From the NCBI GenBank assembly GCA_964035545.1, contig OZ037766.1:28565673-28629672 (forward strand): a DNA stretch of 64,000 nt, read 5' to 3'. The notes below the pieces were generated by a model, which made no database searches, was not told the DNA's origin, and saw nothing but the letters and a program-made list of their open reading frames with translations. Below, piece after piece: positions 1-64,000 of the stretch. The position numbers and the translations under genes were made by a program. Each line of letters starts with the position of its first letter. Position 1 is the first letter of the stretch. This DNA comes from Bugula neritina (Eukaryota > Animalia > Bryozoa).

Positions 1-1085
1 ACTCATGGTGCTATATTGAAGCAGAATTTCAAACGTAAGTTTTGCTTTATTTGAGGCAGAAGTGTTTTGTTGCAAAAAGCTTTCCAGTGACTTTTACCAA
101 GAGTTTAAAAGAAAAGGCATTAACCCCTAGGACTGATTTAAATAATGTCAGTGACTTGCAAAACAGGGGCTGTTATATCTTTAATGGTGTACATAGTTTC
201 TTTTTTCTTCTCAAATCTATTTCAATTACCTATTATCCTTTTACATTTTTTACACGATAAAAGCATTTTTTAAAACTTTTATTGTGCATGTGAATGACTA
301 GACATTTATTAATGATTATATTGGATGGGAAGGTTAGTTTTAGACTAAAGATTTAAACTCCCTGCTACTCAAATTGTAATACAAGAGTTATATGACTGAC
401 CACACTGCCCGAGCAGTGATCACTAGAGCACCTCAATAGTTTGTGTAAAGGAGAGTAATTGTTTTTCTGCCAACATTGTCCTATAGAAGCTTACAACAAG
501 ACTACAACAATAATTATATAACCAAGACCTCATAAGCACTAAAATCTAATATTATTATCAGTTTATGATATTCATACACTTGTTTTGTTAGTATTTCCAC
601 TGCAGTGACAGTAAAAGTGGAAAATAAAGTGACAGGTAAAAGTCATATATATATAATTAATTGAATGCCAGAAATAGTTTGAGCATTGTTTTTATTCTAC
701 AATATTATATAAAATTATATGAAGTCAGCATAATTATTACATTACTAATAGTGCAACAACTTCATATTATTATCAAGCATAAAACAAAAAAATTAGCAAA
801 ACATGATATCAAAAACCAGACATTAGTCGGCATAGAAAAATATTAAAAAGCTAAAAGAAAGTCTACTCTGTTATAAATATAAGATTATAAATGGAAGCGG
901 CTAATAAATTTGTAAGCTTGAAAAACTTTTATGCAAGGGTTAATCTGTTATAATTATTGATAACATAAGATATACAATATTCCGTAGTGCCAGAAGTTGT
1001 ACTGGAAAAATTTGTAGAATTTTCGTAACAAATGAATGCATTTGCTTTTATTTTAGACGAGCCCTGTAAAAGTTTTATATCTCAT

Positions 1086-4000
1086 TCACGAGATATTGTA
1101 AATTTTTAAAGATTTGCCACGAACTGTCACCAGCTTAGCTCCACATACTGAGGCAGAGTGTACATCTCCAATATTACCAAGATGAATATTCACACATTTA
1201 CCTGAAACCAACAGTAAACTCTTTGATTATATTTCAGTGAGATGCAATATATAAGTATAAATGGCACTAATTGTTACCAGCATTATATGCTTAAGACCTG
1301 CCAGTGCGCAAACTGCAACAGACTGCTGTAAACACAATACAGTACTTACATATTACCAACAATATCATAACATTTAATATGTATATAATTAGTAATATGT
1401 CTATTAACCAAATAGTTTATTATAGTGACATTATATTACAAATTAAGACAAACACTTGTAAAAAATAATTAAACCAGTCCTTCTTCCTTAGTAGACTACT
1501 TTGTCTACAGCCTCCCTGAATCACTCAGTATAACACAGTACAGTACTCACCTGTATCACAGTCCAACTCTGAAACTTTACCATCTTTTCCTCTAACTAAT
1601 ATTTTGCTGTCTCTGTAACAAACAACTGATCGTGGCTCTTTAATAGCTGTAGAAGTCCAAACCACTTGCCCACTGCTGATGTTGATCAGGGAGACGGTAC
1701 TTTTAACTGAGATGGCAACACAGTCTGCCCTCACAGGACATATGCCATGTGTACCACCATCAGAGTTGAAGGGAATTTCTCTAATAATCTTACCACGTAG
1801 GGTGTACACTGACACTGTTTTTTTGCTGCAATTTCTCACAACTATTCTGTCCCCTAATGCAGTAAGTAAGTTTAGATTGCTACTAGAATCATGATGATCC
1901 CACTGACATAGTAACTTACCATTCAGGTCACTGACAAATATTTTCCATGATTTGCCATAATCCAACAAGTAAATTTCATTATTGTAAGCAGTCATTCCAT
2001 TTACACTCCTAGCAGTAAAAAACGTTTTTATACTTTTTGCTTTCGAACTATTTATATCTAGTGAGTATATGTCACTGTTCCATGAGGTAAGATATGCTGT
2101 ATCATTCATGAAATCCAAGTAATTAAATTCACTCTGTAACTGCACTTCCTTAGCAAAGTGAATACTGATAGGATCCGGAACCACACGGCCATGTTTGATT
2201 TCAATCTCCGCAGTCCGATATTTTCCTAAAAGCAGAAAATAGTAACTATAGCTATCTTCTTTTTCACATTTAAACGATTTTAGGTAAAATGGCACAGGTA
2301 AAAGTGGCACCAACTCCAAACTTATACCCCAAACCCTCATATTGAGAATGTGCCATTTTTACCTACTTTGCCACTTGTGCCATTTTTACCAGACACCCAT
2401 TTAAACAATATCTATAGTTACTCAGCATAATATAAAAGAGTAGACAAAACTAAACTGTGACTTTGATGACAGAATGCTATACTAGATACTAGATGTTATA
2501 TAATCTATGTAAGTAAGTAATGGTGAAGGTTTAGAAGCTGTTCTGATACACAATTATAGTTTTAGAAAAAGCTACTGGAATCGCGTAACTTCAGCTAACA
2601 TTTCAAATTCAAGAATAAAACTTTTTATCTTGTTTGAGTTATATTTCATTGAGGTTTAAGATTATTGGAAAGATAACTTCATGCTAAAACTATCAGCCAA
2701 GACAGTTTTCAGCACTTCATTTAAATAGCAAAACAGAAAATGCATCTAGTTAGTTTTAAAATAACATTCACCTATGGATGAATTTTAGCAAACCTATAAC
2801 CAATATATTAAAATAGCATTTTGTTTCAAATTGACTTCTGCCACAATATAATATTCTGTAACAGCTGGTACTAACATTTTTTCTTTTTGATATACTGAAA
2901 TAATCACTGTAAAAAATAAACAGAAGTTATCAGATATCACTACTCCTACCCTTCACTTTGAGTCTTGGCAAGTCTTTAGTTGGTAACTTTGGCAGTCCTT
3001 CCAAGGTCAGCTGCTTCAACTCTGTTTCTAATTCCTCAAATCTGTTAACAACATCTACCTGCAAGACGTATGCAATTAGTTTGAATCAGACTTCTTAGAC
3101 TATTAGAAAGTTGACTTTCAGTATTTTATTAGCGCAACTGTTTCAGATAGCAGACTATGATCTGTCAACCAGGTGCCAGTAGCGTTTCTGGTGTATGATG
3201 ATATTTCTATGAAAAACTAATAAGTATTTTAAATTTAACAAAAATTTTCTTTATATAAAAATTACAATTTGTCCATATAAGACTTTTGGTGTTTGAGGAA
3301 AACTCTGTCTGTGACAAACTAAATAGATATTTTATATTCATTAAAAAGTCTGTTTACTACACTGTAACTATAAACAAATATAAACAACCTGTATACCTCA
3401 TGGCCGTCCTTTACACTAACATCCAGTCTCTGAATTTCCACATTCAAACTGTCTAATCTCTTAGCAACTTCCTCATCCATAAAATTAACTACTTCCTGTC
3501 TAAAGTTCTGTCTGTGTGTCATAAGTTCTGTTTCTATTTCATCATACTTGGCTTTGATGGCTTCAATCTATAAACAGTTACACGCCTCCATACTTTCATT
3601 GATTTAGTCGAAAGTTGCAAAGTGACATTGAATACTATTAGAAAAGTAAAAACTAAATTATTTATTCAAAGATTAGATATAAAGCAATTTTTTCTAAACA
3701 CATATATCTAGTGCACTTACAATATAATGATATATGGCGACTCTTGAAATATATTATTGCAAAAGCTATTTTAAAAAGCTACTCCGATGTGTGCGTGTGA
3801 GCGTGTGTGTGTGTGTGCGCGCGTGTGTAGTGTGTGTGCGTGTTGTGTAATATATAGGAAATATTATATCTGTTAGACTCTAACCTGCTCATCTCTTGTT
3901 TTATGTAAAAGTTCTTTCTGTTCTGCAGTCTCCTTGTCAATATCTGCTAAGGTCACATGACTCTGCTTTAAAAGAGTAGACAACTCTCCTTCTTTCTTCT

Positions 4001-6030
4001 GAGCTTCAGTTTTCAACTCACTAAACTTCACTCTAAGTCTCTTTACTAGAGCTGTGAGAGACACGGCTTGGTGTCGGGAACCTGGAGGCAGAAATATTAA
4101 ACAATGAGATTGAAATATTTCATATTTAACAGAGATAGTTTAATAAATTTACTTTATCTAACACAATTCACAATGATGTTTAAAATGTTCCTGTCACCAC
4201 TTAGTAATTTAATATTATTTGGTGAATAAAAGCTGGCCTTATTTTATTCACATCGCAAAACTATGCGCTTTATTTGATTAATAAAATTCATAAACCCTTG
4301 TTTTGAGAATCATAATACCTATATATATAGTTCAAATTTATGATTGTGAAAGTAAAGCATATCAAACTTGTAAAGCTGATTGGTTCCTTCTTTTGTGAAG
4401 ATCCATGAAACTTAGCAACAATTTAGTTGAATATTTAAACCCCAAGTAACTTAAAGACATTATTTGTAATATTTTCCAAAACAATAGTTATAATAGTTTC
4501 AATAGTTTTAGCAAAGTAGTAACCTTAAAGCAGCACTAAAATATAGGAGTACTTTCTTTGCGACTATAAAAATATTTTGGTACAGTCTCCAATACAGAGT
4601 TATAGTTATAACTGTAATGATATAAATGTCACTACAGAGTGTCACATTCCCCTACCTTTAGGGCAGCCATCTTTGTCATCCATACACTGAGCACACAACA
4701 CTCTGTGACACATTTCACAAGCCATGGAGACTACAACACTTGTGTGTGTCTTGCAGTGACGTGGTTCAAGTTTATTCTTTTCTCTGACATACTCATCTAT
4801 GTGTATGACATGATGATCAGGGAAGATATCTCCATGACCCTGGTAATATTATACTACAGCATTAACTCATAGGACACCCTAAGTTAATGTTTTCTACAAA
4901 AATACTTCTAGTCATAAACTTTAAAATAATATTATTTATTCAACAAACTGAAAGCGAAAGTAATAACCAAAGTTCTATTTTAGTACAGAGATTCGAGAAA
5001 CAAAGAATTTGCTCATCACATGAAATTTTAAAAGTCTCAAGTTCACAATTTCCATCAAGTATCAGCATACCTACTACAAGCAGTGTTGTATAACCAGATT
5101 TGAATGTCTGTGTAATATATCTATCTAATATTTTAATATACCACGTTTATATAATAGCTTTTCTCATGCTTTAAAGCTAAAGTCATTCTTGCAATGTAAA
5201 AGCAACTTCTTATATAATTTAAATTACAAAAGTCAACTGTTGTCATGGGTGTTCCTTACATAATAATGCTGAACTTTAAACAAATTAATGCTTCACTTTT
5301 AATCTTTCTATGAAATTTAAGAATAAAGACAATTAAAAAGGAAACAAACCTCTTGGTGTTTAACACAGAATCTTCTACTACATTGCCGGCAGTAGACTGT
5401 AGCTTTTTCTGTAATATCCTTTTGTTTACAAGAGTCACACGCTAAGTCAGCAGTATCTAGAGAGGGTAACTCTGAAATACTTGTATCATATGTGGCTCTA
5501 AAATAACAGTGTTTATTCAATACCTGAAGTGATCCTAAATTCTCTGCAGTATGGTGCAGATTGACATTTTGATTTGATGAGAAAAATGTTTTGCTAAATA
5601 TTTTTATTGTATTGAAAACTATTATGGAAATTCAAATTAAAAATACTAGTTGCTGACACATCATATATTGTATTGGGTATTGTGGTATTGAATTTTACCC
5701 AGTGGTGCCTCACTGGGATTCCAAACCGAGACATCAGGCTTGCAAGCAGGCCCGCTAACCATTGCACCCCGGAACCACTGGGTGAAACTCAACACTACAG
5801 GTATCTACATCAAAAAATTAACTTGTTTTCACACTTTAGTATAAGAAATAAAGTTATTAAATAGCAAACCTGCAGTTACCACACTTGAGAACTTTTGTTT
5901 TCTCCAGATATTTCTCAAGACAAGTTGAGCAGAAGACATGGGTACAAGGAAGTGACTTGAGATTAACTGTGTGTTCAAAACAGTAGCCGCAAATCTTAAG
6001 CTCAGCGGATACAATCGAACCAGACGCCAT
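1086..6030 (-). CDS. TRIM E3 ligase, copy 1 (RING, B-box1, B-box2, coiled coil, NHL-like beta-propeller), about 586 aa, 8 exons
   Basis: Exons (minus): 6030-5870, 5497-5350, 4839-4656, 4081-3885, 3567-3397, 3058-2950, 2225-1551, 1201-1086. All introns are GT-AG, phases are consistent and there is no internal stop. Exon 1 is a C3HC4 RING (CGYC..LPCTHVFCSTC..CGNC); exon 2 has CDSC..YCRQCSRRFCVKH; exon 3 has CKTH..CEMCHRVLCAQC; exons 4-6 are heptad-rich; exons 7-8 have propeller-like blades. Confidence 0.9.
2281..2399. mobile_element. MITE-like element built from ~15-bp (ggtaaaaatggcaca) units in inverted arms
   Basis: aaaatggcacaggta units face tgtgccattttt units. Related copies at about 20617-20812 and 32649-32985. 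Confidence 0.55.
5706..5810 (-). repeat. tRNA(Ala-UGC)-like dispersed repeat or pseudogene
   Basis: Similar to 34703-34773 and 63887-63980; degenerate A/B boxes; cTTGCAa loop. Confidence 0.6.
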
Positions 6031-6623
6031 TGACTGAAATTCATTGAAAAATTAAAATCTCAACGTAACCGAAAATAGATAACATTTTTAGACAGTTTTC
6101 GTAGAGATTGACACTAAGACACCAGATGTAGTCTGAGAGTTTCAGTGTAAAATTCATCATGGTCAACTTTAAGGTAGTCAATAACAATTGAGATATTCAT
6201 ATTATATAAATTCAAAATGAAAATGAAAATCAGAATAAAATGAGTCACCGTAACTACCAGAATCAGTAACAGCAAAAGCAATTCAGTAATAGTTAAAGGG
6301 AAACACTAAGCGTAAGTATAATTTCAACAAAAAGAGTCAGAGTATGCATCTAATAACATTAAATTTACTCTAAAATGAAATTGAAATTTTATTAAAATAA
6401 CTCTATTCAGACTAAAAACCCCTTGCTTATTTTGACCCCAATAAATATAACCACAAATATTATCAGTTTATATAATAGCTGAGCTATCCAACCTAAGCCA
6501 ATTCACTGCAACTAATATGGCAGTGGTAGTCAAAAAAAGATAAAACATATAATTATAATTCTCATTTATTTTAGTAGACGTAGTAGAACTAGAAGCAAAA
6601 CTGCATTTTGACTTCAGCAAATG

Positions 6624-8636
<2,013 letters not shown>

Positions 8637-8656
8637 AGCAAATGCGCCTTTGACTA

Positions 8657-8667
8657 GGGAAATCCCC
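8657..8667. promoter_or_regulatory. Candidate NF-kB/Rel site GGGAAATCCCC
   Basis: Fits GGGRNNYYCC; lies in a non-coding block conserved upstream of both TRIM copies. Confidence 0.4.
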
Positions 8668-9001
8668 ATCGGGTAGTTTCGTGTAACAGCGACTATCATT
8701 GAGAAATGTTGCAACAAGGGTTTTCTATGTTATCCATTGGTTTTCGGTTGACATTGAAGCCATAACTCCACAGATCTCGTAGCGTTTTCCCACCACTGAA
8801 ATGGAAGACATAATATTATTGAGTTCATTGAGCATAACATTGTGATAGTTTTGGTGGGCTGAAATTAATTAACTGAAAAAGATAACTCCTGTTAAGTAAA
8901 AGAGAGAACAGAGAGTGTCTTTCCCAGTTGCATAATTCTTTATTTGGCAGAGAGTATGTAATAGTAGTCTTTGTCCTATGTCTGTCCCCGTGTGTGAATA
9001 T

Positions 9002-9272
<271 letters not shown>

Positions 9273-10117
9273 GCGTCCGTGTGTGTTGTGAAATATAATG
9301 GTTTATTAGATGAATTGATTTTAATTAGTATAAATTTTGAAAGTATTGTGACTTATTTGTATAGTCGCAACTTGTAACAACTTGTAGTATAATGATGTGA
9401 ATTATTTACTGGTTTGAGTGAATTATTGTTGAGCAAGGTCTCGCACAAAACAAGGTTTTGATACGGAGTCAGAAGAAAATGGTTTAATAAATCTCTAACA
9501 AAATTTATTAATTCTTCCAAATTGTACAACTACAATCAATATAAAGCATAATGTGTTGAAACTCATATAATACAAAAATAGCAATTGTTCAAATATTAGC
9601 TATAATACTTTAAATATCTATAGTATGCAATATACTAAATTGCAAAACTTCTATGAATGTATTATGATAACTCCACCATTTCTGTAATATATTGAGCTGG
9701 TTGTAGGTTGACATACATGTGCCAAAAGCAGGTTTTTGGCCTCTTGAATTTCTCTACATTGCATGCAGAGCATATTTTGTTCAGAGTCTAAACAAAGTAA
9801 ATCTCATGTTTTCTCGTAATACAGTCTCAGCATCTTAAACTTGCTTTTTATTTATTTTATACTCCCAACAAGTTGACTTTTAAATTGTAATATTGTATCT
9901 GATTCACTGTAATATACTAGATAAAACTTTTAACAAAACTTGGATGACTACAAGTTACTGCTAGCTTTTGGTTTCTAAATGCATATGCATCATGCATTTT
10001 AAACAAAAGAAAGCAAGTCACTAAAAGTAGTTTATCAAGCATATAGCTTTAGTTACGCCATTAAAGTTGAGGAAGATTTATAGTATATAAAAACTATGAT
10101 GGTTTAATTTGCTTTAG

Positions 10118-10272
10118 GGGAGTTGAGAAAATGGATTTCACTGGATGCGTTTGGATTTCCAGATCAGGGACACATCATTGACATGTGTCTCAGAAAAAAC
10201 TCGCTATGGGCTGCAGCACTAAGACATGGTCTCTACAAATTTGATTTTGCTTTAATGCATTTTATTTATTGA
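10118..10272 (+). pseudogene. Orphan terminal exon resembling the last blade of a beta-propeller
   Basis: ttag acceptor, phase 1, 50 open codons (ELRKWISLDAFGFPDQGHIIDMCLRKNSLWAAALRHGLYKFDF..) then TGA. No upstream exon found. Confidence 0.35.
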
Positions 10273-10660
10273 AAATATGTTCAAGAGATTTTATCAGCTG
10301 TTTTATATGTAGAGTTGTTTCTTACTTATGTTAATATAATAATATATATTGCACTGAACACTAAGGTAAATACTGGATGAAACTGCTATATTATATGTGT
10401 TACTCATTTATTCCTATAAAATTGATGGTCAGAATATTTTTATTTGCTCATTTGCTATGAATAAACTTATATTTAACAGCCTAAAGCATGCCTTGCTATT
10501 AAATGTGATAAATACTGGAAATTATTGTTGCATTATATTCAAGCATTACCATAGTAACAGAAATACAGAAAAAAATTTTATATTTTCTGGTGTCAATTCA
10601 TCGCTTTTACACTGTGAAATTGTAGTTTAGTGAGCAAGACCTTTTTTCTGCCGGTAATAT

Positions 10661-10966
10661 TGTGGTGGCTCGTGGAGCTACCAGCAACACAATACGCAAG
10701 GTTGCGTATTGACCCGGAACAATGTATTAGCCAATTAGCTAGGCTGTTTTATGAGTAAGAGTAGCAGCTTCGCGCTACTAGCTCAGTTGAGGATAGTGCT
10801 GTAAATTAAATAGACGTGTGTATCATTACTGTTGTACATTAGATTTTATTATGTATTCTTGTATTAAAATATAACGATATCTACTCGACTTAACTCGGTG
10901 AAGTTTCTCTAGTGATAAATAGACTCTCTTGGTGGCACATCAACCCTAAATCTGGAAAACATAACA
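10661..10966 (+). repeat. Gypsy 5' LTR
   Basis: TGTGG..TAACA; differs from the 3' LTR at one position by my comparison. Confidence 0.96.
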
Positions 10967-10967
10967 G

Positions 10968-10985
10968 TGGTGGCAGCAGTGGGAT
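10968..10985 (+). promoter_or_regulatory. Primer binding site, tRNA-Leu type
   Basis: TGGTGGCAGCAGTGGGAT is complementary to the typical tRNA-Leu 3' end (..ATCCCACYGCTGCCACCA) and starts 1 nt after the LTR. Confidence 0.85.
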
Positions 10986-10999
10986 AGTGTATATCAAAG

Positions 11000-11857
11000 A
11001 TGGAGACTGAAAATGCTAGAATGCAACCACCCCCAGTAGAAGGTGAGCGTAGAAATGCTGTTAATCCTGTGAATCGTGAGGGAGAAGAAGCTTATAGACA
11101 TTGCTTGAAAGCTCCCACCTTTACTGGGTCGGAAGATGTCGAACAATTTATACAAGAATTTAGAGAGGTAATGGAGGTTGCTCAATGGCCGCATAGAGTG
11201 GCCCTTATTCAATTGCGGAGAGCGGTGACGGAGCAAGCCAAGCCGTACGGTGTGGGATACTGGATACTGGCTGCGCTGCGGGCCCGTTTTGGCACCTCCG
11301 TAATAGACGCTAGGACCAAGCTAGAGAGATTGTGCCGCACCCCGCGGACCTCGCTGCAAGAACATGCCGCGACGGTGAAGAAGCTGGCGCAGATTGCATA
11401 TAGCGATCTGCCAGCACAACACCAAGAGCGTTACACCTATGACGCCTTTGTCCAGTCACTAAACGACCTGGGCCTAGACCATCACCTACGAGCTAAAGGG
11501 ATAACCAGAATAGAGGATGCCCTGAAGGCTGGAGAAGCTTACCTGTTGGCTACCCAAATGCATCGAGCACAAAGGAACCCACCAGTAGTTGGAGTCAGCG
11601 CTGCCAGGGCTACGACAGGCTCCGAAGCCCTTCCGCTGGAAGCCGAAGTGGACCGTATGGTAGAGATGCTGGGACAACTGGTAACCATTCTGGCCGGTGC
11701 TGGCCCCGGTCAGGCCCTGCGGGTGCCCCCAACACCTGTGGGGCAGGGCTGGAGTAGCGCTGATCAGGACCAGGGACAGAAAGGACGACCCCAATACCAG
11801 GGGGCGTTAAACTGTCACGGCCCGCGGACACTCTCCCTCCCCGCGGGCCGCAACTAA
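11000..11857 (+). CDS. gag: Gypsy Gag
   Basis: First ORF after the PBS; capsid-like start KAPTFTGSEDVEQFIQEF..W; 285 aa. Confidence 0.85.
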   Translation: METENARMQPPPVEGERRNAVNPVNREGEEAYRHCLKAPTFTGSEDVEQFIQEFREVMEVAQWPHRVALIQLRRAVTEQAKPYGVGYWILAALRARFGTSVIDARTKLERLCRTPRTSLQEHAATVKKLAQIAYSDLPAQHQERYTYDAFVQSLNDLGLDHHLRAKGITRIEDALKAGEAYLLATQMHRAQRNPPVVGVSAARATTGSEALPLEAEVDRMVEMLGQLVTILAGAGPGQALRVPPTPVGQGWSSADQDQGQKGRPQYQGALNCHGPRTLSLPAGRN

Positions 11858-11865
11858 AGGAGTAT
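11806..11865 (+). promoter_or_regulatory. Candidate programmed -1 ribosomal frameshift signal
   Basis: G_TTA_AAC in the gag frame, 5-nt spacer, then a perfect 10-bp GC stem (11818-11827 with 11841-11850). The -1 frame is open from 11764 to 12159. Confidence 0.7.
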
Positions 11866-14800
11866 GGTGGAACACGCCGTCGTCTGTCCGTACGGACACG
11901 GCGGAACATTCCACCCGAGTGGCAGGTACCACGCAGGACTAGTAGGCCCGCACAACGGCCCAGTACCTTCTCCCTGCCACTCGCTAACCGGTTTCACCGG
12001 TTACCTCGGGAAGAGGAGCCCGCCACTGAAATGGAGCCAGAAGGCCCAGTGGAGAGCCCCAAACCCCGCCGGCACCAACCTCGCCGCCGGAAGCCCCGTA
12101 AATCACGGGTGAAACCCCCGCCGTCCTGTCAATCCAGGACAGCACATGCGGGGGGGGGGTGAAAGTACAACCACATGGAGAGAGCTATTTCCTACCCGGA
12201 AAGGTGGCTGGCAACGCCGTCACTTTCCTGCTCGACTCCGGTTGTACTACCAACCTTCTCAGTCGTAGAGTCTTTGAGGCACTGCCCCGCCGGGACAGGG
12301 ATAGAGTACGACCGTATACTGGAGAACATGGCACCCTGGCAGACGGGTCATGTATCCCCTTTTATGGTATTATCGAGCTCCCTGGGCGTGTCCGAGATCA
12401 GGCTGTACAGGAGACCTTTATCATAGGTCAACTGGAGGAAGATGCTATCCTCGGAATGCCCTTCTTGAAGCAACACCAGTGCCGAATAGATTTTAGTAAG
12501 TCGGTGGTGCTGATGGGCGGGCGAGAACTCGCCTGTGTGGATAAGTTTGGGCGTCCTCTGGTGGGCGGTGTTCAGGTAGTTCGAAACTGCACAGTACCCG
12601 GACGCTCCAGAGCTACTATCCACTGCCGAGTGAACAGCAACCGGATAGCCAGGCTCGGGGTCGTTGAAAGCGCGCACGAAAGGATCCAACTCGCCAGTAG
12701 TTAAAACCGACTAACTGAGCGAGGGGAGGTCTTAGTGCAGTGCATCAACCCCTTTACCGAGCCCATTGAGCTCCCAGCTGGGTCAATGCTGGGCCGGTTC
12801 CATTCCGTCCAGGAAGAGGACGTGGGCCCGTCGCTGGGTGACGCGACGGAGGCACCCCCTCGACACCCTATTCAGGGATGAGGGGCAGTCCCAACACATC
12901 TCCGGGAGTTATACGAAACAGCCAGTGGCGGCTGCGCGAGTAACAGAGAACGCCAAGCTATGGCTAAGTTACTACGCGACTACGGTGATGTGTTCAGCAG
13001 CGGAGAGCATGACGTGGGACTGACTGGAATTGTCAGACACGAAATACCGCTGACTGCAGGGACAGTCCCTGTCCGGCAGCCCACGCGCAGGCTGGGGCCG
13101 GAGAAAGAGAAGGAGGTTAGCCGACAAGTACGGGATCTTCTGGACCGGGGACTGATAGAGCCCGCCCATAGTGCGTGGAGCTCGCCAGTCGTACTGGTCC
13201 GGAAGAAAGACGGCAGTTGGCGGTTCTGTGTGGACTACCGCAAACTCAATAGCGTAACCATACAGGACGCCTACCCTCTACCTCGTATTGACGAGTCATT
13301 GGACGCCCTAGCCGGCAGCAAGTACTTCAGTACGTTAGACTTGCTAAGCGGCTATTGGCAGGTTCCTCTGAGTCTCGACGCCCAAGAGAAAGCGGCGTTT
13401 ATCACACGGGACGGGTTGTGGAAGTGGAAGGTGCTGCCTTTCGGGTTAACCTCCGCCCCAGCCACCTTCCAGAGGCTGATGGAACAAGTCCTTAGCGGAC
13501 TCCATTGGAAGACACTGCTGGTCTACCTCGATGATGTCATCGTAATCTCTCCAGACTTCGAGACACATGTCAGTCGTCTGCAGGAGGTTTTCGAGAGACT
13601 CCGAGGTGCCGGTCTCAAGCTCAAACCTTCCAAGTGCGCTTCTATTGCAGCCGGAGGTCAAGTACCTGGGGCACGTTGTCGGTCGAAACGGCGTGGCAAC
13701 GGATCCCGAAAAGGTACGGGCGGTAGAAGACTGGGTCACCCCCCAAGACTTGACCGGACTCCAGGCTTTCTTGGGGCTGGTAGGGTATTACAGGCAATAC
13801 ATACCAGACTTTGCGGGCATAGCCCAGCCGTTAAACCGGCTCACCGCAAAGGGAGTGACGTGGCAGTGGACCCCAGTCGAACAAGAAGCATTCGACCGCC
13901 TCAAGGGTTGCCTACTAACGGCGCCCATCTTGGCCTACCCAGACCCCACTCTGGAGTACATCCTCGACACGGACGCCAGTGACCAAAATGTTGGCGCTGT
14001 GCTGTCACAAGTGCAGGAAGGCCGAGAAGTAGTAGTAGCCTATTACAGCAAGTCTCTCTCACCCGCTGAACGAAATTACTGCACTACCCGCAAGGAGCTG
14101 CTGGCAGTAATCAAGTCAGTGAAGCACTTCAGACCATACCTATATGGCAGGAAGTTCCGGCTGCGTACGGATCATGCCTCGCTGATCTGGTTGTGCAAGA
14201 GAGCAGAGCCCTCTAGTCAGGTCGCCCGGTGGCTCGAAATCCTAGCTGAATTCTCATACCGGATCGAACATCGACCGGGCAAGAGACACAGCAATGCGGA
14301 TGGGTTGAGTCGCCGACCTGACGGAGGTTGCAAACAGTGTCTCAACATCGAGAGGAGGGATGGAGGTCCCCCGCGATGCGAGTTGGAGACGCTGGCTCAC
14401 CACGGAGCACCGTTTGACTGGGATCAAGGTCAACTCAGGCAAAGAGTTGATGAATCCCCGGAAGATGTACAAAACCTCTGCGCCAACCCTGTACTGGCCG
14501 GTAATGTTCGAGAGCTGAAAAAGCTCCAAGAAAAGCTGCCTGGAGTAGTGGCAGACATATACCGGGCCAAAAGGGAAGGGCGACGACCCAGCGAGGAACG
14601 CATACGACAGGGTTGCGCCGAATTCCGGCTATACTGTCAGCGTTGGGACTCGCTGCGGATCTGGCAAGATGGGTTGCTAACCATCTCTCTAGCTGCCAGC
14701 GGCAGACACCCGGAAAGGAAGAGGGTAGTCTGCCCCACAGCCATCCGCCGTGAGTTGATTTGGGATACTCACAAACAGGCCCACGCAGGGGTCAAGCGAG

Positions 14801-16435
14801 TGATATCCAAATTACGACTCCGGTGGTATTGGCCGCAGATGGAGCGTGACATCCGGCTCAGAGTCAAACAGTGTGAGATCTGCCAGGCCAGTAAGCATAG
14901 CCGCCCCCCTGGTGAAGCAGGACGGCGGAGGCTATATGCTGGTAGGCCCTGGCAAGTAGTCGCTGTAGACCTGGTCGGACCCATGCCCCTGACCCCCAGA
15001 GGCAATAATTGGATCCTAGTACTAACCGACCACTTTACTAGGTGGGCGGATGCTCTGGCTATTCCAGATGCATCAGCCCCAACAGTGGCCAGGGCACTAG
15101 ACCAACATGTATTCTGTTATTTTGGGCTTCCCGAACAGATACACTCTGATCAAGGCGCTCAATTCCAGTCCCAACTGATGAGCGACCTTTGCCACCTCTG
15201 GGGAGTAAATCAGAGCAGGACCACCCCCTACCACCCTCAAGGTAACGGGGTGGTGGACCGCAACAACCGGATGCTAGGTGATGCACTCCGGAGTCTCTTC
15301 CTTGGACGAGGTCAAGAGGAATGGGATACGGTGTTGCCGCAAGTCATGCGTGCATACCGTAGCACCCCACACACCAGTACTGGTGAGACCCCAAACCTCT
15401 TGATGCTCGGGAGAGAGACTCGTGTCCCTGACCATCTCACCTATCACGTTCCAGAGCAAGACCACTCGGTTCACGAGTATGCCAGTGAACTAGTGGAACG
15501 GATGAAGGCCGCACACGATATACTGCGTCAACAGCAGTGGAAGGTGCGGCACGAAGATTCCGATGAACCACCTCTCTATCAAACGGGAGATAAGGTGTGG
15601 ATGGTCAATTACCGTAGGCGTCGCGGACAGGCTGATAAACTGAAGCCTAAGTTCGTAGGCCCCTACGTGGTCGTCGAGGCTATGCCCAATCATACGTACA
15701 AGATTGAGCGCTCAGGACAGGTGTCTATCCAGAATGAGTCTCGCTTGAAACCGTATTGGGCTAGCCCCGACGGAGTGGGAGAAGCCCCCCGTTGTTAGAG
15801 CCCAGGAGGCAGAAAACAACGCGCGGGCGACGGCGGCATGGACCTGAATACGAAGTGGTCATACCGCGGGAAGAAAACTTGGTGAGAGAGGAGCGGCAGC
15901 TTTTGTCAACAGAAGCGTGTCCGCCACCGCCAAGTCTAATTCCATCACTTCCAGAAACCGAGCCGGTTCCGGAAGTGCAAACCTCCACGGAGGGAGGGGC
16001 TCCATCCGGAGAACAAGAAGAGGTGACCGCTAACGGTGAAGTAGAGACGCCATTAGAGGCCCCTACTAACGAACCGGCAAGCGTGTCACCCCCCCCCTAG
16101 AAAGGGGACAGCGTACGAGGCAACCCCCCGCATACTTGAAGGACTTCGTATGTGACTGCATTAGAAGCGGTGCACATGAAAGTCTAGGGGAAAACCGTAC
16201 GATAGAATGTTGGAGTTGTGAACCCCACGCAAATATCAACTTTTGCGAGGGCGGAATAGTGGGAGGAATTAATGCGCGTAAAGCAAATAGTTCCGACCTC
16301 GTGCCTCAGAAACGATACTCAGCCTTTTCTTATGCTGACATCGCCAAAGGCAGACGTATCTCACAACCAGCTCCAACCTTACCAAGAACGTTGAGTATGG
16401 ACATTAATACCGAGTTCCCAGGTAAGCCAGTATAA
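11809..16435 (+). pseudogene. pol: Gypsy Pol (PR-RT-RNaseH-IN), disrupted
   Basis: LLDSGC protease; YLDD RT; DTDAS RNase H; HHCC and D-D integrase; GPY motif. Stops at 12702 and 12879; frameshifts near 12150-12159, 13640, 15785-15790 and 16089-16097. Confidence 0.92.
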
Positions 16436-16452
16436 GTCTTGTATTCCTATTC

Positions 16453-17526
16453 ATGGAAACGGGCTCGATGCCAGTAAATTCTGAACTAATTCAGCAGATT
16501 GAATCAGAATTACTGGGAACCACGTTTCATGTGAATGACGATGAAGACACTGTAAAGGCCGACGGTCTGTTAGACCTGGAGCTAGACACTGTTCTTGGTC
16601 AGTCCACACATGATCTATCGGTTCCTCGAGTGCATACCAAAAGCTGTGACTCTCAGGCTAGCAACGGTCGACAGTCACTAGAATTATGTTGTAAAGATCC
16701 ACCGCGATCTAACAATAATTCTACTTTTGTAGACACACTCGCGCCCGTCTCTCCGGGCATGCCTTCTCTAGAGATGGCGTGGGACCCAGAGCCAGCCCCA
16801 ACAACTTCTACAACCAGGCAACTGCCACCCCAGTTGGAAGCAACCTCCAACTGGATTACCCCTGCCACAGAGAGAGAGATTAGGACCCATCAAGGAGGTG
16901 AGAGTAATCGTGAATGCAACCTCTGCCAGCAGCGATTCACAACCCACCGCAGACTAAAAGTACACTTGCCGCAGCACTACATCACCACTTTCTGCCCTTG
17001 CGGAGAATATAGCTACAATCGTGATTACCTATTGCGGCACCAACGTACTATGCAGTGTTATCAAGGGCATGTCTATGAAGTAGACGAATCATCCTATCCT
17101 GCCTTTCTCAACGCCATCAAACCACTCATCACTGACTCAGCTCGGCTATCTCGCCTGGAGCAAGGCTTCCCTTCCCCGCGACCCATCATCTCTGGAGCCG
17201 CAGATAAACCTACACAGTCTACTAACTCTCCACCTCACAGTCCTCTGCGCATGCCGCATACCTTTCCTCGTGTCGTACTACAGAGGGTAGACACAAATGC
17301 GTATACACTCCCTCCTCCCCTTCCATCCTCAGAGCGGAAAAGACACAGACAGCCGACTTCCTCTCGCTCATCCCCCTGGGCCCGCAACCTACGTGAAGTA
17401 GAAGCTAGGGCACACGACTTGGAGCAAGAAGTGTACAGACTGGCCCCACGGGTGCAGGCTGCATCCAGTGAACTCAAATATTTACAGGAGTCTATTAAAC
17501 GCATGAAGCGTGCGGCCCGCAGTTAA
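16453..17526 (+). CDS. Gypsy accessory ORF3: acidic N-terminus, two C2H2/C2HC-like zinc fingers, basic patch, C-terminal coiled coil
   Basis: 357-aa ATG ORF; CNLC..HLPQH and CPC..HQRTMQC; ERKRHR; heptad-rich tail; no signal peptide or TM segment visible. Confidence 0.75.
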   Translation: METGSMPVNSELIQQIESELLGTTFHVNDDEDTVKADGLLDLELDTVLGQSTHDLSVPRVHTKSCDSQASNGRQSLELCCKDPPRSNNNSTFVDTLAPVSPGMPSLEMAWDPEPAPTTSTTRQLPPQLEATSNWITPATEREIRTHQGGESNRECNLCQQRFTTHRRLKVHLPQHYITTFCPCGEYSYNRDYLLRHQRTMQCYQGHVYEVDESSYPAFLNAIKPLITDSARLSRLEQGFPSPRPIISGAADKPTQSTNSPPHSPLRMPHTFPRVVLQRVDTNAYTLPPPLPSSERKRHRQPTSSRSSPWARNLREVEARAHDLEQEVYRLAPRVQAASSELKYLQESIKRMKRAARS

Positions 17527-17783
17527 CTTGAGTCTACCTACAATTCCATACTACTCTTCCCCTACCTCTCTGTGGCATTCCCTACCGTAATGGTGGCACG
17601 TACTCTACATGTAGATAGGACCTTCTCTTACTTATTACTTATTGTGCACGTTATATATACCTGTATATTTTATCAGTTGTTTTTTTTTTGTATATACTTT
17701 TATACTGTTCTCTTACCCCCCCCACAACGAAGTATACGTTTTTTTATGTGAATTTTTTTTTATCAGAAAGTGGGCTTTCTGCT

Positions 17784-17794
17784 GGAGGGGGCAG
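17784..17794 (+). promoter_or_regulatory. Polypurine tract
   Basis: GGAGGGGGCAG immediately before the 3' LTR. Confidence 0.8.
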
Positions 17795-18100
17795 TGTGGT
17801 GGCTCGTGGAGCTACCAGCAACACAATACGCAAGGTTGTGTATTGACCCGGAACAATGTATTAGCCAATTAGCTAGGCTGTTTTATGAGTAAGAGTAGCA
17901 GCTTCGCGCTACTAGCTCAGTTGAGGATAGTGCTGTAAATTAAATAGACGTGTGTATCATTACTGTTGTACATTAGATTTTATTATGTATTCTTGTATTA
18001 AAATATAACGATATCTACTCGACTTAACTCGGTGAAGTTTCTCTAGTGATAAATAGACTCTCTTGGTGGCACATCAACCCTAAATCTGGAAAACATAACA
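17795..18100 (+). repeat. Gypsy 3' LTR
   Basis: 306-bp direct repeat of 10661-10966. Confidence 0.96.
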
Positions 18101-19423
18101 ATATATACTAGTAGCACCCTGGTTTGCTAAAAGAACTTCATATCACAAAGTTATTTCAGCAATGCATAGTTTTCTTTATACCAATAAGATGTAAAAGTTC
18201 AAAAGCAGTTTATATCTACAAAAAACTGATATTTAAAATCCAATGAGTTAAGTCAGTAAAAGCATACACATATTACATCATTAAAACAATACATGAGTTC
18301 CATTGCCTCAAATTACTCATGGTGCTATATTGAAGCAGAATTTCAAACGAAAGTTTTGCTTTATTTGAGGCAGAAGTGTTTTGTTGCAAAAAGCTTTCCA
18401 GTGACTTTTACCAAGAGTTTAAAAGAAAAGGCATTAACCCCTAGGACTGATTTAAATAATGTCAGTGACTTGCAAAACAGGGGCTGTTATATCTTTAATG
18501 GTGTACATAGTTTCTTTTTTCTTCTCAAATCTATTTTAATTACCTATTATCCTTTTACATTTTTTACACGATTATAAAAGCATTTTTTAAAACTTTTATC
18601 GTGCATGTGAATGACTAGGCATTTATTAATGATTATATTGGATGGGAAGGATAATTTTAGACTAAAGATTTTTTCTCAATTGTTGAAGAATTTAAACTCA
18701 CTGCTACTCAAATTGTAATGCAACAGTTATATGACGGAGCAGTGATCACTAAAACACTTAAATAGTTGCATAAACTGACGTAAATGGTTTTCGAAACATT
18801 GTCCTAGCAGTGTACAACATGTCCTAGCAGCTTACAAGACTACAATAGTAATTATATAACCAGGGCCTCATAAGCACTGAAACCTAATATTATCAGTTTA
18901 TCATATTCATACACTTGTTTTGTTAGTATTTCCACTGCAGTGACAGTAAAAGTGGAAAATAAAGTGACAGGTAAAAGCCATATATATAATTATTTGAATG
19001 CCAGAAATAGTCTGAGCATTGTTTTTATTCTACAATATATAAAAATATGAAGTCAACATAATTATTACATTACTAATATTGCAACAGTTCAATGTTCCTA
19101 TATTACCAAACATAAAATATTTAAATTAGTGAAACATGATATTAAAACCCAAATAACATTAGTTATCATAGAAATTATACTTTGAAAAGCTAACAGGAAT
19201 TCAGGTGCTGTTATAAATATAAGATTATAAATGGAGGCAGCTAATAAATTTGTAAGCTTGACAAAATTTTATTCCAGGTTTAGTCTGCTATAATTATTGA
19301 TACCATAAGATGTAAAATAGTTCAGTGCTATAAGTTGTACTGGAAAAATTTGTAGAATTTTCATAACAAATAAATGCATTTGCATTTATTCTAGACGAGC
19401 TCTATAAAAGTTTTACATCACAT

Positions 19424-22400
19424 TCACAAGATATTGTAAATCTTTAAAGATTTGCCACAAACTGTCAGCAGTTCATCTCCATTAATTGAGACAGAGTCTG
19501 CATCTCCAACATTACCAAGATGTGTATTCACGCATTTACCTGAAATAAAATAGTAAACTCTTAAATTATACTTCAGTGAGATGCAACATATAAATAAATG
19601 GCACTAATTATTACCAGCATTTATGCTTAAGACTTGCCAGTGCACAAACTGCAACAGACTTCTGTAAACACAATACAACACTTGCATATTACTATAAAAA
19701 CATCATGACAACAGAGATTTATACAGTTAGTAATATGTATATTAACCAAATACCATAGTCAATTATAGTGACATTATATTACAAATTAGGACAAAAGCTC
19801 TAAACCAGTCTTTTTTCCTTAGTAGACTACTCTGCCTACAGCCTCCCTGAATCACTCAGTATAACACAGTACAGTACTCACCTGTATCACAGTCCAACTC
19901 AGAAACCTCCCCATCTTTTCCTATAACCAATATTTTGCTGCCTCTGTAACAAACAACTGATTGTGGCTCTTTAATAGCTGCAGAAGTCCAAACCACTTGC
20001 CCACTGCTGATGTTGATCAGGGAGATGGTACTTTTAACTGAGACGGCAACACAGTCTGCCCTCACAGGACATATGCCATTTGTATCACCATCAGAGTTGA
20101 ACGAAATTTCTTGGATAATCTTACCATGCAATGTGTACACTGACACTGTTCTCTTACCACAATTTCTTACAACTATTCTGTCCCCTACTGCAGTAAGTAA
20201 GTTTCCATCACTACTAGAATCATGATGATCCCACTGACGTAGTAACTTGCCGTTCAGGTCACTGACAAATATTCTCCATGGCTTGCCATAGTTTAACAAG
20301 TAAATTTCATTATTGTAAGCAGTCATTCCATTTACGGCGCCAGTACTAAAAGCTTTTTTTATATATTTTGTTGTCAAACTATTTATATCTAATGAGAGTA
20401 TATCACTTCTTCGTGACGTGAAATATGTTGTATCATTCATGACATTCAAGTGATTAAAACCACTCTGCACAAACTTAAATAATTTAGTCAAATGAATACT
20501 GGTAGGATTCAGAGCCACACAGCCATGTTTGATTTCAATCTCCGCAGTCCGATATTTTCCTAAAAGCAGAAAATAGTAACTATAGCTATCTTCTTCTTCA
20601 CATTTAAACGACTTTAGGTAAAATGGCACGAATGTAAAGGACGTAAGAATGGCACACAGATGTTGGGTTTTCCCAAACTCCAAGCTCAAACCCCCCACCC
20701 CAAACCCTCATATTGAGAATGCGCCATTTTTACCTACTTTGCTACTTATGCCATTATTACCTGTGCCATTTTAGCTGTGCCACTTTTACCGGTGCCACTT
20801 TTGCTGGACACACATTTAAACAATATCTACAGTTAATCAGAATAATACTAAACAACAAACAAAACTAAACTCTGACATTGATCACAGAATTCTTTACTAG
20901 ATAATAGATGTTATATAATCTATATAAATAGGCAATGGTGAAAATTTAGAAGATGTCCTGATACACAATAGCTCTAGAGAAAACTACTAGAATTGCATAA
21001 CTTCTGTTGAATGTGTGGCCATTGTGTAGAGTATTAATTGTGAAATAGGCTTTGGGTATTTATATTGATTGCTGATTCAACTTATCAAGCAAACTGATTG
21101 AATGATTTAATTAATTGTTAATAAAACATTTATTGGAATGAAAAATATCATGATATGGTTTTGTGCAACATAAAACGGAAGAGAGGGGTAACAAGTATAT
21201 AGCGATTCTAGTACATAAATTAATTAGTATATTGTCACGTGATTGTCATGAATGTGATTAGCGATAGGATCGCATAATTGTTTCTCAACACGCACCCTCA
21301 AGCATGTGATTCGATAGCTAATAGCTCCAGTGCAATTCTGGGATTGGTTTTAGGCAAGCTCTTAGTCATGAAATCGGCAGAGTTCTTCACTCCTTTGATG
21401 TGTTGGTACACTATAGTGGTTTGCTCTCTGACAAAGTGGGACCTAATATCAATGTGTTTGCTCCTCTGATGTGAGTATGGTTTTCCCTTAGTGAGGGCAA
21501 TGGCTCCAAGGTTGTCGGTGAAAAGTGTGTTAGGGTTATGCTGTTTCATCTTGAATGTTTTGCACAAAGTCTGTAGGAATAGCATCTCTTTTGTAGCTTT
21601 GGCTAATGCCATGTATTCAGCCTCACATGATGATAAGGCCACTGTGGGCTGTCGTTGGCTGTTCTAAATTATAGGGGCTCCACCCAGTGTGAATACATAT
21701 CCTGTTGTTGATCTTCGTGTAGAGGTTTCTTCGCCCCAATCTGCATCCACATAGCCCACTAGTTATTGTTGATTGGGAGTGAATCTGAGATTGAACTCTT
21801 TAGTACCTTTAAGGTATCATAGCAGCCGTTTCAGGGCAGCAATATGTGCAGGTCCAGGTCTTTCTAGGTGTTGTGAGAGCTTTCCAATGATCCATGCTGG
21901 GTCTGGACATGTGGCGGTCATAAGGTATATGAGAGAACCTATAACCTGCCTGTAGGGGTAGTCCTTTGAAAGCTCATATTCGTCGTCTGTTGCTTTTTCT
22001 AGTTGTAAGTCCTTTTCAGCAGGAGTATATACAGAGTTGCAATCTGCCATATTGTAGGTGTTCAGCAGCGTGTCTATGTAGCGCTCTTGAGACATAATGT
22101 ACTGGTCCTCATGTCTCCTAAAGTCTATCCCCCAGGAACCAGCTTAATTCTCCTCTATTAACCATGTTAAATTTTTGTTGCATCATAGATTTGGTTTGTG
22201 TTATTCTGTTGTCTCTCGGCAGCAGAGAAGGATGTCCTCAACCCAGAAAAGAATGATGGTGTTGGCTGATTTATCTGAAGGGTCCTCTTTTGAGTATAGA
22301 CAATGGTCTCCGGCACCAGATGTGAAGCTTTGCTCCTTGAGGAAAGCGGTCAGTGTTTGGTGCCAATTGCGTCTGCTTTGTTTGAGGCCATATATGAATT

Positions 22401-25400
22401 TGTTGAGACAGGAAAGCTTCCCTTGGTTGCTGGTTTCTTCGTACCCTTCAGGCTGTTGTGGATAGATTTCCTTATCGATTGGTGCGTTGAGGTACGCTCC
22501 TTTAACATCTAGTTGATGTATCTTCATGTTTTCATTTGCTTTTTTCTGTAACAGCAATCTGATCGATGTGAATCTGGTGGTTGGACTGTAAGTTTCGTCA
22601 TAGTCAACTCCTTGTATTTGTGAAAATCCTTTTGCTACGTATCTAGCTATATAATGAGTCTCACCTGAGGTTTTTTCCCTGCTTGAGGGTATAAACCCAT
22701 CTCTGCCCTTGGTCTTTTTTCTGTCTTCAGGTAGCGGCTGGATAGACCAGGTGTTTGAATCACGTAGGGTGTTCATTTCTTTGTCCATAGCTCTATTCCA
22801 GGCTTCTTTATTTTTTGAATTTACAGCTTCTTGGTAGGACTGTGGTAAGTTCGCCATCAGTGAGCAAGCATAGTCGGTGTCTTCTATGCATAGTCCTGTA
22901 GGTATGTAGGAAGCTTTCGTTTTCGTTCTGACTTACGTAGTCCAGGTTAGTCCGTGGCATTTGCTGAATCTGGTGCAAATTCTTGTGGCATGGTATTCTG
23001 GGTACCATTTCCACTGTTTTGTGTGGGTCCTTGTGGCATGATGTTCATTGCGTCATTTCTGCATTCTTATACAGGTTCTTGTGGCATGGTATTCTGAGTA
23101 CCATTTCTGCTGTTTTGTGCAGGTCCTTGTGGCATGAAGTTCATTGCGTCATTTCTGCATTTTTGTACAGGTTCTTGTGGCATGGTATTTTGAGTACCAT
23201 TTCTGCTGTTTCGTGGGGTCCTTGTGGCATGACGTTTATTGCTTCATTTCCACATATTTGTGGTATGACATTTCTGGATGTGACAAATTTCTGATTAGGG
23301 GTAAGTATAAGGTAATCTTTATCCTTTGTGTTGACACCAAAATATATGCCGCTTTTTCCCCGGTCATTGAGTTTTAACTATTTCCCTCTGAGTAGAATGT
23401 GCATTAGGATCTAAAAATGTGAATTTTCCTCATGTCAGCTAGCGTGCCTGTAAATAACTCATAGGCTGTCTTTCCCATCTGTCTCTGGTAGCTTCGGTTT
23501 CTTAGGTACTTGGCATGGTCAGCAGCAAAACTCCAGAAGGTCTTGGGAAGATTTGAATCTTTGAGTAGGCACCGTGCTGTGTCCATTATGGTGCGCCAAG
23601 TCCTCTCTGATTTACCATTCTGGTAGGATGAGTAGGGAGCTGTAGTGGTGTGTTTGATTCCCCTTTCACGTAGCACGGCTTCAAATGACTGTCCAAGGTA
23701 TTTCATACCGTGGTCAGTATGGATCTCCTTCACATTTCCTGTAGGTGCCACATCTGCGATGAATTGCTAAAGTGCAGTGGCGGCATCACTTTTGTGGTGT
23801 ATATTATAGGTGAACAACATGCTGGAAAATTCATCTATGAAGTTTATTATGTAGTTTTGTCCTCCTCTAGCAGTTGGTGTGATGGGTCCGCATAAGTCAG
23901 AGTGTACACGTTGTAGAGGCTGTGTAGCTTGTTCAGGTTTATCGTCTTGTTTGTGAGGTTGTTTGGTGATTTTACTTTTGTCACATGTCTTGCATGCAAT
24001 TTTTAATTATGCTCCGATTATGGTCATACCTGTTGTCACTTTTTCCAGCTCAATTATGTCATTGGTGTTTATGTGAGCCAGTGCCCTGTGCCAATCGGGC
24101 AGCGATTTTGCAGTATTCATTGAGTCACCTGCATTGGTTGTCTTGAGGAAGTACAATCTGCCTTTGGGCATGATTGGAAGAGTTGTCCTGTCGACTGTTA
24201 GTATATTTTTCTCTTTAGAGAAATTTACTTTTGCCCCTTTTTGTGTGGCAGCGTGGACTGAAAATAGGCTTGTTGGTATTGTTGGTGCCAGCAAAGCGTC
24301 TTTTAGATGAATCCGCTGCTTCATATTGTTGTCATCAGTAATAGTAAACTGATTTACTGAAATAATAAATGTGACGGATAAACAGAAGTTATCAGATAGC
24401 ATAACTCATACCCTTCACTTTGAGTCTAGGCAAGTCTTTAGTTGGTAACTTTGGCATTCCTTCCAAGGTCAGCTGCTTCAACTCTGTTTCTAATTCCTCA
24501 AATCTGTTAACAACATCTACCTGCAAGACGTATGCAATTAGTTTGAATCAGACTCCTCAGACTATTAGAAAGTTTAGTCTTTTATTAGTGCAACTGTTTT
24601 CAGATAACAGACTATGATCTGGTAACTCGAGCCTCGTTCTGGTACCAAGTGCCAGTAGAGTTTCTGGTATTTGATGATATTTCTATAAAAAACTAAATAA
24701 ATATTTTATATTCATTAAAAAGTAACTTCATTTAGACACTACCCTCAAACTATAAATAAAATATTTGCATCTTGTATACCTCATGGCTGTCCTTTACACT
24801 AACATCTAGTCTCTGAATTCCCACACTCAAACTGTCTAGTCTTTTAGCAACTTCCTCATCCATGAAATTAACTACTTCCTGTCTAAAGTTCTGTCTGTGT
24901 GTCATAAGTTCTGTTTCTATTTCATCATACTTGGCTTTGATGGCCGCAATCTATTAACAGTTACACGCCTCCATACTTTCATTGATTTAGTCATAAGTTG
25001 CAAAGTGACATTGAACGTTATTAGAAAAATTAAAAACTAAAATATTCATAAAAAGGTTAAATAAAAAGCAACTTTTTTCAAAAACATGTATCTAGTGCAC
25101 TTACAATATAATGATATATGATGACTTTTAAAATACATTATTGCAAGAACTATTTTAAAAGCTATTTTAATGCGTGTGAGCGTGTGCTTGTGTGCGTGTT
25201 GTGTAATATATAGAAAATATTATATCTGTTCGACTCTAACCTGCTCATCTCTTGTTTTATGTAAAAGTTCTTTCTGTTCCCCAGTCTCCTTGTCAATCTC
25301 TACTAAGGTCACATGACTCTGCTTTAAAAGAGTAGACAACTCTCCTTCTTTCTTCTGAGCTTCAGTTTTCAACTCACTAAACTTCACTCTAAGTCTCTTT

Positions 25401-27680
25401 ACTAGAGCTGTGAGAGACACGGCCTGGTGTCGGGAACCTGGAGGCAGAAATGTTAAAAGATAAAATAAAAATATTTGACACTGAACAGAGACAGTTTAAT
25501 AAATTTACTTTATCTAACACAATTCACAATGCTGTTTAAAATATTCCTGTTGCCACTTGGTAGTTTAGTATTAGTTAGTGAATAAAACTCACGAAAGTTT
25601 AGAGCCGCTATCCCTGTGAGAAACCCCTGATGGAAAGAATTTTTTGTTAAGGCGAGTTAAGGACTTATTTAAATGAGGCACAGGAGCAATTATAACTGGA
25701 TGCTTTTTTTAACATCACCAACAGCCTTTGTCCGAGCTTGAACCCATGACCTTGTGTTTACTAGACAAACGCTCTAACCCCTAGACCACGGCTGCTCCCT
25801 TATTTTTTAGTAAATAAGAGCTTGCTTATTTTATATATTTATTGACATTATGTGCACAAATCTATAAAACATTATTTTGAGAGTTATGTAATTTAAACTT
25901 ATGGTTGTGACAAGATACAGCGTAATAAAGTAGTACAGCTGTTTGCTGGTTCCTTTTTTGTCAAGATATATGAAATTCCAAATGCAGCAACAGTTTATTT
26001 GAAACATGTAACAGCAAATTACTTAAAGCTACCACTTGAAAATTTTTAAAGATATTTTTACAATATACAGTTAAATAGTTATTTATTGTTTGATTAGTTT
26101 TTACAAAATAGTTACTAAAAACAGTACTATAACATAATTTTGCTGCATGTTGAACATAATTTGTCACAAACGGTACCACAGCGCCATAGTAATGATTATA
26201 ATAATATGAACCCACACTACAGAATGTCACATTCCCCTACCTTCAGAGCAACCAGTAGTAGTATCTAATTCAAAAACAGCACTAAAATATACAAATATTT
26301 TTTCTGGTCGACATAATATTTTGCTACCCTATGTACTACAGAGTCATAGTAAGGATGATATTAAAAATAACCACCACTATAAAGTGAAACACTCCCCTAC
26401 CTTTAGGGCAACCACCTTTGTCATCCATACACTGAGCACACAACACACTGTGACACATTTCACAAGCCATGGAGACTACAACACTTGTGTGTGTCTTGCA
26501 GTAACGTGGTTCAAGCCTATTCTTTTCTCTGACATACTCATCTATGTGTATGACATGATGATCAGGGAAGATATCTCCATGGCCCTGGTAATATTATATT
26601 ACAGCATTAACTCATAGGACACCCTAAGTTAATGTTTCCTACAAAAATACGTTCAGTTACAAATTCTAAAGTAATGTTTATGTAGCAAGCTAAGAGTGAA
26701 ACTAATACAATAATATAATCCTGTATTAGGATTCAAGCAATATAGAGAAAAATAATATGCAAAGTAAAACTTTCTAGTTCACAAAATCAATCAAATATAA
26801 ACACTTATGTAATGCAGTGTAGCCAATTTTTGGGTTTCAGTATAATGTATATGTTTTATATTTTATTATATAGGATTTGTATATCAGTCACTTCTCATGC
26901 TTTAAATCTCAAGTCATACGATCTTCAAATTGTAAAACCAGACTTTAAATCGTTTAAGTTGCAAAAACTACCTGCTGCCATGAAAGATTTTCACACAATA
27001 AAAACAAAATCTCAAACAAAACAAGGATCTTTTTTGCACTTCCTATAAGAACAGGTTTAGCAGATGAATGGCTGTAAGCGTATTGATAAACAGTTTATTG
27101 ACATTAAAAGACAATTAACAAAAGAAAGCAAACCTCTTGGTGTTTAGCACAAAATCTCCTACTACATTGATGGCAGTAAACTGTAGCCTTTTCTGTAATA
27201 TTCTTTTGTTTACATGAGTCACATGCTAAGTCAGCAGTATCTAGCGAGGGCAACTCTGAAATACTTGTATCATATGTGGCTCTACAATAACAGTGTTTTA
27301 TGGGATACGAAATTCTCTATATGATATGGTGCAAAATAAAATTTTGATTAATCAAGTAAAGTAACATTTTAAATTATTTAAGTATATCGATAATTTCTAA
27401 ACAAAATTAAATTAACAATAATAGTTGTTGACAAAGTATACTGCCATGAATAGCTATATAAAATAAATTGAATTATTTTTTCCCTGTTACCATAAGTACA
27501 GAGTTAGCATATGACAAACCTGCAGTTACCACATTTGAGAACTTTTGTTTTTTCCAAATATTTCTCAAGACAAGTTGAGCAGAAGATATGGGAACAAGGA
27601 AGTGTCTTGAGATTAACTGTGTGTTCAAAACAGTAGCCACAAATCTCAAGCTCAGCAGATATAATCGAACCAGACGCCAT
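19424..27680 (-). CDS. TRIM E3 ligase, copy 2 (same architecture), about 587 aa, 8 exons
   Basis: Exons (minus): 27680-27520, 27281-27134, 26584-26401, 25437-25241, 24950-24780, 24520-24412, 20559-19882, 19539-19424. Same sizes as copy 1 except exon 7 (+3 nt). Splice sites intact and frame open. Confidence 0.88.
20617..20812. mobile_element. 15-bp-unit MITE-like element (paralogous insertion to 2281-2399)
   Basis: Same units and same intron position as in TRIM copy 1. Confidence 0.55.
21005..21290 (-). repeat. Copia 3' LTR (only LTR retained)
   Basis: TGTTGA..TCAACA ends; purine-rich TGAGGGTGCG abuts it on the minus strand; starts exactly where homology to copy 1 breaks. Confidence 0.8.
22981..23270. 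repeat. 96-bp tandem repeat (about 3 copies, 45+51-bp subunits) inside the Copia IN-RT linker
   Basis: tcttgtggcatggtatt recurs at 22981, 23077 and 23173. Confidence 0.85.
25605..25800 (-). mobile_element. tRNA-derived SINE (family A)
   Basis: A/B-box head followed by a gcatccagttataattgctcctgtg core; absent from the copy 1 intron; relatives at 40210, 41705 and 45523. Confidence 0.7.
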
Positions 27681-28491
27681 TGACTGAAATCCAGAGAAAG
27701 AATGTTAACATTTATACGAACACTCAAGACTAGTTGCAACGTGACTATAAATTCTTTGCTATTCACATTGATGATAAAACTAAAAAGGATCATTGTCATA
27801 GTTAAACGAGTAAGACTATAAATTAATTAAATAACATTCGTATTGACTACAACTTCGACTTGTGAGTATCAGTGTGAAATTCATCTTGATTTAGATTGTC
27901 GAGTGAGATTCAAATTAGAAATCAGAAAAAAGTCATTGTGACTTCAGTAATTGCAAAAAGCTCAGTAGCAATAAAAAGAACTAGTACTAATAGTAATAGT
28001 GAGTAACCAGAGTCGGAGTGTGTATGACTGTATCTAATAAATTTACTTTGAAATTAAAAATTACTAAATTAAGCCAAACATTAGCAGTGTTTATTTTGAC
28101 TTCTAGAATTGTACATTTTATTAATTTATATAATAGCTAAGATAGTTAACCTGAACTTCTCCACAGCAAGCAAGGTGGCTGAAGTTATCGAAATAAAAAT
28201 ACAAGTTTATCTTCCAGTAGTAGAAATAAAACTGGACTTTTACAACAACGAAGGCAACACCCCTTTGACGGGAAATGCTTATCAATGAACTCTCGTGCAG
28301 CTTTGTGCAACAGTGATTATCATGGAGAAATGTTTTAATAGGAGGTTTTCGTTATCTCCCTAAAGTTTTCTAATTACATTGAGACTATAACTCCAAGTGC
28401 TTTATAACCTTGATGGCAGATGCAAAAAAGAATAAAATAAAAGATCATTTATATTTAAATTACAGTGCTGCATTAATTTATAATTTTTGTA

Positions 28492-28605
28492 GTCCCTGTG
28501 GTGGAATGGTTATGTAGTTGCTAACAAGTTGGAGGTCTCGCTTCGAACTCTAGTGACCATGGCCCACCCGTCCATGGGGCAAAATTTTTACAGATGGAAG
28601 CTATA
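28492..28605 (+). mobile_element. tRNA-like SINE fragment
   Basis: TGGTGGAATGG A-box-like and TTCGAAC B-box-like motifs. Confidence 0.35.
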
Positions 28606-29198
28606 TCACCTTACTTTTTATGCAAAATTACCAAATAACTGGCCAGGCATGCATGTGTTGCACATGTTATGCTAGGGTTCTGGTTATATTTCTATAGTTG
28701 GATAATATTTAGAGAGGGTAGAGATGTATTCTAATTAGCCAGCTATATAATATTGCGTTTTATAGTTATGTACTAATGCAAAATTGAAAGATTGCAATCA
28801 TGTCATCAATATTTAATTACCTACATAATATTTTGGTGTACTTCCAAATGTAGAGTGTAGTAATATGCTGTAAGACTCTAAGGTCTAAGCTCTATTAAGA
28901 AATAATATAATTGCACAGTATCATGTTCCACATTCATACTTGTCAAATAGAATGCAAGCATTAAAAATATTAGTAGTAGAAGTCAACTAGCAATGTTCAA
29001 TGAACCAATGACTGCAAAGTTTCCTTGTTTGATTAGCCCAGATAAAACTAGAGTATAATGCGCGTCTAGGACAGACACTTTTACAAACGCAACGGTTTAG
29101 GTTTTGTATACAACCAGGAATTTTCTAAGCTGGAGTTGAGAGCTAACTCTTGCTACTGTTAATCGTTTGTAGTTCTTTGAGTAGCAGGCTGTAGGTGC

Positions 29199-29250
29199 TA
29201 TATAAAGGAAATGGGTTGACTTCAAGCAGTGATCATTTCTACATGTAAGT
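29199..29250 (+). promoter_or_regulatory. Candidate core promoter and short non-coding first exon of the Roco-caspase gene
   Basis: TATATAAA at 29199, Inr-like TCATT at 29233, strong GTAAGT donor at 29245. Confidence 0.45.
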
Positions 29251-29999
29251 ATTTTTATAGTTCATAGTTCAGGTTAGTTGCGTTGTTGTCATTAAAAGTG
29301 TGTCTAGGAGGTATGGCTGAAGGATAGTGTATAGCAGGAGCACACAACTATGTTTGAAATAGGATTACTTGTGTTGGTTAAACTATCTTTTAGGGTCTCA
29401 CTTTTTGCCAACCAGTTACTGGTTTAGTGGTTTCTAAACATAATGATAAACTCATCACAACATAAATAAGTGTGAATATATTTTATTATTAACTAATTAG
29501 CAAACTGATTGATTGAGGTGATTGATCTTTTAGCTAGGAACTAAACTGTAATGCAAATATTGAAATAAGACTTGAGTTGTTAAAAACCTCCCCCTCTCCC
29601 TCTTCATAAAGTCATGAGTTAAACACTATAAATGTTGTACATTGTGCTATCTATGATCTACAAATATGGGTTCATATAATTCTACTAGAAGCTTATCTGG
29701 GCGATTTGTCTGGCCTCAACTTTTCAACTTAGATTTTGAAACCAATGAAAAAATAAACTTACAGTACCAAGATGCAGGGCACTCGGGAAGATTTTATTTG
29801 AAATTAGTCAATTTATAGACCAATCAAGAATTGTATGTTAAAATGTTATATTATCTTTTTATTATAGGTATACGGTTATACAATTCTCAGGTGTCACTTG
29901 GATGCTACAAGTTTCGATTATAGCCAATAATTGTATGAAAGTGTACAAATGCTGTTTTGAAGTTTATTCAATTTTATTCTTTAGCTTAGAAGGAAGAAA

Positions 30000-32900
30000 A
30001 TGGGTGGAATTATAAACCGTCAAGCTGATCCAGGTTAGTTTATGCAGTCACCTCAGTTATTAAATAGTGTCCACATTGCACAAAATAATGTTACAATCTC
30101 CAGCTACTAAATTTGTGAGCATAACTTCCGTTCTATTATATACATGTTTGTATATAATGGGTGGTGTGTGTTATCTGCTTGTTCCCTATGTGAAATGGGG
30201 CTAAAGTATAAGATTGAAGTTTACCCAAAAATATAATGTTTAATGTTATCCAATGCTTTCCCACTCACCCTATTGGCTTCAAAACCGCCATTGTCAATCA
30301 ATGATAAAAAATATGTTCACTAATTCGTGGGTGTAAGCTGCAACTTGACTATAGCTGATGCCCATTTATGAAGATAAGCATTTTTCTGACAAAGCAGTGT
30401 TTGTTGATTGGTTGAATCTTTAAAATAACCTTGAAATACCTGGCATTCTATTTACATAGAGGGAAAACTCTATACATATATAGCGTAGGGTGTTCCTATC
30501 AGAGCTTTATAGTGATAACACTTTGTATAAGCAGTATTTACCCTATAAACTATACACACTATAGCCTAACTAAGTTAATGGTTTATCAATTACAAACCAA
30601 TAAAAGTATATACATAGATGTATGTCTAAAATCTAAATATAGTAAGGATTTGTTATTGCATTAAATTTCAGCTGAGACAAAATTATGACTATGGATCGGG
30701 CATCAAAAGCAAGCAATGTGCTTTCCTAACTATTTTCTACTTTATGATTTTCAAATTTGTAGATAATGTCTGAGATATTCATTAATTAAGTGCTTTGAAG
30801 CTACTGAAAGTAAGAATTCATTGTTAAATCAAGGGCTTAGCTCTCATATTGTATACTTAGCAATCAAGCTATTATTACTAGAAAGCTTGACTATAGCATA
30901 CATACAGATTTACACCACTATTTCCTGTAAACTCCAAACCCCTATTGCCTGCATTTTACTTAAAACTTAACCATATTTTTAAAATAGAAATATTGCATCA
31001 CGCTCCTTTAGACAGTGGATCTTAATGTTGATTACTGAAATCTAAAATAGTTACTAGAAAATTATTGCTCTTGAAACTCTTGCAGCTAGAACTACTGTTG
31101 AGTGTATTCTTAACTTGGGCTTAGCTTTGTATATATGTATATATCGTATATAAAATAATTGTTACCGGTTAAACAAACTTGTTAGTTGGTGTTTATTTGA
31201 TGTGCTGCTATTACTAAAAAACTTTATCAGCTATGCAGTGTACAATTATTATGAAAACCATATTCAAATTGCTTTTACTCTTACTTATAATTTCAAAAGT
31301 TATATTTTAAGATAAAACCATTTTTGCATGACTTGTAGTTATTTCTTGTTCTTTCTCAATAACTAAACTATTATACATACCTATTACCTATATATTTGAA
31401 AGAAATTTATCTGTTTTAATAAAGTGATTTTCCTTTCAGAAAATTACACATCAAACATTAAGCTAGGTGATGTGTTAGGAACTACGAAAAGGTGTAAACA
31501 TAGAGATGTCTTAAAAGAGTATTGGGGTCAGCAGGTCAGCGAGATGCTAGTGGATGGAAGGCTTCCAGCTGCACTGTTTATGTGGTGGCATGAATCTCTG
31601 AGAATACTTCGTCTCAGAAACTTGAGCTCCACTGCAGACTTGTCAAGGTAAATTCAGTTTGATAACTTTTCAAGGTAAACTTAGTGTAATACCTTATATA
31701 TTTTTAAAATATTCTATAGATTGAGATTTTCTGCGCAGTAGTAACAGGTGCCTGTATTTGTACAGATGTTGAAAAACTTCAATACAGAAAAGTTTACTGA
31801 AAGTAATTTTATTTTGCTGATAGCATATATAAGCTTGATATTGCATATGCACATATAGATATTATTATGTAGATAACTGCAGAGCTATATGCAGTTTTAT
31901 TTCTTTGGGCATATGAATTTAAATGATTCGGCAATGCTATTCTAGCTGATAAATTGCAACCCAGCAATACTATCCTTATAAATTGCTACTGCAAGCTAGC
32001 AATGCTATCCTTATAAATTGCTACTGTAAATAAAACTGTATAAGAATAATTGTAAAAATCTTCTATTGTATATTTAATACAGCATTATATACAACTTCAT
32101 GTTTCAGCTGTTAAGGTATTATGGCAAACTTGTATTGTTTTAAATTATATTTTAACTGTTTAAGCTTAGCAATTAGAAAGTTATAGTAAATGTAGGATTA
32201 CTCTAACATATTTGTAATAGCTAAAGTGATGCGAGTTAATGTTTGGGAATTAAAATTGAATTTTTCTTTTAATGTTATTTGAAAAACTCGTATAGTTGAT
32301 TCATTTCGTAATGCTATTATTGTGTTAGTATTGTATTCTGCCATTTCATTTATTGCTAATCCATACTGGGAATATTAATATAATAATAGGTTGTTTACAT
32401 AACAAAAGTAAGAATTTATTTATTTATAGCTTGTCAAGACTAGTCAACCTGACTATCCTCAATTTGAATGACAACAACTTTAGCAAAGGATTCCCAGAAG
32501 TAGTTACATCACTTCCTTCTCTTAGAGCTCTGTGGATAGAAAATAGCAGACTAACCCAACTTTCACCAAGGTGAGCTGTATAAAATACACCTGAGTCGTG
32601 TCATTGTTTCTATTTTTTCTATAAAACTTACAATTAGTGATGTTTCATGGGGTTTCTGGTAGAAATGGCACATGTAAAATGGCACAGGTGAAGATGACAC
32701 AGGTAAAAATGGCACAGGTAAAAATGACACAAGTAAGACTGGCATAGGTAACAATAGCACAAGTAAAAATGGCACAAATGACAGAGTAGATAAAAATAGC
32801 ACATTTTCAATATTAGGATTTGAGATGGTGGTAGGGGTTTAGAATGGGGCTTAGCTTTGGAGATTGGGGTTTGAGTTTGGAGTTGGATTTAAAGGTTTGG

Positions 32901-35900
32901 GAAAATTTAACATTAATGTGCCATTCTTACCAACTTTTCCATTTGTGCCATTCTCACCTGTGCCATTTTTACCTGTGCCATTATTAGTTTCATAAATTAG
33001 GTATTTGTCTTTGAAACATAACTACCATTACTCTGCATAGCATAACTAACTTGAACTAGTTCTTATTGGTAGTGGTGACATATCAGCTATTTCTAGAAGT
33101 ACTGCTGATTGTTATAAAGTTTGAAGTAATTAAATTTTATTGCTCTTTTTTCAAAAATGTTGCTCATTTTTTAAAATTTAATGCTGAAACTTAATTGGTA
33201 ATGATTTTCCAAACGGCAAGCATAAATTTATTTCTTAGTCTGAATCAAATTTTTAGATCTTACACTTCGAGTTAGATAAATTAATAGGTGTTTCACTCAA
33301 AATATAAAAAATGATTAACAATAAAAGTTTTTTGTTACTTCAAATGTTCAAGTTAAAAACACTAAAATAGAAACACAGACCAGTGAGTGAAAAACAATTA
33401 ATTTTGTTTGGGTATAATGTGTAGCTCTTAAAATTAAACACTTTAAATGGAAAAGTTTCATTGGCTCAAGATGTTCATGCATTTCTGCTTTTTTATTTGT
33501 AGGCTATGCAAGCTGAAGAATCTTGAGCGTCTGTATTTGGATAATAACAATTTCAGTTCCGGACTTTCAGAAGCAGTTGCCTCCCTTGTATATCTTGAAG
33601 AATTATGGCTGAGAAACTGTAGGCTAACCTCTCTACCATCAAGGTTTGTGCTAAAAATGTTTTTGCAAATAATTGTGAAAAAAAGAGTTTTGTTTATTTT
33701 TTTCAAATAACTTTGAAGCAGTTTGACCTAATTATCTTGGAGATAGAAAGCAAAGAGCCAATTTGTGGTTAGCATAGCAAATATTATTTGATAACTACTT
33801 GTACCGTACCCAACTCTAATAGATCAGATGTTAGAAACTCAGACCATAAGAGTTATCTTGTCACCAGTTATAGTCTTGTGAGGCTGAATGCTGAAAGATT
33901 TTAACAAATCATGTATTTAGACTGATATAAACAGGGTATAGTTGATACTTAGATGATAGCTAGACTATACTTTAGTGATGTTTAGATAATACCTGGATAC
34001 CTAGGTGATACCTGGATAGTGCCTAGGCAATGTCTGATGCTACCTAGGGAATATTGTCTAGGTCATACCCATGCAGGTGATATTATCTAGGTCATACCCA
34101 TGCAGGTGATATTATCTAGGTCATACCCATGCAGGTGATATTATCTAGGTCATACCCATGCAGGTGATATTATCTAGGTCATACCCATGCAGGTGATATT
34201 ATCTAGGTCATACCCATGCAGGTGATATTATCTAGGTCATACCCATGCAGGTGATATTATCTAGGTCATACCCATGCAGGTGATATTATCTAGGTCATAC
34301 TCAGGTCATAATATCTAGGTCATACTCGAGTCATAGTATCTAGGTCATACTCAGGTCTTAGTATCTAGGTCACACTCAGATGATATTATTTAGGTCATAC
34401 TCAGGTCATAATATCTAGGTCATACTCAAGTCATGATATTTAGGTTACACTCAAGTGATGTCTAAGTAATGTTCCAGGGATATTTCTGTCTGTTTCAGCT
34501 TTGTTAGGTTGAGTCGTCTAAAGACCCTCGACTTGAGTGACAACAACTTCAGTTCTGGTCTGCCAGAGGTGCTCACGTCACTCACTGCACTTACAGATCT
34601 GTACTTAGAGAATTGCAAACTAACTGCTCTGCCTTTGAGGTAAGGGGATAAAGAGTAAATAAATTTTAATGTTAGAATTGTGAAACAAGTTGTAAAATAA
34701 TTGCCCCCACTGGGAATCGAACTCGAGCCCTCTGGCTTGCAAGCAAGTGTGCTACCATTACACCACGAAGGCCAAATGTGAAATGGTGCTCCATGATTTT
34801 GTATGCAAATATAAGTTTTTAAAAGTTCTACCGACATTACGCGTGAACTACTGAGTATTTGATTTTCAATATTGTAGTTAAATTATTGTAACGTCTACAT
34901 TATTTATTATTTTACCAAATAGTTGAGTTTTACTGTAGTTGAATTGCAATAATATATCAATAATATATACATTATGCATTATTCTACTACAGTATGTACA
35001 ACATGCAAATGTTGGATAGTCTCAGCCTACAAAACAACAACTTCAGCTCAGGTTTTCCAGAAATCATCACTTTCCTCAAGTTCTTAACAAGGCTAAACAT
35101 GCAGAGCTGTAGCTTGTGGGCTTTACCGCCTTTGTAAGTATTATCTAGAACTTTATATACTGATTCACTGACTACACTAGGTACAGAGGCTACAGCATTG
35201 CGATTAACAGATACAATCATAAACATAATAATTATTATCATAATGTTGTAGATCTTGAACTGAATAAATATGTTATTATTTTAACATAAAGTATTGCAAC
35301 TACAAATAGAACACATTTAATTTAGCTTTCCACCATTAAACTATGTGCTCAATATAAAGAGTTTTACAGTGTACCGATTACAATTTGTGGTACATCAGTT
35401 TTTAAAAATAATTATTAGGTTGTATGAAAATATACTATACTGTAATATACTATGCTGCATCATATACTACATTGTGTGGAATACAATGTATTGTAGTGTG
35501 CTGCATTGCATCGTGCTTCATGCTATTATATTGTATTATATCACATTATTGTGTTATATTTTGTTCTGTTGTATCATATGTCTTGATATAATCTTATAAT
35601 ATATTATAATGTATAAAATATTGATTACCTACATTGGCTATATAACAGAGTTGCAGTGCAATATAGCTTCTATAGTCTCAAATACAATATAATATCTTTG
35701 TAGACTGGCAAATCTTCAAAGACTTAGGATTCTAGAGTTGAATGGTAATGACTTTATCATTGGGCTGCCTCAAGTCGTCACATCATTTGAATCACTCATA
35801 TGGCTTAAGATAGGGAACTGCAGACTAACTTCCCTTCCTCCCAAGTAAGAGACCTCTTCTATATGTTATATAAGACTGTTACAATGTAATGTAATACCCC

Positions 35901-38900
35901 TACCTCAACTTGTATAATGTATTGACTGGAGAATATTGGTGAAATTATTTTACTTGTGATTAGTATATAGGCCTATTATGATTTTTTTCTTACAAACATA
36001 GTATGAATTACCATATGTTTCGGGTATACTAATCACTGCTAATCAACTGCACATTCATTCACTTTTACAACTTGCATAAGTGTAAGTGTCCTACAAGGAT
36101 CCTAGACATTGTACATTGTGACACTAGGCACTATGCAGTATGCATTGTGATAATTGATAGCTGTTTTTCCTAGTAATAAATAAAAGTAACACAACTCCAA
36201 AACAAAAAAATTAAAAGCAAGCCCTTACTTCAACGGCTGAAAAATTATCAAAATATTATATGACAAGTCGTAGAATTTTTAGCTCATCAGTGTTCAGCAA
36301 ATTATGACAATAGTCTTTAGTAAATTTAATATCTGGTGGCAAAAGACAAATTTTTTTATATAAAGATTAAAAAATATATAAGTTGTGCTAAAACTGGATG
36401 AGATTTTAATATTACAGACTTGTATAATTATTTAGCAGCTTAATATAATTAATTATTCTTTATTTGCTAACAAATTATTATCAATTTCTATTTTTTAGCA
36501 TTGAAAAGCTACAGCAGCTTAAGCACTTGGATTTGGCTGAAAATAATTTAACAACACTCCCTGAAAACGTGTGCAAGCTGGAAAAATTGGAGACATTGAA
36601 TTTGGAGAAAAATCCCCTTTTGGTGTCTTTGAATTTGCAAATGTTGAAGCTGAGTAACTTGAAAAAGCTAGATGTGCGAGAATGTGCAGCTTTGTCAAAT
36701 CCACCTAAAGAGATCTGCAAAGAAGGTTTGCCAGCCATCTGGCAGTTCTACAGAGATTTGGCTAAAAGCGATGGCCAAAATCAACCTCTGGTGACGGTTG
36801 CAATAATTGGAGCTGCTTTTGCTGGGAAAACAAGTCTAATCAGAACTTTACAAAATCCTGAAAAGGTTCGAGTTCTGACTGACCGAAGTCCTGATGCTGT
36901 TGTTGATGAAACTACGAAGGTGTTTAATATAGAAGAAGTAGAAGTAAACAACACAATTCTCAGACTAGTTGATATGGGTGGACAGGAAGTGTATCACATA
37001 ACTTATCAACTTACATTGAAACAAAACTGCATTCCAATTGTAGTTGTGAATATGGAGCATTACCGAAAGCAAGCTACAGCTTCTGGGCACAGAGAGGCTA
37101 CAAGAAGACTGGCATTTGATTGGTTGGCGCATTTGTACGTCGCGAATCCCGCCCTTGGTCCTGCTAAGCTTGTTTTGACCCACAAAGACAAATTTTCATC
37201 AGATGAGTTTACTCAGTTGAAAGAGCAGTTTATCATTACTGTGAATACAATTCGCAACGAAATTGTAAAAGAAGATGCAATTTGTGAAACAAAGTTAAAA
37301 AGAATTCAGCATTTCATTGACAGCGAAAGTGTTTTTGCTGCTCGAGATGTATACGAAATCGGAAAGAATGATAGCTATGCTGTGTATGATAAGTTAATAC
37401 TCAGCATATTTTATTCTTGTCAAAAGTTTACCAGAGTTCTGCCCAACATCTGGCTAGAGATTGAGGAAGTGGTCTCAACGCTCCCCTCTGTGTATAGTAC
37501 AGAAGATCAGATTATTTCAGAGCTGGATAAAGCTGGAAAACCAATGTTGCCAAGTGAATTACACACAATCCTAACATACATGCATGATAGTGGCAGCCTT
37601 CTAAAATATGAAGATATTGAAATTCTCAGGCCTTACATTTTTCATAAAATCTCGGAGGTTACGAAGTTGCTGACAGTTCTATACCACCATGATGACAAAG
37701 TTTGGCAAACAAGAAAACAAATGTTTCAACTCATAGCTTTACCTGGCGAAGAGGCACTAGAGAAAGAGCACTTTGAAAGTTTGATCTGGTCATACCAAAC
37801 AACTGGAGTTATGGACCAACAGCTTTTCTGCTATTTGATAAAAACAGAAACTGGGTTTAAAAGTGACGTGGATGCTCAGTTAGCTTTATCTCTCCTTCAA
37901 TCTTTCCGTCTGCTGTATGGACCACTAACTATAAATTCCAGACCATGCCTCATTGTTCCGTCTTTTCATTCTGAGTACCATCAGTCTAACTTTCAAATCA
38001 AGCAAGACATCACGTTGCAACATGAAATACTCTGCAAAGGCCTTCCAGTACCACTTTACGTTTATCACCAGATGACCGTGGACGTACTGAAAATGTTTTC
38101 AGAGAACACAAATTCTGTCTCCATAAAGAAAAACGGAGTCAAACTGTTTCACGATGGCTCGTTCCTCAATTTTGTCCATGACGCTTTTTCAAACAGAATT
38201 ATCATCCAAGTGGCATCAGCTGTGAGGAAAACTACGCATTCGTGGAGTAATCTGATTGATATTGTCAAGACTATTTCTGCCAATGTGGTTGAGGCATGGC
38301 CAGCTAGCAGACTGATGCACATTTCCAGCTGCTCCCATTGCCTTCTGATCAACAATCCTCATCCGGCAAGACAGATTTCTCCGGGCTGGTGCAAACAAAA
38401 TGCTTTCTCGGAAAAAGCTGTTTACCAGAAGTTCTACAGCGTGTTCACTGTCTTGTGTAATGGAGACCAGATACCAAGTCTTTTTGTCAATCCTTGTAAG
38501 TTATAGTTTCAAATTGAGGCTAATATTAGTTTGCTAAAGTTTTTAATATGTGTGGGTAAACCCAAAACATCAGATTCTATGACCATTCAAAATTTCCCAT
38601 TTTTAGAGCTACATTATTCAAAAAGTTTTTTATTTGTTACGTACACATAAAGGGGACTGAGATTAGCATTAAATCTTAAATGTTAGAAGTGTGTAAGCAT
38701 TATATTGGCGCTATTCCAACATGAATGACATGTAGGCTGCTGAATCAGCTATTGATCTTTTAGTGAAGTTTATTAGTTTTAAGGAAATATACTTTTGTTT
38801 TTTGCAGGCTTATTTTTAGATGACCATGAGATGAATCACCTCAAAAAAGTTGTGACCAAGTTGAAGAACAAATCAACTCAAAGCAGCCAAAGGCTTGCAG

Positions 38901-41900
38901 GTAAAGACAATTCTTCTATTAAACTGTCATTAATATTGCACATCTGTTGTACATAAAGTTTATTTTTAGTCTACAACACAACGCTTTTTAGCCCTATTTG
39001 GCTATTCCACACACAAGGTATTATAATATCCTATCTGCAGATTTTACAGAAGTCTTTGCTAACTAACTTAAATAAGCTGCTAGTAAATATGGCATTATGA
39101 AATAGGGTCTCAAATAAAAGTTTAACTTGTCCCTGAAAGTAGAATTATAATTTGCGCACATTTGCTTGCTTGCACACGCACGCACGCACACACAACAAAT
39201 AAGTAATGCATATTTGAATAATCATGAAATATCTTCCCATATAAAATGTAGGTGAAGAAGTTGAAGAGGTCCATACAAAGACAGCTGGCACTTCCGTCAG
39301 CTCATCTGCCAAACAACGTAAAGGAAAACAAAAGTCAAGTCATCTGGGCACGAGTATATAACTTAATTATACAGTTGCTAAATTCAAACTACCATGAAGT
39401 TTAGTGTGGTGTATTATATAAGCAGTATTTATAGTTGTAATTGTCCTACTTTGACGTTTATACTGTTTTGTATAGTAACGAAGTATATGAACCAAAACTA
39501 ACCACAGTTTTATCCAAGTAGTGGCATTCCATGTATTTTATAGAAAATAGGTATAATACTGATGTAAGGTTACCTGCTCCCTTTTGATTTTACAAGTAAA
39601 TACTAATTATCCAATTTATGATGTATTCTATAGCTAACTAGCTGCAAGATCACATATTATTGCTACTATATTGTATGGCTTGTGTTATTCTTAGAAAACT
39701 ATATGCTTTAGAAACATATGCATGAATTGGTATATATGGTATATGGTATATGGTATGTGCGTGTGCGTGTGCGTGTGCGTGTGCGTGTGCGTGTGCGTGT
39801 GCGTGTGCGTGTGGGTGTGCGTGTGCGTGTGCGTGTGCGTGTGCGTGTGCGTGTGCGTGTGCGTGTGTGTGTGATGGCTAATATGTTAAGTGCATTAGTG
39901 ACTTTTTCGTATCATCTTATACAGCTTAGTCATATATTATTTTGGTAGAAAAACGTGAAGATACTCTATTCACTACATTGGAAGTTCCACGAGAGAAACT
40001 GACTTTAGAGCCGGCAGAAAAAGAGGAAGTGGATCCACTGTCTGATGATGATGACTACATGGAGCCGGCTGATGACCCCGAAGGTCACGATGTGCTCTTG
40101 AGACTTCCTGTAATACAAACCAGGAAAGAGCGCATTAAAAAACTTTTTTTCAACAACGAGAAGGTATATTAAATGTATTAAAAACCCAATAAGCTTTATC
40201 GAGTTTATTGTGCTATCCCTGCAAAACCCCTTAATGGAAAGGGTCTTTTTTAAAACAGGCTAAAACTTCACTGATGTGACACAGGAGCAATTATGACTGG
40301 ATGCTTTTCTTAACACCACCGCTGGTGTTTGAGCTCAACCATTGATTTGGTGATTACTAGGCCAACACTCTAACCATTACACCAAACTTGCCTTTTTTAA
40401 ATTTAATATTTGAATATAAACAATATGCAATGAACACTTAGTCAACATTCTTAAAACTTGATTAATACCAATTTTAGGTGTTTCTAATGACAAAGACCAG
40501 AGGGAGAGCATTGATAATCAACAATCAAAAGTTTGCTCACTCTCCAAAAAGACATGGCTCGAAAGCGGATGTTAAAAACTTGAAGTACATGCTCAAAGAA
40601 TTGAAGTTTGTCGTATCGTTATTTGAGAATCTTTCAGCAAAGGTACAAGTCATAATATTTTACTGTAAATATATTTAGAAACTATCATTTTTACAACAAC
40701 TATAAAATATTATAAAGATTTGGTTTTAAAATTACTTAAATTTGAATTCACAGTTATATAGCCCTAAATTTCAACATCTATGGGATGCTGTTTGCCTGCT
40801 ATAGTGCTTAAATCAAATATACCTGCTGAGCCCGTTTGCTACACGAACTCCATGCTTATGTATCTCTGAACTATGTTATACTTTTTCTTTTTTACGTTTT
40901 TCTTAGTTAGATTAGTATTAGAGAAGATGGGGGTCTTCACCAAGCTTAAGTATGCATTGCTGTTGCTGCTTGTTTCATGTTATCAATATGCGTTTTGGTG
41001 TCCCTAGCATGGTCAAGGTGTTCCAGGGCTTTGCATTCAAATAGTACTGCATCTGTATTTTACTACAGTTGTTTATGCCAACTTGATCAGGCTATTGCTT
41101 GATCAGTTTTGTTTGTGTACTATTGCAATTCTCATTTTTATGGAGCAGACAATTTCTTATTACATCATGGTTTTTATATAGAGTAAGTTTTAATAACTGG
41201 GAAATAGCATTTTGTACCCTCCTTAATATTAGTCTATGCTTGATTATTAATAGCGGTAACTTTGATAGTCAGCTGCTTTTTAAAAAAGGAACACCTCAGA
41301 GTTGATGGCCGCTTTTATAGACAAGTTTATTCTGTCACCCTATCGGCCATTGCAATTTCTTTAGTTGAATAGCAAACATTTTAGAAAGATAATCTGAGCT
41401 ATATATTTCATTCGTTTGTTTTTTAAACTATTTTATCGTTATATACTTTTGAACAGCTTTATCCCAGATTTATCATTAAGTTGTTTATTTTGCTTTAGAC
41501 ACAATATTTTAAGTTGATGCTTTATTAGAAACTGTGTTGTAGCAATTAATTTAAAATGTTTGATTTAAGAATGACATCTTATACACAAAGATATCAATAC
41601 CTATAAACGTTTTGCAAGTTAGTGATGGGTGCTGTTTTGAAGCATTGAATAAAAATTGTTACTTTTCCATAACTATCAACAGTTTATAAAAGTTTTATAA
41701 CATTTGTGGTCTTTGGCTAACATGCTGACCTATTAAACACAAAGTTAGTGGTTCGAGTCCTAGCACTAGTGGTAGTGTTAGGAAAACATCTAGTCAAAAT
41801 TGCTTCTGTGCTACATATGAATAAGTCCTTAGCCCAATTTAACAAAAACCTTTTTAATCAGTGGTTTTCACAGAGATAGCAACTATAAACTTGCATGAGT

Positions 41901-44118
41901 TTATAAGACTGTTACAAATTTGCAAGTCATTTTATAATTTCAGGACATGCTGCATGTCATCAGGAACGAGGTTGCCGACAAACGTCATGCAGACTACGGA
42001 ACATTCTGGCTCTTTCTCTGCTCCCATGGAACTGACTCTAACCACATCTATGGTTCCGATGATGTTCTGGTGAACATGAGAGATGTGTACGATTTACTTA
42101 CGGCTTGTAACTTTCCTGAAATGGCTGGTAAGCCAAAGATGGTTGTAATACAGGCTTGCAGTGGAGGTAAGCTTGCTGTTTTATACAAACAGAAGGAAAT
42201 AATTTGGATAAATTCAAATTCAGTTATGCAAAAGACATATTAAGATTTTTTTTTTTAAATAAAATAAAACAACTGTGAAATTTTTTTTCAAAGTGGTTTT
42301 AGTCTGTTAATCTAGGTTCAAATATAATATTTTTGTCATAAATATGTTTTAGACAGAATAGATGGTGGTGGTAAAGGAATCTACACATTGAGTAAAGAGG
42401 AGAGTTTAAGTGTATCTGAGAAAGGTTCACAGACGGTTGTTAGAGCTCTTACTATGCAACGTGATGGTAAAATGGAGAAAAAAATGGAGGGACTGAACTA
42501 CGATGATCTTCTTACTCTCAAGTCCAGCTTTGAGTGTGAGTATTTTGTGTTGCAGCTTTACTTTACAATGTGTAGCCATTTATATGCTAATTATATAATG
42601 ATTGTTCACCCACTTCTATCTGCACCTGTAATATATGCTGTGAGTCATTGTTACATATATGATATACACCATATACACTCTGAAATTTGAAGCTCAAGTG
42701 TGTTAATTAGTATTTAAATGAAGATATTATATTTTGAACTATAGCTGGACTAAATTCATTTACATGTATTACAAGAATGTCAAACATATTAGATGCACAT
42801 AAAAACATACACTGTTAACAGATGGTTATAAATATGTTTTTTTTAAACAATCATGCTGCAGTTGTATGCATTATAAAGCAAGTCTAATAGAAATGAGGTG
42901 ATTAAGTTTGTTTTAAAACTTACTGAGAAAAACTCCAGTTTGATTGTCTGATTTGTTGAACCATTTGATAAAGTTAAAGTTGAGCATATTTTTGGTAATT
43001 TTAAGAAATTATTACTTTTATGTGCAGGTTTAAGTTTAATTATAGGCATAACACACCAATAGGCAATTTTTTATTTAAATGATATATTGTGTAATTAAAT
43101 TAAATTTTAAAAATATAACATGCAAGAGAAATCTTCATATAAAATCAAAAGGCTATACCCTCTAAATTGCAGTTTTATTTTAATTTTTTCAAAGGGTATT
43201 GCAATCCTACTCTGTCTCAGAAAACCAAAAATTTTCTAAGAATTATTAAAATAAATTTTGTTGCTTGAAATTAACAGTATGTCATTGTTAATATGAATAT
43301 GGCTTTTTGAATAGATATCAAGTTATGTCTTAAACTTCCCCTTTTCCGTTGATCTGACAAAATATTATTAAAGTTTTGACCTCCCTTTTCATATGACAAA
43401 GTGTTAGCTACGTAAGGAGTAAAACAGTTTAGCATGTGGTAATATAAATGGATTTTATTTCAGCATTTGTATCCAGGAGACACCCAGTCTATGGCTCTCT
43501 GATGATACGGTGTCTGGTCAGGACAGTGTGTCTTCACGCCTGTCATCGGGATATGTACGAGATCTTCAGAATCGTAAGAATCTAGCATATTCTTTCTAAT
43601 TAATGTTAGTGCTGGGCCAGTACCAAGGAACATCTTTCTTAAAATCAGCTCAGCACTGTGATACAGAATTCATACTATTTTTAATTATACTGCATAATAG
43701 TTCATATAGGGTTGTAAGTACATAGAAACTTTTGAACTATTTCCTTTGGCATCTTTGGGAGATATGAGAGCAGACACCTAAAATATTGTAAATATGCAAA
43801 ACACATGATTGTTTAGCAAAAATGAAGAATATAGCAAAATTAAATCATCAAAATAAAATTTTGCAAAGCAATAAGTCATATTTTGATTGGATGTTTTATG
43901 GAAACTAATAAGCCATCTACCTTTTAGCTTGCTAAGATTTCTTTTCTATCATTAACTAATGATGATCTGTGTAGGTACAGCAAAGAGTGAGAAAATTCTG
44001 TATAAGAAGAGACCTTGAGTCTCGTCAGTTGCCAGTGGTTACAGATACGCTCAGTTATATGAGAAAGCTTTATCTCTTCCCTGGATACAATGGATCTCGG
44101 CTAGAAACCAAAAAGTGA
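30000..44118 (+). CDS. LRR-ROC-COR-caspase fusion protein (MFHAS1-like Roco core plus C14A caspase), about 1380 aa, 16 coding exons
   Basis: Exons: 30000-30033, 31440-31647, 32430-32570, 33503-33643, 34499-34639, 34993-35133, 35704-35844, 36499-38495, 38808-38900, 39252-39317 (or 39353), 39949-40163, 40478-40642, 41944-42166, 42353-42535, 43464-43573, 43975-44118. All GT-AG and phase-compatible. Motifs: GAAFAGKTS, DMGGQ, THKD, COR LTYMHDSGSLL..LYHHD, caspase RGRALIINN, CSHG, QACSG, VSRR, LYLFPG. Confidence 0.85.
32649..32985. mobile_element. 15-bp-unit MITE-like element, longest copy
   Basis: Tandem ggtaaaaatggcaca left arm, gggttt-rich centre, inverted right arm. Confidence 0.6.
34057..34460. 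repeat. Minisatellite: 8 identical 29-bp units followed by degenerate ~25-bp units
   Basis: tctaggtcatacccatgcaggtgatatta at 34057, 34086 ... 34260. Confidence 0.95.
34703..34773 (-). repeat. tRNA(Ala-UGC)-like dispersed repeat or pseudogene
   Basis: TGGTGTAATGG A box and GTTCGATTCC B box; anticodon stem pairs poorly. Confidence 0.6.
39756..39872. repeat. (GTGCGT)n microsatellite
   Basis: Direct reading. Confidence 0.95.
40210..40390 (-). mobile_element. tRNA-derived SINE (family A)
   Basis: Shares acaggagcaattatRactggatgc and the tail with 25605-25800. Confidence 0.65.
41705..41892 (+). mobile_element. tRNA-derived SINE (family A)
   Basis: GGTTCGAGTCC B box; core catctagtcaaaattgcttctgtgc; same tail. 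Confidence 0.65.
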
Positions 44119-45326
44119 CACCTTGATGACTACAAGAACATATCTACGGATATAGGCTTTGTTGAGGTTTTCATACCATTTAGTATTTTTAATTTTTGAA
44201 AGTTTAATTTTTTTATTTTATCTCAAAATAACTTTTTGCATGTCACAAACACATATTTTTTTAATAAGAAGAGATACAATTTTATTTAAATAAAGTATAA
44301 TTTATCGAGGTATCATGATGTCTTGTGAAATCTTAGCTCCTCTGTATTTTACTGATGGAACATCTTTTTTTCCTGTGCTATAAAATACATTGTTCTAATT
44401 CTAACATCTTTAAGAGATCTCATGCAACCTTTTGATTTAAAAACATCATTGCAAAGACATCTATCATCAAATCAGTACAGTAACCCATATAGCTGTTCCC
44501 TTACCAATATTGTTTTCTGTTATAAACAATGCATATGTTGATATCATGCACCATGTTAACAGATAGCTATGTTATGAGTATCTTTATCTGTAAAACACAA
44601 AATAGCATTCAATGGATATGACATAACACTGTAACTAGCAATAAGTTAAGTACACAAGTTTAAACTGTTGTTTGGCATTGCTTATTTTCTTACTTAGTTT
44701 TACTAAAAAAGCATATGCAGTAAGTACATACTATAATGTTATGTAAAGTATTAAGATCACGACAAAAAAGTAATAATTCTGTATTTATTATGTAATTATT
44801 AATAATTTTCTATACTTAATCAGATTATTCTACATGATCATGCATTTTGTAGTCAGAATAATATTATACTCTATTGAAAAAGAAAGCTAATATAACGTGT
44901 AAAATAGAAACATGCTATAGTTCGCTGAAAACAAAGCTCATAATTTTCACATCAATCACCCAGGAAATACTAATTGAAACGTCTCATATCTGCTCAAACT
45001 GTTTTAAAATAACATGACTTCATCTCCTTAAGGAGGATAATACTGATACAACAGCGACTTTGTTTAGACATATGCAAGATTGAAAGATTAATTTATCATT
45101 CACTCATGCGACGCCACGTTCATGAACATCTGCAATCACAAAAAGTCATTATCCAATCAAAACAAATTACTAATAGCCATGCTACACCAGTGGCTGAAGC
45201 TAGTAACACATTTCCAGGCTACTCTGAATTGATGAAAGCTTGACAAAAGTTCAAAACAAATAAAACCTGGAAGGAAATATATGCAGGCTTATTCTACTAT
45301 TACTTTTTAAAAAGTTGCTTGAAGTC

Positions 45327-48304
45327 ATGGGAAGTAAGCGAAAATACTTTTATCACAGCCAAAGAAAGAAAAAGAAGCTTATTTTAAACTTGCAAGGAAA
45401 GAAAGCCAAAGCTCAGCCCACACAGGAAAATGGTTTTGAAGGGGCATCAAGCACCTCCCCTAATGCGGTTAGTAAAGATCCTAAATTGTGTTTTAAATAT
45501 GGCTACTGTTGAGACTTTTCAATGAGAAGCTGTAGTTTAATGGTTAAAGCACTGACCTAGTAGATACTAGATCTTGTGTTCAAATCTTGGCAGGGCTATT
45601 GGTAATGTCAATAAGGGTAGTTATTATTACTCCAGTACCACAAAACACTCTCAATTCATGTTGCCTTAACAGTGAGAGATCTTAGTCTTAGCCCTTGCTA
45701 TTAGGGGCTCTCACAAGGGTAGATAGTTTAAACTAACATCCCTCAGGAAAGATGTACATATCTATACGTAAAATTATTTGCAAGGATAGTGGATGTTCGT
45801 TAGTCTCTAATGATATTTTTGGTGATTATCAAATGGTTGAATTACTTTTATAGCTAGGTTCATTAGTTCTGCACAAAGCAATTGCTCGGCTGCAGCATAT
45901 ATATTAACAATGGGCAGCTGACTTTATCCTAGTATAGCAGTAATGTGTAGCGCAGCAACATCCTAGCCAATAATTTTTAGTAGGTAATTATGCATCTAAA
46001 TTTTACATTTTTGTAAATATATCAATGAAATTAAAGCAACATGAAGAAGAGCTGGTAACCTTATACCTCCTTGCTAAGTGTTTCGTCTAAACAGCTCAAA
46101 ATTGTTTATTTTAATACAAATTATTGCTTTAAATGGCACTCAATAAAATATATTTAAGAAGCACTCTTGTAAGGTTAGTTATATCAATAAAAAGAAATAT
46201 ATTAGTAATTAAAGCTGTTTCATGGAATATAGCTTTAAACTTGTAAATGGTAATAACAGCACACCACTGGGTGTAACTTGTTTGGGTGAATTTAAATATC
46301 ATAATATGAGACATTTTCTTGGGCAAGAGTAATCATGAAACTCTTTTGAAAACAGAAAGTGAAACCTCTAGGAACTTTTATTGAAATAAAAAATTAAGAG
46401 ATTGAATAAAATTCCATGCTCATTGCAGAATAGAATTTAAATTTAAGCAAAGCTTTAATTGGTTTATGATTGTGGGTAATAAAATCCTGAATTAATAGGC
46501 ATGGCATCACCATTTTGTATTAAAATTTTTTACTGAATTGTTATAGGCTGATGCTGATGGGAATCAACTGGATAACAACTCTACAGGCACAAAAGAGTCA
46601 GTAATACTGACAAATGCGGCCAAAAATTCAAGTTTTCGAAAGATTAGTCTATATCGTTCTTGTACAGCTGGTATCACAAACACTGCTAGTGTTACTACTG
46701 CAGATATTAAAACAAGCCCAGATGAAGTTGAGGGTAATGATCAGTGTAGTGGATATAGAGTAGTGAGTTTGAAGTTTCTATCTGACCTGGTATCTGCTGC
46801 AGCTTGTCCTTCTTGTGGATATCAGAGGCTCGAATTTGCTGAGTCAGCAAAAAAGGGTCAGGCTTCCAAATTTTCGGTGACTTGTTCTGAGTGTTTAGAG
46901 TCTACATTTTCTGACTTTTCTTCTTCTTATGTTTCAAAAACAAAATGCCGATCACATGATATAAACTATAGATTTGTATTCAGCTGTAAGGCCAATGGGT
47001 TGGGGTATAAACAAGCAAGAAACTTCCTCTGTGACCTTAATACCTCCCCTCCCATTTCTTACAGTGGTTTCTCCACGGCCCTCAACTCTCTTTATGAGGC
47101 CAGTAACACTGCCATCAGTGAGCACTTTGCTCAGATTAGAAGCATCGTTAAGCAACAGTACATAAGAATGGGACAAGCTAGTTGTGATGCAGATGTTGTG
47201 AACATTTGTGTTAGCTATGATGGTACATGGCAGAAACGAGGTCATTCCTCTCATATTGGTGTAGGAGCTGCTATAGATTTGCTAACTGGTTATGTGCTTG
47301 ACTTTGAGATATTGTCAAACTTTTGTGCTGAATGTGAAAAAGGACCACGGAAAGATGATGCAAAATATGTTGAGTTTAGGAAAAAGCATGAAGGAAACTG
47401 TCACAAGAACTTCCATGGATCGAGTGGTATGATGGAGGTGGAGGCAGCTAAGCGAATCTGGGAGCGCTCTGTAACACAAGAGCTTCATTACATAACAATG
47501 TTGAGTGACGGGGATGCAAAGGCATATGAAGCAGTTTCAAAGTTGAACTTTTATGGTGATAAGAAGGTACTCAAAGAAGAGTGTGTCAATCATGTTTCTA
47601 AGCGATTGGGCGCTGCATTAGAAAAGCTTGTGGCAGACAGCAGAAAGCAGTCCATTAAACTTGGAGGCAAAAATGGATTAAACAGAGTATGCATTCAAAG
47701 GTTACAGACTTACTATATGAATGCTATTAAAAAGTACACAGGAAACTTAGAAGAAATGAAGAGAGAGATCATGGCTGCTCCGTATCACGTAACCTCAACA
47801 GAAGAACAAGCACAGCACCAGTTCTGCCCAGCAAATAGCTGGTGCAGCTACAAGAACTCAGATAATAAGGAGCCAGTCTTAAATAAACTTCCTCCATATT
47901 TTTTAGAATACCTACTTCCAGTGTATGAGAAGTTGTCCGAAACAAAGTTGCTTGGGCGCTGTCGTAGAGGGGCAACACAAAATGCAAACGAAAGTTTTAA
48001 CGGTGAAATATGGCGGAGATGCTCTAAAACAACATGGGTTGGCCCAAAATCTGTAAAAGTAAGTGCGAATTTTGCTGCCATTGTGTTTAACAGCGGCACA
48101 GAAGAGCTAATAAAAGTGCAACGAATCTTTGGTTTAGTAGACGGTGAAAATGTGTTGAGAAATGCTAAAAAAATGGACTCTACAAGAATGGCTCAAAAAA
48201 GAAAGTGTCCCATTGCTAGAAGAATAAGGAAGCAAAAGCAGATTAAAGAAAGGCAGAGACAAATTCAAAAAGAAGGTGTGGGATATGCTGCTGGCAAATT
48301 TTGA
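45327..48304 (+). CDS. DDE transposase of the Kolobok / Mutator-like type, 2 exons, about 632 aa
   Basis: Exon 45327-45467 (basic, NLS-like) splices in phase 0 to 46547-48304. Motifs: CPSC..CSEC zinc finger, SYDGTWQKRGH, GSSGMME, LSDGD, ECVNHVSKR, TQNANESFN. Element termini not found. Confidence 0.8.
45523..45735 (+). mobile_element. tRNA-derived SINE (family A) inside the transposase intron
   Basis: A/B-box head tagtttaatggttaaagc..gttcaaatc and the family tail. Confidence 0.55.
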
Positions 48305-51300
48305 GCTCACGCACTGATCAGGTTTAACAATTCTGATAAATTGCCTCTATAGCAGGCTTTTGCTTCCAAAGTTTCCAATTTGAAAAATTAATATCAACTA
48401 AATTAAGGTCACTATCACGTGTTGAAAAAACCTTAATTGGCATATTATGATGATATCAGTAAAAGCTGAACTTGATTTGAAAGTCTTCATCATATTCAAT
48501 TGCAACATGAAGAGTTGTGTGCTTAGGATTTTACAAACAATTGTTGATTAGATTTTAATTGTTGTGCTTATAGCTCTTCTCAAGGGTATATCTGACTGTT
48601 GATTTACTTTATAGAATAACAATAAAACTATTGCAGCATGCCATTCAATAATGAATAACTCTATGTATAAAAAGCACCTGAGGAGTACATGCATACACTG
48701 CCATCAATATGCATGGTGTGATTGTTGTGATGATTACGCAGTACAAAACATGCAGCTGTTAGCATTGCAATACATTTTAAAATGCCACATTTATTAACAC
48801 TTCTTTTAAACTCAACTAGGGTATAGTCGCATTGTATAAATTCATCAGTATTAGATCGATTTTATGCAAACTCAAATAAAAATTTACATAACAAACACTT
48901 AGTACTCAGAAAATGGGAGCCTCATTAATTTACATAATTTATCAATTTCAATATATTAGCATCTATCAATTTTAACTGTATTAACTAGTGAGGAAGTCTG
49001 CTCTCTAGCTTATGCTTAGAATCACTGCTGCACATATAGAAATAAGTATTGAGTTCGATTGTAACAGCTTGCTGGTCATACAGACAAAACACAAGCATAG
49101 CGAGTATATAAATACATCCTATGTTATATTAAAATCATGCAATCTACTTTATTAGCATCATATAACTATGCACAATTAACTTTATAAAAGTATTGTACCA
49201 TGCATGCTATGCAAATCATTATAATATATTCTGTGTTAAGTTTTAGTAGTTATTAGCTGAAAAAATTAAGCCCTATGTTTATATTTTTGCAATATAAACA
49301 TCTCATAAATGTTTGTATTTTCTACACAGCAAACATTTACTAGGATTGCAAGCCATTGCTGTTGAGCCAGCATTAGAACACCAAATTCAGGACTTCTCAT
49401 ATTTTAGTTTTATTGCAGTCTTATTTGCAGCATTGTTATACAGATTAGCTTTAGTCTGGCTACTAATAATCTTGCTTGGCCTTACTCAATGCTTTTCCTT
49501 TATTCTAGCACTTGACAGGTCCTGTCTGATCATTTGTTTCTTTGTCGAGTGGTTTTTACAACTACCATGACCAATAAATTCAAATAAGATGTTTGGTTTC
49601 GCAGTTGTCATGACCACATATGAATAAATTTAAATATAGTTATAAAGTCTGTGACAAGATTTGTGTCTGTCTTTAAATAAAACTTTACCTGGGGTAGATT
49701 AGTTATCTGTATTCACAGGTCTAGCTCCTATAATAAGTCTCCTAAGATTAACTTGAGAGTATTGTATAGTAATGCAAATAACTAGCAGGGTAAATTAACC
49801 AACAATAAATATTCTACTGTGATTGAATGCAAGAAAATATGAATATCTTTCACATTGTCAACTGTCAGGTGATATAATCTTTTAGAAGCTCGAATGTAAT
49901 TTGTTTGATGAAATATGTTTTTATTTTACATATATCTCAGAAAAGACCAATTTTTGGTAACTTACAAAGCTTGAATAAATGTTTCTTATTATAAAATTGC
50001 ATAACTTAGTAGGCAGTTCTACAATAACCAGTGCAAAGATAATTGTGTTAAGTTTTGTATTCATCATTTTGTAAAGATATGCAGACATCCCATTTATACC
50101 TTTTTAGAAAATATATAGATGGGTTACTTTTGAGTTGTCGACTGTGTTCTGGCATGGTTGTTGCGCAGCAGAATGTTATTATTACTTATAAGTACCATTA
50201 CAATTGTTGGCTTGATTTTACTATAATATTGTATATATTTAAGTTTATTTTGTGCAACAGACATAAGTAAGATAACCTGCTGTTTTATTCTAGGAGTAGT
50301 AGCCCTGCAGCTTATCTCACTTTAGTCTAGAGTTTTCACCACATATAGAATTAAATCTATAGAAGCGTAACCATTATGCAATTATAATAGATAAGTTTAA
50401 GGTGCATGAGTCAGTTTAAGTGTAATATCAACCATATCAAAATAATAATCTGCGTTGAGCTGAAATATAATGTGCACTGTTTAGATATTTATTGTTTATA
50501 ACTTTATTTCTTTTTATTTAACAAATCATATATTCATATAAATTACGAAGTTTTACAATTTTATATAATTACATTATGTCACTTGGTATATTATATTAGC
50601 CTACATCTTATGCAAAATTCTCTAATTTTGTTTTTACTATATCCATATAGCTTGTTGCAGCTGGTGTACTTCATTGGTGTGGTTAACTGCGTTCATAATT
50701 ATGACCCTTTTTCTGTTTTCAGCTATATTGACATTATTTTTATACTAACAACTAGTCTCTTGCAAAGAATAAAATATTCATACTGAAACTGTATTTCTGC
50801 AGATACCAAGTTAAACACTTGATAACAATGCTCAATTTAAACCAATAACAGCTGGCCAACATTATTTTGCCCTTATCCATAATATTGCAATCGGAAGACA
50901 AAATATAAAAGTGATGATTTCTAATTGATGATGTATTAGAGAGACGTAACTTTTTGTTAATTAGGTCAAGTTTGTTGACTGAACAACAGCTATTTCTATT
51001 TTAAAGGGCGATACAAGATATCAAACTATCAACTATTTTTTATTAACAGAATTGCGTTGGAAAAATTAATTGCTTTCCAGATCCAGTAACCACAAAGAAT
51101 ACAAAAAAATCAAGACTAAATAAGGCATCATTTCACGTGTGAGCTCCCAAGTGAACATTATAGAGTATGTTGCTTGACCGACATAATATAGTCTAGACGT
51201 AACCTCCAATTTTCTTTCACTCATTACACTCCGAAAGTTAGCCACGCTGATATTATCAGCTAAATTGAAAATAATATAGGCCTATACATTTTGCTAGTGG

Positions 51301-51589
51301 CTAGAATTTTGCATCTTCTTTTAGGAGTTGCATGCTCTAAGTTTAGCATGAGTATTATAATTACTGATTTAGCGAATGCGATAAATGCGTTTATACACTA
51401 GAAGTGGTTATAAAATAATGTCGCTGGCGAATTTTGAAGACAGTGGCCATTGAAATAATCATAATAATTATAATAATACTTGGCGCTTTGAAAGTGTTAG
51501 CTTTGTGAGCCATTACAGTTGTAATTATTTTTGAAGTATTGTTACCAACTATGAATTGCTTGCTATTATTGATTTGTTAATTTCCACAA

Positions 51590-52420
51590 TTCGTCTTACA
51601 GTTACTCTTACTCTTAGTCTTAGTCTTACTAAGAGTAAGAGTCTTAGTCTTACTCTTAGAGTTAGGGACATTTTCATTTTCATTTTGATTTTAATCTTTA
51701 AAAATAACTTAATAAGTAAACTGTTAAGTTATTGTTTAACTTTAAGTTATTATTATTTACAATAACTCTTACTTAAACTTTTACTAAAAGTTTTAGCTCA
51801 TAGAACTGAAATATTAATTGTCATTATAATTATGAAATCATAATCATTGTAATTGTGATTATCATATTTATATTGATCATGCATACAACTTTCATAATCA
51901 TGATCATAATGCCTAATGGTAATCATAAAATGTATTTGGTATTGCACAGTAATACTAATATTATTAGTATTACTATCAGTATCAGTATTACTATTAGTAT
52001 TACTGTCACTTGAGTATCAATCTGATAGTATGACATTCACATTGACTTTCACTTTCATCATCATAAAGGATAAATCATTAAATGATAATATGTTATTGTT
52101 AATCATCATAGTCACTGTCAGTCACCAGTGTAATTTTCATGGTGCTTATACTATTCCTTACAAAATTACATTGAATATCTGAAATTGGTGTGTTTATGAG
52201 AATCACGGTAATAATTTTTATGATTATAGTTTTAACTAATAATTTGTAATCATAATCATAATGACTATTGTGCTTATTTTTGTTAACCTAATGAGTAATG
52301 AGTGAAACTCAGTTAGTGTGGTGATGACTATCATTATGACCAGCAATACTATAATTATGGTTACACTAATAATAATAATGGTTGTGATAATTATCAAATA
52401 ATAGTGATCATAACAACAAT
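51590..52420. repeat. Degenerate low-complexity hexamer region
   Basis: Runs of cttagt, tcataa and agtatt variants. Confidence 0.6.
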
Positions 52421-53169
52421 ATTTATGCTGATAAAGCTAATAGTCTAATAAAAAACTAGGTCAACCATTTTTATTGTGCAACATTTACATCAACAATTTT
52501 CATGTAGTAAACCTAATGTTATTGTAAATAGTTGAGTAAGAGCTGATAAACATTTAGCAGCTGATATATTTTACAAAGTAAAGTAAGATATCCTTTATTT
52601 GTATTCATAACCACAATTTTTTACTCTGAATAATATTTTATGTCATTAGAGTAAATGTACTAGTGCAATATGTTTTGTCAATTTTACTCAATTTATTTCC
52701 CACTTAAAATATTTAAAATAATAAATTAATTAAATCTTTTGATATACTTGTTTCATATTTTTACCCAGATAATTACATTATAATAAAAAAGGTTTTAATA
52801 CAATGTTTAGTCATCTTCTGCTCTTTAATACTTTTTATCATTAAATGCTCATTTAGCTATATTATGCATTGTAAGAATACATTCTGCAATGTTGGATAGG
52901 AAAAATATTCAATATGCTCTTGTTGAAACACAGTTTATACAAGTCTAAATAATGCATGTATCAAATAATTTGCCTTCCTTTTTATAGAATATATGTTTAG
53001 TGTGTACATCATTTTGTGTTTACTAAATTTAGTAGATTTCATTTTTTTAGAATTTTTAGCATTTAGTTTGCTCAATTCAAATTTAGATATTACTTTCCGA
53101 TAAAAGATTAATCTATGTTGATAGGTCACTTTATATGCTCTCTTTTTACCCAGTGGGGGAAGATATAAT

Positions 53170-53844
53170 ATGAAAAGATACCGGGAAAGTATTTACCACC
53201 GGATGCTAAAGAAAGGCATAGCATATAGTGGAGTACTGCTGGCAGTTGAAACTGTGCTAGCTTTTGGTGGATATCTTTATTATAAAAAGTTGAAAAACTC
53301 ACAAGGTAGTCAGTATATGCAATATGTTGTAGTACTTGGTACACATAGGAGTATAACAGCAGTTGTAGCTCAACAATAGTTTCTAAAGCATTCTGTTTTA
53401 TTGTCAACTTTCCAAGATAATCTCTCAAACTCTCTTACCAAGCTTTCTTGTTCACTCTATGTACATAGAATTTATTCTGTTACTGCTGATCGTATATCTA
53501 GTAGGCCTCAGATTTAATATCTCTGTTATGTAATAGGAATTAATCAGTCATTTTTCTCTCACTTCTATTAGCTGTCATAAAATTCTGAAAGTTATCTACT
53601 CTTTAGAGCCATGATGTATAAATGTTCCACAATAAGTAATTATTACCAAAGATGTAGTCTGCAATACATTTGTTATTTGCGTAAATTCATGTGATATTTA
53701 TATTTAGAGTATCGTCAAACCCTCTATGAGCGAAATTCCAAAATTTTGTCGCTATACTACTATGTTGGCGGGAAACTTGGTCAAACTGATTTGAAAGACA
53801 AGGACTTGGAGTTATGGCATGCTGCTTCCAAAATGGAGAAATAA
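53170..53844 (+). CDS. CEBPZOS: CEBPZOS-like small single-TM protein, 90 aa, 2 coding exons
   Basis: Exons 53170-53305 and 53708-53844: ..GVLLAVETVLAFGGYLYYKKLKNSQEYRQTLYERNSKILSLYY..DLELW, matching the family pattern GVL..E..G.Y....SQ..RQT....IL..YY as I recall it. Confidence 0.8.
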
Positions 53845-54766
53845 TGACCTGCCGGTATTGTTTAAAGTTGGCAGGTAAAAGCAGGTGCAGCTGGTGGGGT
53901 CACAGGGTCTATGCTGGGAACTGATGGCTAATTATTGCATAGTGCTGTTTCCTTGTGGACATGATAACTCAACTACCGAATCAGAAAATGGTGATCAGGA
54001 ATTCACCTTCGTCTAAATGTGTTTTACAATCTATTAATTGGTTTATTTATTTTGATTATAGTTTGATTTCTATTTGTGATGAAGTCCAGTGAAATTACCT
54101 TTGAGTTATTGTCTTTTATCTTGTTCTATATTTTTACATACAGTTGGAAATATAGTATTATCAACATCATGTGGTTTATAAAATGTTGTACTCAGAGTAG
54201 GATGTGTTTATCAGTAAACATGCATGCAGATAGTTTTATGGTTTAATTGCTTGCCAAGTATTGTAAATATTATGATTGGTCGATAACTGACGAAAGAGTT
54301 CAGGTGATATGACAGGTTGTACATCACTTGAATAAAAACCTGGCTAAAGGTTAAAGGTTGAGGATTTACTGAAGCACATGCACCTCTTAAACCACTGTTG
54401 CGGTGATACATAGACGCATGAAATATAAAATAATTTAGACTTCTGTGCATTCAGTATTCGCAATAATAATTGTTATTGTCTTCATAACTAATAGGCTGTT
54501 ATTCTGGAAGTAAACCCATTGATTAGATTGGCATATGAGAGAATCATTATTTTGCATTAAAATGCATACTCAATTTCTTGGCAATAAATTTTGAAAAAAA
54601 AAACAAGTTTATAATGATGTTTGCTGTTGGTTATTATTTATTGAATAAAATAATTTTTTTCAATTTAAGGTTTTATTGAACCTAAATCCTACTTGCATAC
54701 TGAACTGGACAACAAAAATAATACAAAATTGAGAACCACAAAAAATGTATTGAGTTAAAATTTAAT

Positions 54767-57700
54767 TCATTTCAACCAGTTTTTCGACACATCACATGGC
54801 TGTTTGCTCCACAAGTCCTTTAAAACTTTCTGTCCACCTTTCTGTGTGATCAGTAGATAAGGGTCTTTGCGTACGGAGTAGTAGTATAGCCCAAGGAGAA
54901 GAGACTGCACAAGTCTTCCAGCTATACAGTAATAAAGGACATCTAGCTCGGACTGTTGCAGTATCCGTAAACTTAGGTAACCACGGAGACAGAAGCCAGC
55001 TATCTCTTCAGGGTTAGCTTCATGACAACATGTCATCATATACATCATATAAATAGCTACGTCAAATACTGTGTGATTAAAGTGAGAGTCATTGAAGTCT
55101 ATCACTCCTACGATAACTTTTGCATCTTCAACTTCTTTAAAGAAAATGTTGGTTTCATTAAAATCACCATGGATTGGGCCTATAAAAAATATCAGTCGCA
55201 AGAATTAATTTGGTAATAATTTAACAATATTTCATACTAATAAAATATTTTGATACAAAAAAGTTGAGGCAATTCATCAAGAATGACACAACTAGTTATT
55301 GATGAAATTAAGTTTTCTAATTTCTAGTTGTATATTAGTTTAAGGTTGCAGCACACTTGATTCACTTTGTATTGCCATATCTTACAACATTACTGCCATC
55401 ATGACCATACAAACTAAAAAATGACATCACCAACAGTACTGCCAGCATTCAAACCCATGACCTAGTGCTCAGGAAACCTTAGCTACTCAATTTTATAGCA
55501 CTTAAAGTTTAGCCTATTATAAATGCTTGCTGTGTTGGAAAAAACACAGTAATATTTTTATTGCAGCGGATTCTCCATTGAGAAAACAACTCCAGCTAAT
55601 GCTGCTATTTAAATTAACTCAAACTTCATTTATCCAATTATCAGTTTCTGTAACATAATATTATATGTTAATTGAAGTTGCACAGTAATGGTGAACAGTA
55701 TTGGACTAGGTATTTAATGCCACCTTTAGGTGTGAGAGCAAGGTCATGTTGAATTTCATCCCATTTATCAAGCACTTCCAGGATAATACTTTTTGACTCC
55801 TCATCTTCCATCAAGTCAGCGTGAGATCTGAGGCTAGAGAGAGATGACAGACTCCAGGTGAAGTTTTCCCGAACTAAATTCTCATCTGTGTACCCCTAAA
55901 AGAAGACAACTCTTTCTCTTGCCCTTCAAAGCCATGTTCTAATCGGGTGGCGAAATGGCAGAAGACAATTCTAGTGGATTATTATTGTAACTTTATCCAT
56001 TATTTTTATTCATTTGCAAAAGCTGTGATGTACAATGTGGTGTTACTGTTCTTATAAATGATATGTAATAGTAGAAAGTAAAATGAATTCAATGAGCAAT
56101 AACCCAAAACAAAGTGGCACAATTTAACACTTTTAACCAATTACCATTAGCAGCATAAAATATATATTTTGCTGTCAGGGCAGCTCTACAATAATATAGA
56201 TCAATTTTTCCTAATACAAATTGATATATCTTTTCAAAACTAAGGTTGCAAGATTTTTATGACATTGTTTTGATATTACATAACATGCTCTACAACATAG
56301 CAGCTCAAATATTCGTGCAGCAAATACTAACCTCGATACTGTTATGAAGTTCAGCCAGTAGTTGCCCCCCTTGAAAAGCTATAGCCTCAGTGATGTCTGA
56401 TTTAGTCAACAAATTTCCCTCCATAAATTCAAACAGTGCTACCATGTGTAGCTTGGAGTCGTCTCCACATCCTGATTAGTAAACACTCGATCAGACAAAC
56501 TTCCACCACAATATGATTAATCAAAGCCTTTTACATAATATAATAGTTTAATCTAATTTTCATAATTATTTTAGATTTATATATTTTAGAACTATATACT
56601 AGCAATGTCTAAGTATTGTAATTACTCTAACAATGCAGTTACAACCAAATATTTATACGTGACTTTTATTGGTATCTATTTATGTTTACTTTAATGCACT
56701 AAAAAGTAAAAGTTAGGCAACCTTCATGCTTTATACAATATAGTTTTTGCAGCCCAAGTATCGTACTTGAGAATGATTGTGATTTCAATCACCTTGACCT
56801 AATAAAATCTAAATATTTTTTGACAAAAAATGTAGAGTTTAATTGTATTGGTTTTAGGCAGATTTTTTTCATGATTAATTTCAGTTGATTACAAGTCAGG
56901 TTAACAGCATATCTAAACGTGGGCAATTTCTTTAAATTTTCAGATAAATAATCAAGAATGAAATAATATATTTCAACATGTTATTTGCTCTGTGTTACGC
57001 CCAATGATTTCTACATACTTGTTTCACCAGTGAAAGTCCTGTTCTTAGTTCTCACTACTTTAGGAGAAGGAAATCCTTTAGATCTCACATGTTCAGAAAA
57101 TCTAATCTGAGCTACTGGAAATATAAGCAATGATGTCTTAGTTATGTTTCTATTACCTGTATATAACCAACCTATGAGTTAATGATAAAACGTACATTAT
57201 GTCATTAAGTTACCTCATTTAAAACTAAAGCTGAAAGTTATTTGGTATTTTCAAACAAAACAATAATCAATGTGTTATTCATGAATATTGATCTATAATA
57301 TACTATTAATATGCATCTCTTAATACTTGCTAAATAAAACTTATAAAATAAAATTGTGACATCATTAATTATCTGTCCAATTATGCACGATGCTAAAGGT
57401 GAGACAACTTCATATTGTATATTATCTTTTATATTGTTATATGTTATCTGTTAACAGTGAGTGAGTAAATATTAAGGGTATAAGTACACACTTGTGTTAC
57501 TTACAGATATGGGCACTGTGACTCTCGCTATCAAAAGAGTTGAATATTTTTAGAATATATTCCTGCTGGTTTGGTTGCGGGAGTTTGAAATTTGTCTCCC
57601 CATCAGTTACTGTAATGTGGAAACTTTGGTCAGCATAACTATTGAGCTCTTTCGCTGATGCAACCTACAATCAAATATTAAATTGGCTACTTTAGGAACA

Positions 57701-58104
57701 GTAGCGGAGAAATTGAGATAGCCTAAACTCTTTAAATTTTTTTATAAATTTTGGTTTTTGTGGGAGCTAGTAGGGTGTCATCCCAAATAGATGCTTCCTA
57801 GTTAGATGCTTGGCTGGGAACTGGGACTGGGAAGCACCTATCCGGGATGAAACCAGAGGTAGGTGCAGTAATGGAGAAATTGACAAAAGCCTGTTGAAAT
57901 TTGCAGTTGGAGTCTGTAAAAGTTTTAGACTTTAGTACAAGTTTGGATACTAGTAACCCATTGGCCATAGCAGTGAACATATCTACTAATAATTTATCTT
58001 CAAATTCCTCTCACCTTAAATCCATAAATGGAATTCGTTAATTCGGCAACTTCTTTAAAACTGAGCCGAGACTTTGAGTCTGCGTGTTCACACGATTCAG
58101 TCAT
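54767..58104 (-). CDS. HYKK: Hydroxylysine kinase (APH/choline-kinase fold), about 356 aa, 6 exons
   Basis: Exons (minus): 58104-58015, 57664-57505, 57114-57019, 56471-56332, 55895-55724, 55179-54767. Motifs ELNSYADQ, YILKIFN, IHGDFNETNI, GVIDFND, FDVAIYMMYMM. Confidence 0.85.
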
Positions 58105-60382
58105 TGCTGTACTGAAGTAGGCGTACTAACAAGTCCAGATGTGTTGAATACCACTACATAACCTCTGTGGTGACAGCTCTTCAATCTAGGAGTGGATATA
58201 AATAATGCGTAGGACAATAAAATAATTATTCTCATTGACGTACTATATAAGTGGCACATAGCCAACAGCAATTGCAAAGGAAATACATTAATACTCGTAT
58301 AAGTAGCTTACTACAAATTTAACTTTCAAGCGGCAACTTTTTGGTGACATTTTGAGCATGTCATGTATCCCTTGCTAGCAGGGGGGGGAGGGGTTGATGC
58401 CTACACCACTATACTTGCTAGTAGATGAGACCAAACTCACATTCTTGTGGTCATACGAAACTAGCAAGTGCTTTGTACATTAGTCACTGGCATTGTTTAT
58501 AAATACTTTCAGGTATTTATTTATTTATGCGTGTACTGCAGCTAAGCTACTATAGCAAATTTACGGGCAAGAGAAGACAATTTCCACCCATATATTCTCA
58601 ACTCAACATAATATTCTTACTTATTTATAATTACACTTCGCTAATACACAAAGTATATTCACCAGAAAAAGGGATTGCTTTGAATATGATATAAACTATA
58701 GTGTATCATGTGTAAATATACTTCTCATACAGTATATCAATATTTTTAGACACCCACAAATGGATAGAGATACAAATAATCAAATTACTAATATATAAGT
58801 ACTAACATGCAAGACCTCAAGACATTCCTAAGCATATTTCTAGTAGTCATATATGCATTATATAATACTATGCTAGCGGTTGTAGGTTTTCAGAAAGCAA
58901 TCATACGTTGTTTATATGCCAAAAATTCTTTGAAATGACATGACTCAATATCAAGATATAAGTTAATGCATTTTCAAAAAATATTATATCAGCTTTTGAA
59001 GCTAGTGTATAACAGATTTCAAAACAATTTCACGAGCATTATTAACAGTATATACTTACAATTCTCTAAATGTATTTGCAGTTATGAATATATAGGGGTT
59101 TAGTAATAATTTGGTCATTGTCTGTGTGCAAACTACATACAGGTAAGAAAATGTTTTGATATACTCCATCTGTAGTAGTTAAAAACTAACACTAACAGTT
59201 CTTGCTGTAGGGGTTTAAGAAGATTGAGACAAAAAGTTTGGCACCCATTGGAGCTGTATTTAAAATATTCATCAACTAGTCCATCCTAATGTACATGATT
59301 TGTGCACATGCATGCATTATTTACATACATAAATATTCAGGTTAGCCTAAAAAATTCAGGTTAACATAGACTCTTTTGGAGTCTATTGTAGCCTTTTGTA
59401 ACTTCATTATTTTGTTATTTGATATAGTATTGTACAAGAAAATTCCACCTATTGTAAGGCGATAGCTCATTAGTTAATAACAAGTGCTTTAGTCAATGCT
59501 TTCCTTTGTGCTAGGTAATTAAGCTGGGTTATAAATAGCTAAAGGTGAATAAAACTTAATTATTCGGAGCTCCTGAACATTTTTTAAAAAACATGATTTG
59601 TCTTAAAAATTAATTCACTTTAGCGTTTTAAATGGTTTTGACAACTAAACGTGCTTATAACATCTAGTATAACAATACGTGTAATATTCTCCATCTGATC
59701 AACGTGGTAGTTGTAGTTGCAGGCATTCTAACGTCACGGTTTGTACTGTAAGTCTTCTACAGAGTGCTAAAATGGGTTGTACTGCACATCTGTTTTCTAT
59801 AAGAACACTATTGGGGTTAAGCGCGATAAAAATTTTAAGCCTGGCATTAAATTGAGTGAAGGAAACCATACACATGGCTATATAGTAAATTTGTGTGGTT
59901 ATTGACAACGTAGAACTTGCGTGTTTCACGTGTAGTTTATTTACATTGATGTGCTTGTACACAGCTTACCTCGATCTGTAAAATAAACGTGGATTAACGA
60001 AACTTCTTCAAATTCTCAACTTTTAAAACCAACTCTACGTAAAGAAACAAGAGGAAGAAAGTCTATTAATTTTTAGTTTTTACATTCAATGACTCAAATT
60101 ATAGTTATCATTTTTGTAATAAAATTAAATGCAATCAATATCATAAGGATACTGGGAGTGGGTCATACTCATAAGTCATATTGATATTGAATTTGATATT
60201 CATAATAATATTGAATTTGATAATCATAATCATAATGCCTAAGGCTAATGGTTATGATAATCATAATGATTATCATCATTTAATTCACTCACTCTGTGAC
60301 TGATAGTAAAACTAAACGTAAATTTAAAACCTAACTATTCAGTATTCAACAAATTATGTGCAATACTTATACTTATAGTTAG

Positions 60383-60383
<1 letters not shown>

Positions 60384-60419
<36 letters not shown>

Positions 60420-60427
60420 GTACTAGT
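60384..60427. repeat. (CTA)n microsatellite in a low-complexity region
   Basis: Direct reading. Confidence 0.9.
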
Positions 60428-63400
60428 ATAAGTAAAACTAAATGATGGATAAGTGATAAGTCACTGGACAGACTAAAAGTAAATTACTTAAAGTTAATTC
60501 TGTAAAGTCTGACTTGTAGAGTTAGTCTAATACTAATAGTAATACTATTACTATTAGTATTACTAAATCTCAATCTAATACTCATGGCAATAAAGATAGT
60601 AATAACTACAAGTAAATGAAATTCAAACTGTATGTTGTACTTTTATCCCTCTACCTCTGATTACATTCCCATTGAATGATTGATATTCACAGTGGAACAA
60701 TTTCAACGTTGATATAAAAATATTTTATGCTTGCATTGATAAATTGAATTAGAAGTAGAAACTAATACTAATAGTGCATAATACTAATAGTAATAGTAGT
60801 GTAATATTTTACATTTAATTGTAAAACCCATGCCACAGCCATCTTTAGAGTAAAAACTAGACTAAAGTTTAAGGAAAGCAAACATAGTCGGGTAGCTCTA
60901 GCTGTTAGACTTTTTTTAGAGCTCTTCCTCAGTTATTTTATATGGAGTACTGCTCAAAGATTTTATTATTCCTGATCCTAGTTGATCCTAAGAGTAAAAC
61001 CTCAAAAAAAGGATTGATTATCGAAAATTTGAATTGAAATTAATTTTAAACATGCATTTTGATCTTTTCATTTACTTGAGCATTATTTAATTTACTGTTA
61101 AATTATTAATATTTTTATTGATATCCACCCATTACCATGTTTATTAACTTTAGAATTGTTTAAAATGAAGTATACGATAATTAACATTAGATTTGGCAGG
61201 CTGATCTCTATAAGATTCAGTTAATGAAATATTTATCTCAATGTCGGAGCTGTGTAATACCAATAGTGTTATTTGTAGCGCTAATTGTATCTAAACTCTA
61301 AAGCATTGTGGTTGATAAACCTATAATATTCCTTTATTGTGGTAAATTGAGTGTGTTATCAGAACCTTTACTTCTACTGACTCTGAGAATGGTAAATTTT
61401 TATCAGTAAGCTGACTGTATGTTTACAATTAGACTAACTGGCAGCAATAATAGAGTAAGTCATGTTACTAGTTCTACGCAGCCAAAGCTTGTAACTATTG
61501 AGTTGTTAAGGGAACATTTTCACTAGTAAAATTTATCGAAGCAACAATTCTGCTACTTGTGCAGTTCAGCGTTGCTTTGGTGTTGGAACTGCAGGCCAAA
61601 TACGTTTGTAATAGATGCCAGCTGCACTAAATTGATAGTCTTTCAGTAGGGTGGTGCACCTGATATTGTAGTTAGGCATCTTAGGGTTAGTATTATAACT
61701 GGACAGCATGTTAGAAGTCATGGAGCTGGGAGTACTGCATTTAAACAATGCTATTGTTCACCTCATAGGTTTTAGGAATTTGACTTCATGCTTGGCATGT
61801 GAAACCAGTTGCTACTTTCACATCCTGAATACCTGGCACTCAATCAATGCATAATTATTTGAAATTTCACTGAATGAATCATAGTAGCCCGTGTGACATG
61901 TCCAGTCCTGTACTCTACTAGAGTTACTCACTGGTAGCACCTGTTATGACATGTTGAGGCATGTCACAACAAGTCATGGCTGTCCTGGTATTGTCCCACA
62001 AAATAAAAGTTGTCTAAAATATTTCTTCCGTTCAAATTGGTCACAGTCTATTCTAACATGTATTTTTATAATTAAAAGCTTATTTTTTGCACCAAAAGCA
62101 ATATGCTGGTATAGCAGGTATACAATGAAAACTATAGTGGCAAAAGTTGTATCTCACTTGTTCTTAATTAACTTTCAATATTAAAAAGCTCTCTCAAGTT
62201 TTTGTGTTTCACCAGAATACTGATTGTAGTGACTGGATAGAAAATTCTAGAAAAGTTTACAAAGTAATATTGTTCTATGAAGGTTTTTTCTCAGACGCTG
62301 TTAGACAATAACTGACTGATATGCAATCTACAATGCCACTTTAGGATGTATAATATAGTCCCTTATGGTGGTGGGCTGTACGTACTAAATTTTAGGTGGC
62401 AACATATTCAAACCTTTCATCTTTTAGCGTGTTTGGCTTTCGGCCAAGTTTTGTCTTTGAAACACCTGATACCCTGCATTTGATACCCGTGTGCTAGCCT
62501 ACACATTGTATTCCCATATCATTGATACGGGTTGCTCATAGTAGCTGTATAGTACACGTGTGCATGCCACGAGTAACGCATAGAGAGCTAGTACAATACT
62601 GCATTAGTGATCTAACCTCACAATAATATTGATTTATTAATCTCTATTCAGGATAAACAGCACTTAGTGTGGAGTATAGACACATGCTATTCCACTATCT
62701 CTGTCTACTAGTGTTGAGTATACAGTTCTCAAGTGTTGTAACTGCTATCCAATCCTGCTGCTCATTACATTGGAAAGAATTCAAAAGAACCCTTTTACTA
62801 ATTAGCATGTAAGTAGTATTAGTACTATTTTTAGAAAGTATGTTTATTACTATGCAATAATCAGAATTATTTTACTATCAGTGTGTTTAGTAAAGCCCAT
62901 GCTATGATAGGCTTAGCTGTTCAGTCCATGTTTCAGGGTAGACTATTCATTATTCAGAACTGGAAAAAATAATGTTATAAGTACACCAATAAGGTTGTAT
63001 AACACTTCCTAAATACTTGCAGAAGGTAATATTAAAGTTTCGTAAACTGTATAAATTAAACTATAATACTTGCAGAATTGTTCTTTGTAAGATTGTTTCA
63101 AGTTTGCTTCACATTATAATATTATATCAAACTGTTGATGTGGGGAAACTAATTTTCATATCTCCTGTGGTAAAGCACATACAATATACATAGTACCAAT
63201 GCAGTCTATCTTCAACTATTTCTGGTCAGCTGCTAGCTATTCACAGGGTGGATGGGGGGGGGTGAATGACTGCCCCCATCCTCCTGGATATTCAGATTTT
63301 AACTGAAGGTCAGTGATTCACAGTTTCTTGGCCTAAGAAACAGCCGATCATATGCATCCTCTGTGGATATCTGTTTGGTCTATATTTAGCCTTTGGTCCT

Positions 63401-63886
63401 GATTAATTGGCAAAACATGTTCAGTGAACTCATATCTGATAATTAATATTTGCATATCTTCCTGTAAAATAGCCTGTAATATGAAATTTTATACTGTTGA
63501 GATGTTCTTACATAAATTTTGTAATTTGAAGAAGTTTGAAATTGAATCTACAAATAAAACTAGTTCACTTACTGACCATATTAAATAAACCACTGTATCG
63601 TTCTTGGCTCTGTTTTGGTTTTGCTTTACATTCTTGTTCAGTGATTTTATCCATCATTAGGCTCTGGTGTTGTAGTTATGAGTCACAACACCAGTTTTCA
63701 TGTTTGGATTTTAACCAAACTGCTGTGCCTTCTGAAATTAATGCATTAATTTGCAGCTAAAATGATAACTATGTACAATATAAATTGCTTCTAGTAGTGT
63801 CTACTGGTAATTCTGTGTTGAAATTTGTTCATAAAAACTACTTCATGTAGTTATATTAAGTGCGGACAGCTTTTTATAAAACTTTT

Positions 63887-63980
63887 GTCCCCACTGGGAT
63901 TCCAACCCAAGACCTTCGGCTTGCAAGCAGGTGCGCTACCGTTACACCACAGGGACCACTGAGTAAACTCAACACTACAC
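63887..63980 (-). repeat. tRNA(Ala-UGC)-like dispersed repeat or pseudogene
   Basis: Acceptor and T stems pair, anticodon stem does not, B box is mutated (GGTTGGAATCC); flank shared with 5706-5810. Confidence 0.6.
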
Positions 63981-64000
63981 TTTTCGTTTTTGCCAATACT

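Follow-up and report, generated by a model that had tools for sequence, protein, structure and literature searches.

In the DNA of Bugula neritina analysed here (a stretch of 64,000 nt, referred to as the window), there is, in our moderately confident reading, one intact Roco-caspase gene that arose in a bryozoan expansion of MFHAS1-like Rocos with an animal caspase as C-terminal effector, and in whose product LRR- and nucleotide-gated COR dimerisation would activate the caspase by proximity. The gene comprises 16 GT-AG exons at 30000-44118 of the forward strand, and the polypeptide runs from 13-14 LRRs through ROC, COR and an acidic linker to an animal-type caspase. The single open frame that had been predicted was confirmed by consistent phases and AG/GT ends, as the spliced CDS (4179 nt) encodes 1392 aa plus a stop, with no internal stop and no stop in a junction codon; phases and junction codons were checked by script, while searches were run exon by exon or with database proteins. 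No hidden extra LRR exons, second Roco or second caspase gene were found in the 64,000 nt. The features, all on the + strand, are as follows.

30000..30033, +, exon 1 CDS: opens with ATG, N-terminal Met-Gly
31440..31647, +, exon 2: N-terminal cap region, degenerate LRR at its end
32430..32570, +, exon 3: 141-nt phase-2/2 module, two LRRs
33503..33643, +, exon 4: 141-nt phase-2/2 module, two LRRs
34499..34639, +, exon 5: 141-nt phase-2/2 module, two LRRs
34993..35133, +, exon 6: 141-nt phase-2/2 module, two LRRs
35704..35844, +, exon 7: 141-nt phase-2/2 module, two LRRs
36499..38495, +, exon 8 (1997 nt): final three LRRs, ROC, COR
36773..37432, +, ROC GTPase domain: Pfam Roc, motif conservation in 80 homologues, fold
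37448..38495, +, COR domain (COR-A and COR-B): fold, conserved motifs
38496..38506, +, intron 8 donor GTAAG, then TAG (38504-38506), a stop if unspliced
38808..38900, +, exon 9: helix that follows COR
39252..39353, +, exon 10: low-complexity linker
39949..40163, +, exon 11: acidic linker with a conserved run-up to the caspase (E 6.8e-6)
40478..40642, +, exon 12: caspase p20 begins
41944..42166, +, exon 13: catalytic His and Cys
42353..42535, +, exon 14: intersubunit linker, start of p10
43464..43573, +, exon 15: p10
43975..44118, +, exon 16: end of p10, stop TGA

Exon 1 is probably not the first transcribed exon, because its CDS is preceded by an acceptor-like AG (29988-29989); at the other end, an AATAAA-type signal is found at 44289, downstream of the exon 16 stop. 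Exon 2 matched neither Pfam nor the Watersipora models tested. The LRRs are recognised by Pfam, and the number originally proposed, about 14, agrees with the 13 canonical repeats counted plus one, probably degenerate, with which exon 2 closes.

The ROC domain is matched by Pfam Roc over the cut-off (28.2 bits, E 2.5e-6), and the four G motifs expected to be intact were all located in exon 8: G1 GAAFAGKTS (36809-36835), G2 ETT (36908-36916), G3 DMGGQ (36971-36985) and G4 THKD (37178-37189). The protein thus has the Roc domain with G1-G4 by which the Roco class is recognised, and its nucleotide domain is a Ras-like Roc, not a NACHT or NB-ARC ATPase. Although Pfam COR gave no match on exon 8 (homologues match COR-A weakly), the COR domain of the original prediction is recovered by an AlphaFold model (pLDDT 89.6) that matches the fold of LRRK1 (E 3e-22) and of the C. 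tepidum Roco, aligns to LRRK2 1241-1857 (Z 22-25 against LRRK1/2) and, in model residues 317-665, to the isolated COR 3dpt (Z 15.3). On this modelled fold, COR is established as directly following Roc. It contains a CxHC motif (38330-38341), a near-invariant Cys (38456-38458) and a terminal Pro-Cys, and these cysteines, with the CxHC, may form a candidate zinc site. No protein kinase domain of the LRRK or DAPK type was found, the COR being followed by linker and caspase exons.

The caspase was predicted to be complete, with p20 and p10. Exons 12 and 13 match Pfam Peptidase_C14 (E 4.9e-11 and 4.1e-13, respectively), and the p10 exons, unmatched by Pfam, match relatives. Exon 13 encodes the His-Cys dyad (His at 42025-42027; Cys, within QACSG, at 42157-42159), whose SHG and QACSG motifs align with CED-3. 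Additionally, the Asp-binding S1 pocket, placed against caspase-3 via Watersipora P0098, is complete in the exons, with equivalents of Arg179 (40550-40552, exon 12), Gln283 and Arg341 (43478-43480, exon 15); in exon 15, a Leu follows Gly-Ser where relatives carry Trp or Phe. The p20-p10 linker has candidate Asp residues for cleavage, of which broad conservation is limited to the Asp next to QACSG and the DD with which p10 begins. Matches among animal caspases include CED-3 and caspase-2, -3, -6, -8 and -9.

RNA-type contigs, from alleles or paralogues, join exons 11>12, 12>13 and 13>14 to within 2 nt; these contigs are of low depth, none crosses exons 9-10, and the path 38495>38808>39252>39949 is not spanned by any of them. 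This absence, together with a poly(A)-like hexamer (ATTAAA) at 38668 within intron 8 and the near-identity in ROC-COR of Watersipora P0099 (without caspase) and P0248 (with caspase), would fit two products, namely a main transcript ending in intron 8 that encodes a plain MFHAS1-like LRR-ROC-COR protein and a caspase made as a separate gene or isoform. We consider this very improbable. The GTAAG donor at 38496, reported as lying just before the unspliced stop, is indeed there, and contig X1 ends at 38492, 3 nt short of it. A donor after the Pro-Cys codon is also found in paralogues only 30-36% identical, whose read-through tails are unrelated; likewise, in 71 homologous ORFs the Pro-Cys is mostly followed by Lys, Met or Glu, as expected from GTAAG, GTATG and GTGAG, and then by unrelated tails. 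The second haplotype, L005, retains every splice site tested and keeps exons 9-11 in frame. Finally, 14 RefSeq models from Watersipora, another bryozoan genus, carry ROC-COR plus caspase (QACSG or QACGG was shown to be kept in 12), join the same exons and conserve the exon layout, while 11 models of the Roco family in that genus lack a caspase. The COR-to-linker splice is thus supported by the family-wide donor, the L005 splice sites and the Watersipora models, and with it the single-chain LRR-ROC-COR-caspase anatomy. As for the in-phase linker exons proposed earlier, frame and splice sites stood, whereas their joints to COR are those left unspanned by the low-depth contigs.

Within the linker, exon 9 matches the family LxDxE motif weakly (E 0.046), and exon 10 has several in-phase donors, from which 39318 was rejected as absent in L005, where 39354 is kept. 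The resulting tether between COR and caspase is about 135 residues long and Asp-rich.

The gene is under purifying selection. Compared with L005, pN/pS is 0.14 for ROC, 0.14 for COR and 0.18 for caspase exon 12, and reaches a near-neutral 0.92 in exon 10. In the LRR exons, constraint between these two haplotypes is only mildly relaxed (pN/pS 0.38), without clear diversifying selection; exon 7 has two non-synonymous and no synonymous changes. There is, moreover, a large family of divergent paralogues (about 25 JGI ORFs, 43-47% identity).

The best account that we can infer from these data is induced dimerisation. In this model, the modular LRR array would bind a foreign or danger ligand, or keep the protein closed; ligand binding or membrane clustering would change the nucleotide state of ROC; and the COR-B domains would then dimerise. 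By analogy with the Chlorobium Roco, the GDP-bound or empty state would be the “on” state, as the C. tepidum protein is a dimer when nucleotide-free or GDP-bound and mainly a monomer with GTP (PMC6337361). Two caspase domains would thereby be brought together and activated like initiator caspases, cutting Asp-containing substrates and leading to cell killing or signalling; artificial dimerisation is known to activate caspases (PMC2575513). The whole would work in the manner of an NLR, its adaptor and a caspase folded into a single chain, yet it is not an NLR. Some further observations bear on the mechanism. In its favour, the corresponding position of sister Rocos in amphioxus and Lingula is taken by exchangeable immune-type effectors (GT4, OTU, CARD or caspase), and a counter-invader role is predicted for the bacterial analogues (PMC8195603); the long flexible Asp-rich linker, which could uncouple the caspase from COR, the lack of clear diversifying selection in the LRR exons and the caspase-less Watersipora models speak against it.

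The same linker could be read otherwise. If the fusion is real and LRR-ROC-COR is an inhibitory or localising prodomain, the caspase would be switched on when an upstream caspase, or a protease of a pathogen, cuts the linker, and would then work free of COR; the length and Asp content of the tether, the acidic SDxSD motif conserved in the linker of Watersipora relatives and the near-neutral evolution of exon 10 would agree with this. We regard it as rather unlikely, since COR and every G motif are strongly conserved among 80 homologues, which suggests an active switch, and the non-Arg QACSG resembles that of initiator caspases 8 and 9, which depend on induced dimerisation.

A different doubt concerns what is sensed. 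Bryozoan zooids regress cyclically, and the protein, instead of being a pathogen receptor, could switch on death for developmental or metabolic reasons, for instance as a sensor of GTP levels or membrane damage when polypides are recycled or during metamorphosis; Roco proteins may in fact act as GTP sensors (PMC6337361). This is unlikely in our view, because the large divergent paralogue family and the shuffle-ready symmetric LRR exons fit immune recognition better. Brown-algal ROCO candidate immune receptors are likewise an expanded family with LRRs on symmetric phase-2 exons, although these are 72-nt single-LRR exons and not the 141-nt double-LRR exons of the bryozoan gene (PMC11378527).

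Returning to induced dimerisation, the closest functional analogy is with the NLR inflammasome, the Apaf-1 apoptosome and the PIDDosome, which likewise pair sensor repeats with a nucleotide switch and activate a caspase by proximity. By contrast, those systems are ring-forming STAND ATPases that recruit a separate caspase via death-fold adaptors, while the bryozoan protein has a Ras-like GTPase, a putatively dimerising COR and a fused caspase. LRRK1/LRRK2 and DAPK1 share the LRR-ROC-COR fold, but their effector is a kinase. MFHAS1/MASL1 has the LRR-ROC-COR core in common and, to our knowledge, no C-terminal enzyme; the Watersipora relatives are MFHAS1 homologues by their RefSeq names, and the nearest Atlas clusters are MFHAS1-like, with scores under 0.9 that make them a lead only. 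The best non-bryozoan matches identified are MFHAS1-like proteins of amphioxus and Lingula, which share the CxHC in COR-B. The peptidase IPR009003 is trypsin-like. It is found at the C-terminus of a few brown-algal ROCO members, in a report that leaves caspases unmentioned (PMC11378527).

The novelty implied by the original prediction was too high. Bacterial LRR+AP-GTPase+COR+caspase proteins (e.g., OQX07365.1) have been listed as a conflict-system architecture (Kaur et al. 2021, PMC8195603), with identical domain order, a variable effector C-terminal to COR and a predicted counter-invader role; they are known as predictions only, and the bryozoan gene differs in its 16 exons and animal-type caspase. 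In a quick tree, for which the group labels of some rows were assumed, P0113 and P0172 were dropped for want of a P-loop match and P0052, P0064 and P0065 were excluded, the bacterial Rocos sampled form their own group (100*) without bryozoan rows. A recent bacterial origin is unsupported by this tree, by the spliced animal gene and by the animal-type caspase. Amphioxus “LRRs-caspase” hybrids were also reported (Zhang et al. 2008, PMC2575513), in a text without mention of Roc or COR, and Branchiostoma floridae XP_002614028.1 (BRAFLDRAFT_67388; 1609 aa) has all the parts: LRR, Roc, COR-A, COR-B and Peptidase_C14, with QACRG. This fusion, predicted in one model of an old assembly and known from that protein model alone, shares the COR-B CxHC and is 26% identical to the bryozoan protein over 422 aa of LRR-ROC-COR. 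Because it nests in the quick tree among amphioxus Rocos ending in GT4 or OTU, the amphioxus and bryozoan Roco-caspases are probably separate fusions, as the tree suggests; the bryozoan branch is long in this tree, which holds no identified vertebrate MFHAS1. The statement that animal Rocos carry a kinase, a death domain or no effector was also incomplete, as the invertebrate Rocos nearest to the bryozoan protein carry GT4, OTU, CARD or caspase, and those of Aplysia carry TIR.

In a literature search covering few subscription journals, we found no paper describing bryozoan Roco-caspases or testing such an architecture, and none on the bryozoan immune system. A broader idea, which we advance tentatively and would not yet bet on, is that the main intracellular immune receptors of bryozoans are not NLRs but a large family of single-chain Roco-caspases that shuffles its LRR exons; ligand would drive the switch from GTP to GDP, COR would dimerise and the caspase would fire directly, and the design would have arisen separately in bacteria, amphioxus and bryozoans. 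For LRRK2 there is continuing debate about how the nucleotide and dimer state of ROC-COR controls the output (PMC6337361), and a natural Roco with a dimerisation-gated protease would give a direct fluorogenic readout of the ROC-COR cycle. If the mechanism holds, a cell-death receptor in animals can have a Roco GTPase as its switch, in parallel to STAND ATPases; for the innate immunity of the colonial phylum Bryozoa, the gene is a concrete candidate.

The gene is real and intact. An exon model made by reading positions 29000-45500, with a scripted check of each exon, bore out the 16 exons and single open frame of the original prediction: 1392 aa are encoded, all introns are GT-AG, phases are consistent, and there are no stops in exons or junction codons. 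There are 13 canonical LRRs, and exons 3-7 share 46-61% DNA identity with one another.

Exons of the gene (sequence reading and scripted check)
30000-30033, plus strand: exon 1
31440-31647, plus strand: exon 2
32430-32570, plus strand: exon 3, 141 nt, phase 2/2, two LRRs
33503-33643, plus strand: exon 4, 141 nt, phase 2/2, two LRRs
34499-34639, plus strand: exon 5, 141 nt, phase 2/2, two LRRs
34993-35133, plus strand: exon 6, 141 nt, phase 2/2, two LRRs
35704-35844, plus strand: exon 7, 141 nt, phase 2/2, two LRRs
36499-38495, plus strand: exon 8
38808-38900, plus strand: exon 9
39252-39353, plus strand: exon 10
39949-40163, plus strand: exon 11
40478-40642, plus strand: exon 12
41944-42166, plus strand: exon 13
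42353-42535, plus strand: exon 14
43464-43573, plus strand: exon 15
43975-44118, plus strand: exon 16

Upstream, 29199-29989 holds a TATA-like box (~29200), a GTAAGT donor (29246) and an acceptor (29989), which suggests a short non-coding first exon 5′ of the ATG. Additionally, the Met-Gly N-terminus, also present in several Watersipora models, might be myristoylated, placing the protein on membranes, although this is a weak lead.

Database searches, run exon by exon or with proteins that the tools returned, gave Pfam matches to LRR, Roc and Peptidase_C14. The predicted COR domain had no Pfam match on exon 8, its sequence being too divergent for Pfam, and was borne out by fold: AlphaFold, given 80 homologues, modelled exon 8 (pLDDT 89.6, pTM 0.87), and the full length of the model matched LRRK1 (E 3.2e-22), the C. 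tepidum LRR-Roc-COR protein and LRRK2, with the isolated COR 3dpt aligning to residues 317-665. In COR-B, Cys611, Cys614 and Cys653 (38330-38495) are invariant or nearly so among the 80 homologues, a fourth Cys falls on the splice junction, and a CxHC motif is common to the bryozoan proteins and the amphioxus and Lingula Rocos; the four Cys could possibly form a zinc site.

The caspase was likewise confirmed. The top match of exon 13 is CED-3 (5e-11), followed by caspase-2, -6, -8, -9 and -3; the catalytic His1201 and Cys1245 (QACSG) are both kept, as are the counterparts of Arg179, Gln283 and Arg341 in the S1 pocket, so that the protease reads as an animal caspase. Its QACSG is without the Arg of executioner caspases, as in caspase-8 and -9. 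By the features checked, the product is a Roco protein carrying a C14A caspase. An NLR identity was rejected because of the Ras-like Roc domain and the LRRK1/LRRK2 fold matches, and an LRRK or DAPK kinase identity because the C-terminal domain is a caspase.

That all these domains lie in one polypeptide is supported by the Watersipora subatra RefSeq models XP_067947674.1 and XP_067948342.1, where LRR, ROC-COR and caspase share a single chain. We found 14 Watersipora models with ROC-COR and caspase, the complete ones being matched in order by window exons 8, 12, 13, 15 and 16. The XP_067947674.1 gene is laid out alike: LRR exons of ~141 nt, a single large exon for LRR-ROC-COR that closes at the same Pro-Cys/GTAAG, then short exons for the linker, and p10 exons with borders matching those of the window gene. 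The Bugula neritina GenBank model EB796_002463 has Roc, COR-A and caspase. Further relatives comprise ~25 JGI ORFs at 43-47% identity, while ENA and Logan supply many others at 25-40%; judged from these sequences, the family is large. Three JGI ORFs were traced to samples with a Bugula label.

The joint from COR through linker to caspase, singled out for checking in the original prediction, was confirmed in part. Contigs from probable RNA runs, ~90-97% identical to the gene (alleles or close paralogues), contain splices 11>12, 12>13 and 13>14; linker and caspase are therefore co-spliced. None of these contigs covers exons 9-10, and one spans the end of the COR exon, stopping at 38492, 3 bases short of the donor. 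The COR-to-linker joint has strong, indirect backing from a second haplotype (L005), a Pro-Cys donor footprint and the Watersipora models. L005, from a JGI metagenome with contigs labelled AY690838 (the Bugula neritina mitogenome accession), is 92% identical to the gene overall and retains all donors and acceptors of exons 8-12; pN/pS between the two is 0.14 for ROC, 0.14 for COR, and 0.33, 0.92, 0.22 and 0.18 for exons 9, 10, 11 and 12. As for the footprint, in 71 of the 86 fetched proteins of 560-760 aa Pro-Cys lies among the final 70 residues; the next residue is Lys in 38, Glu in 8 and Met in most others, and unrelated tails come after it, the pattern left when a prokaryotic gene caller reads through GTAAG, GTGAG and GTATG donors.

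Beside this backing of the joint, it is very improbable that the locus gives two separate products. A minor caspase-less isoform may nevertheless exist, as intron 8 contains an ATTAAA and 11 Watersipora models of the family are without caspase. Two Watersipora proteins (P0099 and P0248) are near-identical in ROC-COR, with the caspase present in one model and absent from the other, which could mean either that annotation cut one model short or that a genuine paralogue without caspase exists and could act as a decoy.

Other features of the window
1-6049 and 18315-27699: segmental duplication, 73-87% identity
1525-2340 and 19856-20698, minus strand: two beta-propeller ORFs carried by the duplication
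10661-18100: Ty3/Gypsy-type LTR retrotransposon, 306-bp LTRs, 99.7% identical
21298-24402, minus strand: fragmented Copia-type element (RVT_2 match) within the second duplicated unit
32658-32781: 15/45-bp array, intron preceding the minisatellite intron
34051-34425: 29-bp minisatellite, 13.6 copies, intron between LRR exons 4 and 5
40212-40384 and 41730-41905: dispersed SINE-like repeat, two copies in opposite orientation, introns flanking caspase exon 12
46763-48304: Mutator-like transposase, single 513-aa ORF (Pfam 1.5e-61), downstream of the gene
54767-55201, minus strand: APH-family phosphotransferase exon

The near-identical LTRs of the Ty3/Gypsy-type element point to a recent insertion. 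It has a gag-like ORF, with protease, RT, RNase H and integrase spread over several frames, and its extra 357-aa ORF (16453-17526) had no Pfam match. The SINE-like repeat is very abundant, with another copy at ~25600, and its copies cause huge depth peaks in read data.

Outside bryozoans, the closest named relatives come from amphioxus and Lingula: MFHAS1-like Rocos whose C-terminal domains are GT4 glycosyltransferase, OTU, CARD or caspase. For instance, Branchiostoma floridae XP_002614028.1 (P0145) has LRR, Roc, COR-A and COR-B, then a complete caspase (5.9e-51) with QACRG, and almost no linker; the C-terminal domain of its sister Rocos is GT4-conflict or OTU, and that of the Lingula ones CARD. 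Thus, these invertebrate Rocos seem to swap effectors, as do bacterial AP-GTPase systems. In a quick maximum-likelihood ROC-COR tree, with a long bryozoan branch and assumed group labels for unnamed rows, bryozoan rows form one group and bacterial rows another (100* each), which leaves a recent transfer from bacteria unsupported. Because the amphioxus fusion nests among amphioxus GT4 and OTU Rocos, apart from the bryozoan group, the tree favours separate acquisition of the caspase in the two lineages. Another fused-caspase type is seen in a 1028-aa Logan protein (P0225), which has a caspase and several other Pfam domains that we take to be ankyrin-type.

To the anatomy, intact catalytic motifs, selection and conserved fusion established here can be added observations on other proteins. 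The C. tepidum Roco is mainly a monomer with GTP and a dimer without nucleotide, via the C-terminal half of COR (PMC6337361), and inducible dimerisers fused to caspases cause caspase activation (Zhang et al. 2008, PMC2575513). By analogy, we consider it reasonably probable that the LRR array would sense a ligand or release autoinhibition, ROC would then become GDP-bound or empty, COR-B domains would dimerise, and the paired caspases, ~135 residues behind COR, would activate by proximity. Release of the caspase through cleavage of the linker is an unlikely alternative to such activation in place, and a developmental or GTP-sensing death switch is about as unlikely.

The novelty implied for this architecture was too high. 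Bacterial LRR + AP-GTPase + COR proteins carry at least 24 C-terminal effectors, caspase among them, and the source data list LRR + AP-GTPase + COR + caspase architectures (Kaur et al. 2021, PMC8195603), in the same domain order as the bryozoan gene; with the amphioxus XP_002614028.1, these precedents lower the novelty of the bryozoan proteins. Zhang et al. described amphioxus "LRRs-caspase" shortcut genes, in a text that mentions neither Roc nor COR (PMC2575513). ROCO candidate receptors with exon shuffling occur in brown algae, and a few of them bear a peptidase at the C-terminus (PMC11378527). The earlier list of animal Roco effectors (kinase, death domain or none) was incomplete, as invertebrate Rocos also carry GT4, OTU, CARD, caspase or, in Aplysia, TIR. 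In the open-access literature we found no description of the bryozoan family or assay of any Roco-caspase. The bryozoan gene is an animal, lineage-expanded Roco-caspase, unusual, though predicted before in outline and with a putative function, and such a protein makes the Roco switch highly accessible to experiment.
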